A stretch of 64,000 nucleotides of DNA from a virus (Duplodnaviria; Caudoviricetes). Under the pieces are notes generated by a model, which had not been told where the DNA came from, did no database searches, and saw nothing but the letters and a program-made list of their open reading frames with translations. Position numbers and translations under genes: made by a program. Below, one piece after another: positions 1 through 64,000 of this stretch; the stretch's first letter is position 1, and each line of letters begins with the position of its first letter. The stretch lies in the IMG/VR virus record IMGVR_UViG_2936514734_000001, positions 160,001-224,000 of that record. One strand, given 5' to 3'.

Positions 1-125
1 TCTTTCATAACAATTACGCATTAAAAATTCAAACAATGTATTGTGATCAACGTCAAAAGAACGTTTTAACCCGTCGTGTTCGTACTCTATATGTGGTAAT
101 TTTTGATCTCCTAATGTAATTTGTA

Positions 126-692
126 TCATGCAATGTTTTCTCTCCCTTCAGGTTCAAGTAATAAGTAAATATATTCGTTTATTTCTCTAAGTTCTAACAA
201 GAATTCAATAGTTGTGTGAACATCTATGCCACCATTGTCTTGCATACCAATCATAAAAGTTGCAGGCTGCCGTGCAAATTCACGAAATATAGGCTCTTCG
301 CTAGTAGCCATAGTTGAATCAGGTAAATATACAAACTCAACTAAGTTACCTCCACCTTTTGAGTGTAGAAGCTGAATGTTTCTAGTAAACTCAAGGAATG
401 CAGGATGATTAGCATATGGAAGTAGTTCTGGTATACGAAATGCACCTAAGATGTAATAATTCCACCCCTCTGCATGTTCATCATGGATTACGCTAGGGAC
501 ATCTATCCATTCAAACTGAAAATCAAACATAAGATCCAGAGAGTTATAAATATCGTGAAGATACAAGTCCATATCATCGTCCAATGAATTTCTTAAGAAA
601 TCTACAAAACGTTCATCCTCTATTCCATGTTTTAATTCAACCGTCTGAATGAATAAATTTTTTTTAATCTCTGCTGCAGAATATTTAAACAT
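126..692 (-). CDS. hypothetical protein
   Basis: 188-aa ORF tightly packed with the co-oriented upstream ORF; no motif recognised. Confidence 0.7.
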   Translation of the reverse strand: MFKYSAAEIKKNLFIQTVELKHGIEDERFVDFLRNSLDDDMDLYLHDIYNSLDLMFDFQFEWIDVPSVIHDEHAEGWNYYILGAFRIPELLPYANHPAFLEFTRNIQLLHSKGGGNLVEFVYLPDSTMATSEEPIFREFARQPATFMIGMQDNGGIDVHTTIEFLLELREINEYIYLLLEPEGRENIA

Positions 693-693
693 A

Positions 694-1341
694 TTAAGCT
701 ACACCTACTTTCTTTCGCTTCTTTATTTCTCCTACAAGATCCTCATAAAATTCACGATAAAACCTTGCGAAATCCATATATGCATTCATAAAGCTAGGGC
801 CGTAATCATCTACCGTGTGACACTCTATGTCGAAATATATAATGAAGGTGTACTTCATATGGTTCATGTACCTTGTGTAGGACTTACTATCTCCTCCAAA
901 AAACTGCGTCATAAAGAATGCTTTGTAGAATTCAAGGAAATTCATGAATGAACCATTCATTCCTTCAAACAATTGATTCATACGTAAGGTCCAATCAATT
1001 TGTTCTTGTTCGCTAAATAGATGGAGATTATCAAACAAAAGACCAAAATGAAAAATGCCACCAAATTCGATGGAGAACTGGTCTTCCACGTTCGCCCTTA
1101 TATTTTCTAAACAACCTGCAAATCCATCTTCGGGCCAATCTAATATCACTGATCCACATAGTCTTGATACGGTTTCAGGAACAAATACAGCAAAAACCAA
1201 ATCATCATACATATCGAAAGTTCCTTTACTAGGTGGCTCTTCTGGATTATCAGACAGAGTATTAACATATTCTTGGCATCTTACATAACTTTCATAGAGT
1301 AAAATATTTTTAAAGTATACAAACCCATAGTCCTTAATCAT
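694..1341 (-). CDS. hypothetical protein
   Basis: 215-aa ORF, ATGA overlap with 1338..1733. Confidence 0.7.
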   Translation of the reverse strand: MIKDYGFVYFKNILLYESYVRCQEYVNTLSDNPEEPPSKGTFDMYDDLVFAVFVPETVSRLCGSVILDWPEDGFAGCLENIRANVEDQFSIEFGGIFHFGLLFDNLHLFSEQEQIDWTLRMNQLFEGMNGSFMNFLEFYKAFFMTQFFGGDSKSYTRYMNHMKYTFIIYFDIECHTVDDYGPSFMNAYMDFARFYREFYEDLVGEIKKRKKVGVA

Positions 1342-1733
1342 ATAAAGTCACTTTCTTCATCAATAAATTCTTTCAATACAGAAGCTTGTTGTTCTACTCC
1401 AAGGCTTCTTCCGAATTCATAGTAATAATCACGTCCATTTGAAGAAGATGCCTTATCCATAATGTCTTGTAAATCATCATTTATATGTTCATATGCTATT
1501 TCTAATATTTCTCCGCTGTATTCATCCAACATACTTTTTGGAAGTTCACCCTGAGTGAAAAGAACCTTATAAATTTTAGCTATCTTTCCGTAGCGGATTA
1601 ACCAATCCATAGGCATGCTCTTATCTAAATTAGCTTCAAATGTAGTAATTAAGTTTGCAACGTTAACTTTTTCTGTTGGTATCTTTTCTACAACAGTAGT
1701 AAGATCTTGAATGCCATGTAATTTTACCTTCAA
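1338..1733 (-). CDS. hypothetical protein
   Basis: 131-aa ORF with 4-bp overlaps at both ends and GGAGG RBS. Confidence 0.7.
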   Translation of the reverse strand: MKVKLHGIQDLTTVVEKIPTEKVNVANLITTFEANLDKSMPMDWLIRYGKIAKIYKVLFTQGELPKSMLDEYSGEILEIAYEHINDDLQDIMDKASSSNGRDYYYEFGRSLGVEQQASVLKEFIDEESDFI

Positions 1734-1948
1734 TGTACTTCCTCCTTTGTAAGAGAATTTATAAGGCTATTAAAGTACTTATCATCGGCTCCCAACTGTT
1801 CTGCTAATTCACGTAATGCAATAGATTTACCGTATTCTACATTCATTTTTTGAAAATCATTAAACTTTCTATATTCATCAGCTTTTACTTCAGCCATGAC
1901 TATATTTAAAGCGATTATATTCAATATCTTTATTTGAGCTATAAACAT
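1730..1948 (-). CDS. hypothetical protein
   Basis: 72-aa ORF with AGGAGTGA RBS. Confidence 0.65.
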   Translation of the reverse strand: MFIAQIKILNIIALNIVMAEVKADEYRKFNDFQKMNVEYGKSIALRELAEQLGADDKYFNSLINSLTKEEVH

Positions 1949-2007
1949 AAAATCACTCCTTCTAAAAAAGTAAAACCGCTACTGTACTAAGCAGCGGTTC
2001 ATGTTTA

Positions 2008-2118
2008 TTATTTATTCGGACGCTTGATTACAATATCTCCGTCAATTAATCCTCGAATGATAGTAATTGTAAGCGCAAAAGATATTATCGTAGAAATAAC
2101 TGTAATGAAACTAGTCAA
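2008..2118 (-). CDS. small hydrophobic peptide (36 aa, MTSFITVISTIISFALTITIIRGLIDGDIVIKRPNK), absent from the ORF track
   Basis: Translated by hand: TTG start after GGAGGTGA RBS, one TM-like segment. Confidence 0.55.
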   Translation of the reverse strand: MTSFITVISTIISFALTITIIRGLIDGDIVIKRPNK

Positions 2119-2141
2119 AAGATCACCTCCTGAAGATTTAA

Positions 2142-3026
2142 TTAATAATCATCATTATCTTCTAAATATCTGCGTTTCATTTCATCAGTAATAGAGATAA
2201 CTTTCTTAGCTAAAACATTATGCATTTCAAATTCTTCAGCTTGACTCCCCATTCCGCTTTGAATACTCCAATGTTTTCGAAGTCGCAACAACATAATCTG
2301 CATCGAGATAAGATCAATGATTGCATCTGCTAATTCTAAATTGTTTGATTTAGCTACTTCCATAACTAAAGACTTCATTAGATACCAACCATCTGCAGAA
2401 GATGAAACAGCTTCAATAAAGATATTTCCTGCACCTTCATTAAAATGGTGTAAGCTATAAGGGAAATCTAATTTTCTTTTTTCATCTTTAAAAACATCTG
2501 GATACTTCTCTTCAAGTTCCTCTCTTAGCTGTTTAATTTCCTGCTCATATTTAGAGACAAATAATTCAGCACCTTGTCTGTATTGTAATCGTAGGTGTTT
2601 GATGTTATCTGATAGAGTGTCAAACACGTCTTGACGCACCATCATAAAACCAATATCTTTATAAACACCTCGTTCAATATAATCATTGATTAATTCATCA
2701 AGATTTGCAGGCTTGCCATTGAGTCTATTATGATTTAATTCTTCTTCATCAATTTTGAAATTGATATTGTCACTCATTAAGTGGGTAAATGCTATTTCAT
2801 GAAGACCTGTAAAATTCTCTACACCGCCATAATCATTGTATTCACCATAGATAGGCATAGAGATTGGAAACCATTGATCCCACGGATAACAAAAACCACC
2901 TGAATTTGTTTCTGCATGTTTTTGATGTTTTAAAACAAAAAGAACTACTTTCTCCCCGCTTAAAATTGGTAAATTACTTAATCCACATGTACCATTCCAA
3001 CAACCCATTATAATTACCCCCGTCAT
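2142..3026 (-). CDS. hypothetical phage protein
   Basis: 294-aa ORF; likely starts at MGCWNGTCGLSNLPI. Confidence 0.75.
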   Translation of the reverse strand: MTGVIIMGCWNGTCGLSNLPILSGEKVVLFVLKHQKHAETNSGGFCYPWDQWFPISMPIYGEYNDYGGVENFTGLHEIAFTHLMSDNINFKIDEEELNHNRLNGKPANLDELINDYIERGVYKDIGFMMVRQDVFDTLSDNIKHLRLQYRQGAELFVSKYEQEIKQLREELEEKYPDVFKDEKRKLDFPYSLHHFNEGAGNIFIEAVSSSADGWYLMKSLVMEVAKSNNLELADAIIDLISMQIMLLRLRKHWSIQSGMGSQAEEFEMHNVLAKKVISITDEMKRRYLEDNDDY

Positions 3027-3028
3027 TT

Positions 3029-3355
3029 TTAATTTGATTCTATATATAATTCTTTAAAACGTTTTGTATTGATTACGTTAATTTGATTGTCAGTAATAAC
3101 AACCCAATCATTATGTTTAACACGAACTCTTTGTTCATTGATTACCACGTAAGGAATAAGATCCTTTTTTGGTCTTCTAAACAATTTTCGTTGTCTTTCA
3201 AATTCTTCAAGCGATAAGTCTTCGCTATATATCCAGTTCTGGTTGAACCAAGTGCGAGTATTAAAGCATACTCCAGCTTCTTGGCCACGCTTGAATTGAA
3301 AGGCTTGTACCTTTTTAGGCTCAACAGGTTTCTCCTGATAAGTAGTAAGGTTCAT
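3029..3355 (-). CDS. hypothetical phage protein
   Basis: 108-aa ORF, GGAGGT RBS. Confidence 0.7.
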   Translation of the reverse strand: MNLTTYQEKPVEPKKVQAFQFKRGQEAGVCFNTRTWFNQNWIYSEDLSLEEFERQRKLFRRPKKDLIPYVVINEQRVRVKHNDWVVITDNQINVINTKRFKELYIESN

Positions 3356-3469
3356 GTTGCTACCTCCATATTTTTATGTTTACAAGCAGCGGTTCGACAT
3401 CGCTAGGTCAAATCGTTGTTTCTAAACATAAAGAAAGGAACGCCCCAGTTAAGGAGCAATTCCTTCATT

Positions 3470-3832
3470 CTAGATAACAAACCCAACGTAAGGTTCACTA
3501 TCAATAGTTTTTATAATTTCCATATCCATAAACTTTTCAACGATATTAGAAGTATCCGTGTAATCATGGTAAAAATTCGTGTTAGACACTAACTTCATAT
3601 AGTCGTTATGCATTACGAATAATTTATTTGGGTAAATACCATTTCTTCTTACAAATTCATGGTATTTGTAAAAAATCGCATCTACAAGATCGCGTGTTTT
3701 AAATTTATATCTGTCACGTCGGGCATAATCCATAATTTCATCTACCTCTTCATGATATCCACGAAAAGGAGTGCCAATGTATTCACTTGCAAACACTGGA
3801 TTATTGCCTATAAATCTAGTGTCGCCTGACAT
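3470..3832 (-). CDS. hypothetical protein
   Basis: 120-aa ORF following the AIPR-like gene. Confidence 0.65.
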   Translation of the reverse strand: MSGDTRFIGNNPVFASEYIGTPFRGYHEEVDEIMDYARRDRYKFKTRDLVDAIFYKYHEFVRRNGIYPNKLFVMHNDYMKLVSNTNFYHDYTDTSNIVEKFMDMEIIKTIDSEPYVGFVI

Positions 3833-3837
3833 TGTAA

Positions 3838-4971
3838 TTAACCTACTCGACGTTTTACTACAGGGCGAGGAGCTAATTGAGCATGGATTAGGCGAGAATG
3901 CTTTAATACACGTTTACGTACTGAATCTTTACGAATGATATCTGATGCATTTCCATCTTCTACAGATACAATATCAAATACTTTTTTAAATAATTCATCT
4001 ACGAATAACTTACGTTGTTCGTATGTTGCATATTGTTGCTTCCATTTAACAACACCATTGCGATTTACTTCTACACCAACACTTGCTAGTCCAGCTACTA
4101 GAAGTAATCCAATACCTTTTAAAATACCTGTTTTCTTTTCAGCACCACGTTTTTTAATCCAGTTTTGACCTACGCTAGACTTAAGTGGTTTTAGTTGGAT
4201 AACAAATTCTTCATTAAATAATGCATATGATGCAATTTCATGAACATCTTTCGCAATCCATTTAAGAGTATTTTCAAAGAATGTGCTTGAAGCATTTACA
4301 CGATTTAAGAAGCTAACGTTAGCATGTTCTGATTGTTCGATATTTAATAGAATATCAATTTTCTTAGTTTCACCATCATGTTTGAATAAGTTTAAGAAAG
4401 CAACTTCTTCCTTAATTTCAACAGTGCCAGAATCACCTTCGTGATAAATAACGTCTGCTGCTTTTTCTTCAATACAGTTTTTGTGCCAATCAAAAGCACC
4501 TTCTTTATTTTTTAAGCTGTATACTTGTAGTCGTTTATTTAAGTTTAGAGCTTCAGCTACTTTACCGATATTTGCTCTATTAATACCAATTTCAATTGTT
4601 ACTTTTACTTGGCTTACATCTCTACCATGTGCTTTTAATGCGTGGTATGTATGTCCACCATTCGCAATGCCATCTTCATCACCAAACGTAATTGTGAAAG
4701 AACCATCACCATTTGAATCACAAGATGAAGCAAAGATTGTAATACCACTAGAATTCTTGCGAGCAAACATTTCAGGTTCAGAAATTAGAGTCTTAACCAT
4801 TTCTTTATAGTTGAGGTTTGCTTCCCCGATAAATTGACGTGGATTTGGCTTTGTTGGAAGTTCTAACCCTACAAAACTATCACCGCGTACTGTACCTACC
4901 ATTTGTTTTGAACCATCTGAAAAAGTTGTCTCTACAAATTTTGCATTTCTTAATACTACTGAATTTGTCAT
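3838..4971 (-). CDS. AIPR-like (ParB/Srx-related fold) protein
   Basis: FARKNSSGITI and GIANGGHT resemble the AIPR F..NNGITI and IVNG.QT motifs. Confidence 0.55.
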   Translation of the reverse strand: MTNSVVLRNAKFVETTFSDGSKQMVGTVRGDSFVGLELPTKPNPRQFIGEANLNYKEMVKTLISEPEMFARKNSSGITIFASSCDSNGDGSFTITFGDEDGIANGGHTYHALKAHGRDVSQVKVTIEIGINRANIGKVAEALNLNKRLQVYSLKNKEGAFDWHKNCIEEKAADVIYHEGDSGTVEIKEEVAFLNLFKHDGETKKIDILLNIEQSEHANVSFLNRVNASSTFFENTLKWIAKDVHEIASYALFNEEFVIQLKPLKSSVGQNWIKKRGAEKKTGILKGIGLLLVAGLASVGVEVNRNGVVKWKQQYATYEQRKLFVDELFKKVFDIVSVEDGNASDIIRKDSVRKRVLKHSRLIHAQLAPRPVVKRRVG

Positions 4972-5251
4972 AATAAAATCATACTCCCTGTCCTCTATTT
5001 GCTAAGTAACGTAAGCATTTATATATATGAATTCAAGGGCCATTTTTCCTATTTAGTCAAATTAAAGCATAGAAAAAATAAAAAAGAGTGACCGGTTAAG
5101 ATCACTCTGTTATTCAAAAGTTATTTAGATTTTTTACATTTTAAAAGCCTATATGTTAAAAAAATAACCCTTGAAGGATTTTATTTTATTGTAAAACACT
5201 ATTTTCCACTAGAATGAACTAGAAAAAAATATATTTTAATTCAAACTAGTG

Positions 5252-5719
5252 TTAATTCACAACAGCATATAATTCATGCTCATATGAACCAGTATATTTA
5301 TCACCAGAAAAATCCACTACGGTAAGTGTCCGAATGGATGGGTGGGATTCTTTTATAATATTATAAACTTCATCAATTGAAGAATAGCAAGGATCTCCTA
5401 ATTTAGAAGGTGTACTTTTTAGATGTATTTCAGCTGTTCCATTTCCAAAGTCATGAATACGGAAATAGATTCTTTTGATGTTTTTAGAATCATCATAATA
5501 GCGAAAACGGTAGTTGTTTTCAACTACATATGTTTCAATACCTTCTTTTTTTAACCGCTGAATATTCTCCTCCATTGAATACCCCAACCAGCTTACTAAT
5601 AAGTAACCACCAATAAACAGGTCTGCCTCATAATTAATTGATATTTTGACAGCCTCTAATAAGTCATCTGTTGGCAGTTGCTGTTTGCGTCCATAGCTTG
5701 GGCACATGTAATAAGGCAT
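5252..5719 (-). CDS. hypothetical protein
   Basis: 155-aa ORF with AAGGGG RBS. Confidence 0.65.
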   Translation of the reverse strand: MPYYMCPSYGRKQQLPTDDLLEAVKISINYEADLFIGGYLLVSWLGYSMEENIQRLKKEGIETYVVENNYRFRYYDDSKNIKRIYFRIHDFGNGTAEIHLKSTPSKLGDPCYSSIDEVYNIIKESHPSIRTLTVVDFSGDKYTGSYEHELYAVVN

Positions 5720-5962
5720 AGTATCTTCCCCTTTATTAAATTATTTCTATATAGATTATTTCTTTTTCTTTTTACGTGGTAATCCGTATTTGTCGCCTGT
5801 CTCTAAACATTCTTTTGCAAGTTTCTTCGCGTCTGAAGAACTAAGTTTAATCTTGATTGCCATCTTAAATCGCCTCCTGGTTCCCCAGTATGTCCAAAAA
5901 AAATAATTTTATACATACTCCCCCATCCCCTCTCATAATCATAAAAGTGTTAGACACTTAGA

Positions 5963-6643
5963 TTGTGTCCCAAACTTAAAATACGATTTTTGGAGGGAAA
6001 TAGAATGGGTGAGACAAAGAGGAAGGTCAGAAGTGATCGCAAAAAAGATGTGAAGCCGACAGTCGATATTGAACTTTACGAATGCGTTTCACGAATCTCA
6101 CATATTACGAAAACACCAATCAAAGATGTTGGTGAAATATTTTGCAAACATGGATTGTATTCTAAGAAAGTAATTGATAATTTATCACAATATTTTAGAA
6201 GGAACATTCAATTCAACAATACCTTGTATATGGGAAATCGTGAATTACTTTCTGAGCGTGTAACTCGAAAGCCTAGTGAGAATAGAACTCGAATCACAAT
6301 TCGTTTTAGACAAGAAGTATATGACCACATATCTGATTTAGCTTATGCATTAGATCGTACTGTTTCTACAACAGTAGCTATGCTATTAGATGCAGCAGTT
6401 CGGAACACAGATATTCTTAATCAATATGTCGGTGAATATGTTGACGAAGTTCTAGATGACAATCGAAAAAAAGAATTAAGGCATGTCCTAAAATATATAA
6501 ACAAAAATAATCCATATGAAGATGAAGTTACACTTTATCACCTTATTAATAACATAATGGATAAAGCGGTAGACAAAACCATTAACGCACGAATTGCTAT
6601 TGATTCATGGTTAGACCAAGTTATTGACAGGGAAGAGGATTAA
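5963..6643 (+). CDS. putative DNA-binding protein (ribbon-helix-helix-like); start probably ATG 6005
   Basis: Basic N-terminus (RKVRSDRKKDVKP); RITIRF..EVYD.I..LA..LDRTVS resembles RHH; lone plus-strand gene in this arm. Confidence 0.55.
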   Translation: MCPKLKIRFLEGNRMGETKRKVRSDRKKDVKPTVDIELYECVSRISHITKTPIKDVGEIFCKHGLYSKKVIDNLSQYFRRNIQFNNTLYMGNRELLSERVTRKPSENRTRITIRFRQEVYDHISDLAYALDRTVSTTVAMLLDAAVRNTDILNQYVGEYVDEVLDDNRKKELRHVLKYINKNNPYEDEVTLYHLINNIMDKAVDKTINARIAIDSWLDQVIDREED

Positions 6644-7062
6644 GCTAATGCTTCCCTCTCCTGCTGTTTCAATAACTCTTCAATGTAATTCTTAAAGGTA
6701 TCACCACACCCGACCATTCCACGGAAAGAAATGGATTCGAATGCTTCAATTTTGCCATCATTATGTTTATAGCATGTCCACCATTCGTCTCCACCATTCA
6801 CTTGGTTCACAAATAGTAAACGATCATAAGCAAAAGCAGAGCGAATAGACCAATTCCCTTGCTCGAATTTCTTTTCTAGTTCTTCAATCGTTTGGCAAGT
6901 GTGAAGACCATAATCATAATCAAGCTCCATTAATGGATCATCTTGAAAATCATAGCCACCTATTTTTAGCCATGGATTCTCTTGGCATTTATTTTTGACT
7001 TCTTCTTCTGTATAGAAAGGCTTTATCGTTTTTACTTCACTCATTTTATTCTCTCCTTTCAA
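6640..7062 (-). CDS. hypothetical phage protein
   Basis: 140-aa ORF with a VNQVNGGDEWW motif. Confidence 0.7.
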   Translation of the reverse strand: MKGENKMSEVKTIKPFYTEEEVKNKCQENPWLKIGGYDFQDDPLMELDYDYGLHTCQTIEELEKKFEQGNWSIRSAFAYDRLLFVNQVNGGDEWWTCYKHNDGKIEAFESISFRGMVGCGDTFKNYIEELLKQQEREALA

Positions 7063-7077
7063 TAAAAAAAGAGCAGG

Positions 7078-7566
7078 TTATACCCGCTCTCCTGTCATTA
7101 AATCTGTTCTTAATTGGGTTAATACTTCACCTAACCAGTTCTTACCTTTCCATTTACTTCTATCGAAGCGGTCAGGATGATCTGGGCCCAGTTTAATTCC
7201 CCAAATAGCATCAAACGGACTAGCTTCTACCAGTGTCGTTCCTGCTGTTTCATATAAGGCATGTAATAGTTTTGGATTCTGAGTAAACTTTAGAAAGTTT
7301 CCTTGATACACAACATCTTTACATTTCTTGTCCCACAGTTCTTTATTAAAAGGCTTAACTTGACGACCCAATGCTTTATACTTTTTCGGATTATATGGTG
7401 TTGCCATAATCTCCGCCGCCGTTGCTTGATCCCCCATCATTTCAGCCTTTTTAAACATCATGTATTGTTCCGCACAAGTAAACAATAAATCTCCTAGTCT
7501 AAAAATAGCAGGATGAAACTGTGAGAATGGCGACTTGTCTTGCCAAAAGAATGTAAACTTCTCCAT
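7078..7566 (-). CDS. NADAR family (YbiA-like) ADP-ribose/N-glycosidase
   Basis: FSQF, AEQYMM.KKA, KFTQN, LVEASPFDAIWGI and GKNWLG motifs. Confidence 0.9.
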   Translation of the reverse strand: MEKFTFFWQDKSPFSQFHPAIFRLGDLLFTCAEQYMMFKKAEMMGDQATAAEIMATPYNPKKYKALGRQVKPFNKELWDKKCKDVVYQGNFLKFTQNPKLLHALYETAGTTLVEASPFDAIWGIKLGPDHPDRFDRSKWKGKNWLGEVLTQLRTDLMTGERV

Positions 7567-7580
7567 TAATTAATTCTCCC

Positions 7581-8588
7581 TTAATTTCCGAGTTTGTATG
7601 TGTAGATACGAACAAAAAAGGCTTCAGCCGCTTCTTCTAAAATACCCTTAACGATATTCCAGTCTCCACCGCCACGAGCACAACCAATAAACTTAGGAAC
7701 GCCAACCTTTAAGTCTGATATATTATGGGTACGTTTCTTCAAATCTTCCAAATAACTAAAGATAGCAGAGCGTAATGCTTCATAATCAGTGTGTTGTATG
7801 TCTGTTCCATATCTAAATTGTCCATAAAGATTTACAACCTCAACAGGCTTTAGTTGGTTTTGTACACGAGCATACGTATATTTACCAAGCTTTTCTTTAG
7901 GTGAAAGCGGTGATTCACAATCTACTTTATACACTTCCGGAAAAGTTTTTTTGATCTGTTTTGCAATACCTGAACCCATTGTTGACTGACAGTTTGCTTG
8001 ATGCATCATCACGTCACAATCACTCTTCAATAAGTCTCCTTTTACTTCAACCACCAATGCCATAGGATTCACCTCTATAATCTTTTTCTCTTTCTTTTTG
8101 GCATAATTAACACAATTAGAGGTGCCACCTTTTGAACCATCAAATATAGCAATTAATTCATCACATGAATTAACCATATACTCATTACGAACCTGCATTA
8201 GATATGGTTGATAATACATAGTACTTGTATAAGTAACAAAATCAGCTTGATCTACAATACTGTGCCACATTTTCTGTGATTCTTTAGGCCATTTCTTTTC
8301 ATGATTCATACAGGGGATAGCAGCTTCAAACTGAACAGGAAATCCCTGCTTCTTTAACTTGAGAGCTACTAATGCAAAAATTGTATCGGCACCTAATGCC
8401 ATCCCACCTATAGCAATGATCTTTTTCCCCTGTTTTATATGGGAAAGAAGATGTTCTCGTAGTTTAAAAGCAATCGCTATATTAACAGGACTATAATAGT
8501 CATATCCTCCAAGACGGCTAGGTCTATGACCAGTAAGGGCTATTCTAATTGTTTGTTTTCCAGCCAAAATAATCTCCTCCTTATTCAA
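7581..8588 (-). CDS. SLOG (YspA/DUF1273-like) domain fused to a C-terminal macrodomain; start probably TTG 8567
   Basis: N-part IALTGHRP, GGMALGAD, RNEYMV, GGT..CV.YA; C-part GDLL..HQANC..MGSGIA, NLYGQ, IGCARGGGDW. Confidence 0.8.
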   Translation of the reverse strand: MNKEEIILAGKQTIRIALTGHRPSRLGGYDYYSPVNIAIAFKLREHLLSHIKQGKKIIAIGGMALGADTIFALVALKLKKQGFPVQFEAAIPCMNHEKKWPKESQKMWHSIVDQADFVTYTSTMYYQPYLMQVRNEYMVNSCDELIAIFDGSKGGTSNCVNYAKKKEKKIIEVNPMALVVEVKGDLLKSDCDVMMHQANCQSTMGSGIAKQIKKTFPEVYKVDCESPLSPKEKLGKYTYARVQNQLKPVEVVNLYGQFRYGTDIQHTDYEALRSAIFSYLEDLKKRTHNISDLKVGVPKFIGCARGGGDWNIVKGILEEAAEAFFVRIYTYKLGN

Positions 8589-8645
8589 AACAGGTGGAGG
8601 CGTTAGCCTCCGTCCTAATAGAAGGAGTGCTAATCTCCAATTTAA

Positions 8646-9854
8646 TTAATGCGCCTTAAAGTTATAAAGCGGCTTAATAATATTATCAATAACAATTGAG
8701 TCTTTTACGTTTTGAACAATTTCCTCTATTGGCTTGTATACCATAGGAGCTTCATCTAGCGTAGATTGCTCTACAGATGTTGTCCATACACCAGACATTG
8801 TTTCTTTAAATTCATCTAATGACAGTTTTTCCTTAGCTTTAGAACGAGACATGATACGTCCAGCTCCGTGCGGTGCTGAGAAATTCCAATCCGGATTGCC
8901 AAGACCTGTAGCAATAATACTACCATCTCTCATATTGATAGGAATGATTACACGTTCTCCTTTTTGTGCAGAAATTGCACCTTTACGAAGAATCATATTT
9001 TCCATGTCAATGTAGTTATGGATAGTAGTAAAATCATCTATTACATTCCAGTCCATGCGTGTAACTATTTCATCAATCATTGCCTTACGATTAAGAAGTG
9101 CATAATGCTGTGCAATCTTCATATCATTCATGTAATCGTCAAAAAGTTGGCCTTCTGCATAAGCAAGTTCCTTTTGAATTTTCGGTTTCTTGATATTTTT
9201 AAGTGCATCTTGAATTTCAGATTGACGACCAGCAGCTATTAATTCAGCAATTAAGCGATCTTTTTCATGTTTTACATTCATCAATTCATCATAAGCACGA
9301 TTTTGATAATGCTCAGCTATTTGTTTTCCTAGATTACGAGAACCCGAGTGAATTACAAGAACGACCTTATCATCTAATTCATTAAGCTCAATAAAATGAT
9401 TTCCTCCGCCTAGTGTCCCAATAGAATCCTTAGCACGATCTAGATTAAATGGTGCTCGAACGTTTCTAAAATCTACGCGTTTAGATAATAGGTGTCGTTG
9501 ACTATTAGAGCGAACACTAAATCCGCTTGGAACATGTTTGCGAATAACATCATCAAGCTGGTCAAAATTAACTTCTGTTTTGTTCTTATCAATAATTGCT
9601 ACTTCCATACCACAGCCAATATCAACACCAACTAAATTAGGAACAATCTTGTCTTGAATAGTCATTGTTGTGCCAATCGTACATCCAGCACCAGCATGTG
9701 TATCAGGCATAATACGAATCTGACTGTCTTTTACAAATTCTTGATTACATAGCTGAACAATTTGAGACATAGCTGTAGTTTCTACATTGTCAGTGAACAC
9801 TTTTGCTGTATTATATTTACCTGTTAGTTCTATCATTGGTATCATTCTCCCCAT
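8646..9854 (-). CDS. rtcB: RtcB family RNA ligase
   Basis: MPDTHAG, VGVDIGCG, GTLGGGNHFIE, HSGSR, HNY, RKGA, HGAGR.MSR and DEAP..YK motifs. Confidence 0.95.
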   Translation of the reverse strand: MGRMIPMIELTGKYNTAKVFTDNVETTAMSQIVQLCNQEFVKDSQIRIMPDTHAGAGCTIGTTMTIQDKIVPNLVGVDIGCGMEVAIIDKNKTEVNFDQLDDVIRKHVPSGFSVRSNSQRHLLSKRVDFRNVRAPFNLDRAKDSIGTLGGGNHFIELNELDDKVVLVIHSGSRNLGKQIAEHYQNRAYDELMNVKHEKDRLIAELIAAGRQSEIQDALKNIKKPKIQKELAYAEGQLFDDYMNDMKIAQHYALLNRKAMIDEIVTRMDWNVIDDFTTIHNYIDMENMILRKGAISAQKGERVIIPINMRDGSIIATGLGNPDWNFSAPHGAGRIMSRSKAKEKLSLDEFKETMSGVWTTSVEQSTLDEAPMVYKPIEEIVQNVKDSIVIDNIIKPLYNFKAH

Positions 9855-10020
9855 TCTGTTGTGCTTTCGGATTAAACCCTTCTACTATATCAAAAGATAC
9901 TTCTTTTCTGCCGTACATTTCACAAGCCACTACATAATCTCTAAATAGTTCATTCATATACTCTAACGGTCCATAACCATAAAAGTTTCCATTTAGATAA
10001 CAAGTGTATTTTTTACTCAT
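9817..10020 (-). CDS. hypothetical protein
   Basis: 67-aa ORF between dnaE and rtcB. Confidence 0.55.
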   Translation of the reverse strand: MSKKYTCYLNGNFYGYGPLEYMNELFRDYVVACEMYGRKEVSFDIVEGFNPKAQQNGENDTNDRTNR

Positions 10021-10058
10021 TAATCATCTCACTTACTTTCTTTTAAAAGAAGTGGCAT

Positions 10059-13000
10059 TTAAGCCACTCCACTTGTTACGGTATTCTTCTCGATTTTCTT
10101 CCAAATATCCTTATTGATTTTCTTTGGAATATTAATCGAGTTAATAATATAATCGCGTTGATTGCGTTGCCAGTTCATTTGAGCCCGAATACCAACCTTC
10201 ATGATCATGCCCGGAACTAATCCATCTTTTGCTGTCTCATATTGTTTAGGGAATAGCGTTAAGCTACGTTGTCCTTCCAATGTATCTACTGTTAAGAAAG
10301 CCATGTTATCGCCTTTTTTAGTGCGAATAACGCGTGCATCTACAAGTGATACAACAGTATGATGAACAGCATCATCTAGACCTTCCCAATCTGTTGGTTC
10401 AGCTAATCGATCAAGTACATGTCCGCTTACATATAAGCCAAGGACTTCACGTTCTTTTTCAAACTTTAAGCGGTCAGTATATTTAGCTATAGCATCTACG
10501 AGATCAGGATCTGGTGACTCTCCACGAAGACCTAGAATATAAGCCATTTGTTCAAAGCGGTTATTGAATTCTCCATTTGTAAGAGAATCCAGTGAGCCAC
10601 TATAGTTGAGAGCTGTTAAACTCGCTTTGTTTAAGTTTTTCTTAGGCACACGATTCATAAGGTCATTTATTGATTCAAATGGTCCACCTACTGTTTCAAG
10701 ACCAATAACTATTTCAGGGTCTACTTCTGAGGCTATATCAAGCACTTGAGCTTCATCGTCAGTTAGGTAGGTTAGCCCTCCATCTTCATCTCTAGTACAA
10801 GGAACATCTCGAACCTTACGTTCTTCTAGAATTGCATCCAATGTTGCTTCACCAAGACCTTTAATAGAACCTAGGCCAAATCGAATTGCATTATCCCCAT
10901 CGATAGTAAATCCAACTTCTGAGCGGTTAATGTCAGGAGGAAGGATCTCAAATCCCATATCTCTTGCAACTTTTACATACTTTACAACTTTATCTTCATC
11001 TGTGTAGAACACTTGAAGAACCGCTGTCATATATTCTAGAGGATAGTTAGCTTTAAGGTATCCTGTTTGATAAGCAATGTAAGCATAAGCTGCAGCATGT
11101 GAACGGTTAAATGCATAGCCGGCAAACGGGCGAATATCCTCACAAATTTTAGTTGCTACATGTTCCGGTGTTCCATTTGCCACTAATCTTTTGTGTAGTT
11201 CTTCTAATGCTGGGTTAAGAATCTCAATCTTCTTCTTACCCACCGCTTTACGTAGTACGTCCGCCTCTCCCATGGAGTATCCAGCCATTTCAACCGCTAC
11301 TTCCATCACTTGCTCTTGATAAATCATAATTCCAAATGTATTTTTGGTGATTTTATCAAAGACAGGGTGAACCTCTGGAATCTCTTCATGTCCATTTGCT
11401 AATGCTGTATATTTCGGAATATAATCCATCGGGCCTGGACGATAAAGTGCTACTCCCGCTATAAGAGTCTCAAAGTTTACTTGGTTCATACCATTAAACA
11501 TCTTCTTCATACCATCTGATTCAATTTGGAATAACGAATCTGTTTCTCCACGCCGAATCATTTCGAAAGTATTAGTGTCTTCAGGAATAAGATTATCAAC
11601 ATCAATCAAGAAACCATGACGTTTTTCTACTAATCTACGGCATATTTCAATTACAGATAAGTTCTTTAGTCCCAGGAAATCAAACTTGATAAAACCTTTT
11701 TGTTCAAGTGTTGGTCCATCATAAGCAACAACACGTTCTCCTGCTTTCTTTCCTTTGATTAGAGCAACTTCCTCTGTTATTGGTTCCGGTGTAATTAAAA
11801 CACCACAAGCGTGAACTCCTTGCGTTCTAGGCATACTTTCAACCTCTAACGCTAATTCGAACAGACGAGGATATCTTTCTGCATAAGCTTTAACTTGTTT
11901 AATTTCATCTAATGCATCTGATATAGGCATAACCTTACCTTGGTGAGAAGGAATATGCTTGTTCAGTTCATTAATTTCATTGTGATCAATATTTAATGCA
12001 CGCCCAATATCTTTTAAAGCAGACTTAGTTGATAGCGTACCAAACGTAGCAATTTGAGCTACTTTATCCCATCCATACTTGTTTGTTACATATTCAATTA
12101 CTTCATGACGACGTAAGTAGTCAAAGTCAGTATCCACATCCGGGAATCCAGGGCGTTCTGGATTGATAAAGCGATAGAATAACAGATTATACAAGATAGG
12201 ATCTAAGTTTGTAATACCTAATACGTATGCAACTAGCGAGCCTGCAGCTGAACCCCGACCAGGACCAACAAGAATACCATTACGTTTTGCAAAATCAATA
12301 TAGTCCCAAACGATAAGCATATAGGCACTAATACCTTTGTTCGCAATAACTTCCAATTCATAATCAAGACGTTTCTTGTATGTTTCAAATACCTTATAAG
12401 CAGTTTCACCAATGAAATTTCCATCAGCTAATTTCTCAACTAATCCTTTGTTTGCTAAATGAGATAGGTATGTATCGAAATTATAGCCTTCTGGAACAGT
12501 AAATTCCGGATACTTAATTGTGGTATCATCTAAATCTACATGGCATGAATGAGCAATGTTGTAAGCATTAATTAGGGCTTGTTCCGGGATACCCATATCT
12601 AACATTTCTTGTGCTGAATAGAATACACAGTGCTCATAAACATCGATATCTGATTCATCATCATCTTTACCTTTGTTGATAGAGGTAATTGCTTTATGAA
12701 CAGGACGATCTTCTGGACGCAACATATGAGCATCTGAAGTTGCTACAAGCGGAATACCTAATTCCTCTGACCATTGGATTAAAACACTGTTCACTAACTG
12801 TTGTTCTTCCATTGTGCTAGGTTGAATCTCTAGATAAAATTCATCAAAACATCGTTGATAAAACTTAATATGATTTTTAGCAACGCGCATTTTACCTTTG
12901 CGAATTAACTGAGGAATAGTACCACCTAAACAGCTACTTGTTGCAATAATGCCTTTACCGTATTTTTTAATGTCATGATAATCAATACGTGGCTTACCAT

Positions 13001-13601
13001 AGAACCCTTCAAGTGAGCCAATGGAGGTCATCTTTATTAGGTTTTTATAGCCTTCGTTGTTTTTAGCTATCATAAGCAAGTGAGCTATTCTAGGAGACCA
13101 TTCAAATAAACGTTTTTGTTTGTCATCTTGCTTTCCAGATAGATACCAGCGGTGAGATTTCTTAAGACTTTCAAAATACTCAGGGTTTGCTTCTTTAAAT
13201 TTTTGAAGAAACTCCTCATGCTCAGGTTTTGTAGGTTTGTTTTTAGTAAAAGAATCTTTTTTCTTTTTTTCAAACGCTACATAACCTTCGCTTTCTAATG
13301 CAGCTAGTTCATCTTTTGTACGATAAGCTACATCAGTGTAGTTGATTGTCTCAAAATCTGCTTTTTTCCACTGTTTTTTAGGGGCGATATAACCTTCCAT
13401 CCCTAAAACAGGATGAAGACCTGCCTTTTTACATTTTTGATAAAACTGAATATGGGCGAAGCATGTACCGTGATCACTTACACCGATGGAATCCATTCCG
13501 AATTCTTTTGCTAACTTAATCATTGGATCAATACGACAAAAACCATCTAATAGACTTCCCTCTGGTGTGTGAAGGTGTAAATGTGCAAAAGGTACAGTCA
13601 T
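10059..13601 (-). CDS. dnaE: DNA polymerase III alpha subunit (family C, PHP domain)
   Basis: HLHLH..SLLDG, SDHG, GPGRGSAAGSLV, PDVDTD, KFDFLGL, YAFNRSHA, LPPDIN.S, C-terminal OB fold. Confidence 0.97.
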   Translation of the reverse strand: MTVPFAHLHLHTPEGSLLDGFCRIDPMIKLAKEFGMDSIGVSDHGTCFAHIQFYQKCKKAGLHPVLGMEGYIAPKKQWKKADFETINYTDVAYRTKDELAALESEGYVAFEKKKKDSFTKNKPTKPEHEEFLQKFKEANPEYFESLKKSHRWYLSGKQDDKQKRLFEWSPRIAHLLMIAKNNEGYKNLIKMTSIGSLEGFYGKPRIDYHDIKKYGKGIIATSSCLGGTIPQLIRKGKMRVAKNHIKFYQRCFDEFYLEIQPSTMEEQQLVNSVLIQWSEELGIPLVATSDAHMLRPEDRPVHKAITSINKGKDDDESDIDVYEHCVFYSAQEMLDMGIPEQALINAYNIAHSCHVDLDDTTIKYPEFTVPEGYNFDTYLSHLANKGLVEKLADGNFIGETAYKVFETYKKRLDYELEVIANKGISAYMLIVWDYIDFAKRNGILVGPGRGSAAGSLVAYVLGITNLDPILYNLLFYRFINPERPGFPDVDTDFDYLRRHEVIEYVTNKYGWDKVAQIATFGTLSTKSALKDIGRALNIDHNEINELNKHIPSHQGKVMPISDALDEIKQVKAYAERYPRLFELALEVESMPRTQGVHACGVLITPEPITEEVALIKGKKAGERVVAYDGPTLEQKGFIKFDFLGLKNLSVIEICRRLVEKRHGFLIDVDNLIPEDTNTFEMIRRGETDSLFQIESDGMKKMFNGMNQVNFETLIAGVALYRPGPMDYIPKYTALANGHEEIPEVHPVFDKITKNTFGIMIYQEQVMEVAVEMAGYSMGEADVLRKAVGKKKIEILNPALEELHKRLVANGTPEHVATKICEDIRPFAGYAFNRSHAAAYAYIAYQTGYLKANYPLEYMTAVLQVFYTDEDKVVKYVKVARDMGFEILPPDINRSEVGFTIDGDNAIRFGLGSIKGLGEATLDAILEERKVRDVPCTRDEDGGLTYLTDDEAQVLDIASEVDPEIVIGLETVGGPFESINDLMNRVPKKNLNKASLTALNYSGSLDSLTNGEFNNRFEQMAYILGLRGESPDPDLVDAIAKYTDRLKFEKEREVLGLYVSGHVLDRLAEPTDWEGLDDAVHHTVVSLVDARVIRTKKGDNMAFLTVDTLEGQRSLTLFPKQYETAKDGLVPGMIMKVGIRAQMNWQRNQRDYIINSINIPKKINKDIWKKIEKNTVTSGVA

Positions 13602-13634
13602 TCAGCCACCTCCTTGCTAGTTGTTCTATAGATG

Positions 13635-14213
13635 TTATTCATCGTCATCTTCTTCATACTCATAGATGTCTTCAATTTCAGAAAGTACGTCATCGTTAAG
13701 TATGGTGAAAATGTCGAATCCTTCTTTGTATTTATAAAACCCACCAAAATTTTCGTTTAATTTACGTGCTGGTCCTAAAATATTATAAGTTCTAGATTTT
13801 TCAATGTTATCCCTTAAGTAGATAGCTAATTTAGCAGCTAAAGTAATGAGACCATCATTTTCATAACCATAATCATCATGAGTATCTAAATATTTATAGG
13901 CAAAATCATAGGCTTGTTCAACTATGAAGAAGTCTATGAACTCTACTCTAGAGACAGGTTGACCATCTGCATGCTTTAAATATGCTAAATATTTTTCAAG
14001 GACTTCACATTTTAAATCAAAACCATTGTAGCTTGAATAATACGCCTTCTTTGCTTCAGCAATAGAAGCGGGTGGGACGGCTATTTCCTTACCAATATCC
14101 ATTATTTTTTTAGAAGAGATAAGATTGTTACGACTCCCTTTAATTACACTCTTATTATTACTTCCTAATTGACCTACATTGTATAGAAGAGTTTGAATCA
14201 TCTGACTAATCAT
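13635..14213 (-). CDS. hypothetical protein
   Basis: 192-aa ORF with RBS. Confidence 0.7.
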   Translation of the reverse strand: MISQMIQTLLYNVGQLGSNNKSVIKGSRNNLISSKKIMDIGKEIAVPPASIAEAKKAYYSSYNGFDLKCEVLEKYLAYLKHADGQPVSRVEFIDFFIVEQAYDFAYKYLDTHDDYGYENDGLITLAAKLAIYLRDNIEKSRTYNILGPARKLNENFGGFYKYKEGFDIFTILNDDVLSEIEDIYEYEEDDDE

Positions 14214-14268
14214 TGCGTTATTTTCCTTTCAAAGGATTGGGGTAGCGGGAAGCCACCCCTTAATTGTT

Positions 14269-15171
14269 TTACTCAGCTTGTTTAGGCTTAATCATTACTG
14301 GAACAACAGAACCGCGTTCGAATCTGAAAGCTAATTCAAAGCCTTCTTTACTTGATAAGTACTCAGCAATTTTAAGCATGATGTAGATAGTGTGTTCAGG
14401 TTTATATTCTGTTCCTTCTTCACTCTCTAAACCTTTCTCAATTAGTTTGTGTGCAAAACCACCAAAGAACAATTGCTCATATGCTGCGATAGCATCATCA
14501 CTAATAGAGAAGCTTTTAATAGGTGTATTTTTTGTTAACTGTTCAATAACTTCCTCTGCAACTTCATCTAAGATACTTTGAATAACATCTTCGAGTGTGT
14601 ATTCTTGGGCACCTGAAATAGCTTGTGCGATAATATCCGCTAAATTAGGTTGTAAGTTTGTCTTAGTAGGGTCCGTATCAGCAGTTTCTGTGTATTCAGC
14701 AAAGCGAGCACGAACACTTTCATTTAGTTCTTGCTGCTTAATTTGCTGTTTAATTACTTCAGATAAATCAACCGCTGGAGTGTGTACAGAGCCTGGTTGA
14801 ATATAATCAACAAATAATGGTTTAACTTCTACTGGTTGATTGATTTGTTCACGAATTTGCTTAGATAGTTGTTGAGCTGTTACTTGAGCAGCAATAACAT
14901 CTTTAAGAGGTGTTTCCTCCACTTCTTCTTCTACTGATTCCTCCTCTTCTGCAAGAGCAAGCACTGCTCCAATTCCAGGTAGGATTTCTCCAAAGATGTC
15001 TTGTACAAGAACACCCATTAATTCTTTAGCAACTCCATCCATGATTTCTTGACCATCTGGATGATCCTTAAGTGTTAATGCTAATTCAGCTACTTCTTGA
15101 GGTGTAGCAGTTTCTAATGCCTTTACGATTGATTCCACCATAGTTTGTTTTGAAATGATTCCTACTGTCAT
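14269..15171 (-). CDS. acidic hypothetical protein with repeated L(S/A)xxIxxQ(I/V) helical motifs
   Basis: 300-aa ORF, GGAGG RBS, internal motif repeats. Confidence 0.75.
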   Translation of the reverse strand: MTVGIISKQTMVESIVKALETATPQEVAELALTLKDHPDGQEIMDGVAKELMGVLVQDIFGEILPGIGAVLALAEEEESVEEEVEETPLKDVIAAQVTAQQLSKQIREQINQPVEVKPLFVDYIQPGSVHTPAVDLSEVIKQQIKQQELNESVRARFAEYTETADTDPTKTNLQPNLADIIAQAISGAQEYTLEDVIQSILDEVAEEVIEQLTKNTPIKSFSISDDAIAAYEQLFFGGFAHKLIEKGLESEEGTEYKPEHTIYIMLKIAEYLSSKEGFELAFRFERGSVVPVMIKPKQAE

Positions 15172-15193
15172 AATTAATTTCCTCCCGAGATTA

Positions 15194-15442
15194 TCAATGT
15201 GATTGTTTTGGTGATACTGGTTTTACGTACTGTTCGATTCCTTCTACTTCAAACACATGAAGCTCTACTCTCGTTGAGAAATGCTTAATGACCTTTAGAA
15301 TGTCCTCTTGTGTTTTTAGCTTAGTAGGATCTAAGATAAACTTTCCATGAAACTCAAATACTGCTACATCAGGTACCGTATCTGAAGGTATTCCTCCTAC
15401 AGGTTCCAATGTTTCAATCTCCAAGCTCTTCATCCCCCTCAT
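15194..15442 (-). CDS. hypothetical protein
   Basis: 82-aa ORF; probable start MKSLEI after a GAGGGG RBS. Confidence 0.6.
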   Translation of the reverse strand: MRGMKSLEIETLEPVGGIPSDTVPDVAVFEFHGKFILDPTKLKTQEDILKVIKHFSTRVELHVFEVEGIEQYVKPVSPKQSH

Positions 15443-15605
15443 GTTTAATGAATTCTCATGTTCTTAGTTTTTGTAGTCTTTTAGGTTACTAACTATCAAT
15501 TAGCTTGTTAGTTGTTTTTATGTTCGTTGTGATTTGTGATTTTGTTTAGTTGTTAGTCTAACTGACAAGTTAATAACCTAAATGGAGTACACAACTGTTT
15601 AACAG

Positions 15606-16063
15606 GTACTTTATACTTTTGGTAAGCTGCCGAGTTACGTTAGACCAGAAGATACACCTATCCCTTGGAAGGGGAAAAAGGTGTAAATAGCTACTTTACT
15701 TTTGTATAAGTGCCTGAGAACTTATGAGCCACCGTTATGTTACACGAGATTTCTCTCTAAGTAAGCACAACATCAATCCTCCCCGATGCTGTATCGCTTA
15801 CTTACTATGTCCCCGTAAGGACTAAGGATTCCTCCCAACCTTTTTATTGCAAGAGGTAGTTGTCACCTCTCTGAGACTCCTTTTCCACAATCCATAACGG
15901 TAGATTGCTTGCCTAATGAAAAGTACGCTGATATTATTTGCAGTTGCTTCAGCTCGCCTGACCTTTTATTTTCACGTCGTTTAAGGGCGATTCGACGATT
16001 ATGTATTCAGTTATTGTGCCTACATAAAACAACCCTTTAGTTTTAAAAAGTCAATAGGTCAGG
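15606..16063 (-). ncRNA. candidate large structured non-coding RNA
   Basis: ORF-free region with nested long-range helices (15614-27/15907-25; 15731-39/15893-901) and many local hairpins; GAAA and UACG tetraloops on the minus strand. Confidence 0.5.
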
Positions 16064-16133
16064 AGTAAGTTATATAATTTAATTTATTCTGACAATTATA
16101 GAAAACAAAAAAGAGAAGGCTACAAAAACCTTC

Positions 16134-16559
16134 TCAGGAAGATACTTTACGTATAGATTTAACTAATATACGAAACGGATCATCATCTTGTTTAACCGTT
16201 ATAGTTGTATTTGCCTCCGATACAAAGTCGCATACTTTTTCGGGTCTAAACACAATACCGGTAGTAATTATAATATCCCCAATAGCAATATCCAGTTGGT
16301 CCCAAAATACTGGTGGTACCACTACAAGTAATTCTCCAAGAGTATCATCAATTGTTACAAATATAATCCGCTGCCTTTGATCATCAATCAGCATACCTGT
16401 ATCGACTATATATTTAACTTTACCACCGCATGTAACTTCATCTTTTTGTTTGCTACTTTTTTGAATAGTATAAGAGAATGCTGTTATATGTGGCTTAATA
16501 GTATCGATAATATTTTTAATCTCTTTTTGTCTTTCTTTTTCGTGATTAGTTAATGGCAA
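16134..16559 (-). CDS. stand-alone OB-fold nucleic-acid-binding protein resembling the DnaE C-terminal OB domain
   Basis: GGKV...IIFVTIDDTLGELLVVV.P..W...GDIIITTG pattern; start reassigned to TTG 16559 after a GAAAGGGG RBS. Confidence 0.6.
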   Translation of the reverse strand: MPLTNHEKERQKEIKNIIDTIKPHITAFSYTIQKSSKQKDEVTCGGKVKYIVDTGMLIDDQRQRIIFVTIDDTLGELLVVVPPVFWDQLDIAIGDIIITTGIVFRPEKVCDFVSEANTTITVKQDDDPFRILVKSIRKVSS

Positions 16560-17226
16560 ATTCTTCGCCCCTTTCATACATATCCATGAGTTGATTAACA
16601 AGCGCATCTGTGATTTTATTGTGTTCTCTTGGTACATGCTTCAACTCTACATTAGGGAATGAGTACAATTTATTCTTTAATTCTAGGGCGTAATCTCTAA
16701 ATATCTTTTGTGCAGGTAGTTTAGTTGATACATGCTGTACCATGGATGCACTATCTGTTACAAATATGATTCTGTCTGCTTTAACCTTATATTTTTCTAC
16801 AAACAATAAAGCTTGTAGTAAGCCATGATACTCCGCAAGAGTCGAATTAATATCTACTGTTTCACCTGTTGGTAAAGTAATTTTGTCACCAATAAATGTC
16901 GCATCATGTTTTAACATCTTTTGATCACCGTAGATAGCAAAAGCACTAGCCGATAATGAACGTAAGTTGTTGTCATGATTATTTCGAACACCTCCATCAG
17001 TAAAGACAACCACAGTGTTATATTTCTCTTGAAATGTTTTCTGAGTCTTTAAATCTTCTAATAGAGCGCCTACATCGTATCCATTTTCCTTCATCTCTTT
17101 CAATAGCAAATCTTGTTTTAAAGAAATTTCTTTTGCTGAACTATGATTACCGCTATCAACTTGTTCATAAAAAGAAAAAAACAGATGACTAAACTCACTA
17201 GCCATCTGCTCGACTGTATTAACCAA
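16546..17226 (-). CDS. ribonuclease H (RNase HI-like) family protein
   Basis: VFTDGG, AEYHGL, TDS and HVPREHN..TDAL.N catalytic pattern. Confidence 0.85.
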   Translation of the reverse strand: MVNTVEQMASEFSHLFFSFYEQVDSGNHSSAKEISLKQDLLLKEMKENGYDVGALLEDLKTQKTFQEKYNTVVVFTDGGVRNNHDNNLRSLSASAFAIYGDQKMLKHDATFIGDKITLPTGETVDINSTLAEYHGLLQALLFVEKYKVKADRIIFVTDSASMVQHVSTKLPAQKIFRDYALELKNKLYSFPNVELKHVPREHNKITDALVNQLMDMYERGEEFAIN

Positions 17227-18094
17227 GGTATTGATTAATGATACTTTCTTTATTTAGGAACGTGCGGTAAATTCCTTTTCGCGTATCAAAAGTGATAGCA
17301 AAACAATGTAATCCAGGCATATCCTCATTATCTATTCTTGCAGTTAGGAGGATATTTGCAAAGTTAAACAATAGGTTAGCAGCTGTAATGTTAGTCATAA
17401 TGTTTTGTGGGTGAGATACCGCTGCTTCGTCACAACTTAGCTCTGTAGGTAGTTTATCCGCACCTTCTAGTACTTCAGGAAACATTTCACCTACCATTGG
17501 TGTGCGGAACCAAGAGTTTTGACCAAGTTCATTTACATAACCTCTTCCTGGTAAAAATCCGCATACAACTTGACCATTCAAGAATTCATTACCACTACTT
17601 AATGAAAAAACGCCTCTAGTTTTTTGTTGAAGCTCTAATGCTGCCTCATGAATGAATACGCGTGTTTTATTATTATCAACACAATCAACTAATACAGGAA
17701 TCATAGGAGGTTCATTTTCCAATAAAGATAAAACCAACTTAGTTAACATTTCTGTATTAGTGATATATTCATCTAAATATTGAATGTTTGTGCTAAAAGC
17801 AACACCGTAACGGGTAGATAGAACTTCTGCTTTATTCTTTTCTAAATCCTTTTCTACAAAGTTCTGACGATTAAGGTTAGATAAAGACACAGTATCTGCA
17901 TCAATAAGAACTAACTTATGCGGAGGTAGTCCTTCCATTTTTCTTAATTTATTTGTAATTGAGATTTGTCTTGCTAGGTTAGGAATAAGGTAACCACCTG
18001 TTCCACCCGCACCCACTACTACGAATAGTTTAGATATGTGATATGATGTGTCAAGATTGTATGTAGTTTCTAAATTTAATTGTAACGTTGACAT
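17219..18094 (-). CDS. ThiF/E1-like ubiquitin-activating enzyme (PRTRC-type)
   Basis: VVGAGGTGG, DADTV..SNLNRQ, NKAEVL, DCVDN..TR, GN....GQV, and LSC (candidate catalytic Cys). Confidence 0.92.
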   Translation of the reverse strand: MSTLQLNLETTYNLDTSYHISKLFVVVGAGGTGGYLIPNLARQISITNKLRKMEGLPPHKLVLIDADTVSLSNLNRQNFVEKDLEKNKAEVLSTRYGVAFSTNIQYLDEYITNTEMLTKLVLSLLENEPPMIPVLVDCVDNNKTRVFIHEAALELQQKTRGVFSLSSGNEFLNGQVVCGFLPGRGYVNELGQNSWFRTPMVGEMFPEVLEGADKLPTELSCDEAAVSHPQNIMTNITAANLLFNFANILLTARIDNEDMPGLHCFAITFDTRKGIYRTFLNKESIINQYLG

Positions 18095-18150
18095 ATTAAT
18101 TCCCCTCTCTATAACCGAAAAGTGTAGGGGCGTTAGCCCCCACTATCTTA

Positions 18151-19416
18151 TTAAATTTGGTTTTGTTTAACCGCACCGATTGCGGCTTCAATAATTTGGT
18201 TGTAACCTAACTTTGTATAATCAGCTGTGATATCAGCAACATTATCCGCTACATCCAACTTCCTTACTTCATCTTTTAAGTCTAAGAACTGAACAATTTC
18301 TGCGTTTTCAAAATCATTCGTACTGAATGGTAGTGCTGAATGACCACCATATCCTTCATTTAGAAGGTGACTGCTGTACATAGCTTCCTCCAAGCCGTAG
18401 AGATCGCCTTCAAAATCCTCTGGAAATAATGTTGTTTGCCCTGATAAAGGCTGAAGTTTTCCGTTTGCTTTGGCGAGATAACTGTTACTGGGATAGGTTG
18501 ATTTCAAATTCGGAACATATTTCTTAGTATGTTGTTCCATCCATTCCGCTGGGTATTCAATATTTTCGAATGGTCCTCGATAAAGCTCCTCTGTAGTTTC
18601 TGTAAACGTCTGTGACTCGAAACCTGGAACAGTAGAGCTAACAACATGAGTTGATGTCGTAACCATCATAGGCCAATCAAACAATACAGAAGGGCATACT
18701 AATTTTTTAGATTTACCTGTAACATAACGAAATGCGAAAGCAGGTTGTTCATTTTTAATCTGACCCCATACTCCATAAAACTGCGTGCTGTTTTCATTGG
18801 CGTCATCTGTAGAGCTAAAAAATGCATTCATAGTATGGTGTGAATGAGTTTCTGCTAATAAGGATAAGTTTTGTCTTAGCCAGTCAACCATTGGGTCGCC
18901 ATGAAATTCTGACAAACTAGCACTATTTTCTTGTCGTGGAACATACACAACTAATTGCCCATCAACCAACAACCCCTTCATTGGAGTATCATCAGAGTAC
19001 TTAACTGGCAATGCTTTGTTGTCTTTATTCCAAAAGAAAAGCAATGATGCTTCAGTTCCATCCTTAGCGTGAACATCACGATAAAAGCTTAAAGCCATTT
19101 GAAGATACTTGAATGGAATTTTCGGAACAAGTAGTTCTGTTCCTTCAGTCATTTTATTTAAACCAGGGATGCTATCTTTAAAATCTTGTACCTTTGTTTT
19201 AAATACTGCTGTATCAGTTTTCTCTACACGGAATAAACCGTTAGCTGCTGTCACAAAGTTAATCTTTTTCAAAGAGTCTGTGTTGTAATTAGAGTCATAA
19301 GCTAAGTATTCCGTTACTTGACTTGCAATCTGACTCGCTAGTAGATTTGATAGATTAAGTGTCATTTGTATGCTCTCCATTCTAACTTTTTCTCTTGTAA
19401 TAAATGTTATTAACAC
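18151..19416 (-). CDS. JAB/MPN (Mov34) metalloprotease, deubiquitinase-like (PRTRC protein A-like)
   Basis: TEA plus HSHHTMNAFFSSTDD = E...HxH..(F)S..D JAB motif. Confidence 0.88.
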   Translation of the reverse strand: MLITFITREKVRMESIQMTLNLSNLLASQIASQVTEYLAYDSNYNTDSLKKINFVTAANGLFRVEKTDTAVFKTKVQDFKDSIPGLNKMTEGTELLVPKIPFKYLQMALSFYRDVHAKDGTEASLLFFWNKDNKALPVKYSDDTPMKGLLVDGQLVVYVPRQENSASLSEFHGDPMVDWLRQNLSLLAETHSHHTMNAFFSSTDDANENSTQFYGVWGQIKNEQPAFAFRYVTGKSKKLVCPSVLFDWPMMVTTSTHVVSSTVPGFESQTFTETTEELYRGPFENIEYPAEWMEQHTKKYVPNLKSTYPSNSYLAKANGKLQPLSGQTTLFPEDFEGDLYGLEEAMYSSHLLNEGYGGHSALPFSTNDFENAEIVQFLDLKDEVRKLDVADNVADITADYTKLGYNQIIEAAIGAVKQNQI

Positions 19417-19508
19417 ATATTCCCCTTATAAACAGTGTTACTTAGTTTATTCTAGGGGAATCTGTTATTTTATAGGTTAATACAGTGTTTATGAGTTGAT
19501 TCTCAAAG

Positions 19509-20279
19509 TCATTCAAAGATGCCTGGAAGATAGTTTTTCACTGCTTGTTGCACATCTAATGTTGAAGATGATTTAAGCGAGTCAAAGGGATAAACAAATT
19601 CTTCTCCCGCTTCTTTGCTTGCTTGTAGTTTTCTAGATAAATCAACCATATGATAAACAGCACAATCTGTATTAAATGGTGAATATTCCTCGGATTCAGG
19701 ATCTGGATTCCATTCAAATTCTTTTACTCGATTATGAGAAAGATCAAAGTTAAATGGTTGAGCAAAGAAACGTGCTGGAATATTTTGAATCGATTTACCC
19801 GTTGGTACCTCTGGATTTTCATGTCCCCAACAAATACCATGAGCAACACCGATATTAGGAAAAGGCGCATGTAAGACCTTATCCTTAAATGAAAGCAATT
19901 CGTGTTTAAGTACGTACATCATAGAATGTCTTAAACGTTTTCTTCCATTTCCATCAGTAAATACTTCAAAAATCCAAAGCATTGGCGGTACTGGAATAGT
20001 AAACTCTTTAGGAACACCAGTATCACGCGATGCAAAAACAACCTGTCTCTCTGTTGCAGGTGTGGTCATTACATAGCCTTCGTAATGATTCTTACGATAA
20101 TACTTAACAACTCCCCATTGAGAAGGAAGAAGCGGTGTTTCCATGGCCTGCTCCTTCATAAAGATTTCTTGAATAGTTTCGATGTTTGTATGTTTAATTG
20201 TTTTAATCCCTTGCTCATTAACAGTCGTTACTGTTACCTTTTCTGGTTCTAAAACAATAGTTGTGCTTGGTGTAGCCAT
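19509..20279 (-). CDS. prokaryotic E2-like conjugating enzyme (PRTRC protein B-like)
   Basis: HAPFPNI....GICWG with the Cys at the E2 catalytic position; FF..PFN.DL; adjacent to JAB and E1. Confidence 0.8.
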   Translation of the reverse strand: MATPSTTIVLEPEKVTVTTVNEQGIKTIKHTNIETIQEIFMKEQAMETPLLPSQWGVVKYYRKNHYEGYVMTTPATERQVVFASRDTGVPKEFTIPVPPMLWIFEVFTDGNGRKRLRHSMMYVLKHELLSFKDKVLHAPFPNIGVAHGICWGHENPEVPTGKSIQNIPARFFAQPFNFDLSHNRVKEFEWNPDPESEEYSPFNTDCAVYHMVDLSRKLQASKEAGEEFVYPFDSLKSSSTLDVQQAVKNYLPGIFE

Positions 20280-20551
20280 TATTTTACCTCCCTAATGTTC
20301 AATACGCCTTGAATGAATTCTGCATTTTTATCACTATTAAAATCCGCTTTGATTTTATCAATATCAATTCCTAGCTCTACTGCTTGCTCAAAGGATATTC
20401 CAGCTTCACTCATTACTTCATCCGTAATTTTCTCTTCTAAAAGCTCACCCTTATCTAAAGAGGCGGACTGAATAGCTTCCTCTTTAGATAATGCCTTTAC
20501 CTTATATTTTTGTTCAGCAAGAACTAATAAAGTTACCTCATACTCTTTCAT
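20279..20551 (-). CDS. hypothetical protein in the Ubl operon
   Basis: 90 aa, GGAGG RBS, TAATG overlap with the E2 gene. Confidence 0.7.
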   Translation of the reverse strand: MKEYEVTLLVLAEQKYKVKALSKEEAIQSASLDKGELLEEKITDEVMSEAGISFEQAVELGIDIDKIKADFNSDKNAEFIQGVLNIREVK

Positions 20552-20565
20552 TAGTAATCCTCCAA

Positions 20566-22203
20566 TCAGCCTGCAAAGCTATGAATAGTGAGCAATGCCT
20601 GTTGTTTTGTACTGTGTCGATCTACAAATTTATAAATAGAATAAAGACCAGGTGGTAATTGTAATGCACGCAATGCCTTATCTATATCTTGATGTATTGT
20701 GTACAATCTTTTTACTCCCTCTTCATCTATTCGTATCGCGCCTATTGTACCTGAGCTGTCTCTAACAACTACAAAGCCATTAGGATGTTTCGCATTTTTT
20801 GTAAGTAATTCCTTACTGAAATCTATAGAAGTTCTTTCGAAACTGTATAAATCATTATCAATGAAAGTTGAAGCTGAACTTGAGTCTTCTTCACTTTGTC
20901 CTTCTAACAGTTTAGAAGTCGTAAGGAATTTCTCCACAACCGCTTTAGGATCTAACGATCTATCTTGTTTAATAAAATCAACTACAGCACTAAATACTGT
21001 ATTCTCCTGCATTTCAAGTTTTTCTAATGGTTTCTCTAAAGATTCCACTAGTTTCTTACAGATTTCAATTTCTTCTACTAACTCTTCCGGTATTAATTGT
21101 TTAAAATCTTCATGTGATGCTTTTACAAAGATATTATTATTAATAATGTAAGGATTAGCTCCATCTAGACTACGAGGTGATTCATTATCATAATCAGTGT
21201 ATTGACCTACTCCTAAATACTTAAGTTCCTCAGTATCAGCGGGCAAAGTATCTGAAATGATAATTGGCTTAGCTACATAACTCGCATCATCACTCATATC
21301 ATGTGAAGAATAGATATGGACAGAAGAACCTAAGAAAAGCAGATCCTCAAATGATGGCTCTTTAACAAACACATCTCTATTGTGTTCTACACAAAGATTG
21401 CGTAAAGCTTCATCTTCTATAAGTGAAACGGGAACAATCATCTTAGAAAGCAACTCTTTAAGAATAGAAACTCCAAACTTCATATGTTCTTCACGTAGTG
21501 ATTCTTTTAGTCGTTCATTAAAAGCATCAACCGCATCATTTAAAGTGCTGTAGTCATCAGATAAATCTTGGATATACCTTTTCTCTGATTTAACTACCTG
21601 ATAAATATTTGAGAAATATGTGCTACCTGCACTTAGTCCAAATAAGCGTCCTCTACTATCATGTGGAAGACAGAAATCCCCACTTAAAGGAATCTTATTT
21701 CTCACGAGAATCAAGTTATCATCTTCATCTTTTGTGCATAGGCTCCTAATACGGTCATAATAGTAATTAGAACGAAACTTACGCCAAAAACCTGAGTTGT
21801 AACTTTGCAAAAATGAATCTCTAAAGCGAGCCATATTCTTATACTTTTCAAACTTCTCAATCATAGCTGCTGTCTCTTCGTCAATTACTAATTTAAAGAC
21901 ATCAGAATGATTATCGTTACTTACTAATTCTTCGTGAGTAATCTCATAGTATTGATTTAGCTCCTTAAGGATTTCATTAGTAACTTCAAAGAATAGCTGC
22001 TTAGATTGTTCAAGATTATTAGAAGGAACATTCTCCATCTTTTCTTGCAGGATATTAATAATTTCTGTAAAGCGTTCCTCGGGCATACTATTCTTTAGAC
22101 TATGTAAAAGATTAAAAACCCCACGTCTATATTCAACTTCTGTAGTCATAAGCTCATTTGACATGTAAACTCTCCTTTCTTTATTAGATGTAATCGACAT
22201 CAA
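20566..22203 (-). CDS. large hypothetical protein in the Ubl operon (start probably MSNEL)
   Basis: 545-aa ORF, co-oriented, AAAGGAG RBS before the internal Met. Confidence 0.75.
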   Translation of the reverse strand: MMSITSNKERRVYMSNELMTTEVEYRRGVFNLLHSLKNSMPEERFTEIINILQEKMENVPSNNLEQSKQLFFEVTNEILKELNQYYEITHEELVSNDNHSDVFKLVIDEETAAMIEKFEKYKNMARFRDSFLQSYNSGFWRKFRSNYYYDRIRSLCTKDEDDNLILVRNKIPLSGDFCLPHDSRGRLFGLSAGSTYFSNIYQVVKSEKRYIQDLSDDYSTLNDAVDAFNERLKESLREEHMKFGVSILKELLSKMIVPVSLIEDEALRNLCVEHNRDVFVKEPSFEDLLFLGSSVHIYSSHDMSDDASYVAKPIIISDTLPADTEELKYLGVGQYTDYDNESPRSLDGANPYIINNNIFVKASHEDFKQLIPEELVEEIEICKKLVESLEKPLEKLEMQENTVFSAVVDFIKQDRSLDPKAVVEKFLTTSKLLEGQSEEDSSSASTFIDNDLYSFERTSIDFSKELLTKNAKHPNGFVVVRDSSGTIGAIRIDEEGVKRLYTIHQDIDKALRALQLPPGLYSIYKFVDRHSTKQQALLTIHSFAG

Positions 22204-22534
22204 AAGAGAAAACGTTTGGTAGTCGATCTAAACCAACAAGGTATTTCTTATACTCTTGCAAGTACGTTTTCAATTGACGATCCATATTGTTAATAATGTT
22301 TGAGTTTTGATTTGTCATGTATTCATTAAATTCAAGAAAAGTCATTGGCTTTGTTAAGGTAGCAGAAGCTTCTGCAATTTCCGATGGCCAAAATTCAGTT
22401 TCTTGCACTTGTTCAAAACCATTTATAACTCTTAAAGTGAGCGGCGCTTGCTTTTCCATAAAGGAACCTCCGTATCTATTAAAATAAAACAAAATATGAG
22501 GGAAACCAGTTTTAAACACCAGTTTCCCTTTCAA
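22184..22534 (-). CDS. hypothetical protein (start probably MEKQAP)
   Basis: GGAGG RBS upstream of the internal ATG. Confidence 0.65.
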   Translation of the reverse strand: MKGKLVFKTGFPHILFYFNRYGGSFMEKQAPLTLRVINGFEQVQETEFWPSEIAEASATLTKPMTFLEFNEYMTNQNSNIINNMDRQLKTYLQEYKKYLVGLDRLPNVFSFDVDYI

Positions 22535-22628
22535 TAAAACATATTCTGTTAGAATCCACTAGAAATCAGTGGATGTGACCTTAAAAAGGTACTGACTATC
22601 TATTGGATTCTAGTATTTTCTATTAGAA

Positions 22629-23336
22629 TTAGTTGCCTTTAGTTCCTGCTTTAGCAGAGAAAGTAACTGTGTTTCCATTTTGAACAACGTTAGCATTTTC
22701 TAATTCCGGAAAGTTTTCTGCCATTGCTACTTTAAGTTGGTTAAGGTCTGTTGTTGCTGGCACGTTGATTTTTGTATCACCGTAAACCACTTCTAGTTGA
22801 TCTGCACCTTTTGTACCTGCTTTTGCGTTGAAGATAATTTGACCTTCATTTACTGTTACGTTAGCATTTTCTAATTCAGGGAAGTTCTCAGCCATTGCTA
22901 CTTTGATGTCCGCTAATTCAGTGCTTGCTGGTAAGTTAATTTTAGTATCTCCATAAACTACTTCTACAGTTTCCATTTCACCCGCTCCTTTAGTTCCTGC
23001 TTTTGCTTTAAATACGATTTCATTGTCGTTCACTTGTACATCAGCGTTTTCAAGCTCCGGGAAATTCTCAGCCATCGCTGCTTTGATGCTTGATAATTCA
23101 GTACCTACTGGTAAATCGATTTTAGTATCTCCGTAAATCACCTTTAAGTTTTCCATGTTTGTTGCCCCTTTCGTTCCTGCTTTCGCTGTGAATTCAATTA
23201 CATTACCGTTTACTGCTACATTTGCATTTTCAAGTTCTGGGAAGTTTTCAGCCATAGCTACCTTAATACTTTCTAAAGCTGTACCTTCTGGAAGATTGAT
23301 TTTTGTATCACCATAAATTACTTGTAATGTGTTCAT
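22629..23336 (-). CDS. polyubiquitin-like precursor: four tandem Prok_Ub (PRTRC protein C-like) domains
   Basis: Four ~57-60-aa repeats, each with YGDTKI, AMAENFPELENA and a C-terminal KAGTKG; ATG 23336 follows an AGAGGAG RBS. Confidence 0.88.
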   Translation of the reverse strand: MNTLQVIYGDTKINLPEGTALESIKVAMAENFPELENANVAVNGNVIEFTAKAGTKGATNMENLKVIYGDTKIDLPVGTELSSIKAAMAENFPELENADVQVNDNEIVFKAKAGTKGAGEMETVEVVYGDTKINLPASTELADIKVAMAENFPELENANVTVNEGQIIFNAKAGTKGADQLEVVYGDTKINVPATTDLNQLKVAMAENFPELENANVVQNGNTVTFSAKAGTKGN

Positions 23337-23513
23337 TTGAAATTCTCCTCTTATAGAAACCATTAGTTTTTTATTTTTCAATAGGGTTTCGTTAATTTTT
23401 TTTATTTTTTTTAGGGCATTGTGTATGCATATAGAAATCTAGGTTAATACCCTATAAAAACTTAGATTCCACTAGAAATTACTCAAAAAAAATAGACCTG
23501 CTTGATCAGCGGG

Positions 23514-23774
23514 TTATTCCCAACCAATCAATACAGGTCCTTTAAAGTCTACAATTCCAGAAACTAATTCTAGATGTGCTGTACCGCAATCTGGACAAAT
23601 AGAAAAGATACTTTCAAATTCTGTTTTTGTATGCGGCATTCCCGCTACATTTAAGAATTCTTCAATAAGCTCTAAATCATTATTACACATTGTGCAAGTA
23701 GATTGATTTGTAGCTCCTACTTGTCTAAGGTGTTTCGTGTAATCCATCGGTACCAATACCAGTTCGTAACTCAT
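23514..23774 (-). CDS. small zinc-ribbon protein
   Basis: CTMC...CPDC; GGAGG RBS. Confidence 0.7.
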   Translation of the reverse strand: MSYELVLVPMDYTKHLRQVGATNQSTCTMCNNDLELIEEFLNVAGMPHTKTEFESIFSICPDCGTAHLELVSGIVDFKGPVLIGWE

Positions 23775-24180
23775 TTAATTTTTCCTCCCAATGATAAAGC
23801 CCAGCTACAGCATTCTTATTTGTAACTGGCTTCAGCTCTACATATATAGAAACTACAGTTTTATCATTTCTTAGAGTGACAATATCATCACCAGTAACGT
23901 AATAGCCTTTAATTGATATGTAGAACTCTTTAAGCGTTTGTTCTAAGTTGTTTTGATTACAATAATTAACGTAATAGCTTTCTAGATTCTTATTAAAAGA
24001 TGTAATAGAACTTATGAATCGATTATAGTGTGATCTTCCATCAAATAAGCCTCTAGTAAATCGTAATTCATATACACCATTTGTATTAATTACTCTTTGT
24101 ATAAAATGGTCAATTGATGATTCGTTCATTACACTTTCAAAAACTTCAACTGCGTCGAGTTTCTTATCTAATTTTTGCAA
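23725..24180 (-). CDS. hypothetical protein
   Basis: 151-aa ORF with RBS. Confidence 0.65.
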   Translation of the reverse strand: MQKLDKKLDAVEVFESVMNESSIDHFIQRVINTNGVYELRFTRGLFDGRSHYNRFISSITSFNKNLESYYVNYCNQNNLEQTLKEFYISIKGYYVTGDDIVTLRNDKTVVSIYVELKPVTNKNAVAGLYHWEEKLNELRTGIGTDGLHETP

Positions 24181-24204
24181 CAGGATCCTCTCCCTTTATT
24201 ATGC

Positions 24205-24672
24205 TTAACTAGCTTCCTGGTACTCGACTTGTTCAGATTGTACTTTTTCTTGAGCTTTTAATCTTACTTGCTTTGCATACATTTCTTGTTGCTCTTGTTT
24301 TCTAACGTGTCGAGGAAGGAACATCCTTGCGCCATTAAGACCATACGCAATGCGGTTCCAATCTGTCAAGATGGTTGTTTTGAGCAATTTCGGATTTTGT
24401 AAAATAACATTGTATGCTTCTCTTAGGGTTAAGTCATCTAAATCAATCCCTTGTTCAGTTAAGAAATCGATTGTACTGCCCCGCTGTGTTAATAAGTCAT
24501 CTAAGCCATCTTCAGTAAGATGTAGTAGTGCTTGAAATTCTTTAAAAGTAAAGCGATCTCGCACAATGTGCTTGATTGTGGCATTAAGATTATACTTAGA
24601 TAGTTTTTCAGCCACTTTTTCTCCTTCGGATGTATTGATTGTGTAAATAGTTATAAATTGATTCTCCAACAA
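24205..24672 (-). CDS. Spx/MgsR (ArsC-family) regulator-like protein lacking CXXC
   Basis: ITIYT, LTEDGLDDLL, NPKLL and FLPRHVR align by eye with Spx VTLYT, MTEDGTDEII, PGLL and FLPRKVR. Confidence 0.75.
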   Translation of the reverse strand: MLENQFITIYTINTSEGEKVAEKLSKYNLNATIKHIVRDRFTFKEFQALLHLTEDGLDDLLTQRGSTIDFLTEQGIDLDDLTLREAYNVILQNPKLLKTTILTDWNRIAYGLNGARMFLPRHVRKQEQQEMYAKQVRLKAQEKVQSEQVEYQEAS

Positions 24673-25013
24673 TAATTCCTCCTGATGTTTTGCTTAGCGA
24701 CAACATAAGCACTTGGTTTGAAAAATGCTAGTAGTTTTATCAAAGAAACCACCACCTTTCAAAAATTTTTTTAGCAAAACATCAGTAAACCAAAAAAGGT
24801 GAGGGCGTTAGCCCTCAACCCTTATCTACGAAGTATCGTATTTCATGTATAATTCCCACCTTTCTGATAAATTACAATATCGACATTTTATATTTCATAA
24901 TTCGAGAAAAATTGTCGATATTTATCAATCTTTTACATATTTTTTGTAGATTTCAGCGAAAATGACAATTTTGTAATCAAAAAAAATAACCTTTTCAATT
25001 TAGAAAAAGGTTG

Positions 25014-25042
25014 TTGCAATAGTATTTTATCCCTTGTATGAT
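25014..25042 (+). promoter_or_regulatory. sigma-A-type promoter for rep with a ~310-nt leader
   Basis: TTGCAA-N17-TATGAT. Confidence 0.55.
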
Positions 25043-25123
25043 TAAAATAAGACAAAAAGATAGCGTATAAAAAATTTGTCAATAGGTTTTTAACATATAT
25101 AAATTTTTTTACGAAAAAAGTAC

Positions 25124-25243
25124 AAAAAAAATAGGCTATCGATGTTCGCTGCATCGTAGCCCGGATAAAAAACTAAAAAAACCAAGAACACATACAATTT
25201 CAGTTACCCACAAAAATTGTGATGTTTAAATAAGAATTTCGAT
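25124..25243 (-). ncRNA. putative counter-transcribed antisense RNA of the rep leader
   Basis: Minus-strand promoter at 25250-25278 and terminator hairpin 25134-25161 followed by a T-run. Confidence 0.5.
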
Positions 25244-25249
25244 GTACTA

Positions 25250-25278
25250 ATCTTATCATGACTTTTTTAAAAGTTCAA
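25250..25278 (-). promoter_or_regulatory. sigma-A promoter with extended -10, antisense to the rep leader
   Basis: TTGAAC-N17-TAAGAT with TGn immediately upstream of the -10. Confidence 0.55.
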
Positions 25279-25297
25279 TAGTACATATAGTTTTTCT

Positions 25298-26506
25298 TTG
25301 CCTTTTTTAGTCTTTTATCCTAGTAAACTACAAAAATACTATGGATTGGAGGCTTTTTTCATGTCAAAAAAGCTCATTAAACTTAGCGATATTATTAAAC
25401 AAGAATTCTACCAATTACCTAAACTAGTTGTTTGGAACCAGACATACCGTGAAGGATTAAGCGACGGTGCTAAATTGCTTTACATGATTATTCGTGACCG
25501 CTTTTCATTATCTGTTCATACTTCTGAACAAGAAATTAAACAAGGTAAACCATTAACATATGTAGATCAAGACGAAAACGTATTTTGTATTTTAGACAAT
25601 GGTGAAATCGAATTCACTTTAAATAAAACTAAGAAAACGGCTATTAAATGTATGCAAGAATTAGAAACCTTCGAATTAATTGAAACAAAAGAAGTTGAAG
25701 GTGGCGCAAACAGAATCTACTTGAAAGACTTAGATTCTAGTGGAATCTCTTTAGCAACATTTATTGGCGAGAAAGATTATTATAAGCATGTTCAATCTCG
25801 CAAGAAAAAAGGCAAAGATCCATCTAAGACTTTGGAGGAATTTATCGAAGCTGCTGAAAGACGATTACAAGGTAAAGATGAAAGTAATGAATCCGACAAG
25901 AGTTCAAAAAACAGGGGTGGAAATAATACACCCCCTAGGGATGGAAAAGATACACCCCCCGGGGAGGAAGAAAGTACACCTCTAGGGGATGGAGAAACTG
26001 CACCCCCAGGGGTGGAAAAACTACACCCTAATAAGAATGACTCTAACTCTAATAACTCTAAATCACCTGAAAGTAATGAGAATGAGTTTAATGAATCTTC
26101 TTCTAGTGATAAAGAGCCTAGCGGTTTAGAAGAAGAACAACCAATGATTATCACAGTTGATAATAACTATGCTTTATTGGAGTCTATTAAGCCAATTCAT
26201 GAAATATGCAAAACCCAAAAAGATATTAATGTCGTCAAAAAAGCCCTGATTGAAGCTAAAATAGAGGGTTTCTATAAGTGTGATGTACTTAATGCAATTG
26301 GTTCACATGCTAAGAACATGAATGCTTACAGAGCTAAAGGTGAAACTATCCGCTATGAGCCTGCATTCTTTGCTAATAATCTAGTTGACCGTATCATTTC
26401 TAATGCTGCAGAAAGACAAGCTAAGTCTGAAAAAGAAGCTAAAAAAGCAAAACAACAAACCTTAAATTCTGGACGTATACCCTTTTATAACTTTCTAGAA
26501 GAATAA
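25298..26506 (+). CDS. repA: RepA_N-family replication initiator (start probably ATG 25361)
   Basis: FYQLPK, LS..AKLLY...RDR..LS, VD..., EL....LIE and NRIYL winged-helix motifs; central iteron-encoded linker. Confidence 0.85.
   Translation: MPFLVFYPSKLQKYYGLEAFFMSKKLIKLSDIIKQEFYQLPKLVVWNQTYREGLSDGAKLLYMIIRDRFSLSVHTSEQEIKQGKPLTYVDQDENVFCILDNGEIEFTLNKTKKTAIKCMQELETFELIETKEVEGGANRIYLKDLDSSGISLATFIGEKDYYKHVQSRKKKGKDPSKTLEEFIEAAERRLQGKDESNESDKSSKNRGGNNTPPRDGKDTPPGEEESTPLGDGETAPPGVEKLHPNKNDSNSNNSKSPESNENEFNESSSSDKEPSGLEEEQPMIITVDNNYALLESIKPIHEICKTQKDINVVKKALIEAKIEGFYKCDVLNAIGSHAKNMNAYRAKGETIRYEPAFFANNLVDRIISNAAERQAKSEKEAKKAKQQTLNSGRIPFYNFLEE
25913..26030 (+). repeat. five ~24-bp quasi-palindromic direct repeats (Rep boxes/origin) inside repA
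   Basis: Units approximating GGGGTGGAAA..TACACCCC at 25913, 25937, 25961, 25985 and 26009. Confidence 0.8.
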
Positions 26507-26659
26507 GATTCTAGGGGAATCCACTAGAATACATTGTTTTGTAACAAAAAATCATATAATGTCGTAAAAATCTAGTACAATTTATTAGCAATGTATGGTA
26601 TATTGAGTGAGAACACATACAAATATTAATTGATTTAGAGAGAGGAGTTTCGATTTTTT

Positions 26660-27649
26660 ATGGCATTAAATTTGATTTTAGGTGTTGACGCTGGGCTTAA
26701 CTCAGTTAAAGTTGTAGGTCAAAAAGGTGAAACAAAATTCGCATCTGTTGTCACTAGAAAACCTGCACATGCTAAGACTTTCAAAGGCGTTTTAAGCTAT
26801 GAGGAAAAGAATAAACAAAACAGATTTGAATTAACAGTTGATAACAAAGAATATTACTTAGGTGAGCATGCGATCTTTGCTACTAAAAACAGCGGTGTAA
26901 GACGTGGTGGCGGTAGTGATGGTACTGGCTCTAAGAATAATACTAAAGCATTTATCCGCGCTCTAGGTGGAATCTGCTTATATATTGATCATTATGAAAG
27001 ATTCGATGATACAGAGATTAATGTATTTTTAACATATGGTACTCCTATAAACAGTGCAACAAATGATGATGAAATCGAAGAAATTGAAGAGCGCTTCAAA
27101 AACCAAGGACGTCCTATCGAGCTTACATATAACGGCGTTAAACTAAGTATTTCAATCAAGGACATTATTGTATTACCAGAAGGTGCAGCGGCATATTACG
27201 CCAAAGAGGATTATGAAGAAGAAGATGTATATATCCTTGATGCTGGATCACAAACTGTTAACCTTACACACTTAGAAGATGGAGCTCCTGTTCCAAATAG
27301 CTCTGACAACTTAACTGTAGGTGTTGAATTCTACAAAGAAACATACCCTGACAATACCGCTGAAGTATTGAGCGAGGATGCTATTGAGATGTTAAGTGAA
27401 GAGTTAAGATGGCCTAAAGGTTCGAAAATTCATGTGTGTGGTGGATATGCTAATCAATTAGCTTTGGCATTTAATGTAGTAGCTGATGGTAACTATACTG
27501 CAGAAGTATTAGTGCCAGAGATTCCTTTATCAGGAAGACGTGTTAAGACACTTGACCCTATTTATGCAAATGCAACAGGTCTTTTCTTCCTTGCTCTAGA
27601 AGCTTTCCAAGATTACATCAATGTTGCTAAGCCAAAGGTAAAAGGGTGA
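26660..27649 (+). CDS. parM: ParM/StbA-family actin-like segregation ATPase
   Basis: GVDAG..SVK phosphate-1, PEGAAA connect, LDAGSQT phosphate-2 and CGGYA adenosine motifs. Confidence 0.85.
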   Translation: MALNLILGVDAGLNSVKVVGQKGETKFASVVTRKPAHAKTFKGVLSYEEKNKQNRFELTVDNKEYYLGEHAIFATKNSGVRRGGGSDGTGSKNNTKAFIRALGGICLYIDHYERFDDTEINVFLTYGTPINSATNDDEIEEIEERFKNQGRPIELTYNGVKLSISIKDIIVLPEGAAAYYAKEDYEEEDVYILDAGSQTVNLTHLEDGAPVPNSSDNLTVGVEFYKETYPDNTAEVLSEDAIEMLSEELRWPKGSKIHVCGGYANQLALAFNVVADGNYTAEVLVPEIPLSGRRVKTLDPIYANATGLFFLALEAFQDYINVAKPKVKG

Positions 27650-27654
27650 TTTAA

Positions 27655-28215
27655 TTGGCTAATAACGAAAACAAATCCAAAGCTAAAAAGAAACCTTCAA
27701 ATCAACAGCATAAAACTGTTTACTTCAATACGCACAATGTAAATGATGTTCAGTTGTACAAATATGCTCAAAGTGTGGGTGTTAGAAACTTTAGCGGTTG
27801 GGTTAAAAGTCTAATTTATCAAGAGATGGTTAGACGAAATGGTGCTCCACCTAACCCATATGAATACGCATCACTTCCTGCTATGGAAGTTGAACAGCAA
27901 GAATCGGTAGAAATTCCTGTTAGATCGATACCAGCTAAAACACAAGGACAATCAATCAAGTTGAAGCCTAAACAGGAAACGGTACCTGAGCAACCTACGA
28001 AACCTGTTGTAGAAGAAACAGAAGTTATTGAAGAAAAACAACAAGTAAAAGAAGAAGAGCCTGCAGTGCAGGAAGTAAATAAAACCAATGAAACAAATGA
28101 GGAAGTAGTTGTAGAGGCTAGTTCTGAAGGGTCTAATGGTGATGAAATAGACATTAGTCGTACTAATCGTGCAGCTAAAGCAAGAAGCATGTTAGGTAAT
28201 AGAGCAAGAAGATAA
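27655..28215 (+). CDS. ParR-like centromere-binding adaptor
   Basis: Directly after parM; N-terminal RHH-like KTVYFN..D..LY..A...NFSGWVKSLI; acidic disordered linker and basic tail. Confidence 0.65.
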   Translation: MANNENKSKAKKKPSNQQHKTVYFNTHNVNDVQLYKYAQSVGVRNFSGWVKSLIYQEMVRRNGAPPNPYEYASLPAMEVEQQESVEIPVRSIPAKTQGQSIKLKPKQETVPEQPTKPVVEETEVIEEKQQVKEEEPAVQEVNKTNETNEEVVVEASSEGSNGDEIDISRTNRAAKARSMLGNRARR

Positions 28216-28220
28216 TTAGA

Positions 28221-28260
28221 AATAAGCCCCGTCAAATAATGACGGCGGCTTATTTTTTTT
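28221..28260 (+). terminator. intrinsic terminator after the par operon
   Basis: AATAAGCC-CCGTCA-loop-TGACGG-C-GGCTTATT followed by a T-run. Confidence 0.8.
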
Positions 28261-28298
28261 GTGAGAAATTACTAGTTTTTAATAGATTCCACTAGAAT

Positions 28299-28877
28299 CT
28301 AGGCTAATAACCTAAGATCCATTAAACCTGTTGCTTGGAAGTTCTTATTACTTTCCGTAGCGTATGACCTTATATGAGGGACTAAGTTAATACCTTCTTC
28401 AATGTTTTTTAATAAGATTTTTTTAAAAGTATCTAAGTCATTTGTAGAAGTTAATTCAATTATATTTAATATAAATTCAGCAGAAATAACTGGGCCTTCT
28501 ATATCTGGATGTTCTAATTGACTAAATAATTCTTCTGATATTTCAGGACGATACTTATACAAAATCATTTCATTGCCTTGTATGCTGTCGAATGGGATTT
28601 TTTTAGAAATAAGGTGGTTTTCAATATTAACTAAGCGTTCTTCATCCCATATATCATTATCCATGATGGAAAATACTCCATTGTCATCCCATATGTCCAT
28701 ATGTGTAACAGATTCAATAGCATCAATACAGTGTTTAACTAGGGCAGGATCATCCTTTGAGATACCTAAATTATTTGCTATTGCATCTACATTTATATTA
28801 ATAGACTGATCAGAAACAATATATCTAATACTTTCTATATCTAATAACAATGTTGGAACGTGAATAAAAGCGGACAT
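28299..28877 (-). CDS. hypothetical protein
   Basis: 192-aa ORF, AAAGGAG RBS. Confidence 0.7.
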   Translation of the reverse strand: MSAFIHVPTLLLDIESIRYIVSDQSININVDAIANNLGISKDDPALVKHCIDAIESVTHMDIWDDNGVFSIMDNDIWDEERLVNIENHLISKKIPFDSIQGNEMILYKYRPEISEELFSQLEHPDIEGPVISAEFILNIIELTSTNDLDTFKKILLKNIEEGINLVPHIRSYATESNKNFQATGLMDLRLLA

Positions 28878-28936
28878 TTAAAAACTCCTTTCTAAAAATA
28901 GGGGAGGGGTAGAAAAGTTACACCCCCCTAAATTAT

Positions 28937-29419
28937 TTATCTGTCATAAGTTAATACTAAATCCATTTCCATTCGCTCTTCTTCAGACATTTTGTTCAAA
29001 CCTAATTTTGCTACAGCTGGATTAGCATAATATAGTTCATACACTAATTTCTGTAGTTTAGATAGACCAAGTATTCTTTTGACTTTTTCTTTACATTGAA
29101 GTTTTATAACATAATTAGATTCTTTTTCAACGGTGAGTTTGTCACTTATAAAAAGTGCTGTATTTAATTCTCTTTCAAACAATGATACTTCATCCATGGC
29201 GAGAACATTGCGTTCACACAATTGGAATAAATCAATTCGGAATGTTTTTCCGGTATTCACAATTTCGTTTTCAATCCATTCTAAAGACTTTTTGGCAAGG
29301 ATACTTACATCATTTGATTCGTTTCTTACAGCAACAATAACTGATTCTAATTTAGTCATCACTTTTTTATCATTAACATTAAACATTATTTGGTTTCCCC
29401 CTCGTGGTGATTGTTTCAA
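28937..29419 (-). CDS. hypothetical protein
   Basis: 160-aa ORF; probable start MFNVND. Confidence 0.65.
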   Translation of the reverse strand: MKQSPRGGNQIMFNVNDKKVMTKLESVIVAVRNESNDVSILAKKSLEWIENEIVNTGKTFRIDLFQLCERNVLAMDEVSLFERELNTALFISDKLTVEKESNYVIKLQCKEKVKRILGLSKLQKLVYELYYANPAVAKLGLNKMSEEERMEMDLVLTYDR

Positions 29420-29594
29420 GTCATGTTGGATTCTCTGTTGTAAGAGTTTCTCATATAATCTATTGAAAACTACTAATTTCTATTTAATTTTAGTGGATTA
29501 AACTATATTTCAATACATTCTAATTTGTTTCACTAGTATCTACGTTATTGTAGTTATTAGTATGTATAATATGAGTGCGATTGTTTCAAATATA

Positions 29595-29894
29595 TTAGTT
29601 TATTAATGCAAAAATTTCATTACTTAAAGTTGTTAATCTATTGTATTCACCAATAACTGCGTCTTCAATAATCTTTCTAGCTTCAGCATTGACTGGGTTA
29701 GCCATATCTTTAAATTTGCCTCCAGGCATCTTCTTAGAAGGCATAGCAACCATTAATTTACCGCTTCTATTTTCTACTATGCGGATATCATTCAGAGCAA
29801 TCATGCCATTGACGATAATATTGCAAATTGCTTTCATTCCATTCCCATCTTTGATTTTCATTTTAATATCTGTAATTGTTAGTCCGTATTCCAT
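29595..29894 (-). CDS. spoVG: SpoVG family nucleic-acid-binding protein
   Basis: ITDI, MKA, DIRIVE, VAMPSKK, FKD.ANPVN..AR..IEDAV..EY. Confidence 0.88.
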   Translation of the reverse strand: MEYGLTITDIKMKIKDGNGMKAICNIIVNGMIALNDIRIVENRSGKLMVAMPSKKMPGGKFKDMANPVNAEARKIIEDAVIGEYNRLTTLSNEIFALIN

Positions 29895-30106
29895 GTCATA
29901 ATCTCTCCTTTAAAATTTATATCTATTTATATTTTAAGGATAAGTGTAATTGATCATCCCTTATATTATAGTAACCTTAGAATATACCCCATTTTTATAT
30001 ATACGTTTTAACTGTTGTGTTGTACCCTAATATAAATTCACAGATGCATAAAAAAAGACCCCCTAGAATTAGGGGATCATTGAATTTATCGCATCAACTC
30101 CATAAT

Positions 30107-30829
30107 TTATGATAATTGCTTTTTTACTTCATTGCTTAATACTTGTTGACGAATAGCTTTTGATAGATCCTGTACATTAGTTCCGGCCTGTTGTACTAAT
30201 GAGTTAGTAGCTTGTTCCGTAGAAGCATCAACCTCGACTGTTACATCTCGGCGTAACTCTGCAATGATGTCACTCATATTGCGAGTAGTAGTTGAAGTCT
30301 CCTGTGGAGCTGAAGGCTCCGTAGATGTTTCAACAGCTTCTGATTGTTCAACAGCTTCTTGAATAGTTTCAGGAGCTACAACTGATAAGTTTTGTTGTGC
30401 TTGAACTTGATTAGCAATTAACTCAGATAAGTTTACTGCTGGCTGAGCTTCTTGTTCAGTAACTTGTTGTTTAATAATTTCAGATAAAGATGGTGTCGGA
30501 GCAGAAGGGACAACCACTACAGGTTCTGCATTTTGTTGAGCAGCAATTTGACTAGCTATTTGTTGATTTAGTACAGATTGGCGCACTCGATCTTCAACAG
30601 AAACTTCCTCGTCCTCAAAATCTTCTTCATCATCTTCAAAATCCTCTTCGATGTCCTCGTCGTCTTCGATATCTTGAAGTTCTGCCATACGATTATGAAC
30701 AGTATCAAGTAGACCCTGAGTTTTCTCGTTGATGTAACTAATTAATCCTGCCTTAAATGATTCAAGCTCTGATCTAACCTCTTCTAATACTGCTAATTCT
30801 TCATGTTTTTCCATTGTAAAACCCTCCAA
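30107..30829 (-). CDS. acidic, low-complexity protein with repeated LSxxIxxQV motifs
   Basis: 240-aa ORF; motif shared with 14269..15171. Confidence 0.75.
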   Translation of the reverse strand: MEGFTMEKHEELAVLEEVRSELESFKAGLISYINEKTQGLLDTVHNRMAELQDIEDDEDIEEDFEDDEEDFEDEEVSVEDRVRQSVLNQQIASQIAAQQNAEPVVVVPSAPTPSLSEIIKQQVTEQEAQPAVNLSELIANQVQAQQNLSVVAPETIQEAVEQSEAVETSTEPSAPQETSTTTRNMSDIIAELRRDVTVEVDASTEQATNSLVQQAGTNVQDLSKAIRQQVLSNEVKKQLS

Positions 30830-30918
30830 TAAATTATATAAAAGATAAATGTTATATTTGGCTTAACAAACATAACGGTTTGAACACGAAAGTCAATACT
30901 TCCTGAAAAATAATAGGG

Positions 30919-31004
30919 GAATGTGAACGGGATTCGAACCCGTGACCCAAGTACCTAGCATACGCATTATAGGTCCATCGCTCTACCTACTGAGCTATCA
31001 CATC
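30919..31004 (-). tRNA. atypical tRNA or tRNA-like RNA (anticodon ambiguous, possibly UAU); no encoded CCA
   Basis: Acceptor GATGTGA/TCACATT, D-arm TAGCTCAGTAGGTAGAGC, T-arm ACGGGTTCGAATCCCGT; 36 nt between the D and T arms. Confidence 0.7.
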
Positions 31005-31101
31005 ATGGAATACAAAAAGGGTAGGGGCGTTAGCCCCTAAACCCCAATGTAATTAATATTTTTAAAAATAAAAAGCTACGAGCCTCATAGACCCGTAGCG
31101 G

Positions 31102-31209
31102 TTAACTAACTTTAGTATTGTATTCACGTGTCTTCCTTTTAGCAGAGGACTCGCTTGTTCTTGGTTTTTTCTTACGTGTCGGTTCGCCTTCACGCTTTTT
31201 CTTTTTCAT
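31102..31209 (-). CDS. small highly basic peptide (35 aa, MKKKKREGEPTRKKKPRTSESSAKRKTREYNTKVS), absent from the ORF track
   Basis: Translated by hand; AGGGGG RBS. Confidence 0.5.
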   Translation of the reverse strand: MKKKKREGEPTRKKKPRTSESSAKRKTREYNTKVS

Positions 31210-31272
31210 TTAAATTCCCCCTAGATTAATCTTCTAGAGTATATGGGATTGTGTCCTGAAATATGAGTCTAA

Positions 31273-31461
31273 TTATTCATACTTAACCGTGCCAACAACA
31301 TTGCCGTTAATATCTAAGAGCTTGCTTGGCTTGTTATTGTTAGCAATATTCTCAGCTAAACCTATCAATATTCTAGATAATTCAAGATGACCATTATCAT
31401 CAAATGCTGAATTACATGTTTCTATACTAACCGATACTTTCTCCAAAAATTTCACCTCCAA
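31273..31461 (-). CDS. hypothetical phage protein
   Basis: 62 aa with a C-terminal LLDINGNVVG motif. Confidence 0.65.
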   Translation of the reverse strand: MEVKFLEKVSVSIETCNSAFDDNGHLELSRILIGLAENIANNNKPSKLLDINGNVVGTVKYE

Positions 31462-31680
31462 TCAATGCAAGGGGATTAATGTAATACTGTCTGACTCTGA
31501 CTTAATAAACTCTTCTAGTTCGCCAAGATTTCTAAAACACTTGTCGTGCTCAAAACCATTGTCGATGTTTTGTAGTTTAATATGTAAGAAGTCATTAGTA
31601 ACTTTATAAACTAGTTTTCCAAGGATCCCTGTGTCTTCAATTAACAGGTCACCAATCTCTACATGGTTGCTATGGATCAA
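31462..31680 (-). CDS. hypothetical protein
   Basis: 72 aa, GAGGTGA RBS. Confidence 0.6.
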   Translation of the reverse strand: MIHSNHVEIGDLLIEDTGILGKLVYKVTNDFLHIKLQNIDNGFEHDKCFRNLGELEEFIKSESDSITLIPLH

Positions 31681-31999
31681 ACCAACTCACCTCAATTCTA
31701 TATGTTTTATGTTTGATAAAATGTCTAGCCATTGTTGAACACCTCCTTCGTGTAGAATTAATCATGATAAAAACTCCCCAATCAATAGAAAGGGGAGTGA
31801 GGAGCTAAATTAAAAAACACTAATTAAAACTAATAATAACTGTTTTCCACTAGAATCTATCAAAAAATAATTTATTTTAATTTATAATGTTATATTAAAT
31901 TGTTTTGTACTATAAAAAACTGAAATCTAATGTGTCGTCTTACCGCATGGTTGGGTGTAAATAGCCGTACATATAGCTATCAATAAAGTTACGACACAA

Positions 32000-32293
32000 T
32001 TAATAACTCCAATCAGTTTCATATCCATCGTCTGAACGTTCAACTAAAACCCGCACTAAACACTTTTTCTGCTTAGGGCTTAACGTTTTACGCTTAGCTA
32101 CTGTAATAAGGATGTCACGAGCAAGGCATTCACTTGAGTCGGACTTATCTACAGGATCATCTTTAAAAGACTGAATAATATCATTAATAACTTGTTGATT
32201 TGGAACAGTCTTAGTTAATTCATCAATTGTATTGTTAATCATACATGCTTCTTCTAAAGCCGCTTCCCAGCAAAGGTCTGCCATTTCACCCAT
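32000..32293 (-). CDS. hypothetical phage protein
   Basis: 97 aa, MGEMAD start, GAGGTGA RBS. Confidence 0.7.
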   Translation of the reverse strand: MGEMADLCWEAALEEACMINNTIDELTKTVPNQQVINDIIQSFKDDPVDKSDSSECLARDILITVAKRKTLSPKQKKCLVRVLVERSDDGYETDWSY

Positions 32294-32304
32294 TATTATT
32301 CACC

Positions 32305-32805
32305 TCACGTATTTGCGACCTTCATATTTTGTAATTCATCTAAGCGTGCAGAAACTTTATCGAATTTTTCACGTACTTTTTCTATTCGATTTCTTTTATC
32401 TAGCCTCTGCTCATGAGTTTCAGCTTTTTCTTCAAATATTTTTTCCATATCATCACTTAGAGAAAAGAAGGTTTTTAATTGGTTTTTATACTCTGTTGCT
32501 ATATCCAATGCTTGTTTTCTAATGCCGTTGTCTTCAATCCATTTTTGTACGATAGAATGTTCTTCTTGAGTAAGTGCTTCATCTTCTCCCCAATGACTAA
32601 TACTTCCGTTATCTATAAGTCTAGAGACAATACGACAAGATAATTTTTCATCTTCTTCGATTGGAACTATAATATTAAGATACGCCTTGCCTTCATCAAT
32701 AGAAGGGAATCTATCTTTAGGTACTTCTATTTTTACAATGAAGCTAACGCCTCCGGTTGTAGCCGCTGCATAACCTAAATATTCAATGCCAATTACTTTA
32801 AACAT
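32305..32805 (-). CDS. hypothetical protein with C-terminal coiled coil
   Basis: 166 aa, AAGGAG RBS. Confidence 0.7.
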   Translation of the reverse strand: MFKVIGIEYLGYAAATTGGVSFIVKIEVPKDRFPSIDEGKAYLNIIVPIEEDEKLSCRIVSRLIDNGSISHWGEDEALTQEEHSIVQKWIEDNGIRKQALDIATEYKNQLKTFFSLSDDMEKIFEEKAETHEQRLDKRNRIEKVREKFDKVSARLDELQNMKVANT

Positions 32806-32819
32806 AAACAGAAATCTCC

Positions 32820-32984
32820 TTATTCTTTAATTAATTCAATTTGACCAGTTTCGTTATCTATGCGAATATCTGAAATCCCTATAAAATCGTCAGGGACTCT
32901 ATTGGAAACAACAACATCTGAATATAATTGATCTTTTGTTAAGCCCATTAACTTTTCTAATAATTCATCACCAGTTAAGCCCAT
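32820..32984 (-). CDS. small hypothetical protein (54 aa), absent from the ORF track
   Basis: ATG after AGGAGG; fills the gap between neighbours. Confidence 0.55.
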   Translation of the reverse strand: MGLTGDELLEKLMGLTKDQLYSDVVVSNRVPDDFIGISDIRIDNETGQIELIKE

Positions 32985-33499
32985 ACTGCTAACCTCCTAG
33001 CTATTTTAGGTAAAAGCTTTCTTGAGTGATAAAACATCAGAATCGTTAAAAGTAAATCCAGCAGAAGAGTATTAAAAGGAGCAGATCTCCGCATTTCAAC
33101 AATAATAAGAAAGATATAGAACACACCAATACAAAAAGGGAACCAGTCACTGAGGAAAACCTTGCCAAAGTAAGATTTGATTTTTTTAAAAGATAGTCCC
33201 TTTTTATTGCGATAGTCCTTGTCTAGCTCTAGTAATTTTCGTTCGAAATGATTAACTATCCATTGCAGTTTCTTTTTCTCTAATTGATAATCATCATACT
33301 TATCAGATTCTTCGAATAGCCAAGTTGCAGAGAATCCTTCTTTTAATTCATGTAATTGTTTAGAGAAATGACCGTATTCTTCAAATAGATAAATAGCTTG
33401 CTTATAAGCTTCTTCAGTATAAGTATTAAGATCAAACTCATGTTCATTAATTACACGTATATCAACATTCTTCACAATGTTTCCTCCTAGACAATTCAT
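32975..33499 (-). CDS. hypothetical membrane protein
   Basis: Two C-terminal hydrophobic segments; AGGAGG RBS points to a GTG start near 33475. Confidence 0.65.
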   Translation of the reverse strand: MNCLGGNIVKNVDIRVINEHEFDLNTYTEEAYKQAIYLFEEYGHFSKQLHELKEGFSATWLFEESDKYDDYQLEKKKLQWIVNHFERKLLELDKDYRNKKGLSFKKIKSYFGKVFLSDWFPFCIGVFYIFLIIVEMRRSAPFNTLLLDLLLTILMFYHSRKLLPKIARRLAVWA

Positions 33500-33667
33500 G
33501 TACTTAAGCCGGGAGCCGTCTTTACATTAAACGATATGACCAGTCTCCTATACGGATAATCAGTCCGCGATAGGGGCCATGTGCTATTGCTGATTAAACA
33601 ATCACACAATATGCTTTCGACCACATAAGGACTCGAACCCTAATAGCTCCCCGCTTAAATACACGAA
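33495..33667 (-). ncRNA. candidate structured RNA with a long terminal stem and a tRNA T-arm
   Basis: 22-bp imperfect terminal inverted repeat (33495-516/33646-667) enclosing hairpins, including TAGGGTTCGAGTCCTTA. Confidence 0.55.
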
Positions 33668-33677
33668 CTTAATCGTG

Positions 33678-33857
33678 TTATTTAAGAGATAAATACTTTT
33701 TATCAATATGAAATTCAATACCATCATCCATATCTAAAACTTCAACAGTATCTTCATTAATTTTCTTTTGAATAATAACTTCACCGCTAATGAATTTCAT
33801 AAACGGATATTCATGTTCAAGTTCACTGGGAATATTAACTTGATACCTAGCGGCCAT
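33678..33857 (-). CDS. small hypothetical protein (59 aa), absent from the ORF track
   Basis: ATG after a GGAGTGA RBS, directly after the cca stop. Confidence 0.55.
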   Translation of the reverse strand: MAARYQVNIPSELEHEYPFMKFISGEVIIQKKINEDTVEVLDMDDGIEFHIDKKYLSLK

Positions 33858-33863
33858 ATGTAA

Positions 33864-35387
33864 TCACTCCTTAACAGTTTCTAGGTATTCCTTTATCTTG
33901 TTACGACTTTCTTTCATGATAGCTATTCTTTGTTTACGCTTATCACTATGAATTACATAACCTAGTTTTTCACCTTGATACTTAGTCTTTAGTTCTTCAA
34001 TATCTAAAGAGCAGGTAACACGGCGGGCATCTTCATGATAAATTTCTAAGATTGCTTTATGTTGAGCAGCTATAAGGATAGCCATATATACTCGATTAGC
34101 AGAATCATAATCCCCAAGAATCTTAATTAGTTCTGAGAATAAACCTTTAATGTAGAAAGGAACTCTATAGCGAAAGGTTGTTAGTGTGTTTGCTGTTAGT
34201 TTTAAAACAGGCCCTAATTTTCTAGGTTCTTTTAGTCGTCCAATAGCATCAGCTATACAAACTATGGAGTAATCAAGAATATGATTAGACGAAACAATAC
34301 CTGGTTTTCGAATATAGGAATCCCCGTCCAATTCAAATTTACCTTCTACAAAATCAACTGCTTTTGGTATACGCATTGTGGTAAAAGCACCATGAAAAAC
34401 CATGTGTGCTGATACATTGAATAAGATAGCTTTCTTACACGACTTCAAATTGAAACGCTCCAAGAACTTTTCAGCAATTGGAACTCCAGCAGATTCATGG
34501 GTAATATAAGTAACAGTACCTTTAATAGGATGAATACCTTTTGTTACTGCTTTGCCAACATCATGTAGAAGGGCAGAGTACATAACAATCAGTTCACTAT
34601 CAGCAGGTAATTGATCACAGAGATAACGTGCAGCATCTACAACTTGCATTGTATGTTCAAAAACATTTCCTTCAGGATGATGTTCAGGGTTTTGTTCAAA
34701 CTCTGATAAACAATCAATCTCTGGAAAATGCACATCTAATACTTCCGCTTCTTTTAATGTGCGAAAGAATAGGGAGGGAGTATCAGTCATGAATGCTTTG
34801 TTTGTCTCCTCAAGTACACGTCCAATAGAAAGAGAAGATAGTTCTGCTTTAAGTGATTTCATCATTTGCATAGTTCCGTATTCTACAGAAAAACCATATC
34901 TTGCACAGAACCTTGCTGCACGATAAACCCGTAGCGGATCTTCCCTGAATGCTTTAGTAGTTGCACGCAACAAGGAACAATTCAAATCTTCTTGACCATA
35001 AAAAGGGTCAATCAATTCTTTTGTTTCTAAATCAATAGCCATTGCATTAATGGTGAAATCACGACGCGCCAAATCTTCCTCAATAGTTACAGTAGGAGAT
35101 GTATGTATAGTGAAACCTTTATGACCAGTAGATGTTTTTCTCTCTGTTCTAGCTAGTGCGACTTCACAGTATTCTCCGTCAATATCCATACGATAAACAG
35201 GGAAGTCTTTACCTTGTAACTCAGCAGTAGGAAAGAGTGATTCAAATGTTTCTTGAGAAATACCAGTTACACAGTAATCATTGTCTTTAGCTATCTTTCC
35301 CATTAGTGAATCACGAACGGCACCGCCAACTAAATAACCTTTTGCATTATTAGTCTTTAATGTATTTACAAAGGTATCTAATTGCAT
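33864..35387 (-). CDS. cca: tRNA nucleotidyltransferase (CCA-adding, class II) with HD domain
   Basis: LVGGAVRD..KDND, DLARRDFTINAMA, EDPLRVYRAARF; HHPEG..HT and LLHDVGK (HD). Confidence 0.92.
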   Translation of the reverse strand: MQLDTFVNTLKTNNAKGYLVGGAVRDSLMGKIAKDNDYCVTGISQETFESLFPTAELQGKDFPVYRMDIDGEYCEVALARTERKTSTGHKGFTIHTSPTVTIEEDLARRDFTINAMAIDLETKELIDPFYGQEDLNCSLLRATTKAFREDPLRVYRAARFCARYGFSVEYGTMQMMKSLKAELSSLSIGRVLEETNKAFMTDTPSLFFRTLKEAEVLDVHFPEIDCLSEFEQNPEHHPEGNVFEHTMQVVDAARYLCDQLPADSELIVMYSALLHDVGKAVTKGIHPIKGTVTYITHESAGVPIAEKFLERFNLKSCKKAILFNVSAHMVFHGAFTTMRIPKAVDFVEGKFELDGDSYIRKPGIVSSNHILDYSIVCIADAIGRLKEPRKLGPVLKLTANTLTTFRYRVPFYIKGLFSELIKILGDYDSANRVYMAILIAAQHKAILEIYHEDARRVTCSLDIEELKTKYQGEKLGYVIHSDKRKQRIAIMKESRNKIKEYLETVKE

Positions 35388-35405
35388 ATGTAAACATCCT
35401 TTCTA

Positions 35406-35690
35406 TTAATCAACAAATTTCTGTAATTCATTAATTAATGTCTTAATATCTTCTTTATTTAAAGTAGCTTGGACCATTTGCCAAAAATGACCGTTATTAT
35501 CTTTACCATCATTTCTTAATACAATCATCACTTCATCACGAAGACGCTTTTTTAATGTGATATTGTGCTTGTTGCATCTAAAAGGATTGTTCGAAGTAGG
35601 ATTGTAAATAATACTACATTTTTTACTTAAACAAATAGCACCATTCTCTGATGTACTTACACTAAATGTAGGCTTTTGTTTTGTTTCCAA
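35406..35690 (-). CDS. hypothetical protein
   Basis: 94-aa ORF in a packed small-gene run. Confidence 0.55.
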   Translation of the reverse strand: METKQKPTFSVSTSENGAICLSKKCSIIYNPTSNNPFRCNKHNITLKKRLRDEVMIVLRNDGKDNNGHFWQMVQATLNKEDIKTLINELQKFVD

Positions 35691-35972
35691 TTAATTCGCC
35701 ACCTTTTCAAAATCCGCAATATTGTTAGGAAGGGGTAGTCCAAATACACGATTCGCATATCGGAAATCTTCCGCTGTAGGATTACGCATAATATAGTAAT
35801 TAAAAGACATAACTTGATTGTAGTATTTATCACTTTCATCTTTAAAAAAGGCATGGTCTTTAACGAACGGATCATCCATGACACCTTCGTTCTTGCTCAT
35901 ACGTAATAAGTCATCCAAGTTAATTACCTCGGGCGGCTTACTACCATCATAGAAATAATAAACAGACTTCAT
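35691..35972 (-). CDS. hypothetical protein
   Basis: 93 aa, ATGA overlap. Confidence 0.6.
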   Translation of the reverse strand: MKSVYYFYDGSKPPEVINLDDLLRMSKNEGVMDDPFVKDHAFFKDESDKYYNQVMSFNYYIMRNPTAEDFRYANRVFGLPLPNNIADFEKVAN

Positions 35973-36160
35973 TTTTTACGACGCTTCTTTCTAATTTTGT
36001 GTTTACGTACCTTAATAGGTTTAACCTTATTTACTTTCAAGTGACACTTAGGATGAACACTTAGTACATGAGGATAAGTAGGAAACTTACCAACATTACA
36101 TACATAACGGCTGCCGGCATCCTTAGCATGATTATGAATACAATCAGCACATATAACCAT
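35969..36160 (-). CDS. small Cys/His-containing basic protein
   Basis: CADC...C...C and a Lys/Arg tail; AAGGAG RBS. Confidence 0.6.
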   Translation of the reverse strand: MVICADCIHNHAKDAGSRYVCNVGKFPTYPHVLSVHPKCHLKVNKVKPIKVRKHKIRKKRRKK

Positions 36161-36175
36161 ATATAGGACAACTCC

Positions 36176-36418
36176 TTATGCTAAGACTTCTTGAATCTTA
36201 AAGCGGTCAGGAACACCATACATAAGAATTTCACCAAGAGTTAAATTACCTGCAGGAGGATATACAATAAAGTCATTCATAATAGTTCCAAGATCATTCA
36301 TCCTCTTATCAATAAACTCTAATGCATCTTCCTTAGTATCATGCTTACTGAATACTTCCTTATTATCTTCCCAGTAACAAACAATCCACTTATTCATTTT
36401 GTCAAACATATGTAGCAC
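36176..36418 (-). CDS. hypothetical protein
   Basis: 80-aa ORF. Confidence 0.6.
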   Translation of the reverse strand: MLHMFDKMNKWIVCYWEDNKEVFSKHDTKEDALEFIDKRMNDLGTIMNDFIVYPPAGNLTLGEILMYGVPDRFKIQEVLA

Positions 36419-36436
36419 TCCATTCTTAGATAGTTG

Positions 36437-36709
36437 TCATTGATTGGTTGCCTCAAGAGCAACATGTTGTAAGATAGCTTCTGCTGTTCCTTCACATAAG
36501 AAATGACACCAGCCATTACCTTCATCCCAAATAGCAATACGTACACCTTTATCGTTCTCCCAAATCCAGGTGCGGTAATAGTTATCTAATACATCTGCAG
36601 GTAGAGAAGGGTAAACCTGATCAATTCTCCCTAAGCAATTAAAGTCTTCAATCATATCTTTTTCTTGTTTAACGTTCTTAACGAAATCGAGTACATTATT
36701 GGTAAGCAT
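36437..36709 (-). CDS. hypothetical protein
   Basis: 90 aa, AAAGGAG RBS. Confidence 0.65.
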   Translation of the reverse strand: MLTNNVLDFVKNVKQEKDMIEDFNCLGRIDQVYPSLPADVLDNYYRTWIWENDKGVRIAIWDEGNGWCHFLCEGTAEAILQHVALEATNQ

Positions 36710-36746
36710 CTATATCTCTCCTTTGTCATAATAAATGCATGAGACT

Positions 36747-36932
36747 TCATTCTTCTACAAACCACATTCCTTCCAGAATCATTCCACCATGTACCTTAAA
36801 GGCATCTCTCCATTCTGTATTAGTATCAAACTCATAAAGTCCTTGCTGATAGATACATTTCACTTTCTTATTAAATGCATCCCATCTTTTTAAAGCAGTC
36901 ATAAAGTCTACTTGACGATATCCTTCAAACAC
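36747..36932 (-). CDS. hypothetical protein
   Basis: 61 aa, AAAGGATGTG RBS. Confidence 0.6.
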   Translation of the reverse strand: MFEGYRQVDFMTALKRWDAFNKKVKCIYQQGLYEFDTNTEWRDAFKVHGGMILEGMWFVEE

Positions 36933-36949
36933 ATAATCACATCCTTTAA

Positions 36950-37168
36950 CTAGATTGAGACTTTAATAACTTCACACTTTAATCTTTTCTCTATATAATC
37001 AATAACGTTTTTAGGATTCTTTGTTTTAAGTCCACACGCAATATAAAAAGAACTAAGGCTGATTAATCTAAACAATCCAGTTTCTCTTTCAACCACCACT
37101 CTGTAATGCAACAACTTACCTGACTTAATATGTCTTGCTGTAATATGACTGCCTCTCTTTATATCCAT
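36950..37168 (-). CDS. hypothetical protein
   Basis: 72-aa ORF. Confidence 0.55.
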   Translation of the reverse strand: MDIKRGSHITARHIKSGKLLHYRVVVERETGLFRLISLSSFYIACGLKTKNPKNVIDYIEKRLKCEVIKVSI

Positions 37169-37205
37169 AAAACTACACGCGGCTCCTTTCCATAAGTACT
37201 AACAA

Positions 37206-37577
37206 TCAGTGATTAAACTTTACATAATTAAGCTCTCTATTAATAACTGTGTAATCAACATACTTAATAGATTCAGAACCATCATAGTCATCAATTAACC
37301 AAGGCTTTGATGTATCTACTTCAACTATACGAATATGACTCCATCCTTCTTTACCTGTTAGAAGTCCATCTTTAGCATGTGTTTCTACATGGTTAACATA
37401 TTGTTCATTAGTACGTCCTTCGATAGACCAAAAAGGTACACCAACTTTATCAATAAGCTTCTGAAGTTTTGCATTAGGTTCAAATATTCCATAAGATACT
37501 TGTACAATTACTTTTACCTTGCTCATAATATTCACCAACTTTAAAAGTTTTTTTATAAATACACCGAAAACTATCAA
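37206..37577 (-). CDS. hypothetical phage protein (start probably MSKVKV)
   Basis: C-terminal W.IDDYDGSESI motif typical of phage proteins. Confidence 0.65.
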   Translation of the reverse strand: MIVFGVFIKKLLKLVNIMSKVKVIVQVSYGIFEPNAKLQKLIDKVGVPFWSIEGRTNEQYVNHVETHAKDGLLTGKEGWSHIRIVEVDTSKPWLIDDYDGSESIKYVDYTVINRELNYVKFNH

Positions 37578-37588
37578 AAGTGTACTTA

Positions 37589-38084
37589 TTATATAGTGGG
37601 CGGGGAAAACTCCTCGGGCCTAAATCAATTGCTTCTAATTATGTATAAATCACCACTATATAGACATAGATAACCTTAACTATATAGACAACAACTAATA
37701 AGACATAAACTATATAGTGCACATCATCTACTACTATATCCACCTATATAAAGACAACAAGTAAGACTAAGATTATGTATATAAGGGGAACAGATGAACA
37801 TAGTAATAGATACGTACCTATATAGACAGAACCTTAACACTTTGATTCTGAATATAGGACAAACCCTTGATACATAAGGGTTTAACTGACATAACATGAT
37901 TAACCTAAGACTGATAAAACTATATAGATTGATTCCCTTACTATATAGAGGAGTACCTATGACTTCTCTCTTTATATGCATAGATAACCTCTTATATAGG
38001 GGATTACTATATAGACAGAATCAGACACCTTTGTATTATTTGTAGGTAGGAAAGGGGAACTTCCCAGTACCAAAACCTATATAG
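37589..38084. repeat. cluster of CTATATAG palindromes (often ACTATATAGACA)
   Basis: Perfect copies at 37656, 37680, 37710, 37818, 37920, 37941, 38007 and 38077; variants at 37589, 37744 and 37992. Confidence 0.8.
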
Positions 38085-38186
38085 TTTCAGAGACTAGGAG
38101 AGGGGATTCACCCGCTTCACCCCCATAGAAAGGGTTCAGTTTAGGCGAATCTGAAAAAGCCCTCCTGAGTCAATCTGAGAAGAATT

Positions 38187-38411
38187 TTATGCTACCTTAT
38201 AGGTGATAGCTTTCTTCTTGTATTCAATCTGTTGCTTCCATCGTTCAACCATCTTGTTGGCAACTTTAACAGCTTTCTTTTCAACATCACCAAAGAGTAC
38301 GTCTACATGTTCTGTACGAACTGTACCTAGACCAAGACCTTCTTCATCTCTGAATGATACGGTAATGCAAGCTGAACGTTTACTATACTTCTCTATGTTT
38401 ACTGTGAACAT
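38187..38411 (-). CDS. hypothetical protein
   Basis: 74 aa, AAGGAGGT RBS. Confidence 0.7.
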   Translation of the reverse strand: MFTVNIEKYSKRSACITVSFRDEEGLGLGTVRTEHVDVLFGDVEKKAVKVANKMVERWKQQIEYKKKAITYKVA

Positions 38412-38420
38412 GGTACCTCC

Positions 38421-38627
38421 TTAGATTGCTTTTTCTTTTAATTCACCTAGACGGCGTTTGCGACTAGACAGTTCTTTCATGTCATCACCGCATTTGCTGT
38501 ATCCTTCCTGGTAACCTCGTGACTTACCTAATTCATACTTGTAGCTACCATATACATAAGCACCAATTAAGAAACTAGCGGCTGATGCCACACCTACTGC
38601 AAGGATTGCGAGAAAGAATTCAAACAT
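38421..38627 (-). CDS. small membrane protein
   Basis: N-terminal TM segment, AGGAGGT RBS. Confidence 0.7.
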   Translation of the reverse strand: MFEFFLAILAVGVASAASFLIGAYVYGSYKYELGKSRGYQEGYSKCGDDMKELSSRKRRLGELKEKAI

Positions 38628-38638
38628 ATGATTACCTC

Positions 38639-38893
38639 CTATATAGTGAACTGAAAGCTTCCGCCTGATGGATCTTCTGCATCAACAGTAGGGGAAGTCA
38701 GTTGTTCCTTAGTCATCCATACTAATGAGTTACCTGTTTCAATCCATTCTTTAGGAACGAACAGTTTTAGGTTCTTGCTATCTACTTCAACAACTGCACG
38801 GTCCTCCACGTCACCTTCAATTAGGTAAGTGAGGTATTGGTTTGTGTCTGATTGGTAACCTGCAACGATTACGTTTGTTTGTATTTCTGTCAT
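38639..38893 (-). CDS. hypothetical protein
   Basis: 84 aa, AAGGAG RBS. Confidence 0.7.
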   Translation of the reverse strand: MTEIQTNVIVAGYQSDTNQYLTYLIEGDVEDRAVVEVDSKNLKLFVPKEWIETGNSLVWMTKEQLTSPTVDAEDPSGGSFQFTI

Positions 38894-38913
38894 GATTCAT
38901 CTCTCCTTAATGT

Positions 38914-39111
38914 TTAATAGTGTTCTGGCATTCCATCTTCATTAGGCATAGCGGTCATGTGGTCCATTGTGCTACATGCATTAACAACTAGTTCGTCATG
39001 TTCAGCACAAAGGATTTCATCGTAATGTACTTCTTTGCAACAACCTTTCCATGCACAAGTGAATGTCATTGTTTCGATTGTCATGATGATTCCTCCTATA
39101 TAGAGATTCAT
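38914..39111 (-). CDS. small Cys/His zinc-finger-like protein
   Basis: C...GC........C..H; AGGAGG RBS before MTIE. Confidence 0.6.
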   Translation of the reverse strand: MNLYIGGIIMTIETMTFTCAWKGCCKEVHYDEILCAEHDELVVNACSTMDHMTAMPNEDGMPEHY

Positions 39112-39136
39112 AAAAGGTGAGGGCGGTAGCCCTCCA

Positions 39137-39319
39137 TTAATGAATAACCGGTTTACCTTGTTCCGCTAGATCCTTAGCAATCTGTAATGCAAAGGATGAT
39201 TTATAAGAACAGCTACCTAATAAAGGTTTAGGGAATCGGAAAAGTTGTCCTGGCTGAATCCCTTCACTGTCTTCTAGTAATTTATCTAAAATAACAAAAG
39301 TGATTTTATCCTCAGTCAT
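39137..39319 (-). CDS. hypothetical protein
   Basis: 60 aa, AGGAGG RBS. Confidence 0.65.
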   Translation of the reverse strand: MTEDKITFVILDKLLEDSEGIQPGQLFRFPKPLLGSCSYKSSFALQIAKDLAEQGKPVIH

Positions 39320-39328
39320 AACATCCTC

Positions 39329-39541
39329 CTATATAGCAGCCCTATATAGTGTTGGATCCATGTAACCTAGTTTCTCTAATTCTCTATAGGCCTGATCCGC
39401 TTCTTCATAGGTACCGTAATATTTTGAAATTCGTTTTAAGTTCATCCAAGTATCATGAGCGGGCGAGTAGAACTGTAATCCTATATAGTGACTCCAGTCA
39501 TTCCGTTTGATAATGGATATTCTCGTTGTATAATCTGTCAC
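39329..39541 (-). CDS. hypothetical protein
   Basis: 70-aa ORF. Confidence 0.55.
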   Translation of the reverse strand: MTDYTTRISIIKRNDWSHYIGLQFYSPAHDTWMNLKRISKYYGTYEEADQAYRELEKLGYMDPTLYRAAI

Positions 39542-39558
39542 GCAACTTCATCTTTCTA

Positions 39559-39795
39559 TTACATCAGCAGTCCCATATTGTAAGTAGGTTGAACATAGGA
39601 AGCTTGCTGTCTACCACTAGGGCGAAGCAAACACTCTCTAAGTAAAATCAATGCATCTACAATAAGGCATCCGACTGACCATATTTGAAAAGGTAATGGT
39701 TGTACTGACCATGTAATAACAGTAAGGGATGTCTCAAGTACCAAGCTTGTACCCATCCAAGTCTTAACCGCTCCTGAAGCTAATATCATAATCAA
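39559..39795 (-). CDS. small hydrophobic protein
   Basis: AGGAGG RBS; two hydrophobic stretches. Confidence 0.55.
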   Translation of the reverse strand: MIMILASGAVKTWMGTSLVLETSLTVITWSVQPLPFQIWSVGCLIVDALILLRECLLRPSGRQQASYVQPTYNMGLLM

Positions 39796-40017
39796 TTCCT
39801 CCTACATTAAAAGGGTTTCTGAGCACAACCTGACCGAACATAACCATAGTCATTGAAAATGTAAATACCCTAAATTAAATTTTCCAAAATGACCATGAGC
39901 GTCGGTAGTCCTAGTTTAAATCGAGGGGAGATTTCAAAAACTAGGCGAGCGTCGGTAGTGCTGCAGATTAAAAAAAGAAACAATCAAAAAAAGTGAGGGC
40001 GTGAGCCCTCTAATAAA

Positions 40018-40497
40018 TTACTTCTGAACAGCTTGTGCAATCTGAGCCAACATCGCCTCCATATTATTCATCTTGTTTTCTAAGTTATCTAGACGTTTAC
40101 TTGTTGTGTCATCCTCTAAAGGAACTTCAACAGGTTGTGGATTAAATAACTGAGATACTTGTTCAGGAGACTGAACTTGTTGAGCGGGTTGTGCCATCAT
40201 AGGTTGTTGCATTGGCATACCCATAGTCATAGGCATAAAAGGGTTCACAGGATCTGGTGCAAAGGCATCACGAATCTTAGAGATGAAAGAACCGCTGTTA
40301 CCTTGATAATGACGTTTCACTACTTGAGCAATCTGACGGTTTTGTTCAGCTTGCATAATACTTTGTAGGTGAGCTTGTTGTGCAGTCTGCATTAACTGTG
40401 TATAGTCGATACCTTTCTCTGTACAAAGCATTTGCGTCATAAGGTTATTTGCAGTACTTGCGATATCTTGTTGCATTTGTCCATATAAGTTATTCAA
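40018..40497 (-). CDS. Gln/Met/Pro-rich protein with C-terminal coiled coil
   Basis: 159 aa, GGGGAG RBS. Confidence 0.7.
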   Translation of the reverse strand: MNNLYGQMQQDIASTANNLMTQMLCTEKGIDYTQLMQTAQQAHLQSIMQAEQNRQIAQVVKRHYQGNSGSFISKIRDAFAPDPVNPFMPMTMGMPMQQPMMAQPAQQVQSPEQVSQLFNPQPVEVPLEDDTTSKRLDNLENKMNNMEAMLAQIAQAVQK

Positions 40498-40558
40498 GTG
40501 AATCTCCCCATTTCATAGTATTGATTAAACAAAAAGAGTGGGGGCGTAAGCCCACCAC

Positions 40559-41062
40559 TTAGTAAACCCAAACATAGTCCTCATTCTGTTTCTGAGTGAC
40601 CTTGCCTTCCTCTATGTACTCATTCAGATTCTCTACATCTATTAAGATGTTCGATACTTCATCAGCTAAGTCCATAGAGATAGTACCTGAATGTGCATTG
40701 TGCTTTAAAACCTGTACGGCAAAGTCTGCTTTATCTCTCCAAGAACCTAGCGGAGCAAAAGCAAACATAGATTGTTCATTAAGCATAATATCTGTAACTT
40801 GAACCTTCTTACCAAGATTGTTGTAGAACTTAATAGTAATTGTTTCATCCAACGTTAAGTGACCAACATTAAATGTAGGAATCTGTTTATCGTCAACAGT
40901 CAAAATACCTTCTACACGATTAAGGCGTTCAAACTTCTGACTTTTTACTTTGTTGTTACGTGGAGTATCTACTGAAGGAATCAGACAAAGAATCCATACA
41001 ATAAACAATCCAACAATTAATACGACACTAGTTGCTAGTAGATAACCATTACCTTGATACAT
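40559..41062 (-). CDS. membrane-anchored hypothetical protein
   Basis: N-terminal TM helix; AAGGAG RBS. Confidence 0.7.
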   Translation of the reverse strand: MYQGNGYLLATSVVLIVGLFIVWILCLIPSVDTPRNNKVKSQKFERLNRVEGILTVDDKQIPTFNVGHLTLDETITIKFYNNLGKKVQVTDIMLNEQSMFAFAPLGSWRDKADFAVQVLKHNAHSGTISMDLADEVSNILIDVENLNEYIEEGKVTQKQNEDYVWVY

Positions 41063-41110
41063 ACACCAATCTCCTTGTTGAGCTTTAAATAAAAAGAGCA
41101 GGGGATAACC

Positions 41111-41470
41111 CTACTCTGATAAACTTTCTACATATTTAAGTACCTGTGCTTTAAGTTCATACTTCAAGTTAATATTGTCATAGTAGGTGATTTCACCAGT
41201 ATCACTATCCACAATCTTATCTTGACCAGGTGTTGCTAAATACAATGTGCCTGGATTGTGCTTTGACTCTCCAATTGTGACACGTACACTACCACATATT
41301 AAGTCTAGAATACAATTACATACGATACCGTATGAACGTTGAAGTTGATTAGCAGGGAATACTTTAATGTTATTTAAACCTAATCCTTTGTTGTAGGGAC
41401 GTGTTGGAACTTTAACTGAACGATACCAAACTTGCTGTTTAATTTGCATATGTGACTCTCTCCTTAACAA
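41111..41470 (-). CDS. hypothetical protein, paralog of the N-domain of 42485..43225 (possibly SpoVG-like fold)
   Basis: Shared WYR, GI..N.IL...GS and Y...I.LK...KAQ.L...E motifs. Confidence 0.65.
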   Translation of the reverse strand: MLRRESHMQIKQQVWYRSVKVPTRPYNKGLGLNNIKVFPANQLQRSYGIVCNCILDLICGSVRVTIGESKHNPGTLYLATPGQDKIVDSDTGEITYYDNINLKYELKAQVLKYVESLSE

Positions 41471-41589
41471 TATAAAATAGAATACAAAAAAGGAGAGGGG
41501 GTTAGCCTCTCGTTATGTTAGCGTTAAGTTTACGCTGATTAGTTAAATTTTCTGCTACAGTCAAGCGGATACATAATAACCGCTCGTCT

Positions 41590-41913
41590 TTAGGAATCTG
41601 CAACCACTCCCGTGTATTGACCATCATTTACACCACTCCCTTGTATAGGTAAAAATCCAATAACTGAGGCATTAGTCTTACCGAATGGGGCTGTGTGTTC
41701 AAAGGTGTGTTCTTTATTATTTACGAGACACGTCCCAATCAGTGTGTATTCATTCGGAAGATTAAATTCGTGAACATCTTTAAAGACAACTTTCTCTGTC
41801 CCGCCATCAAGCCTAGGAACATTCAGCGTCATGTTCTTGATTTGTTTCTCTTTCTTGAGTTGAAGACCATTCCATACGTTGGACATCATTAAGCCTTCAA
41901 ATCCTTTGTCCAT
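41590..41913 (-). CDS. hypothetical protein
   Basis: 107 aa, GAGGTG RBS. Confidence 0.65.
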   Translation of the reverse strand: MDKGFEGLMMSNVWNGLQLKKEKQIKNMTLNVPRLDGGTEKVVFKDVHEFNLPNEYTLIGTCLVNNKEHTFEHTAPFGKTNASVIGFLPIQGSGVNDGQYTGVVADS

Positions 41914-41925
41914 TAAGCAACACCT

Positions 41926-42177
41926 CTACTGTGCATTATTCTTTAAATCTGCAAGGATAAATGACTTAACATTGGTTAAGGCGTCCATCCAATTTTCAAA
42001 TAGCATTTCATGCCTAGGTGCCCTGTCGTAGTTGGTTACTCCTACTCCACGTTGCCCTCTGTATTTGAATGTGTAGTATCTCCAAGTAAAAGACTGGAGT
42101 TGAATATTTCTTTTTTCTTTCTGGATATTTATCATTTCAATTATTTCTTCAAGTTCAATGTCTAGATTTTCTACCAT
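41926..42177 (-). CDS. hypothetical protein
   Basis: 83 aa, TGATG overlap. Confidence 0.65.
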   Translation of the reverse strand: MVENLDIELEEIIEMINIQKEKRNIQLQSFTWRYYTFKYRGQRGVGVTNYDRAPRHEMLFENWMDALTNVKSFILADLKNNAQ

Positions 42178-42425
42178 CAGGCAACACTCCTCATTGCTTC
42201 ATTTACTTTCTTATAGTCAACTCCCATAAGACCTGAAATCAGACGGGAAGCTAAGATACTTGCAGACTTAAGAACCTTAGTTACTCCATTACAGAAATAA
42301 GTAATCTCAACTAAGCCTTCCTCAATTTTTCTTGCTACTACAGCAACTAAACCTTTTGATTCTTCTTTTGCAAGGTAAACTGAATTTTCGTGTGCAGATA
42401 TTTCTAATGTCATGTTGATTCTCAC
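42177..42425 (-). CDS. hypothetical protein
   Basis: 82-aa ORF. Confidence 0.6.
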   Translation of the reverse strand: MRINMTLEISAHENSVYLAKEESKGLVAVVARKIEEGLVEITYFCNGVTKVLKSASILASRLISGLMGVDYKKVNEAMRSVA

Positions 42426-42484
42426 CTTTCGGATAATAGTTTTAGTTTTTGTATATAAAAAAGAGAGTAGGATAACCCACTCTC

Positions 42485-43225
42485 TTAGATTGGTAGTTCG
42501 TCTTCTTGAAGACCTACTACTTCTTTTTGTGCCTCTGTACTTTGTTGGTCTGTTTGCTGACCGCCCATATTCTGAGGTGCAGGAGGCTGATACTGTTGTT
42601 GCGGTTGACCATATTGTGGGAACTGCTGTTGCTGTTGTTGTGGCATACCGAATTGTTGCTGAGGCATACCAAACTGCTGTTGCATTCCCATTGGTTGTTG
42701 CATACCCATACCGTACATAGGTTGTTGACCATACGGCATTTGTGGTTGCATACCAAACTGTTGTTGAGGCATTCCATACATTTGTTGCTGAGGCATTGGC
42801 TGTGGAACTTGTCCAGTTTGCAATGCTTCAAAGAAACGTAGGATTTGTGCCTTAACTTGTGGCTTTAGCATAATGTGCTCCCAATACTGACCTTTCTCTT
42901 TATCAATTTCAGTAGAGATAGTTTGGACAAACGGAGCATTACTCTTAGATAAGCGAATCTGAAACGAAATACTACCTACAACAGATTTAAGGATGCCATT
43001 ACCTAAAATACCGTGAGGTTGCTGATTAGCAGATGCTGGCTTAATTGAGATGTCCTCGATACCAATGTTCATATTGCTAGGTGCAGATGTTACACTGTAC
43101 AAATAACCAGCGTTTTGACGATACCAGAAAGGATTACCGCCTTGTTGATTTTGGTCTTGCGTGATACCTTGTGGAGCTACGTATTCTTGAGTTTGAGTTG
43201 ACATAATTGATTCTCTCCATTTCAA
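42485..43225 (-). CDS. putative single-stranded nucleic-acid-binding protein with a Q/M/G/P low-complexity linker and acidic tail
   Basis: Folded N-domain, QQQFGMPQ repeats, C-terminus EDELPI resembling the SSB tail. Confidence 0.55.
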   Translation of the reverse strand: MKWRESIMSTQTQEYVAPQGITQDQNQQGGNPFWYRQNAGYLYSVTSAPSNMNIGIEDISIKPASANQQPHGILGNGILKSVVGSISFQIRLSKSNAPFVQTISTEIDKEKGQYWEHIMLKPQVKAQILRFFEALQTGQVPQPMPQQQMYGMPQQQFGMQPQMPYGQQPMYGMGMQQPMGMQQQFGMPQQQFGMPQQQQQQFPQYGQPQQQYQPPAPQNMGGQQTDQQSTEAQKEVVGLQEDELPI

Positions 43226-43466
43226 TAGTAAATTTTTAAATCAAAAAGAGTAGGGGAGTTATCCCCTTGAGATTATTACTAAAACTACGGTGTACCGCTA
43301 TCTAGTAGAACGAACAATCTCAAAACAGGTAAAGGTGTTAACCTTCCTTGGCAATGCACCATAAGCGGTCGTTAATCACATATTGCTACAGAACCTATTC
43401 GATAAGGGCGTTAGCCCTTTCCATAAGAGGACACGTCCAGTTACAAATAAGCACTCGTACTTTCTA

Positions 43467-43554
43467 GTGCGTTAGCACGTAGGATAGCGCCCACGTTAGC
43501 CTGAGCGTTAGCGCAGGTTGCGTTAGCAATGGGCGATAGCCCAGGCCGAAGGCC
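43467..43554. repeat. array of abutting mini-hairpins with C-GNNA-G / C-GAA-G loops
   Basis: GTGC-GTTA-GCAC, CCTGAGC-GTTA-GCGCAGG, TTGC-GTTA-GCAA, TGGGC-GATA-GCCCA, GGCC-GAA-GGCC. Confidence 0.75.
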
Positions 43555-43645
43555 CGGGAGTTCTTGTTCTTACATCTACACTCAATAGAATCAAGTGCAC
43601 ATATAAAAACAAAAAGAGCGGGGAAGATCCCCACTCCATTTATCC

Positions 43646-45040
43646 TTAACGTATAACGACTAGATTTTCTATTGCACGAGTTACTACAGTATATAACCAA
43701 CGATTCTGATTCTTGTATCCATCAGCACCGCGTCCAAACACACCACTTTCATCTATAGCATAAACAGTCTTCCACTGTGAACCTTGTGAAGAATGCCCAG
43801 TAATAACATAACCAAGTTGTACTTCATCACCTGGTTGAATTTCTCTTTCACCTTTAGAACGACGTACATAATTCTCTTTTCTTATGTCAGCCATTGTTTT
43901 TCTTTCAAACAAAATATCCTCTTGTACCTCTAAGTAGCGATAGCCTTCAAAAGCATCAGGTGTAAACTTAAAGCGAATAAGACCATTATGCGTTCTTCTT
44001 ACATTTGATACTTTACCACGCATACCATTTGTAACTGCAATCTCACCTTTGTTTCCACCATCAATATTTTCTTTAACAACAATTGTTTCCCCATTCATAA
44101 GAGTAGGGGAGTTAAATCCTAAATGACTACGAATAGCCTGATTTAAATTCTGTCTTGTCTTATTCATACCTGCAATGACAACACCGCCATTTGCAACTAC
44201 TTTTGCATATTGATTAACAGATACCTTACGGCGGTCAATTACATATACTTTCCCACCGATATTTACATCTTTTCTAGGGAAGCGATAAGCTACACCATCT
44301 TCAGTTGCTTTACGGATAGCCATAGATAAAGCAATGATTGGATTGTCAGAAGCTTGACGTAATACTTCAGTAAGAATAGAGTTTGGATTCTTAAAGAAAT
44401 ACTCTTCATCTTTAACAGGTGGTAGCTGCCCTGGATCACCAACAATAATTACTTTGCAACCTGCTTTTCTTGCCATTGGAAGAATCTCATTAGCGGTGCG
44501 ATTACCTACCATTGAACCTTCATCAACAATAACTAATCTAGTACCATTTAAATTATCAGCAGATGGAACGAATATAGTACGTCCAGCCTTTGTTAATTCA
44601 GGAACATAAAATAGTTTATGAAGAGTAGAGCATGAGTAACCCGGTGTCTTTTCTTTTAACACAAGAGAAGCGGTCCCAGTAGGAGCGCATAGACGAACAC
44701 GTTCATTATCAATATCTAATTCCTCTAATATAATATCTACAACAGTAGACTTACCTACGCCTGCATATCCCGCTAATTCATATGTTCCGTATCCTGGCGT
44801 AGAAGAATACCATAGTTTAATATCTCTAATTACAGCATCTTGAGCACTGGTAGGAGTAATTGATCTAGTCTTTTTTCTTTTATTAGGCTTAACAGGTTCA
44901 ACTGTTTGTTCTACTGAGAATAATGGTTTTGAATCTTGAACAATATCATTAGCTTCTTTTATTATAGTAGAGTTTTTCTTAGTATCTTTTTCTGTATCAA
45001 GTAATCTCTTTAATTCTTCTTTAGTAATAGTCGTAGTCAT
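43646..45040 (-). CDS. RecD/Dda-like superfamily 1B helicase
   Basis: GYAGVGKS (Walker A), APTG, VDEGSM (Walker B), GDPGQLPPV, LTEVLRQ, TGHSSQGS, YTVVTRA. Confidence 0.9.
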   Translation of the reverse strand: MTTTITKEELKRLLDTEKDTKKNSTIIKEANDIVQDSKPLFSVEQTVEPVKPNKRKKTRSITPTSAQDAVIRDIKLWYSSTPGYGTYELAGYAGVGKSTVVDIILEELDIDNERVRLCAPTGTASLVLKEKTPGYSCSTLHKLFYVPELTKAGRTIFVPSADNLNGTRLVIVDEGSMVGNRTANEILPMARKAGCKVIIVGDPGQLPPVKDEEYFFKNPNSILTEVLRQASDNPIIALSMAIRKATEDGVAYRFPRKDVNIGGKVYVIDRRKVSVNQYAKVVANGGVVIAGMNKTRQNLNQAIRSHLGFNSPTLMNGETIVVKENIDGGNKGEIAVTNGMRGKVSNVRRTHNGLIRFKFTPDAFEGYRYLEVQEDILFERKTMADIRKENYVRRSKGEREIQPGDEVQLGYVITGHSSQGSQWKTVYAIDESGVFGRGADGYKNQNRWLYTVVTRAIENLVVIR

Positions 45041-45135
45041 TGTAAAATCTCTCCTTATAGTCGGCTTTTTAGTTTTAAGGTTTTAATAAGTAATCTGTCT
45101 ATATAAAAGAAAAAGAACGGGGAATCCCCGCTCTA

Positions 45136-46113
45136 TCAAATAGGTAGAATCATCTCTCCAAGGTCTAGTGTCGGTGCTTCTGGTTGTTGAAGAGGTTCAG
45201 GTTGTTGAACATAAAAATGTGATTGCTCCATAGTCTGAACAGGTTGAACAGGCATAGGTTGCATAGGAACTTGAACAGATTCTACAGCTACAGTTTCTTC
45301 TACATTACCTTCTTCTATAGGAGTTACTTTTACAATCTCTGCATACACCCATGTAAATACAGAGTGCGCCAAGGCTCTTGGATTAGACTGAGTAGAAAGA
45401 GTAACAATCTGATTAGAGTACTTTTCTAGCTCCGCTGTAATTGTTTTGTTGTCTTTGTTTTCAGGAATAGATCCAATTACTACACCATTCTTATAAGCTG
45501 TATAAGTTTTCTTCATAGTGTGTGTATCTAGTTCTACATAGACATCAATCTCTCCACCAGACATAGCTTCATGCTTCATCTGTTGTACAGTAGTTGGGCA
45601 TTTGCTATCCAAGATTCCTTTTCTTGCTACGTTACAATTATCTTTAAAAGGGCATTCATGACAAGGTTTCTGTAATGCAATCTGCATTTCATATAATCGA
45701 TGACTTAATACATGCTCCTGTGGTGCAGGATCTTCAATCACATCATCAATAACTGGCTCGGGCGGAATTAACTTAGCTGGTTCTTGTACTGTCTTAGGTT
45801 GATTAGCTTGTACAGTATCCATTGCTTGCTTTACTAGTTCAGGCATCATTTCTGCTACCTTCTTCTGAACTAGTTCATTAATATCTACTTCTGGTGCAGC
45901 GGGTTGTTGTACAGCAGGTTCTACTGGAATAGATTGCTGTGTTTTTAATAATTGAACAAAGCCTTTTTGTAGTGCATCTGTTTGTTTAAGAATAGCTTCT
46001 GTTTGGCTGTTTAGTGCTTCTTTATATAAGTTAAATAGATCAATATTATTTGTCATTTGTAGTTCTCTCTCCTCATATTTCATGATAAAATAAGAGGGTA
46101 GTGCTGGTAACAC
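45136..46113 (-). CDS. hypothetical protein with a Cys cluster and Pro/Gln-rich linkers
   Basis: CHECPF..NC..........CP; start probably MTNN. Confidence 0.7.
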   Translation of the reverse strand: MLPALPSYFIMKYEERELQMTNNIDLFNLYKEALNSQTEAILKQTDALQKGFVQLLKTQQSIPVEPAVQQPAAPEVDINELVQKKVAEMMPELVKQAMDTVQANQPKTVQEPAKLIPPEPVIDDVIEDPAPQEHVLSHRLYEMQIALQKPCHECPFKDNCNVARKGILDSKCPTTVQQMKHEAMSGGEIDVYVELDTHTMKKTYTAYKNGVVIGSIPENKDNKTITAELEKYSNQIVTLSTQSNPRALAHSVFTWVYAEIVKVTPIEEGNVEETVAVESVQVPMQPMPVQPVQTMEQSHFYVQQPEPLQQPEAPTLDLGEMILPI

Positions 46114-46168
46114 TACCCTGGATTTGTTAGAGCTGGAACTCTAACTATAATTCAACTTTTTCTTAGAA

Positions 46169-49100
46169 TTACATGAAGCGAACAATAGCAGTTTCGCCAG
46201 TCTTGTCGAATGTTACTTCTTGAACAGTTAGGTTGAATACACCAGCATAGAAGTTTTGTGGTGCAAAACCGATATACGCTGCGTTTTCACGAGTTGCTTC
46301 CATTTCGTTAGCAACTTGAACACCTTTGTTTAAGAAGTACATCACAGGACGAACACTATCTTTTTGTTGCTCATGTTTAATTGCTACAGTCACTGTACGA
46401 TTAACTGCAACAGTTTTGTTTGCTAGTTTTACATTCGGGCTCAATACACGAACCTTAACTTCAGTTGCTGGAGTAGCTGGAACTACTTCTTCAACTAAAT
46501 TAGATTGTAAAAGAGTGAACGTAATATCTTGTGGAATGAAATAAGTTTCTGAGATCTTGCCTGAAATTAGAGAATTCATTTCTTCCGCAAACACTTCGAA
46601 TGGTAGAGCAATGAAACCGTTAGATGCTACGAAACGATATTCGCGGCCATCTTTACGGTGTTTTGCTGTACCATTTGTTTTTGTTCCGTTAATAACTAGA
46701 TATAATGCACCTACAAGGGCACGAACATCTACACCTAGTTCTTTAGCAGTTGCATACATTGCTTTACGTAATTCTGCTTTGTATAGATCACGAGCATTCT
46801 TGAATTGAGATAGAGTTGCATCGTAGTTGGCACGGATCTTAGCAGTTTTCTTAGCTTTAGTAAGTGATTTCATATTCTTTTTACGGAACACTCCTTGTTT
46901 CTTAAGTTCTGCTTCTGCTTGACGAACGAATTCTTTTTCAGCAGCTGAACGAACATTTTCTTTTTGAGAGTATGCATTGTAAAGAACAGCAACGTGTTGT
47001 TTTAATACATCTACATGAGAAGCTGGAACTTCCATGTTGTGCATTACACGAGCACGAATATTGTTCTTAGCAGTATTGCTGTGACTAGCTTGGAACTTAT
47101 TGCAAACTGCAACGATTGCTTCTTCAGCAAAACCAAAAGCCATTTCATATGAGCTATCAGCATAAGCAATACCATGTTCATCTTTCTGAGAAGCTAACCA
47201 TTGTGGCTTCTTCACTTCGAATCCAACTAGTTTGCCTTCACGTTTAACAGGAGCAAAGATGTTGCTATACACACCTTTATCTTCTTCTAACATTTCTTGC
47301 TTAGCTTCATCAGTTAATTCCATTTCAGCTTCTTCAAAGAAACGAGCATCAAAGTTAGCGAATAATGCTTTTACTAATGGCATTGATAGGTAAGCTCCAC
47401 CGTGTTTAGGACGGTCAATTTCCCAACGTCCAGCAGTACATAATGCTAATAGGTCAGCTTCAACACGTACACGCTCAGCTTCAGTTAATACTGTACGAGA
47501 TAGTAGATCAGTTAAAATCATTGCACGGTTAGCAATAACACCGATTAAGCTTGCTTCAATTGTATCTACAGTGATTTGTTGAGACATACTAGCAACTACT
47601 TCTAAGAATTCATGACGGCGAGCAACACCATTTACACCTTCAAACTCTTTTGGATCAAAGAAGATTTTGTTTCCTTTTACAATGAATCCGTTAACTTCTT
47701 TAGTTTCAGGTTCAACCGCTTTATCTTTAGCTGCTTCAGTCATGTAAGTTGGGCAACCTGTACCAAATTCAACAGCAACACCATTTTCATACTTAACATA
47801 AGCATCAATGAAAGGAAGTACTTCTTGCTCACCATATAAACCAGCTTCTTGACGCATACGAGCATTCACCATTAATTCGTCAAAGATAATGATTGAAGTA
47901 TCTCCATCATGGTCAGCACCTGCTTGTTGAGCAACAACCCAAGAGAAAGCATCAAAGAATGTAACACCTTGCCATAAACCTTTGTTTACATACTCCATGT
48001 ACTCTTTAGAGAATACTGCTTTAACAACTGGAATCTCATGAGTAACTGTTACTGGGAAACGAACAGAGATAGCATTACCTTCTTCAAGGAAGAATTGACC
48101 GTCTTTCTTAGATGGAGCAATTACCTCATATGGTTTAAGTACTGCATCTTCTTGTACTACTGTGTAACGTCCTTCTTTAGCTGCATTGTAGATAGCAAAC
48201 ACATCAGAGAACATGTAACGAGTACGAGCTTGTGTAGTGAATAGTTTAGAATCTAATAGTTTGTTAAGTTTCTTAACTGCTAGTCCTACGATTTCATCTT
48301 TGATATATTGCTCGTCTAAAACATCACCAAACTCTTGAGCAAGACGAACATAATCCACCGCGCCGAACTCATTCTCCGCTTCTTCATCAGCAGCATTAAG
48401 CATAGTTAAAAGATCACCAGTTAATTTATCTTCGATAGAGTTCTTAACAAATGATACGCTATTGTTGATACCTTGTTTTAATTCATCTAATGTTAATCCC
48501 ATTTGTTGTGTAGCTTGAGATGCAACCCAAATACCATCGTTACCATCTTTACGTTGACCAACAACGAATAATTGGAAGCCATTATCTTTAATATCTGCTA
48601 AGATATCCTCTGATTTGACCATACCTTCAGTAAGAATTAAGTCAGCACCAAATAGTTCACAAATTGGATCAAACTCTAGTGAAGCACCTTTAACTGCATT
48701 AGACACACGTAATTGGAATGAATCAAAGCTATTGATTACTCCTGCAAAACGTAGAGCTTCAGTTACACGAGAAGAGTGCCATCCTTGACCATCAGTTAAG
48801 TTACGAGTTAACAGTTCTTTTCTAGCATCTTCATTGTTCCAGTGGTTGAACTTTTCAACACCAGTGAATGCATTGTTTTGATCTAGAACGTTTAATAGGA
48901 ACTCTTGACCGTTAGCAATTTGAGCGTAGAACTCTTCGATTAAAGCAATAGTGAATTTCTCGCCATTGTTATTTGTGATAACGATATAAGCAGGCTTAAT
49001 TTCACCGATAACATTTTTCTCACCAGCGGCGAAGTATTCAACATTAGGATTGTGGCTGAATGTGCTTAATAATCCTTTATCAGCTTTAAGACCATTAGAT

Positions 49101-50554
49101 CCTGCTAACATAAAACGCTTATAAGACTTAGCAACATCCATTACGTTGTATCCAGTTGCTTTACCATCTACTTTGTGCTTCTTAGAATAAGCTCTTTCGT
49201 CTTGACCAGTACCTAGGAAGAACTCAATTACATCTTCAACATTCTTGAACCCAACAGCACCATTAGAACGAGCTTGAGACATTGATTTTGTGTATGTTTT
49301 GTAAGTGAATGACTCCATACCTGAAACGTCTGTATCTGCTTCTAATTGACCATCTTCTTTATGAACAACATTAACTTTAGAGAATACTGCTTTTAACACT
49401 GCACCATTGATTTCTTCACCAAATGGTAGAGAACCAGAACCATCAAATGTGCACATTTCATCAAGAACGATTGCTTGTTGTGGTTCTTTAATGCTTAATA
49501 CCATACCATCTTTGCTGTACTCTTTAACTACATTAATAGTTTGAGTCTTTTTGTTTTTCTTCATTGCAAAGCGGTAAGCCGCTAAGCTTCCAGACATCTT
49601 TTGGAATAAAGAGTGGATGCTATTTAAGTTTTCAATGTTTGTATCTTTAGCAATATAGAACTCTACATTGTCACGAAGAACGTATTTTGTTTCCTCATTT
49701 ACTTCGATTTGTTGCATTACTTGTCCAACTAACTCTTCTGTAGAGAAGTCACGTAGCTTACCTACTACTACATTGTCTACTACTACATAGATGTCATCCA
49801 TATTAAGAGCAGCCATTAGTACAGTCTCACGAGTCTTCTTACCTTTAACCTTAGCTTTAGCAGTAAGGCGTCCTTGTAGGTTAAGCTTGTCAAGAGCCTT
49901 GAACTCTGAAGACTCCATGAACTTAGGGAATAGACCAGGCACAACTACCATTAAGTAGTCGATGATTTGTTTACCATTAGCAGAAGCAAATTGGATAGAC
50001 TCCTCAGTACCATCTTCTTTAGTTACTACGAACTTGTTACGACGTGCATCTACTGTAAGTCCTTTAGCATTAGCACCAATGAATTGAGAGAATAGTGGTG
50101 CAGTTACACCCATGTTGAATAATGCTTTAGCGATTTGACCTGATGCATTTTGTACCACGTTTAAGTTAGCCTCTGTAAATACCACTGTTTTCTTTGTCAT
50201 TGTTACCACTCCTTGGTTATTAGTATTAGTGTTTGTAGTTGTAGCTGTAGTAGTTGTTGTCATAGTATTGTTCTCTCCCTTGATTGTGTTGTTTGATTGA
50301 ATAGTAGTGTTAGTAGTCATAGTTTCGTTCTCTCCTTTAGTGTTTGTTTCTTCTAATTGGTTGATCTCTTCTTGCATAGCCTTCATAGCGCCCATACCTG
50401 CTTCAAGTTGAGCGCTTAATGCAATATCAGTGTTGTCAAAGTCAACGCTTGCATAGATGTCTTGAATCATAGCTTCATTCTTAGCTACTTGCTCTCTTAA
50501 TTTGTTAATGCGGTCTTGAGTAGTGTTAATGTTTGTCATGATATGTCCTTTCAT
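46169..50554 (-). CDS. YonO-like / cellular-RdRP-family single-subunit RNA polymerase (double-psi beta-barrel)
   Basis: TDGQG, FQLR...KG, RFP, catalytic GADHDGD (DxDGD) and IDRPKHG in the order seen in QDE-1-type RdRPs and SPbeta YonO. Confidence 0.85.
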   Translation of the reverse strand: MKGHIMTNINTTQDRINKLREQVAKNEAMIQDIYASVDFDNTDIALSAQLEAGMGAMKAMQEEINQLEETNTKGENETMTTNTTIQSNNTIKGENNTMTTTTTATTTNTNTNNQGVVTMTKKTVVFTEANLNVVQNASGQIAKALFNMGVTAPLFSQFIGANAKGLTVDARRNKFVVTKEDGTEESIQFASANGKQIIDYLMVVVPGLFPKFMESSEFKALDKLNLQGRLTAKAKVKGKKTRETVLMAALNMDDIYVVVDNVVVGKLRDFSTEELVGQVMQQIEVNEETKYVLRDNVEFYIAKDTNIENLNSIHSLFQKMSGSLAAYRFAMKKNKKTQTINVVKEYSKDGMVLSIKEPQQAIVLDEMCTFDGSGSLPFGEEINGAVLKAVFSKVNVVHKEDGQLEADTDVSGMESFTYKTYTKSMSQARSNGAVGFKNVEDVIEFFLGTGQDERAYSKKHKVDGKATGYNVMDVAKSYKRFMLAGSNGLKADKGLLSTFSHNPNVEYFAAGEKNVIGEIKPAYIVITNNNGEKFTIALIEEFYAQIANGQEFLLNVLDQNNAFTGVEKFNHWNNEDARKELLTRNLTDGQGWHSSRVTEALRFAGVINSFDSFQLRVSNAVKGASLEFDPICELFGADLILTEGMVKSEDILADIKDNGFQLFVVGQRKDGNDGIWVASQATQQMGLTLDELKQGINNSVSFVKNSIEDKLTGDLLTMLNAADEEAENEFGAVDYVRLAQEFGDVLDEQYIKDEIVGLAVKKLNKLLDSKLFTTQARTRYMFSDVFAIYNAAKEGRYTVVQEDAVLKPYEVIAPSKKDGQFFLEEGNAISVRFPVTVTHEIPVVKAVFSKEYMEYVNKGLWQGVTFFDAFSWVVAQQAGADHDGDTSIIIFDELMVNARMRQEAGLYGEQEVLPFIDAYVKYENGVAVEFGTGCPTYMTEAAKDKAVEPETKEVNGFIVKGNKIFFDPKEFEGVNGVARRHEFLEVVASMSQQITVDTIEASLIGVIANRAMILTDLLSRTVLTEAERVRVEADLLALCTAGRWEIDRPKHGGAYLSMPLVKALFANFDARFFEEAEMELTDEAKQEMLEEDKGVYSNIFAPVKREGKLVGFEVKKPQWLASQKDEHGIAYADSSYEMAFGFAEEAIVAVCNKFQASHSNTAKNNIRARVMHNMEVPASHVDVLKQHVAVLYNAYSQKENVRSAAEKEFVRQAEAELKKQGVFRKKNMKSLTKAKKTAKIRANYDATLSQFKNARDLYKAELRKAMYATAKELGVDVRALVGALYLVINGTKTNGTAKHRKDGREYRFVASNGFIALPFEVFAEEMNSLISGKISETYFIPQDITFTLLQSNLVEEVVPATPATEVKVRVLSPNVKLANKTVAVNRTVTVAIKHEQQKDSVRPVMYFLNKGVQVANEMEATRENAAYIGFAPQNFYAGVFNLTVQEVTFDKTGETAIVRFM

Positions 50555-50885
50555 ATGCTCACATTTATTTGGTCAGGAGCTAGACCGAAATTTGGTGGTC
50601 GTTATAGGGGGTGGGCATCGAAAGATCCACCTATAAGAACCCATATATACCACCTTGCGCCTCAAAAAATATAAAAAAAATTACCCTATATAGGGCATCA
50701 GGTCAGGAAGAAGGGAAGTCATCAATCACTAGGTCAGAAACCTAGCGGTCGGTGGCTTCTTTTTTATTTGTTGCAAAAGTCAGGAGTGAAGGAGCAGGGC
50801 ATGAAGTGTAAGTATTTCGTTGAGAAAATTTAGGAAAGTGGTTACGGTATGGCGTGAGAACAGGAGCAGGGAAGGAGGACAGTGA

Positions 50886-51137
50886 ATGCAATACAGTCCA
50901 CATGAACAAGAGCTATTAAAGAATTGGGTAGTAAGTCAGGAATCAGCAAGGGTGGGAAGAAAGACCACTGTATCTTGTCTTCAAATGCCTAATGGTTATG
51001 AAGTACTTGGAACATCAGCTTGTGTAAATCCAGAACAGTACGACTATGATCTTGGTGTCTTTTATGCTACACAGGATGCGCTTAAAAAAGTTGAAGAGAT
51101 TGTTGGTTATCTTGAACATCAACATTTATTCAGTTGA
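50886..51137 (+). CDS. phage N4 gp49/Sf6 gp66-like small protein (possible nucleotide sponge)
   Basis: TTV.CL...NGYEV.GTSACVNPE.YD...G...A motif. Confidence 0.75.
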   Translation: MQYSPHEQELLKNWVVSQESARVGRKTTVSCLQMPNGYEVLGTSACVNPEQYDYDLGVFYATQDALKKVEEIVGYLEHQHLFS

Positions 51138-51285
51138 GGCATTGAGTCAGAAGTAGAGAGCGTGGGAACAATCAGTGCTCTTAAAAGGTTTTATGTTTTC
51201 AAATGAACCGCTCTTAAAAACCCCTATAATCACAACCCCTTATATAGAAGAAAACCAACCACAAAACAATTAGGAGGAATACAGA

Positions 51286-51558
51286 ATGGATTTTGGACAA
51301 GCATTAATTGCATTGAAAAATGGAGAGAAAGTTGCTCGTAAAGGGTGGAATGGAAAAGGCATGTGGATCGTATTAATGCCTTCACTTTACTTAGAAGCGG
51401 GTGTAGTAAATGGCAGAACATCTAAACATCTAGGTCAAGGTGTGGACTTAGACTCACAACCTTATATCGCAATGTTTACTGCTGATAAGAAATGGCAACC
51501 AGGTTGGTTAGCATCTCAAGCAGATGTACTGGCTGAAGATTGGGAGATTGTTGCCTAA
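51286..51558 (+). CDS. DUF2829 family protein (Tad2-like signal sponge)
   Basis: MDFGQAL.ALK.G.KVARKGWNGKGM ... W.ASQAD.LAEDW. Confidence 0.85.
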   Translation: MDFGQALIALKNGEKVARKGWNGKGMWIVLMPSLYLEAGVVNGRTSKHLGQGVDLDSQPYIAMFTADKKWQPGWLASQADVLAEDWEIVA

Positions 51559-51600
51559 CACACTAAGATATCAAGTCAGGAGAAAAAGGAGGCCGAAGAA

Positions 51601-52308
51601 ATGTCTGTAGAAAAACGTATGGAAGAACTACGTCAGATAGATGTAGAGACACCTGAACAGTTAAGAGAACGAGCTCTTAATGAGATTGAGTTACCTTCTA
51701 CATGGAAAGTATCCAATGAGACAAGAGGTATGATTGCTCAATCTATGGAGATTTACAACACAAAGCATGGATTATATGCAGCTATTCCTATGATGTGTAA
51801 AGGAGAACTTTGTCCTTATGCAGAGGTATGTCCTTTGATTTCAGGAGGAATGGATCCTAGTGGTTCACGTTGTCCTTTGGAGATTGGTCTTATCATGAAG
51901 CGGTTTGAAGAATATAAGAACGAATTTAGCATTGATGAAAATGACATTGTTGATATGGGTCTAGTTAAGGACTTAGTGGATTACGATGTTCAGTTGTTTA
52001 GAGCTGAAAACCGTATTGCTATTCAAGGAGACTTTATTGAGGATGTTGTTGTTAGTGTTAATGACAATGGACAAGAGATAACTGCTCCTCAAATTTCTAA
52101 AGCGGCTGAATATAAAGAGAAGATTATGACGAAGAAACATAAAGTTCTTCAATTGATGCACTCTACTCGTTCAGACAAAGCTGGTGACAAGTTAACTCTT
52201 ACACTTGATCCAAGTACTTATGCTGCTCAACTAATGTCGAAAATCGCTTCTGATATGCAACCAGGACAAATCTTTGATGCAGACTACGAGGAGGTCGAAG
52301 GGGAATAA
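51601..52308 (+). CDS. hypothetical phage protein, possible terminase small subunit
   Basis: C....CPY...CP........CP.E motif; helical; upstream of the packaging genes (positional inference). Confidence 0.5.
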   Translation: MSVEKRMEELRQIDVETPEQLRERALNEIELPSTWKVSNETRGMIAQSMEIYNTKHGLYAAIPMMCKGELCPYAEVCPLISGGMDPSGSRCPLEIGLIMKRFEEYKNEFSIDENDIVDMGLVKDLVDYDVQLFRAENRIAIQGDFIEDVVVSVNDNGQEITAPQISKAAEYKEKIMTKKHKVLQLMHSTRSDKAGDKLTLTLDPSTYAAQLMSKIASDMQPGQIFDADYEEVEGE

Positions 52309-52453
52309 GCCTTCAGCCTTAGCAAAAAATCTTTTGAAATTGTTAATCGTGCCGGGTGTTTTTCCGGCGCGAGAAATCAATTGTCGAAGACGTTTGTTAA
52401 CGCTCTGATTAGCGGCGCTAAGTCAAATCATTTTTATCACACACAGAAAGCAG

Positions 52454-53128
52454 GTGATAGTATTGGCTGAACAAGAAAAACCAGTCGTTAATAAAACGAA
52501 AGTTAATGAAACGACAAACTCCTATCATCAATCCACGGAAACCCGCTCTACGCCTCACTTAAAGACAAATGTACCTGATGTAAAAGCCGCTTCAAATTTC
52601 CTTAAAAGAAACCAAGGAAAGATTGCTCTTGGTGCTATAGGGCTTGGTCTAGCAAAATCAGTGATAGATGGAGAAGAAGACGATATCGTATCTTCTGCTG
52701 AAAAAGGAATAAAATCTGGTGCTATTACTGCAGGTATTTCTTATGGTGCTCAACACTTATTGAAAACAGAAACTGTACAGGACCTTGTAAAGGGTGAAGT
52801 ATCAGATGTTGGTAAGAGCATCATTAAGAAAGCTAATACACAACGTAAAATGCTTGCTGGTGGAGGAAAGCTAAAAACAGCTTACAAAATTGGTTTGTAT
52901 GCAATGGGAGCCGCTACTGTTTTGGATGTTGCCCAACGTGCTGGCGACACTTTGGAGTCTGCAAATATAAAAAGACAAGAAGAACAAAAGCTTAAAGAAA
53001 AGAGAAAGAAGCAACAAAAGAAGAATAAGCAGTATGCATATGGACACATTGACCAGGGTGAAATCGTATTTGATTTGTTCAATCAAAGAACAGGACATTA
53101 CAAAATGGGTAATGCCAAATTTAATTAA
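52454..53128 (+). CDS. Gly/Ala-rich hypothetical protein (possible virion/ejection protein)
   Basis: GxxxG hydrophobic stretches; late-gene context. Confidence 0.6.
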   Translation: MIVLAEQEKPVVNKTKVNETTNSYHQSTETRSTPHLKTNVPDVKAASNFLKRNQGKIALGAIGLGLAKSVIDGEEDDIVSSAEKGIKSGAITAGISYGAQHLLKTETVQDLVKGEVSDVGKSIIKKANTQRKMLAGGGKLKTAYKIGLYAMGAATVLDVAQRAGDTLESANIKRQEEQKLKEKRKKQQKKNKQYAYGHIDQGEIVFDLFNQRTGHYKMGNAKFN

Positions 53129-53133
53129 AGGCG

Positions 53134-53856
53134 GTGCCACTTATGGCTACAAGCAATGCAGTTAAAAAAGTATTAGAAAGATTGAGTAATCGTGGTGCTA
53201 ATAGAGCTTCTAGAAAAGCCTTAAATACTGAAATTAGCAAACAAAAGAATTTAGGTACTTTCTTACCTGATGATGCTTATGATGGCAATTTAATTACTCC
53301 TACTCGATTACGTACAAAACAACAACGTACCGCTCGTCAGAATAGTAGAGTTGAAAAGAAGCGAAGAAGAGCAGATGAAGGTTTAGCTAGTTTAAATACT
53401 ATCAATCCACAAGAAAGACGTCTCCCTGCAATTGCTTCTACAACTAAGACCCTCTACGGATCAGCTCGTGCTAACTTAGGAGAACCGGGTAGTTTAAAAC
53501 GTGCAGGAATAGGTGTAATTCAATCCTCAGCAGCCTCAGCAGCAGTATCTGGTGGAATGGCTGCTATTCAAGGAAATGACCCCTGGGAAGCGGCTAAATC
53601 CGGAGCTTTTAAAGGTGCAGTTGCTGGTGTAGGTTATCAAGGTTTAAAGGCCGCTACACACGCTCAGACAGGCTCTATTAAGGGCAATTTAAAGCACATA
53701 GCTTCTACTACTAAACAGACTTATCAAGCTCACACAGTGGCGGGAAACACGGCTATGAGGACAACTAAGAATGGTGTATCTAATCAATTGAAAAGGGTAC
53801 TAGATGCTAATCAAGCAAGCCGTCAAACTGAAAGTATTTTTGGTCTTAATAAATAG
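53134..53856 (+). CDS. basic Gly/Ala-rich hypothetical protein
   Basis: 240 aa in the late operon. Confidence 0.6.
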   Translation: MPLMATSNAVKKVLERLSNRGANRASRKALNTEISKQKNLGTFLPDDAYDGNLITPTRLRTKQQRTARQNSRVEKKRRRADEGLASLNTINPQERRLPAIASTTKTLYGSARANLGEPGSLKRAGIGVIQSSAASAAVSGGMAAIQGNDPWEAAKSGAFKGAVAGVGYQGLKAATHAQTGSIKGNLKHIASTTKQTYQAHTVAGNTAMRTTKNGVSNQLKRVLDANQASRQTESIFGLNK

Positions 53857-53870
53857 GAGGTGCATGTATC

Positions 53871-54311
53871 ATGGCTCTTATTAAAGGCATGAAGAACCTA
53901 GCTCGAATAGGTGTGAAAAATACAAAAAGTGTCGTTGCTCAATATGAGAATGGCTTAGTTAATGCTACTGAACATATTGGTAAAATGGCACAAATTAAAA
54001 AACCAATTATAGATGTAAAAGATAAAGAGGGTAACATCAAGAAAAGCTTAGGTAATTTATATACCGGTAAGAAAGCTAATCCTTTATGGGTTGGGGCTGC
54101 AGGTGGAGCTTATCTTGTAGGAAAGAATCTGTACAAAAGTGCAGATAAGCAAACTATGCAACCTCTTAAACTAGCAACTATGAATAACTATCAAGAAATT
54201 GGTTCACCTGACATCATGATGTATGACGGTGTAGGTCAAGACCGCGCTCCTAAAAATATGAATGCAGACGGTAGTATTGTATTTGGCTTACACAATATGA
54301 GAAGGGGGTAG
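53871..54311 (+). CDS. hypothetical virion-associated protein
   Basis: AGGAGGTG RBS; late operon. Confidence 0.6.
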   Translation: MALIKGMKNLARIGVKNTKSVVAQYENGLVNATEHIGKMAQIKKPIIDVKDKEGNIKKSLGNLYTGKKANPLWVGAAGGAYLVGKNLYKSADKQTMQPLKLATMNNYQEIGSPDIMMYDGVGQDRAPKNMNADGSIVFGLHNMRRG

Positions 54312-54316
54312 TTTAA

Positions 54317-54769
54317 GTGGCAAGTTTAGCCGGATTAGGAGTTAGTGCATTAAAAACAATTGGCTCCGTTGGTAAAAGAAAAGCATTAACAGCGGGTGGT
54401 CTAGCCTTTGGTGCAGATACCGCTATGAATCTATATGGTGGAGATGATCTAGGAACCTCTGTCATGAAAGCTGGTGTGACGGGTGTTATGGCCGCTTCTA
54501 ACCCTATGCTTTACGGGGGATTAACAGCGGCTAGTCTAGCAACAGATGCTTACTGGGGAATACAACAATTTAACTACCAGAAAAAACAATGGTGGAATGC
54601 TCAATATGCTTACAACAATGAAGTCGGCGGTAACTATGTCGATACTCAGCGAGCACAAACTATGAGACAAGCAGCTGTACAAGCTATTCAAGGAAGTAAG
54701 ATGAATGCCCGAAGTGCGCTAGGTGGAGAAGCAAGAATACTTAATCCGTATTCAACAAGAAGATATTAA
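54317..54769 (+). CDS. Gly/Ala-rich hypothetical virion-associated protein
   Basis: TQRAQTMRQAAVQAI...LGGEA tail; directly upstream of terL. Confidence 0.6.
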   Translation: MASLAGLGVSALKTIGSVGKRKALTAGGLAFGADTAMNLYGGDDLGTSVMKAGVTGVMAASNPMLYGGLTAASLATDAYWGIQQFNYQKKQWWNAQYAYNNEVGGNYVDTQRAQTMRQAAVQAIQGSKMNARSALGGEARILNPYSTRRY

Positions 54770-54782
54770 AGGAGAAAATAGC

Positions 54783-57674
54783 ATGAGTAAAATCACTAAA
54801 TATGATCAAGAAATGCTTGATATTATACGTGATCCCGTTAAATGGACGGAACATCATCTAGGTGAAAAACCTCGTTGGTATCAAGAGCAGATACTTCGCC
54901 ATCCACATCACCGAAAAGTGTTAAGATGTGGTCGGCGTATCGGTAAATGTATAGAAGAAGATCAGCGGATTATTAATCCCAACACAGGAGAATACAAGTC
55001 GGTAGGCGAGTTATATAAAGCTCAACTTGATGGAAGCCCAACACCGCTACTAACTTTAAATGAGTCTTACCAATTAGAAAATAGTGAAGCTTTCTTCATT
55101 GAAGATAATGGTGTTAAGGATACATTTGCTGTTGTTACAAAACATGGTGCAAGAGTTGTTTTAACTGGAAACCATCCTGTTTTAACAGTAGATGGCTGGA
55201 AAGAGGTTGATGCACTCCGAATAGGAGAAAGTATCGCCACTCCTAAATTGCTACCTATTTACGGACAGAAGCAAGTAGACAAGCATAAGTTACGTATCTT
55301 AGCTTATATGTTAGCTGCAGGAAGATTTAATAAGGACAGTATTAGTTTCCAAGCTCGTTATGAGGGTGTTAGAGAAACCATGCTAGAATCTTGTGAACAT
55401 CTTGGTATTAATACATACAGAGAGCGTCACAAGAAAGCTACTATTTACCTTATTAATTTTAGCCAATTTGAATTTTATCGAGAAATTCAAGAAAAGAAAA
55501 TCCCATCTTTCATCTATGAGCTAGACAGAGAGCATTTAGTTTTCTTCTTAGGTAGCTTATATTCAGCGGGTGGATGGTTCTTTGCAGGACGTATTTGTGA
55601 AATTGGATATGCTACAAAAAATCGCAAGTTCGCTTTAGACCTCAAACATTTACTTCTACGCTTTGGTATTCAAGCAAACCTTCTACAAAAGGAAATGAAT
55701 GATTCAGTTTATTACCATCTTATGATTTATCATCGTTCATCAATCCTATTATTCCTCGAACATTTATCTACTCCTGAACGTGATTATGAAGAAATTCAAG
55801 CGCGTGCTTTAGAAATGACCTCTTCAGAGCCAACTTTACCTAAAGAAGTATGGAAGTATATCGAAGAAGAACGTATTGCCAAAGGCTTGAAAAAAGCTGA
55901 TGTAGTAGGTAAAGGTAACCGTCGTTATCGTACTGAAAAAGGAATCTCATTGAGCAATGCTCGTGTTTATTCTGAAAACCTTCAGTCTGCTATGCTTCAC
56001 GATCTTATTAACTCAGATGTGTTATGGGAAGAAGTAGTAGACATTGTTCCTCTTGGTAAGAGACAAACATACGATGTGTTTGTTCCAGAGACACACAACT
56101 TAGTAGTCGAAGACATATTGGTTCATAACACATGGACAATGTGTGCTCATATGCTATGGGTTGCTTTTACTTGTAATGGCGGTACTAGTATTAGAAAAGG
56201 AGCCGCTTGTGTAGTTGCTACCCCATATGACAACCAAGCACGCTTAATCTTTGACCAACTAAAAACCTTCATCGACAATAACCCCGTTTTAGAAGAATCC
56301 GTAAAATCCATTACTAAAAACCCATACGTAATTGAATTCAAAAACAAATCCATTATTCGTCTATTTACTGCAGGTACTCGTTCAGGTGCAGAGGGTGGTT
56401 CTCTACGTGGACAACGTGCGGACTGGCTTTATATGGACGAAGTGGACTATATGAGTGATAAAGATTTTGAGTCTATTTACGCTATTGTCAACGAAGCTCC
56501 AGATCGTATCGGTACAATGATTGCATCTACACCGACTGGACGACGTGGGATGTTTTATAAAACATGTACACAAATGAAGCTTAATCAAGATGTAAAAATG
56601 AACGAAAAAAACATCTATGATATGAGTACGTATGACCGTAAATCAGCGGAAGGTTGGGCAGAGTTCTACTTCCCTACAATGGTTAACCCGGAATGGGGAC
56701 CAAAAATGGAGCGGGAACTTCGTAAACTCTTCTCTGAAAACGCATATGAGCATGAGGTACTTGCAGAGTTTGGTACTGAAATGGTCGGGGTGTTCAATAA
56801 AGAATACATTGACGAGGCATCAAGCATTGGTTACAACTATACTACCTCTCCTGCACATCATGGTCCTATTGCTATCGGGGTTGACTGGGATAAGTTCGGT
56901 AACGCTACACAAATTGTTGTTACTCAATATAATCCATTCGAACCGAGACGATTACGGCCAGAGCTTGGAGAAACAGAACAAAAATATGGTAGATTCCAGG
57001 TTATTAACCGAATTGAAATTCCTAAAGGGGAATTCACATACGATAATGCGGTTAAAAAGATTATTGAATTAGATGGAATTTATAATCCGTTTGCTATCTA
57101 TTGTGACCGAGGTGCTGGTGAATACCAAATCGAGCTTCTACGTAAAACACTAGGTGATAGAGTAAAAGGTGTTCATTTAGGAAGTTCTCAATTAGTACGA
57201 GATCCACATAGCAGAGAATTTGATAAGAAGCCACTTAAACCATTCATTGTTAACCAAACAGTGTTAATGCTGGAACGTGGTCAAATTCGTATCCCTCACC
57301 GTGACATAGATGAAACATTAGCAAGACAAATGACTAACTATCAAGTAGTCCGCTTCAGTGCTAAAACAGGTGAAGCAACATATACCGATGTAGATGAACA
57401 CGCATTAGATGGCTTAATGTTTGGTTTACTTGCATTTATTAATGAAAAACCTGAGTTAGCTGCTACTGTTATCGAGAAGCCTCATGCAAAAACGATTGGC
57501 AAGATTAAAAAGTCATTTACTGATCCGTTTAAGTTAAAAGAAGAAGTTAGATCCACCGATTCTGAATTACGCCAAAAACCTAAAAATACAAAAGTTCGTC
57601 AAAGAGCTAGTAAGGGTTTTGGATGGGGAAAACGTGGTGGAAATATGAAAATGCCGTCTCGCGGAGGATGGTAA
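54783..57674 (+). CDS. terL: terminase large subunit containing an intein
   Basis: YQ motif, CGRRIGK/T Walker A (split by the intein), LRG, YMDEVDY Walker B, ASTP, GVDW nuclease motif, DEHALDG; ATG 54783 after AAAGGAG. Confidence 0.93.
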   Translation: MSKITKYDQEMLDIIRDPVKWTEHHLGEKPRWYQEQILRHPHHRKVLRCGRRIGKCIEEDQRIINPNTGEYKSVGELYKAQLDGSPTPLLTLNESYQLENSEAFFIEDNGVKDTFAVVTKHGARVVLTGNHPVLTVDGWKEVDALRIGESIATPKLLPIYGQKQVDKHKLRILAYMLAAGRFNKDSISFQARYEGVRETMLESCEHLGINTYRERHKKATIYLINFSQFEFYREIQEKKIPSFIYELDREHLVFFLGSLYSAGGWFFAGRICEIGYATKNRKFALDLKHLLLRFGIQANLLQKEMNDSVYYHLMIYHRSSILLFLEHLSTPERDYEEIQARALEMTSSEPTLPKEVWKYIEEERIAKGLKKADVVGKGNRRYRTEKGISLSNARVYSENLQSAMLHDLINSDVLWEEVVDIVPLGKRQTYDVFVPETHNLVVEDILVHNTWTMCAHMLWVAFTCNGGTSIRKGAACVVATPYDNQARLIFDQLKTFIDNNPVLEESVKSITKNPYVIEFKNKSIIRLFTAGTRSGAEGGSLRGQRADWLYMDEVDYMSDKDFESIYAIVNEAPDRIGTMIASTPTGRRGMFYKTCTQMKLNQDVKMNEKNIYDMSTYDRKSAEGWAEFYFPTMVNPEWGPKMERELRKLFSENAYEHEVLAEFGTEMVGVFNKEYIDEASSIGYNYTTSPAHHGPIAIGVDWDKFGNATQIVVTQYNPFEPRRLRPELGETEQKYGRFQVINRIEIPKGEFTYDNAVKKIIELDGIYNPFAIYCDRGAGEYQIELLRKTLGDRVKGVHLGSSQLVRDPHSREFDKKPLKPFIVNQTVLMLERGQIRIPHRDIDETLARQMTNYQVVRFSAKTGEATYTDVDEHALDGLMFGLLAFINEKPELAATVIEKPHAKTIGKIKKSFTDPFKLKEEVRSTDSELRQKPKNTKVRQRASKGFGWGKRGGNMKMPSRGGW
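54948..56129 (+). mobile_element. 394-aa intein with a degenerate LAGLIDADG homing-endonuclease domain
   Basis: Starts C(IEED), block B LTGNHP, block F YDVFV..THN, ends VHN followed by Thr. Confidence 0.92.
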
Positions 57675-57680
57675 AAGATA

Positions 57681-57713
57681 GCGACAGGTATCCGCAAAGG
57701 GCCTGTCGTTTTT
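57681..57713 (+). terminator. intrinsic terminator-like hairpin after terL
   Basis: GCGACAGG...CCTGTCGT followed by a T-run. Confidence 0.65.
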
Positions 57714-57726
57714 ATATTATAAGGAG

Positions 57727-59103
57727 ATGAACAGTATGGATGAAAAAGAAATGTATGGAGAAGACAATGCTATAGATACAGAGTTTGAACGCTCTATTTT
57801 GGAATATCGTCCGAAAGTGAAATATGAACCTAAAAAACCAATCACTGTTAATTTACAAACTGAAGAAGTTGTCCTTGATGAAGAAGAAGATGATGAAGAT
57901 GTAGATAGCAATGATTATGAAGCGGAAGAAAAGCCTGCACAGCAGTATCAGGACTTTGCAGAAACATATGATTTACTTAATCAGATGATTGAATATGTAG
58001 AAGAAAAGATTAAAGATACTGTAGTTCCTTTATCAGCGGAACAAGTGGAAAAAATCTACGAGTCATTCCCTCACTTAGACCCTTCACTACTTTCAAATGG
58101 TGTTATTGATTTCCAAACATACGCTAATACATTTGAAGATCCTGAAGCCCCAGCTAATTCACTAATTCAAGATATTGTTCATTCTTATGCAGAGGATGTA
58201 GATGGATCGCTTGAACTAGAGTTGTATGAAGATTTAAAAGAGCTACAAGCAACCGTTCGAGAAGGTTATTTCTTATACAAACAATCTATTTTGAAGAACT
58301 ACATAGACGGGGAACTACCTGATGAACCTGTAAAAAATGAAGAGTTAGTAAAGCAAATAGATGAAGCGGTGCAGCAGCAAAATGACTGGTTTGATGATAT
58401 CTCAAAAAATTACTCAGATACAGAAAAGAAATACTATGACACTCTTAGAACGGCATATGGTACACCTGAATTTTTTAAGGTGACTGAAGAGTATACTGCT
58501 TCAAAACGTCCGTATGATATTGCAGTTAGAGAAAATAAAACTATTCAAGAAATGATTTTGTTAGTAGACAACCTTCTTCAAGGAACAGAAGATACGTCTG
58601 CCCGCATCAAATCGGGATTAGTTTTAGGTAGCGATATTGACACGGAAGAGGTTATGAAGGTATTAGAAAATCAAGCTACTACTAAAGAAGAATTTGCTGA
58701 ACTAATGAAAATGACACAGTTATCTCTTAAACTCCAGGTCAATTACCAAATTGAAGATAAAAAGCAATATCGAGATGTGTTAAAAAACATAAACAATCTT
58801 TCTCGTAAGCAGAGGGCACATGATGAATTACTAACCGCCTTTGAACTTCGAAATAAGATGTATTTAAAAACATATGATGCATTGCAAAACTTAAATTCAC
58901 CTAGTAAGGATTTAGGAGTAGAAGCCTTTTTAAATCAATTGGCTGGAGGACTAAATCTTATACAGGAACAATATCACGCATTTGTTAATGACGTCTATGC
59001 GATGTATACATCTGATTATGAAGTTCGTAGAGACAAAATTGAGAAAACATTAGACAAAGAGAATGCTAGAGCAGGCTATTCTTTAGTTTTAGATCATCTA
59101 TAA
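57727..59103 (+). CDS. acidic helical hypothetical protein in the head module
   Basis: 458 aa between terL and portal. Confidence 0.75.
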   Translation: MNSMDEKEMYGEDNAIDTEFERSILEYRPKVKYEPKKPITVNLQTEEVVLDEEEDDEDVDSNDYEAEEKPAQQYQDFAETYDLLNQMIEYVEEKIKDTVVPLSAEQVEKIYESFPHLDPSLLSNGVIDFQTYANTFEDPEAPANSLIQDIVHSYAEDVDGSLELELYEDLKELQATVREGYFLYKQSILKNYIDGELPDEPVKNEELVKQIDEAVQQQNDWFDDISKNYSDTEKKYYDTLRTAYGTPEFFKVTEEYTASKRPYDIAVRENKTIQEMILLVDNLLQGTEDTSARIKSGLVLGSDIDTEEVMKVLENQATTKEEFAELMKMTQLSLKLQVNYQIEDKKQYRDVLKNINNLSRKQRAHDELLTAFELRNKMYLKTYDALQNLNSPSKDLGVEAFLNQLAGGLNLIQEQYHAFVNDVYAMYTSDYEVRRDKIEKTLDKENARAGYSLVLDHL

Positions 59104-59118
59104 GAGAGGTGTACAAAA

Positions 59119-61233
59119 TTGAGTATGTTAGAACGAATTCGTAGAGGAGTTCGATTAAGAACTGTTAGCGAAGCACCTTCTTCCGCTAAGCGTGATCCTA
59201 AGAAGACAGCCGTTACTCGTTTAGGTCAAGCTGTTAAAAGCGCTGGTGGTGGAGGAGACTTTGAAGATTCACCAGTAGACCTAGCTGAAATTGGTCGTGC
59301 ATATTACACTGACAGTTATATTCGTAGAGCAGTGGATAAACACTCAGCTCTAATGTTTAAAAATGGATGGGAACTATCCGGCAAAAATGATCAGGCAGTT
59401 GAGTACGTTTGGACTCGACTTAAACTAATGGCTGAAGGTACAGGGCAAAGTATTGATTCCTTGCTACAAGAAATTGCCGACAACTTAATACTTTATGGTA
59501 ATGCTTATGTGGTAAAAGCTCGCGCAAAAAACAATAGTAATCCAAGTGGCCTAACCGCTACAGGATACACGTCAAATAAACCTGTTGCTGGATATTTCGT
59601 TCTTCCCACCCAACAAGTAACAATAAGTCGTGATGATGTAGGTAAGATAATTGCTTATCAACAATCAAGCGGTACAGGTGGAGATGGTGTTGAATTTAAA
59701 CCTGAAGACATTATTCATTTTGCTTATCGTAAACCGAGTGGACGAGCTTATGGTGTACCGTTTATCTACAATGCCTTAGATGATGTTAAATTACTTCGTC
59801 AGATTGAGGAAAATGTAGCCCGTTTAATTTACCGCAATTTATTCCCCCTTTACTTATACAAGGTAGGTATAGATAAGCCAGGGTTTGAAGCAACTGAAGA
59901 CGAGATTGAAGATTTACGTGAAGAGATTCGTAATATTCCTGTTGATGGTGCTTTAGTTGTCCCTGAGAGACACAATATTGAAGTAGTAGGTTCTCAAGGA
60001 CAAGCAATTGATGCTAATGGGTACCTTAAATATTTCCGTGAGCGTGTATTCTCTGGTTTAGGAGTGAGTGACACGATTATGGGTATTTCAGGAACCGCTA
60101 ATAAATCTACCTCTGATAATCAATCTTCTGACCTTAACGATACAGTTAAGGACTTCCAAAAAACCTTCTCTGATGTAGCCAAATTCGCTATTATCAATGA
60201 ACTTCTTTTTGAGGGTGGATACGATCCAACTCTAAACCCCGACGATGAAATTGACTTTGTTTTCCACGAAATTGAATTCGATGCAAAAATCAAACGCGAA
60301 AATCATGTTGTTCAATTGTTTATGCAAAACAGTATTGTCTTTGAAGAGATGCGTCAATTACTTGGTTATGACATTCAAGTTGATGAATCACGCCTATACA
60401 CAAATATGTTTAACGCTAGTTCTGCAACGGGTGATGCAGGAACAGAAGGAGCAGAGGCTGCAGCTAATCAAGGCAACAACAAAGATCAACCAGAGAACCA
60501 GAGCGGAAAACAAACTAGTCCAGGTAAACCTAAAACATCTGAAACAAGCAGTAAGAGTGCTTCAGTTTCTGAAAACACAAAATTGACCGAGCAAGACCAA
60601 CTGGTTACTTTGACTGAGACATTACAAGTTGGTGAGTTCACTAAGAAAGTTGAACAGCACTGGTTAGAGACGATGGAAGATGTACAGGTTAGAGTCCGAC
60701 GCAATGAAGATACAGATATGGTCACTTCGTTTACTACCGGATTAATAAGTGGACTAATTAGGGACCAAGTAAATCCTTTTGTTGAGCGGGCCTTTTTACA
60801 TGGATTCCAAGAAGGATTAATCCAAATGGGGAACGACTTAACGAAAATACAAAGTGGCGATATACAAGTAGCGGTGTCAAAACATAACAAAGCATTTGAA
60901 CGATTAATGAATGACATTACTCGCTTAGTATCTAGTTGTTATGAAAAAGACAATCCAGCGGCTCATATTACACATTCATTTACAGCTAATCGCTATCGTA
61001 TTGGATTCATTGCTAAACGTATTGCTTATGAAGCCTATAACTATGGAGTTGCTCTATCAGCTGAAAAAAGTAAAAGAGATAGAGTCTACGTTAAGCACAA
61101 ACCAAACTGTTGTAAGAAATGCCTAACTGCTTCCTCAGAAATCATCTTATCTGATGGTTGGAGAGAGCAGATCCCACCTCACCATACCAACTGCGAATGC
61201 ACTATTGTTCTCAATAATAAGGAGGTCATCTAA
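59119..61233 (+). CDS. portal protein with a C-terminal MuF-like (minor head) domain
   Basis: LYGNAY, F.PEDIIHF, YGVP and GLGV portal motifs; C-terminal CCKKC and IPPHHTNCEC resemble MuF P.HPNCRC. Confidence 0.82.
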   Translation: MSMLERIRRGVRLRTVSEAPSSAKRDPKKTAVTRLGQAVKSAGGGGDFEDSPVDLAEIGRAYYTDSYIRRAVDKHSALMFKNGWELSGKNDQAVEYVWTRLKLMAEGTGQSIDSLLQEIADNLILYGNAYVVKARAKNNSNPSGLTATGYTSNKPVAGYFVLPTQQVTISRDDVGKIIAYQQSSGTGGDGVEFKPEDIIHFAYRKPSGRAYGVPFIYNALDDVKLLRQIEENVARLIYRNLFPLYLYKVGIDKPGFEATEDEIEDLREEIRNIPVDGALVVPERHNIEVVGSQGQAIDANGYLKYFRERVFSGLGVSDTIMGISGTANKSTSDNQSSDLNDTVKDFQKTFSDVAKFAIINELLFEGGYDPTLNPDDEIDFVFHEIEFDAKIKRENHVVQLFMQNSIVFEEMRQLLGYDIQVDESRLYTNMFNASSATGDAGTEGAEAAANQGNNKDQPENQSGKQTSPGKPKTSETSSKSASVSENTKLTEQDQLVTLTETLQVGEFTKKVEQHWLETMEDVQVRVRRNEDTDMVTSFTTGLISGLIRDQVNPFVERAFLHGFQEGLIQMGNDLTKIQSGDIQVAVSKHNKAFERLMNDITRLVSSCYEKDNPAAHITHSFTANRYRIGFIAKRIAYEAYNYGVALSAEKSKRDRVYVKHKPNCCKKCLTASSEIILSDGWREQIPPHHTNCECTIVLNNKEVI

Positions 61234-62673
61234 TTGAATATTTTAAAGTGGAAGGGTCTAGATTTAGACCCTATGAAAATCAGTGAGTCTGTAACAACTA
61301 AGGTCGATATTGGACAGGTTGATACAGCATTCAATGAATCTACTAACGAGAGCGGTATTACGGTTCTTTATCCAAAGATTGAAGCCATTCATGAAGGAAG
61401 AACCCGTAACTTTAACCGCTACACTGCTGAAAAACTTAAAGGAAACCATGAATTAAAAAGTGGTGTCTATAGTTGGACACAACCTTTCCCCAAGCCAGTC
61501 ATCCACAATCATGATGTAAATACAGAAGCTACAGGTCGTGTTTATTCCGCTTCCTACTCCGATTACACTTCTGCCGGTCGCCCCGGAATTATTGTTACTC
61601 CCAAAATTACTCAAGAGAAAGCTATTAAAGATATTTTAGAAGGTCGTTTACTCACTGTCTCTATTGGAGCAACTACTAATGCTGCTGTATGTAGTGTATG
61701 TAGTACAGACATCATCAATGAAGGTTGGTGCGGTCATATGAGAGGTGAAGAGTATGATGGCCAAATGTGTGAATGGGTAGCCGGAGACTTATTCTTTGAT
61801 GAATTAAGTTGGGTTAACGTACCTGCTGACTCAGATGCCATGATTACTAGTACTTCATTAGCTCAAAATACAATGGCTACAGGTGAGAGCATTACTGTGC
61901 AAGGTAGTAACGAATCTAAGCCTGAAAAAGAGAAACAAATCGTCGTTGAGGGTACTATTACAGCTGAAAATATCGATACTTCGACTTCAACGTTGACGAC
62001 AGAATCAGTAGTGGTTAAAAGTGATAGTGAATCAACTACAAAGGAGGAAAGCATTGTGACACAAGAGGATCAAGTTGCAACTGAAGCACAACAAGAAGTA
62101 ACTGATGTTACTGAGCAAACAGATGAAGCTACTCAACAAGAACAAGCTACAGATGAAACGAATGTAGTTGAAAATGCAGAAGTAGAAGAGTCAACAGAGA
62201 CAGAAGAAGAAAACCTTGAAGCTGAAGTTGTAGAAGAAAACGCTAATGCAGAAGAACCTGCTGTAGCAGAAGCAGATACATCGATTGAACTTCAAAAGGC
62301 ACAAGACGACTTAGCTGAAGCTCAAAAAACTATTGATGAATTAACAGAGGCGAATGTACAACTTGCAAAAGAGCTACATGAAGCTACGGTTAATTTCTTA
62401 GTAGATTTACGTGTTGCCGTTGGTAAAGAATCTAGCCGTGAAGATGCAGTTACGAAATATACTGCTCGCACATTAGAATCATTACGTGATTCAATCTCTG
62501 ACATTCTAGTAGAAAAGCCAGCTATTAATAAGCAGGTTACTCGTAATGTTGAACATGTAGAAAAGCCAACAGGTGAAAAAATCGTTACCGAAAGTAAAGA
62601 CTTGTTAACAAAGAAGGTAATGGTTACAAATAACGAAGAAGCATTAATTAGTCTATTAACTGGACGCAGATAA
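61234..62673 (+). CDS. prohead protease fused to an acidic scaffold-like region
   Basis: HNH, TVSIG..CSVC..CGH and ELSWVNVPAD protease motifs; E/T-rich linker and coiled coil. Confidence 0.8.
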   Translation: MNILKWKGLDLDPMKISESVTTKVDIGQVDTAFNESTNESGITVLYPKIEAIHEGRTRNFNRYTAEKLKGNHELKSGVYSWTQPFPKPVIHNHDVNTEATGRVYSASYSDYTSAGRPGIIVTPKITQEKAIKDILEGRLLTVSIGATTNAAVCSVCSTDIINEGWCGHMRGEEYDGQMCEWVAGDLFFDELSWVNVPADSDAMITSTSLAQNTMATGESITVQGSNESKPEKEKQIVVEGTITAENIDTSTSTLTTESVVVKSDSESTTKEESIVTQEDQVATEAQQEVTDVTEQTDEATQQEQATDETNVVENAEVEESTETEEENLEAEVVEENANAEEPAVAEADTSIELQKAQDDLAEAQKTIDELTEANVQLAKELHEATVNFLVDLRVAVGKESSREDAVTKYTARTLESLRDSISDILVEKPAINKQVTRNVEHVEKPTGEKIVTESKDLLTKKVMVTNNEEALISLLTGRR

Positions 62674-62693
62674 AATAAGGAGGCACATTACAA

Positions 62694-63959
62694 ATGGCAC
62701 AATTTCCAAATGTAAATGGTTCTTACAAGGCAAAAGGTAAGTCACATACTGGATTAGTAGTTTCCGAGGGCATGGCGCCAGCAGAGGAAATGATTATCTC
62801 ACGTACTAATGGTGCGGCACCTTTTATCTATGAATATGGACCAGAAGGTAATCAAACAGTAGTTTTAGCGAAAGGTAAGATCGTTGAAGTAGTCGGTTCT
62901 GAATACGACTCTGAAACTGGTTATTACAAAACAGCGGTGAAGCAGGCAACTGACGCATCTGAGAAAGTTACTGGTGTTAACCACCAAAACGTATACTCTC
63001 GCCGTCGTGACGGTATGGTTAGTACATTAACTACACCAACTGTAATCACTCGTAACTATATTGAAGTACCATTATTCGAAACAGAAGGTACAGCGGATTT
63101 AGGAGCTGCTCAAGTTCTTGCAGAAGCAATGAAATTTGGTGCTGCAGTATCTAACAAAGGCGGAGAAAACGAAGCTCAAACAGTTTTACTTCCTGGTGAC
63201 CGTGTAGTTTCTGACCGTTCTGGTAACTTCCGTAAATATGTAAAAGGTACAGATTCTCCTGAAGCAATCATTGGACAAGTTTGGGCTAAAGAAACTGAAC
63301 TTCCTCCTGCAGGTTTCCTTCAATACTACTCTGACCTAGTAAACCCTGAAATGGAACAATTCTTAAAATTAATGTCACGTACTCCATCTCCAGGTCTTCC
63401 AGCAACAGGTGACGGTGCATTCCCTTATGGAGCTCCTTACACAGTTAAAGGTTGGAAACCGGAATTTGAAAAATTATTAATGGGCGCTAAAATGGCTGGT
63501 ATTCCGTTCTTAACAGATGGATTCTTCCGTGCTCAAGAAGTTCGTACATTCGCAGCATCTACAGGTACTGCAGGCTCTATGACTTTAAGTGCTGATATCG
63601 AAGCAGTTCGTTCTGGTGAAGGAACTACATTTGATGTAGCAAACAACAAAGTAGTTGTAAACGCTGGTGTTAAAAACGCTGCTGTATTTGTGAAATTAAA
63701 ACACAAAATCGACGTTACTAAATTAGCAAACGTTGCTGCTCAAATTGACGGTAAAGCGGTTAATGCTAATGACATGCACGTTGATGTACAAAACAACACT
63801 ATTGTTATCTACTTACCTATTAACGATACGAAAGATCCTGTAGAACATACTGGATTAACTTTCACAGTTCCTATGGTTGTAGATCCAATCGCTGGTATTC
63901 CTACTGGATGGGATCACAAAGGTTCTGTCGGTGCAGTACGTATCTTACTTCAAAAATAA
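62694..63959 (+). CDS. head structural protein (decoration or capsid-associated)
   Basis: 421 aa, AAGGAGG RBS, directly after the protease/scaffold; positional inference. Confidence 0.6.
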   Translation: MAQFPNVNGSYKAKGKSHTGLVVSEGMAPAEEMIISRTNGAAPFIYEYGPEGNQTVVLAKGKIVEVVGSEYDSETGYYKTAVKQATDASEKVTGVNHQNVYSRRRDGMVSTLTTPTVITRNYIEVPLFETEGTADLGAAQVLAEAMKFGAAVSNKGGENEAQTVLLPGDRVVSDRSGNFRKYVKGTDSPEAIIGQVWAKETELPPAGFLQYYSDLVNPEMEQFLKLMSRTPSPGLPATGDGAFPYGAPYTVKGWKPEFEKLLMGAKMAGIPFLTDGFFRAQEVRTFAASTGTAGSMTLSADIEAVRSGEGTTFDVANNKVVVNAGVKNAAVFVKLKHKIDVTKLANVAAQIDGKAVNANDMHVDVQNNTIVIYLPINDTKDPVEHTGLTFTVPMVVDPIAGIPTGWDHKGSVGAVRILLQK

Positions 63960-64000
63960 TTCACTTCGATTTACCCTCAATTTTCTTCTGAATTGCTAGT

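What the first reader, a model, noticed from the sequence alone, without database searches (positions are those of the whole stretch)
17219..23336. Phage-encoded ubiquitin-like conjugation operon (E1 + JAB + E2 + Ubl)
Seen: one co-oriented run encoding a ThiF/E1 (GxGGxG, SNLNRQ, CVDN, LSC), a JAB protease (E..HSH..FS..D), an E2-like protein (PFPN...ICWG), three unknown ORFs and a Ubl. Known: this set matches the PRTRC cassette, whose biological role is uncharacterised and which normally includes a ParB gene. Related bacterial E1/E2/JAB/Ubl systems conjugate proteins in anti-phage defence. Inference: a tailed phage or phage-plasmid carries its own intact protein-conjugation pathway with no ParB in view, placed next to RNase H, an OB protein and DnaE. 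It may modify host or phage proteins, or counter host conjugation defences.
Basis: partly seen in the sequence, partly recalled or inferred. Interest (0 to 1): 0.9.

Follow-up and report, generated by a model that had tools for sequence, protein, structure and literature searches.

The report
Phage polyubiquitin-like protein-tagging operon
A 239-kb Bacillus-type jumbo phage carries its own ubiquitin-like tagging kit (activating enzyme, carrier enzyme, trimming protease). The tag gene is built like eukaryotic polyubiquitin, with four head-to-tail copies plus a one-residue cap, and nobody has yet tested what such a kit does for a phage.

Summary
On the minus strand, 17219-23336 encodes a ThiF-type E1, a JAMM/JAB peptidase, a Prok-E2_D protein and a Prok_Ub tag; each passes its Pfam threshold.

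Every unit ends GTKG, and one Asn follows the last unit.

Single-copy relatives mostly end exactly at GxKG. Units are 67-96% identical within a protein but 34-55% between phages. A terminator-like hairpin follows the tag gene here and in seven relatives.

The cassette is a very divergent relative of the untested PRTRC / "operon type 6d" system. All NCBIfam PRTRC hits fall below cut-off, and the whole genome has no ParB.

The host element is a tailed phage (terminase, portal) with a RepA_N plus actin-like partition module beside the operon. A second, JAB-less E2-Ubl-E1 set lies about 17 kb away.

Most likely mechanism: JAB cuts the precursor into monomers, then E1 (Cys221) and E2 (Cys150) conjugate them to unknown targets.

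This scan has found the same phage cassette family on other DNA (at least six genomes).

Verdict: a real new variant of a known kind, of high interest, with its function untested.

The parts
22629..23336 (-). Poly-Ubl precursor gene (235 aa). It has four head-to-tail beta-grasp units of 57-60 aa, each ending GTKG. Linkers are 1-3 residues long, and one Asn cap follows the last unit.
   Evidence: Translations are. Prok_Ub and ThiS pass their Pfam cut-offs. A GAGGAG ribosome-binding site lies 8 nt before the ATG at 23336. The DNA repeat has period 180 and 74% matches.
22460..22628 (-). Structured intergenic region after the tag gene. It holds a 12-bp hairpin (22499-22529) followed by a T-rich run, which looks like a terminator or attenuator.
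   Evidence: The site is found. The fold has MFE -51.1 kcal/mol and z -5.67 against shuffles. Of seven relatives, five have a GC-rich hairpin plus T-run at the same position. KLEB27-3 has a weak T-run and L016 has none.
22184..22459 (-). 'small' accessory protein (91 aa from the ATG at 22459; the longest ORF runs to 22534). Its family has a conserved C-terminus ending D-x-[YF]-I.
   Evidence: A GGAGG ribosome-binding site precedes 22459. HMM hits occur in L008, L009 and L013. The alignment with positional analogues is A6. There is no Pfam, NCBIfam or PHROG family.
20566..22164 (-). 'big' accessory protein (532 aa), a multi-domain orphan. It may be a specificity factor, an adaptor or a substrate.
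   Evidence: A GGAGAG ribosome-binding site precedes the ATG at 22164. Only close homologues exist, and none is named. The AF2 model has pLDDT 80 and pTM 0.54. No fold match was found. HMM hits occur in L008-L014.
20279..20551 (-). 90-aa ORF between 'big' and E2, seen only in this genome. Its role in the cassette is doubtful.
   Evidence: It matches no family and has no homologue in any related locus. The closest relatives go straight from 'big' to E2.
19509..20279 (-). E2-like conjugating enzyme (256 aa, Prok-E2_D). The putative catalytic residue is Cys150, with invariant Asn142 eight residues before it.
   Evidence: Pfam scores 32.2 bits against a cut-off of 25. In a 63-sequence family alignment P52, P98, N142, C150 and N177 are invariant. 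The AF2 model has pLDDT 92.9. Residues 46-247 align to about 14 eukaryotic E2 structures at Z 3.3-4.4. Atlas Prok-E2_D clusters match at TM 0.60-0.69.
18151..19368 (-). JAB/JAMM metallopeptidase (405 aa). It has an N-terminal extra domain and a variable C-terminal tail.
   Evidence: Prok-JAB scores 26.5 bits against 25. E122, H191, S192, H193, S201 and D204 (numbering of the 421-aa ORF) are invariant in 10 divergent phage sequences. A GGAGAG ribosome-binding site precedes the ATG at 19368. It is the only JAB in the genome.
18124..18143 (-). GC-rich hairpin (core GGGCTAACGCCC) in the 56-nt gap between JAB and E1.
   Evidence: The site is found. The same core recurs 9-12 times in the genome and is enriched in intergenic regions.
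17219..18094 (-). ThiF-family E1 (291 aa). It has the nucleotide loop GxGGxGG, R76, D140 and a putative catalytic Cys221 in LPTExSC.
   Evidence: Pfam ThiF scores 60.7 bits. The best NCBIfam hit is PRTRC_ThiF at 94.6 bits, below its cut-off. Invariant residues come from the five-phage alignment.
1..1733 (-). Upstream half of a second, JAB-less cassette. In the window lie a small-like 131-aa protein ending SDFI (1338-1733), a 215-aa ORF (694-1341), a 188-aa ORF (126-692) and the first codons of a second Prok-E2_D gene (1-129). Just outside the window the cassette continues with a Ubl ending KKG and a second ThiF E1 (G000:C1:158012-160129).
   Evidence: The second E1 copy was found. Prok-E2_D scores 26.8 bits, and PRTRC_ThiF is the best hit of the second E1.

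Best explanation
This is a phage-encoded ubiquitin-like protein-conjugation pathway whose tag is made as a polyubiquitin-style precursor.

Proposed steps (all inferred):
1. The tag gene is transcribed at a higher level than the enzyme genes, because a terminator-like hairpin follows it.
2. The 235-aa product is cut by the cassette's JAMM/JAB peptidase after each GTKG. This also removes the one-residue Asn cap and releases four monomers of about 6 kDa with a free C-terminal glycine.
3. The ThiF-type E1 adenylates that glycine and probably holds it as a thioester on Cys221.
4. The tag passes to Cys150 of the divergent UBC-like E2.
5. It is then attached to amino groups of target proteins. The fast-evolving 'small' and 'big' proteins act as specificity factors or are themselves the first targets.
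6. The same JAB can probably remove the tag again.

I think the system most likely serves the phage's own cycle, by tagging phage or host proteins during infection or carriage, and is not a cargo defence system. The module is kept, in one gene order, across very divergent large phages.

Shown here: the gene content, the catalytic motifs, the repeat and cap pattern, the synteny, and the distribution. Every enzymatic step, and the identity of the targets, is inferred.
For: Components and motifs:
- All four parts pass Pfam thresholds.
- The JAMM residues are invariant in 10 divergent phages.
- E1 keeps its nucleotide loop, Arg, Asp and Cys221.
- In 63 E2 sequences Cys150 and Asn142 are invariant. 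From my own knowledge, this is the same 8-residue spacing as the Asn of the HPN motif and the catalytic Cys in UBC enzymes.
- The E2 model is confident (pLDDT 92.9). Its residues 46-247 align almost only to eukaryotic E2 enzymes.

Precursor logic:
- Every unit keeps G-x-K-G, and K56 and G57 are invariant in 17 units from different cassettes.
- All 27 multi-copy proteins examined carry a cap after the last glycine. They comprise the window's own, six from related phages or viral contigs, and 20 database clusters, with 2-7 units.
- Single-copy tags in L017, L018, L022, L023 and the second cassette end exactly at KG. L015 is the exception, with one extra Cys.
- The residue after the cut varies (A, S, M, T, N, I, L, Q, Y, F, G). 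Recognition would therefore lie on the tag side, as for deubiquitinases.
- Copy number changes by whole units between close relatives. Units are homogenised within a protein: 67-96% identical within, 34-55% between phages.
- In this genome the capped precursor sits beside the only JAB, while the JAB-less second cassette has an uncapped tag.

Expression design: a hairpin follows the tag gene here and in seven relatives; five of the seven also have a clear T-run.

Module behaviour: the order Ubl(n)-small-big-E2-JAB-E1 is kept in three cultured Bacillus phages and in IMG/VR contigs of 116-316 kb, while the flanks differ. Bacterial relatives show the same Ubl...E2-JAB-E1 order.

Not defence-like: no PADLOC model matches except a weak generic E1 similarity.
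Against: - No experiment exists for this cassette or for any PRTRC / type 6d system in the library searched.
- The E2 fold evidence is weak. Foldseek finds nothing in the PDB, and the E2 matches are only Z 3.3-4.4 at rmsd 4.4-5.5 A.
- All NCBIfam PRTRC hits are below cut-off.
- No E3 and no target is identified. 'big' has no recognisable fold, and no detectable homology links it to its positional analogues in more distant phages.
- Bacterial Bil and Bub tags with two or three beta-grasp domains are used uncut (PMC11601603), so tandem domains alone do not prove processing.
- The operon adjoins a plasmid-type replication and partition module, and relatives sit in bacterial isolate assemblies. 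A role in carriage or in exclusion of other phages is therefore not excluded.
Confidence: 0.68

Rival explanations
1. The tandem protein is not cut between units. It works as one multi-domain ubiquitin-like protein, like the two- and three-domain tags of bacterial Bil and Bub operons. Only the C-terminal cap is trimmed, and the whole 25-kDa chain is conjugated or polymerises.
For: [quoted passage not shown] Iyer et al. 2006 noted two to three tandem Ubl domains in operon type 6e. Linkers between the units here are very short.
Against: - Every internal unit keeps the full G-x-K-G end.
- Units are near-identical within a protein and change in whole-unit steps from 2 to 7 among relatives. Fixed multi-domain proteins do not normally do this.
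- Single-unit tags in related cassettes show that one unit is a complete tag.
Confidence: 0.12
2. The chemistry is the same, but the role differs. The cassette would be cargo of a phage-plasmid that protects the carrier cell or the element, for example by tagging structural proteins of competing phages as Bil systems do, or by acting on incoming or partitioning DNA-associated proteins as its plasmid PRTRC relatives may.
For: - The operon lies beside a RepA_N initiator and an actin-like partition gene, also in the closest relatives.
- Relatives occur as 220-243-kb contigs in Bacillus, Gottfriedia and Cytobacillus isolate assemblies.
- Characterised bacterial E1/E2/JAB/Ubl systems are anti-phage (PMC11601603; 10.1101/2023.09.04.556158).
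- From my own recall of the TIGRFAM PRTRC description, the canonical cassette sits on plasmids and ICEs with ParB. Iyer 2006 records ICE and plasmid locations only for the neighbouring operon type 6b.
Against: - No PADLOC defence model matches E2, JAB, Ubl, 'small' or 'big'.
- The module is retained in one gene order in very divergent large phages. These include cultured ones isolated as plaque formers, and a Salmonella phage reported without lysogeny genes.
- Flanking genes differ between lineages, and the RepA and Alp neighbours are seen only in the closest relatives.
- No ParB is present.
Confidence: 0.17
3. The E1 and the beta-grasp protein form a sulfur-carrier or small-molecule adenylation pair, like ThiF-ThiS or MoeB-MoaD, with no protein conjugation.
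For: ThiF, ThiS and MoeB families are among the weaker hits. The E1 is a minimal 291-aa adenylation domain.
Against: - A conserved E2-family protein with an invariant Cys lies in the same operon, together with a JAMM peptidase with intact metal ligands.
- A repeated, capped tag has no place in sulfur transfer.
- No Pfam or NCBIfam family typical of sulfur transfer or of thiamine/molybdopterin synthesis was hit among the neighbouring genes scanned.
Confidence: 0.03

Closest known systems
PRTRC cassette (NCBIfam TIGR03734-03742), equal to 'operon type 6d' of Iyer, Burroughs and Aravind 2006 (PMC1779556). Pfam families Prok_Ub, Prok-E2_D, Prok-JAB and ThiF.
   Same: - The four core families are the same, and each protein's best NCBIfam hit is a PRTRC family.
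- The order Ubl ... E2 - JAB - E1 is the same as in bacterial loci.
- The tag ends in G-x-K-G.
- Poorly conserved extra proteins sit between the tag and the E2, as the 2006 paper describes.
- Function is untested in both.
   Different: - All scores are far below the NCBIfam cut-offs.
- No ParB is found in the genome, and no PRTRC D, E or F or alpha-hel2 hit.
- The host element is a jumbo tailed phage.
- The tag is a capped head-to-tail tetramer, which the 2006 paper reports only for type 6e, not 6d. It was not seen in 80 bacterial loci.
- The histidine after the catalytic Cys, said to be conserved in 6d E2s, is not conserved here.
Eukaryotic polyubiquitin genes (UBI4, UBB and UBC type) and their processing by deubiquitinases.
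   Same: - Head-to-tail units with little or no spacer.
- Every unit ends in the glycine that is later activated.
- One or more extra residues cap the last unit.
- Units are homogenised within a gene and vary in number between relatives.
- From my own knowledge, yeast UBI4 also ends in a single extra Asn.
   Different: - There is no detectable sequence similarity to ubiquitin.
- The end is GTKG, not LRGG.
- The presumed processing enzyme is a JAMM metalloprotease encoded in the same operon.
- The system is viral and prokaryotic, and most likely an independent invention of the same gene design.
Bacterial Bil (BilABCD) and Bub (type 6E) ubiquitin-like conjugation operons, and type II CBASS Cap2/Cap3.
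   Same: They have the same parts list of E1, E2, JAB or another peptidase, and a beta-grasp tag. They are the only prokaryotic relatives in which protein conjugation has been shown (PMC11601603, PMC11601596, 10.1101/2023.09.04.556158).
   Different: - Those are host defence systems against phages, while this one is carried by phages.
- No PADLOC model matches beyond a weak E1 similarity to Cap2.
- Sequence-profile searches of solved structures found no relative of this E2, JAB or tag.
- Their multi-domain tags are described as single functional proteins, with no precursor processing reported.
Lambda-type tail assembly proteins I (Ubl domain) and K (JAB + NlpC/P60).
   Same: This is the only previously described association of a Ubl and a JAB peptidase in tailed phages (PMC1779556).
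   Different: Those lie in the tail gene cluster, have no E1 or E2, and are not thought to conjugate. This cassette lies among replication genes and has the full cascade.

Membership tests
PRTRC system (NCBIfam) | The ThiF-family protein reaches the TIGR03736 cut-off. | tested here: not met
   It is the best hit, but at 94.6 bits against a cut-off of 144.75. The second E1 scores 79.6 bits.
PRTRC system (NCBIfam) | Proteins A (JAB), B (E2) and C (Ubl) reach their cut-offs. | tested here: not met
   A scores 36.6 against 101.8, B 26.9 against 131.45 and C 28.4 against 45.95. Each is still the top family for its protein.
PRTRC system (NCBIfam) | A ParB-family gene lies in the cassette. | tested here: not met
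   ParB_N (PF02195) has no match in the whole 239-kb genome, while the control genomes match.
PRTRC system (NCBIfam) | Proteins D, E and F are present. | tested here: not met
   No NCBIfam or Pfam hit was found for 'small', 'big', the 90-aa ORF or their positional analogues. One Atlas row with 25% PRTRC_E members matched part of 'big' at TM 0.19/0.45, which is too weak to count.
Operon type 6d (Iyer et al. 2006) / Pfam families | Prok_Ub, Prok-E2_D, Prok-JAB and ThiF lie together in one co-oriented neighbourhood. | tested here: met
   All four are above their Pfam gathering scores, on one strand, within 6.1 kb.
Operon type 6d (Iyer et al. 2006) / Pfam families | The E2 lacks the classical histidine but has an absolutely conserved histidine C-terminal to the catalytic cysteine. 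| tested here: not met
   The window has CWGH, but that position is R, S or D in relatives. In the 63-sequence alignment only P52, P98, N142, C150 and N177 are invariant.
Operon type 6d (Iyer et al. 2006) / Pfam families | The JAB has an extra N-terminal domain with a conserved Arg and Trp. | tested here: inconclusive
   An N-terminal domain of about 100 aa is present. The invariant Arg (R230) and near-invariant Trp (W292) found here lie after the JAMM motif, not before it.
Operon type 6d (Iyer et al. 2006) / Pfam families | A rapidly diverging alpha-helical protein is encoded beside the core genes. | tested here: inconclusive
   'big' diverges fast: 23% identity to the WH1 counterpart and no profile match to analogues. 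Its N-terminal third is helical. It does not hit Pfam alpha-hel2, although Atlas shows bacterial alpha-hel2 + Prok-E2_D fusions.
UBC (E2) fold | The model adopts the UBC fold, with the catalytic Cys in the loop after the beta-meander. | tested here: inconclusive
   The model is confident (pLDDT 92.9, pTM 0.85). Foldseek finds nothing in the PDB. With VIA-align, about 14 of the rows covering residues 46-247 are eukaryotic E2 enzymes, but at Z 3.3-4.4 with 113-135 residues aligned. The secondary-structure order (strands, Cys loop, helices) fits. Residue-level superposition of Cys150 was not available.
JAMM/MPN+ metallopeptidase | The E ... HxH ... S..D metal-binding and catalytic motif is intact. 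| tested here: met
   E122, H191, H193, S201 and D204 are invariant in 10 divergent sequences.
Polyubiquitin-type precursor (architecture, not homology) | Head-to-tail units each end in the activatable glycine, a C-terminal cap is present, and the units evolve in concert. | tested here: met
   All 27 multi-copy proteins with 2-7 units are capped. Unit identity is 67-96% within proteins and 34-55% between phages. Cleavage itself was not tested.
Bil / CBASS-Cap2 / other known defence systems | The proteins match the defence-system HMMs. | tested here: not met
   In PADLOC only the E1 hits Cap2-type E1-E2 models, weakly (26.5 bits). E2, JAB, 'small' and 'big' match nothing, and the tag gives only two weak hits to unrelated models at E about 0.002.

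The most novel reading that the evidence does not exclude
A bacterial virus runs its own ubiquitination-like pathway during infection or plasmid-like carriage, and does so with two orthogonal cascades. The first uses a JAB-processed polyubiquitin-style precursor. The second is a JAB-less set whose tag carries a long, disordered, Lys-rich N-terminal extension. Together they covalently tag virion or host proteins. On this reading the polyubiquitin gene design would have arisen independently in viruses of bacteria, and the untested PRTRC / type 6d family would gain its first tractable model in cultured Bacillus phages.
Probability: 0.35. Interest if true: 0.9.

Novelty: new variant of a known kind. 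Interest (0 to 1): 0.78.

Why it matters
Ubiquitin-like conjugation in bacteria has so far been shown only as a defence against phages (CBASS Cap2, Bil) or in stress-linked Bub operons. Here the phage side owns a complete kit.

The kit has a hallmark thought typical of eukaryotes: a polyubiquitin-type precursor gene with a capping residue and concerted evolution of its units.

The parent family (PRTRC / type 6d) was predicted in 2006, and I found no functional or structural study of it. Three cultured Bacillus phages (KLEB27-3, WH1, Edson) carry the same cassette, so the questions can be tested directly:
- What is tagged?
- Does the JAB make monomers?
- Does the phage need the system?

The KG end also gives a practical handle for mapping targets, because protease digestion should leave a defined remnant on tagged lysines.

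Tried and rejected
- **Fold of 'big'.** Foldseek PDB, VIA-align wide and Atlas gave nothing above background. The Atlas feature search also gave nothing.
- **Homology of 'big' to analogues.** Profile-profile comparison of 'big' with the mid-sized positional analogues of distant phages showed no homology.
- **PRTRC D/E/F and alpha-hel2.** Scans of 'small', 'big' and their analogues found none.
- **Solved structures.** Sequence-profile searches found none for E2, JAB or the tag. The E1 matched only a ThiF-type entry, 9egc, at 7e-8.
- **Virion association.**
  - The WH1 record labels its poly-Ubl 'virion structural protein', but no paper on WH1 or KLEB27-3 is in the library.
  - The Salmonella phage Arash proteome labels its E1-like gene 'structural'. 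However, it lists 116 proteins including ribonucleotide reductases, so the label is not reliable evidence.
  - I therefore do not use virion association as evidence.
- **Expression.** No RNA holder is listed among public runs.
- **Promoter class.** A k-mer search of upstream regions gave only a shared terminator core and no promoter motif.
- **E1 pattern scan of bacterial genomes.** The genome-contig scan with E1 patterns found nothing.
- **E2 alignment as a query.** Alignment A1 had no stretch conserved enough for a collection scan.
- **0305phi8-36 papers.** They do not mention ThiF, JAB or ubiquitin.
- **Prior art.** Searches on jumbo phage + ubiquitin, polyUbl and phage-encoded ubiquitin found no description of this system.

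Full report
**What is there**

The window is bases 160001-224000 of a complete 239,374-bp virus record. It also holds a terminase large subunit (54723-57674) and a portal gene (59119-61233), so the element is a tailed jumbo phage.

On the minus strand, one co-oriented run encodes the following, in order of transcription:
- A Prok_Ub/ThiS-type tag (22629-23336).
- A small ORF (22184-22459).
- A 532-aa ORF (20566-22164).
- A 90-aa ORF (20279-20551).
- A Prok-E2_D protein (19509-20279).
- A Prok-JAB protein (18151-19368).
- A ThiF-family E1 (17219-18094).

Each of the four recognisable proteins exceeds its Pfam gathering score. Gene starts were refined from ribosome-binding sites and from relatives.

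**The tag is a polyubiquitin-style precursor**

The tag protein consists of four units of 57-60 residues. Each ends GTKG, the linkers are one to three residues long, and a single Asn follows the last unit.

The same design recurs in every close or moderately close relative I could find:
- The cultured Bacillus phages KLEB27-3 (4 units, 7-residue cap), WH1 and Edson (5 units, 15-residue cap).
- IMG/VR contigs with 6, 4 and 2 units.
- Twenty database clusters with 3-7 units.

The single-copy tags of more distant cassettes (L017, L018, L022, L023) and of this genome's second cassette end exactly at KG. One single-copy tag (L015) has one extra Cys.

In an alignment of 17 units from different cassettes the final Lys-Gly is invariant. 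Units are 67-96% identical within a protein but only 34-55% identical between phages. They are therefore homogenised, and they are gained and lost in whole steps. The residue after each presumed cut is variable.

These are the properties of eukaryotic polyubiquitin genes. Since an E1 needs a free C-terminal carboxylate, they imply cleavage after each GxKG.

**The enzymes look active**

- **JAB.** The JAMM residues (E122, H191, H193, S201, D204) are invariant across ten divergent phage sequences. It is the only JAB in the genome.
- **E1.** It keeps the nucleotide loop, Arg76, Asp140 and Cys221 in five phages.
- **E2 family.** It has 166 representatives at 50% clustering. Sixty-three of them share invariant Asn142 and Cys150. 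From my own knowledge, the eight-residue spacing equals that of the HPN asparagine and the catalytic cysteine of UBC enzymes.
- **E2 model.**
  - With this alignment the model is confident (pLDDT 92.9, pTM 0.85).
  - Foldseek found no PDB match.
  - The exhaustive aligner matched residues 46-247 almost exclusively to eukaryotic E2 enzymes (Ubc8, UbcH5, UbcH10, UBE2E1, Pex4p and others). The scores were low: Z 3.3-4.4, with 113-135 residues aligned.
  - Atlas clusters named Prok-E2_D, mostly viral, matched at TM 0.60-0.69.
- I read this as a very divergent UBC-like fold.

**The module and its accessory genes**

The order Ubl(n)-small-big-E2-JAB-E1 is conserved in the three cultured Bacillus phages and in IMG/VR contigs of 116-316 kb, while the flanking genes differ. 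In more distant phages the two middle positions are held by proteins of 75-130 and 214-394 residues.

- **'small'.** It shares a C-terminal D-x-[YF]-I ending across these loci.
- **'big'.**
  - It has only close homologues and no family.
  - Its model is reasonable (pLDDT 80), but no fold match was found.
  - No profile similarity links it to its positional analogues.
  - This fits the 'rapidly diverging' extra protein that Iyer et al. described for operon type 6d, but it does not prove homology.
- **The 90-aa ORF.** It is unique to this genome.

**Expression design**

The 169-nt gap after the tag gene is strongly structured (z -5.67). It contains a 12-bp hairpin followed by a T-rich run. Seven relatives have an unrelated GC-rich hairpin at the same place, five of them with a clear T-run. 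I infer attenuation, which would make the tag more abundant than the enzymes.

**Relation to known systems**

- **PRTRC / type 6d.**
  - The best NCBIfam hit of each core protein is a PRTRC family, but every score is far below cut-off.
  - ParB is absent from the whole genome, and PRTRC D, E and F are undetectable.
  - A JAB-profile scan of species-representative bacterial genomes returned 80 loci (Paenibacillus, Brevibacillus, Clostridia, cyanobacteria, Chloroflexota). They share the E2-JAB-E1 order and have single tags. None has three or more units.
  - The phage-type E1 patterns were not found in those genomes.
  - This is therefore a divergent, phage-borne branch of type 6d / PRTRC, not a member by NCBI's criteria.
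- **Defence systems and phage families.** No PADLOC defence model matches beyond a weak E1 similarity. PHROGs v4 has no family for E2, JAB, 'small' or 'big'.
- **Solved structures.** No sequence relative was found for E2, JAB or the tag.
- **Literature.**
  - Type 6d was predicted in 2006, with tandem Ubls noted only for type 6e (PMC1779556).
  - The families shown to conjugate are CBASS Cap2, Bil and Bub (PMC11601603, PMC11601596).
  - A comparative review of jumbo phages mentions no such system (PMC7824862).
  - Term searches found no phage poly-Ubl.

**Context in this genome**

The RepA_N initiator (25298-26506) and an actin-like partition gene (26660-27649) are transcribed divergently, about 2 kb upstream of the tag gene. 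An Spx-like gene (24205-24672) and two small ORFs lie between them and the tag gene. The closest relatives share this arrangement.

Homologues of 'big' and of the tag occur on 220-243-kb contigs in assemblies of Bacillus cereus group, B. velezensis, Gottfriedia and Cytobacillus isolates. This suggests plasmid-like carriage.

A second cassette lies about 17 kb downstream in the direction of transcription, straddling the window start. Its order is small-like protein, two ORFs, Prok-E2_D, a tag ending KKG with a 120-residue disordered Lys-rich N-terminal extension, and a ThiF E1. It has no JAB. It is present only in the closest relative among the five genomes checked.

**Most likely mechanism and rivals**

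I put 0.68 on JAB-processed monomers being activated by E1, carried by E2, and attached to unknown targets for the phage's own benefit.

The main rivals are:
- An uncut multi-domain tag (0.12).
- The same chemistry used as a carriage or defence function of a phage-plasmid (0.17).
- A non-conjugating sulfur-carrier pair (0.03).

**Relation to earlier notes of this scan**

Follow-up reports on at least six other genomes describe the same phage cassette family. They reach the same closest known system, and some note head-to-tail tags. First-stage notes on this genome also noticed the tetramer. I did not treat these as evidence.

- The cap rule across 27 multi-copy proteins.
- The within-versus-between unit identities.
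- The conserved hairpin after the tag gene.
- The E2 model.
- The genome-wide absence of ParB.
- The second JAB-less cassette.
- The plasmid-type neighbours.

**Verdict**

The feature is real and is a new variant of a known but never tested kind. It is of high interest because it can be tested in cultured phages.

Noticed in passing
window 1-1733 (-) and G000:C1:158012-160129 (L005:1426-3543): A second, JAB-less ubiquitin-like set lies here. In order of transcription it has a 131-aa protein ending SDFI (like the 'small' family), 215-aa and 188-aa orphan ORFs, a Prok-E2_D protein (234 aa), a tag ending KKG with a long disordered Lys/Glu/Pro-rich N-terminal extension (188 aa), and a ThiF E1 (270 aa, 32% identical to the first E1). 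Among the five genomes checked, only the closest relative has it.
   Followed up: partly
window 25298-28215 (+): A plasmid-type module sits here: a RepA_N replication initiator, an actin-like (ALP_N) partition protein and a 186-aa ORF. It is transcribed divergently from the block containing the operon, across an AT-rich gap (24673-25297) where the GC skew changes sign. Together with 220-243-kb contigs in bacterial isolate assemblies, this suggests a phage-plasmid lifestyle.
   Followed up: partly
window 24205-24672 (-): This is a phage-encoded Spx/ArsC-family protein. Its best NCBIfam hit is 'transcriptional regulator Spx' at 67.6 bits, below the cut-off of 123. It lies upstream of two small ORFs (one with a zinc ribbon) and the tag gene, and is conserved with them in the closest relatives.
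   Followed up: no
window 3838-4971, 7581-8588, 8646-9854 (-): Three conflict-type or RNA-repair-type genes lie in the same leftward block: an AIPR-domain protein, a YpsA-SLOG + Macro fusion, and an RtcB RNA ligase.
   Followed up: no
window 18124-18143 and 24800-24817 (-); elsewhere in G000: A hairpin with the core GGGCTAACGCCC recurs. Its 9-mers occur 9-12 times in the genome and are the most enriched words in intergenic regions. It appears to be the phage's standard terminator. One copy sits between JAB and E1.
   Followed up: partly
window 20279-20551 (-): A 90-aa acidic ORF is wedged between 'big' and E2, sharing its last base with the E2 start. It has no homologue in any related locus and appears to be a recent insertion into the cassette.
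   Followed up: partly
L040, L042, L045, L054, L066, L082 and other bacterial loci (genome contigs): In Paenibacillus, Brevibacillus and Clostridia loci my tag-unit HMM hits inside the 370-520-aa JAB ORF itself, while no separate tag gene is detected. This could mean Ubl-JAB fusion proteins in bacterial type 6d systems.
   Followed up: no
L006:9197-10127 and L014:7941-8871: In one close relative the E1 gene is split into 183-aa and 88-aa ORFs separated by about 110 nt. It is intact in the other close relative. The cause could be a frameshift, a sequencing error or a small insertion.
   Followed up: no
window 54723-57674 (+): The terminase large subunit is 983 aa. The PHROG match covers only residues 470-947, leaving an unexplained N-terminal extension of about 470 residues.
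   Followed up: no
L026:1519-4539 (Salmonella phage Arash gp248c-gp246c): This cultured Gram-negative phage has the JAB and E1 of the same family. The E1 and the upstream 251-aa gene are labelled 'structural' from a virion proteome, but that proteome also lists many enzymes.
   Followed up: partly

Follow-up and report, generated by a model that had tools for sequence, protein, structure and literature searches.

A predicted YonO-class RNA polymerase with conserved nested start sites in a Bacillus-type jumbo phage-plasmid

Introduction

Does the very long reading frame that opens the leftward genes of this viral DNA encode an RNA polymerase, and if so, which genes would it transcribe? The window (64,000 nucleotides, positions 160,001 to 224,000 of IMG/VR record IMGVR_UViG_2936514734_000001) comes from a 239-kb Bacillus-type jumbo phage-plasmid of the pBtic235 group, which carries terminase, portal, and helicase genes. 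The original prediction placed here a YonO-like enzyme running a phage-specific transcription programme, perhaps in several isoforms. Our analysis suggests that the gene probably encodes an active single-chain two-barrel polymerase serving as the non-virion transcriptase of a temperate jumbo phage-plasmid of the pBtic235 type, a reading that draws on sequence comparison and a structural model. Phage enzymes of this class have been described before, and this gene adds a member. What look new here are the conserved nested Shine-Dalgarno (SD)–ATG starts, together with N-terminal modules that differ between close relatives.

The Gene and Its Product

The reading frame predicted at 46169–50554 (minus strand) exists, with 1461 codons open up to an ATG at 50554 and a stop codon at 46169–46171, but the first start has to be corrected. 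One relative has ACG instead of the ATG at 50554, and the codons that follow this ATG double as an AAAGGA Shine-Dalgarno sequence, N6 ahead of an ATG at 50539. For these reasons M6 (window 50539) is taken as the probable first start, which places the gene at 46169..50539 (minus strand, ORF list and translation) with a longest likely product of 1456 aa. A pattern scan finds a terminator-like hairpin directly past the stop codon (46095..46119, minus strand), and the polymerase would be made from its own short, terminator-bounded transcription unit.

Family Assignment and Predicted Structure

The polymerase itself has no Pfam or PHROG match (Pfam hmmscan, E ≤ 1). A six-frame search aligns PF05183 (RdRP) to residues ~798–1025 with 17.1 bits (E 1.3e-4), below the gathering cut-off of 23.8 bits. 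Among the 39 aligned homologues, 24 match PF05183 at E ≤ 0.01, the best at 1.8e-18. The only match in the control set is in B. subtilis, also below the cut-off, and we take it to be yonO. When the family profile was searched against the PDB, QDE-1 and RDR2 were the only polymerases found, with the DxDGD loop aligned to that of QDE-1 at a whole-sequence E of 0.0033. Profile alignment to SPbeta YonO (hhalign 98.4%, E 6.8e-15, 400 columns) covers SxSQxR, TDG, F.R..VKG, R.P, and DxDGD, and the alignment to gp99 of phage 0305phi8-36 is stronger still (99.7%, E 3.9e-26, 534 columns). Run on phage genomes, the family HMM recovers gp99 at 5e-25 and, in SPbeta, YonO at 1.9e-12.

The AlphaFold model (pLDDT 89.4, pTM 0.81) has both barrels in one chain and an overall fold that can be superposed on solved members. 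Foldseek matches it to QDE-1 (2e-15), RDR2 (6e-15), phi14:2 gp66 from a crAss-like phage (4e-7), and P23-45 gp64 (2e-4). VIA-align gives Z 25.7 for RDR2 (607 residues, rmsd 5.6), ~23 for QDE-1, 15.9 for P23-45 gp64, and 8.4 for gp66, while likeness to multisubunit RNAPs is limited to ~140–230 residues around the barrel (Z ~7.5). The PF05183 matches of the relatives, the profile matches to YonO and gp99, and the superposition on RDR2 and QDE-1 (Z 23–26) are three independent lines of support for assignment to the YonO/eukaryotic-RdRP class of single-chain, two-barrel (double-psi beta-barrel) RNA polymerases. The original prediction had named this family and proposed comparing the protein with YonO and QDE-1 by HMM and by structure; both comparisons agree with it. 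Two other identities were considered. A multisubunit beta-prime/Rpb1 subunit is contradicted by the lack of any PF00623 match in the genome, where the control was matched in 14 of 14 genomes. For a T7-like single-subunit RNAP a Pol I-like right hand would be expected, and the fold seen with Foldseek and VIA-align is clearly of another type. PF00940 has no match in the genome and likewise none in the positive-control set.

The chain divides into five parts, all on the minus strand. A predicted helical module at residues 6 to ~70 (50345..50539), the putative coiled coil of the original prediction, is unrelated or absent in close relatives, as judged from the N-termini of 28 homologues, and gives only a weak DUF5798 match with hmmscan. 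It is followed by the T/N-rich linker described below and then by a lineage-specific alpha/beta domain at residues ~120–420 (49295..50197; AlphaFold pLDDT 87.7, pTM 0.70), for which we find no recognisable solved fold (best Foldseek PDB E 0.046; best Z 3.6 in a wide VIA-align search). The two-barrel core and helical C-terminal region (residues ~421–1340, 46535..49294) are delimited by the model, Foldseek, and hhalign. A confidently predicted beta-rich domain (residues ~1341–1461, 46172..46534), with strands at model residues 986–1081, closes the chain; it lies beyond the alignable part of the solved polymerases, whose alignments stop near model residue 957–965.

All five motifs reported originally are located in the reading frame, within a core that also carries SxSQxR: TDGQG (residues 587–591), FQLRVSNAVKG (613–623, the FQLR..KG motif), RFP (832–834), the metal-binding loop GADHDGD (879–885; 47900..47920, minus strand), and IDRPKHG (1046–1052). 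The 39-homologue alignment contains 16 invariant positions, with the Asp triad and R616/K622 in the set; among them are D588, G589, R616, K622, R832, P834, A880, D881, D883, G884, D885, D1047, K1050, and G1052. In a larger set of 54 homologues A880, D881, D883, G884, and D885 stay invariant. The metal-binding loop, identified by this invariance and by alignment, corresponds to GGDYDGD of QDE-1 and DNDGD of YonO. The second-barrel FQLRVSNAVKG aligns with FMVRLPWVKG of YonO and weakly with IQGRMGSAKG of QDE-1. Judged by sequence, the catalytic residue set is complete, and we consider it highly probable, with the model in agreement, that the protein is an active nucleotide polymerase of the YonO/RdRP class.

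Nested In-Frame Starts

T/N-rich repeats with internal ribosome-binding-site–ATG combinations had been noticed originally, and both the linker and its repeated units are there. The stretch spans residues ~70–118 (50198..50344, minus strand) and is defined by sequence, repeat, enrichment, and conservation. It contains two GGAGAGAAC-N6-ATG units that make up a direct repeat of 35 nt (identity 80%, spacing 57 nt); a third SD–ATG unit reads AAGGAGTGGTAACA-ATG. The resulting in-frame internal starts, all on the minus strand, are M79 (ATG 50320–50318), M98 (50263–50261), and M119 (50200–50198), the last being the core start, 'MTKKTVVF'. These three sites (codons 79, 98, and 119) are packed into 0.36 kb; in 62 of the genome's long ORFs the base rate is 0.119 in-frame SD–ATG sites per kb, and the remaining 4 kb of the polymerase gene contain no further internal one.

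Of 11 loci, 10 conserve three or four in-frame SD–ATG starts in their DNA. In the relatives the sites are in frame and constantly spaced, and the nucleotides of the SD are retained also where the encoded residues diverge. This lends more support to the earlier suggestion that alternative starts give isoforms, although the isoforms themselves we infer from DNA conservation; on balance we think them real. With three or four nested starts in use, the cell would then produce the core enzyme from M119, plus extended forms in which a flexible T/N-rich tether links the core to a lineage-variable N-terminal module. A less likely reading is that M119 alone is translated and that the SD–ATG repeats are leftovers of duplicated initiation sites, or ribosome-loading sites that boost translation of the core. 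The units do resemble tandem duplications, the relatives P0016, P0019, and P0024 have little or no N-terminal extension, and the NCBI annotation of the pBtic235 orthologue begins at the core start. Against M119-only translation, the 60–160 codons upstream are open in frame at every locus examined, even at 36% GC, and encode distinct 70–130-residue modules in different relatives; moreover, each strong SD–ATG of the region is in frame.

Genome Context and Control Region

The polymerase gene is the first of a ~143-kb leftward block and faces the packaging/head operon; the rightward block there encodes the portal and a large terminase with an intein. GC skew flips sign at this strand switch, and the synteny is kept in 9 related loci, all the relatives examined, in accord with the divergent position first described. 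Between the two blocks lies a control region (50555..51600), delimited by sequence, box counts, a weight matrix, and conservation. It holds a palindromic hairpin (50682–50697), seven (A/G)GTCAG(G/A)A boxes, all on the plus strand (50572, 50702, 50733, 50779, 50935, 51146, and 51575), and, on the minus strand near 50640–50650, a candidate extended -10 element, TGGTATATAT, read by eye. The leader is conserved as well. A weight matrix of the box, with relatives as its sole training data, puts six of its nine genome-wide hits in this region; the array is confined to one locus in the genome, and its boxes keep position and orientation in the 9 related loci. It is possibly a cluster of late promoters pointing into the rightward operon; a packaging site, an array bound by a regulator, or a signal acting at the RNA level would fit equally well.

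The genome has no match to sigma-70 region 2 (PF04542), and the family profile finds no second copy of the polymerase in it. A 2453-aa protein of the tail cluster bears RYP and SGDFDGD motifs. The leftward strand carries ~10 copies of a uniform hairpin, GGGGCTAACGCCCC, with a T-run, reminiscent of polymerase-specific terminators.

Comparison with Known Polymerases

The closest named phage relative is gp99 of Bacillus phage 0305phi8-36 (YP_001429828.1, 1218 aa), annotated in its record as 'hypothetical DNA-directed RNA polymerase; similar to Pfam05183' and cited as a YonO-like jumbo-phage enzyme by Iyer et al. 2021 (PMC7824862). It likewise comes from a ~220-kb Bacillus jumbo phage and combines both barrels in a single chain, the family HMM match spanning profile positions 15–957. 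However, it is 240 residues shorter, shares ~18% identity with the polymerase, and gives no tblastn match; its gene adjoins the right terminal repeat and does not face the packaging operon, and 0305phi8-36 lacks the GTCAGGA box array. Among Bacillus members, biochemical characterisation is limited to YonO of SPbeta (NP_046615.1, 839 aa; Forrest et al. 2017, PMC5467207), which has a homologous core and also comes from a temperate Bacillus phage. Identity is ~20%, and BLASTP aligns the DxDGD stretch alone. YonO is 620 residues shorter and has no counterpart of the 300-residue N-terminal domain, the nested-start linker, or the C-terminal beta domain; its gene lies upstream of the SPbeta late operon and reads in the same direction, whereas the gene here is divergent. 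A sigma-like partner is seen in neither SPbeta nor this element (tested here with PF04542).

The orthologue is HIS92_RS26030 of pBtic235 (WP_000182705.1) from Bacillus thuringiensis serovar israelensis, with 76% identity over the whole core and the same neighbours; the same gene occurs on further 220–245-kb Bacillus/Cytobacillus 'plasmids'. pBtic235, a proven inducible jumbo myovirus-plasmid (PMC8026635), has the nested starts and the box array (L005/L006) as in the present element, while its orthologue is annotated as a 'hypothetical protein' that lacks the N-terminal helical module. The pBtic235 papers PMC9700832 and PMC8026635 nowhere mention an RNA polymerase. In the published RNA-seq tables the orthologue is absent from the genes changed by mitomycin C, and its neighbours on both sides are among them.

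Template and Target Genes

QDE-1 (2J7N, 5FSW, 7Y7x) and RDR2 (7W82, 7ROZ, 7EU0), the best structural matches, share the catalytic loop, but identity is 12–15%, the N- and C-terminal domains differ, and both are eukaryotic enzymes of RNA silencing with RNA as template. They raise the prospect of an RNA- or single-strand-templated polymerase making dsRNA or antisense RNA, with a role in regulation or in conflicts with the host or with rival elements, instead of serving as the mRNA transcriptase of the phage. That the nearest solved structures are RNA-dependent, that relatives match a Pfam family called 'RdRP', and that QDE-1 has been solved with DNA and RNA templates (PDB entry titles) are consistent with such an activity. 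We nevertheless regard it as very improbable: the characterised members from bacterial viruses, YonO, P23-45 gp64, and phi14:2 gp66, are all DNA-dependent transcriptases (PMC5467207, PMC10770324), and YonO strongly discriminates against RNA templates (PMC5467207). Apart from the tail protein the genome offers no other candidate for sigma-independent transcription, and the conserved place beside the late operon suits a transcriptase.

The protein is likely to be a DNA-templated phage transcriptase, which, like YonO, would make RNA on double-stranded DNA and transcribe phage genes without host sigma factors. Template-dependent NTP polymerisation that relies on the Asp triad has been shown for YonO (PMC5467207) and for gp64 and gp96 of P23-45 (PMC10770324). 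YonO, strictly DNA-dependent and processive, transcribes the late genes of SPbeta as a single operon from a single start site (PMC5467207). P23-45 gp64 is itself pre-early and serves early and some middle genes, the late genes not being served by it (PMC10770324). There are two precedents, and YonO, with its late genes, is one. The most likely target here would be the ~95-kb rightward late block that starts in the adjacent control region, and we put the chances that this block is the main target at about even. Of the original prediction, the position facing the packaging operon stands; activity, DNA template, and target genes we infer, where for YonO activity and late-gene role are proven.

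The P23-45 precedent suggests another division of labour, which we consider rather unlikely: an early/middle-gene polymerase for the leftward replication/accessory block in a two-polymerase cascade. A tail-fused virion polymerase would arrive together with the DNA and transcribe a handful of pre-early genes, including the polymerase gene, with late genes left to host RNAP or another factor. P23-45 has such an enzyme in gp96, a virion RNAP fused to the tape measure (Chaban et al. 2024, PMC10770324), and the SGDFDGD of the tail protein shares its DFDGD signature. The position of the gene at the head of the leftward block, the copies of the hairpin with T-run on that strand, and the match over 497 residues to the non-virion polymerase gp64 (8F72) all fit a cascade, although gp64, with 616 aa, is structurally more distant from the polymerase than RDR2 or QDE-1. 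On the other hand, gp64 and gp96 are thought to be paralogues, whereas the family profile finds no similarity between the polymerase and the tail protein. We found no conserved promoter-like motif dispersed over the leftward block, and the one motif array with strong conservation and a direction is oriented towards the rightward operon. The element is also temperate, and induction from the plasmid state proceeds without an injected enzyme; together with the LexA-controlled operon described in pBtic235 (PMC9700832), this means that host RNAP must be able to start the programme.

Returning to a late-block transcriptase with nested isoforms, we can offer, as a speculative combination, that exchangeable N-terminal modules re-target or regulate the core, that the enzyme starts at the locus-specific GTCAGGA boxes and transcribes the whole ~95-kb late block as one unit, that the tail protein is a tail-fused virion polymerase, and that in some relatives a hammerhead ribozyme in the leader trims the polymerase mRNA. 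If this is true, the isoforms and the tail-fused virion polymerase would give a temperate phage-plasmid a two-polymerase programme largely independent of host RNAP.

The Polymerase Gene and Its Neighborhood

The source record (a single virus record of 239,374 bp and 36% GC, complete by CheckV estimate, with the window at bases 160001–224000) carries a 1,461-codon ORF on the minus strand at window 46169–50554. All five motifs that the original prediction had read as marks of a YonO/RdRP-class RNA polymerase are found in it: TDGQG (residues 587–591), FQLRVSNAVKG (613–623), RFP (832–834), GADHDGD (879–885), and IDRPKHG (1046–1052). The strand-switch position claimed for the gene is exact, and the sign of the GC skew flips at the same point. 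Terminator-like hairpins flank the gene on both sides (pattern scan). To its right on the plus strand lie small genes, then an intein-interrupted large terminase (54723–57674, +) and the portal gene (59119–61233, +). Directly downstream of it is the gene for a 325-aa protein that matches no Pfam or PHROG family (45136–46113, −), and a Dda/PIF1-type helicase gene lies to the left on the minus strand. Nine related loci share the gene order, the lowest polymerase identity among them being 46%: a Gp49-like gene, small genes, and the intein-terminase lie on one side, and the polymerase, a 250–380-aa protein, and in most cases the helicase lie opposite.

Two of these neighbors deserve mention in their own right. 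The 325-aa downstream protein keeps its position in every relative (244–380 aa) and is a candidate polymerase partner or factor. The terminase intein, with a LAGLIDADG homing endonuclease (PF14890 and PF14528), is present in all relatives fetched.

Family Assignment

As a lone query, the polymerase matches no Pfam family and no PHROG family. A phmmer search of PDB sequences returned one low-complexity chance match only, tblastn against 50,697 phage records gave nothing at 1e-3 and one chance match (0.3) at E ≤ 1, and megablast of 12 kb against phages gave no match. The search for related loci likewise found none with the polymerase alone, and the family alignment was needed as query. At E ≤ 0.001, only 61 cluster representatives were found among 1.84 billion proteins, and the 26 close homologues (46%–95% identity) come mostly from 220–246-kb contigs of Bacillus, Priestia, Cytobacillus, and Gottfriedia. 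An alignment of 39 homologues has 16 invariant residues, including D588, G589, R616, K622, R832, and P834; the A880-D881-x-D883-G884-D885 loop, D1047, K1050, and G1052 are also invariant.

Pfam PF05183 (RdRP) is matched by 24 of these 39 homologues, and the window protein itself falls below the Pfam threshold (17.1 bits against a cut-off of 23.8). Among PDB sequences, QDE-1 and RDR2 are the sole polymerases matched by the family profile, and the DxDGD loop aligns with QDE-1 (profile search, whole-sequence E 0.0033). Profile comparison with SPbeta YonO gives a probability of 98.4% (E 6.8e-15) across 400 columns, with all shared motifs among them, and with gp99 of Bacillus phage 0305phi8-36 it gives 99.7% (E 3.9e-26, 534 columns); a separate HMM search of phage genomes is concordant. 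The proposed membership in the YonO/RdRP family is thus supported by the matches to YonO and gp99, by the PF05183-matching relatives, and by superposition of the predicted structure.

Distant homologues, at ~23% identity, occur on many ~190–230-kb "plasmids" and viral contigs of Bacillales (NZ_CP035189.1, NZ_CP014843.1, NZ_CP118109.1, NZ_CP048288.1, and others; loci L003, L004, and L011–L020), with hosts that include Bacillus licheniformis, B. halotolerans, Paenibacillus, Alicyclobacillus, and Oceanobacillus. A broad set of Bacillales jumbo phage-plasmids may have a YonO-like polymerase as a characteristic gene.

Predicted Structure

The AlphaFold model of residues 380–1461 (54 sequences) has a pLDDT of 89.4 and a pTM of 0.81. 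Foldseek ranks QDE-1 (2e-15) and RDR2 (6e-15) at the top, followed by gp66 of phi14:2 (a crAss-like phage; 4e-7), gp64 of Thermus phage P23-45 (2e-4), and then the largest subunits of multisubunit RNA polymerases. With VIA-align, the model superposes on maize RDR2 at Z 25.7 (607 residues, rmsd 5.6), on QDE-1 at ~23, on gp64 at 15.9, on gp66 at 8.4, and on the barrel region of Pol I/II/III at ~7.5. Among predicted viral structures, the best matches are phage proteins named RdRP (2e-19), with gp99 (A7KVB1) and gp64 lower. The pair of double-psi beta-barrels, whose absence would have spoken against a polymerase of this class, is found in the model and its structural superpositions.

Residues 119–420 are also predicted as a confident fold (pLDDT 87.7). 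This region has no PDB match (Foldseek best E 0.046), a result that does not establish a new fold, and an exhaustive VIA-align search reached a best Z of 3.6, to PH-like scraps. The last 120 residues are beta-rich and lie past the end of every structural alignment.

Predicted Nested Starts and Swappable N-Terminal Modules

The N-terminus of the polymerase is built in three layers: a variable module, a T/N-rich linker, and a conserved core that opens with MT(K/N)KxVVF. The module is wholly unlike between close relatives, being predicted helical in the window protein; elsewhere its place is taken by another domain that has a CxxC motif, by one of 130 residues, or by nothing. Four SD-ATG sites are found in the window gene (M6, M79, M98, and M119), the second and third of them within a 35-nt direct repeat. 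In the six closest loci, one SD-ATG stands 35 or 36 codons ahead of a conserved LFSQF motif and a second stands 53–57 codons ahead of it wherever linker length allows; in the relative L055 a first start alone is present, 56 codons ahead. All strong SD-ATGs of the N-terminal region in the closest loci are in frame, and more distant loci retain two or three such starts; of 11 loci in all, one has a single start.

One could hold that M119, where the core begins, is the sole start in use. The Shine-Dalgarno nucleotides are kept while the residues they encode vary (QGV, KGE, KKE, and MEEV), which argues for selection on a DNA or RNA signal. Strong internal in-frame SD-ATGs number three in 0.36 kb, whereas the long ORFs of the same genome (62 counted) have 0.119 per kb, and the N-terminal extensions of 21 homologues contain the peptide footprint [KQ]G[EV]x2-3M 42 times, their remaining residues not once. 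From this pattern in the sequence, we infer that the nested starts would provide for programmed production of the core enzyme together with longer forms bearing the variable module. The idea that alternative starts could yield isoforms thereby gains comparative support from the conserved in-frame SD-ATGs, with the isoforms themselves still putative.

A junction peptide, P-A-(V/S/L)-(D/V)-E-T-(S/T)-(A/G)-A, precedes the T/N-rich linker at the N-termini of seven homologues with otherwise unrelated modules (P0003, P0004, P0006, P0015, P0017, P0018, and P0020) and is absent from the window protein; it could mark a site of processing or act as a signal in the DNA. Several relatives also have an extra gene of 110–177 aa that separates the polymerase gene from the array of boxes in the divergent control region (L053:6390–6866, L054:6364–6801, L055:6338–6790, L057:6589–7122, L060:3549–3881, and L059:1208–3673). 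It is accompanied in one relative by a 651-aa PcfJ-like gene and is absent from the window and from pBtic235. Taken together, the extra genes and the variable modules identify an insertion hot spot on the polymerase gene's 5′ side.

Leader RNA and Divergent Control Region

The 5′ leader of the polymerase gene in three relatives contains a candidate type III hammerhead ribozyme just upstream of the polymerase start (L055:6832–6886, L054:6834–6888, and L053:6897–6951, all +). These are full-length matches with the canonical CUGAUGA...GAAA core, and their RF00008 scores (48.2, 40.6, and 35.7 bits) all lie below the gathering score of 48.5. The window and pBtic235-like loci have an unrelated conserved leader in its place, for which we found no Rfam match, no hammerhead in the window, and no covariation among four sequences.

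The sequence (A/G)GTCAG(G/A)A occurs seven times on the plus strand at window 50572–51575 and 41 times in the rest of the genome on both strands. A weight matrix trained on relatives only places six of its nine genome-wide matches in the control region (16–27 bits), compared with one or two matches in shuffled genomes. Position and orientation of the array are kept in nine relatives, as four to eight co-oriented boxes with a consensus of about GGnAWnA(A/G)GTCAGGA(G/A)nnAA (L005:5583–7065, L053:4967–6256, L054:5330–6969, L055:5049–6904, L057:5969–6506, L058:7016–7967, L059:150–1059, and L060:2619–3407 among them). In all pBtic235-type relatives, the array holds the same place, found nowhere but in the divergent stretch that separates polymerase gene from packaging operon. 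One box, antisense to the polymerase, abuts its start codon and overlaps the leader as GGTCAGGAGCTAGACC; other boxes lie immediately 5′ of ribosome-binding sites that serve the first rightward genes.

Promoters used by the phage enzyme are one candidate role for these boxes; a pac site for packaging, sites for a regulator, and a signal at the RNA level are the others. The GTCAGGA box was not found upstream of yonK in SPbeta, near gp99 in 0305phi8-36, or in distant relatives; a link to the family in general cannot be drawn. A conserved TGGTATATAT upstream of the polymerase gene resembles, by eye, an extended −10 element; a sigma-70 pattern scan gave fewer sites than in shuffles.

A search for a promoter motif spread through either gene block, by 9-mer enrichment in intergenic gaps, yielded none; its finds were limited to hairpins resembling terminators and a local motif resembling an operator. 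The leftward strand has about ten hairpins of nearly the same sequence, (G)GGGCTAACGCCC(C), most with a T-run after them (window 43416, 31035, 24813, 18138, and 8608, −; genome 158007, 148875, 126322, 107967, and 104123). They are unusually uniform for intrinsic terminators and may be a polymerase-specific terminator or processing signal. Intergenic gaps of the leftward block repeatedly contain the motif TTCTAGTGGA (window 31854, 28296, 26528, 23476, 22563, and 5213, −), which often lies within an inverted repeat, TCCACT...AGTGGA, preceded by AT-rich sequence, and looks like an operator or local promoter element.

Which Genes May Be Transcribed

In SPbeta, the late genes form one operon that YonO reads from a single start (PMC5467207). 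In P23-45, a tail-fused virion enzyme first makes the mRNA for gp64, which then transcribes early and middle genes (PMC10770324). The two precedents point different ways. We favor the late block as target, at roughly even chances, because this temperate element is induced out of a plasmid state, because the plus-strand block runs uninterrupted from the control region to the record's end and on to ~67 kb, and because the one directional motif array with strong conservation points into that block. Searches of the genome found no sigma-70 region 2, no Rpb1 domain 2 (beta-prime), and no second copy of the family; a PF00940 search gave no match, but neither did its control. A 2,453-aa protein of the tail cluster carries RYP and SGDFDGD motifs, and the family profile shows no similarity to its DFDGD region (probability 0.2%). 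Polymerase and tail protein offer a link to a possible two-polymerase scheme.

The pBtic235 Orthologue and Wider Significance

By tblastn, the 235,425-bp plasmid pBtic235 of B. thuringiensis israelensis and replicons like it carry orthologues at 76% identity, each annotated as "hypothetical protein." One element of the pBtic235 type resides in the commercial mosquito-control strains of this bacterium. pBtic235 is a proven mitomycin-inducible jumbo myovirus kept as a circular plasmid (PMC8026635, PMC9700832); an RNA polymerase is mentioned in neither paper. Its orthologue, RS26030 (NZ_CP051859.1 201624–205676; L068:3218–7270), and the neighboring RS26035 appear in no differential-expression list in the tables of PMC9700832, an absence with several possible causes. 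Mitomycin C induces the rightward genes RS26000–26025, at log2 +2.3 to +2.9, and more strongly, at +4.4, the helicase RS26040, and the genes flanking this pair on both sides are mitomycin C-induced and repressed by GIL01 gp7 (PMC9700832).

Overall, the observation behind the original prediction is confirmed and its interpretation supported. Single-chain two-barrel RNA polymerases are thought to be akin to the ancestor of all cellular RNA polymerases, and to our knowledge very few have been studied (YonO, QDE-1 and the RDRs, phi14:2 gp66, and P23-45 gp64 and gp96). The box array is a concrete candidate for the promoter type of YonO-like enzymes. 0305phi8-36 gp99 has been annotated since sequencing as a "hypothetical DNA-directed RNA polymerase" similar to Pfam05183 and has been cited as a YonO-like enzyme by Iyer et al. 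(PMC7824862). With the class known and a jumbo-phage member long annotated, the polymerase adds a member to an existing class. With the assignment, a protein conserved among pBtic235-type jumbo phage-plasmids and labeled "hypothetical protein" receives a name, and what the analysis adds beyond this is the conserved nested-start/variable-module design and the promoter candidate. Inducible pBtic235, with its existing RNA-seq data, is a tractable system in which the prediction is directly testable, and conserved nested starts with swappable N-terminal modules would be an unusual route to polymerase diversification.
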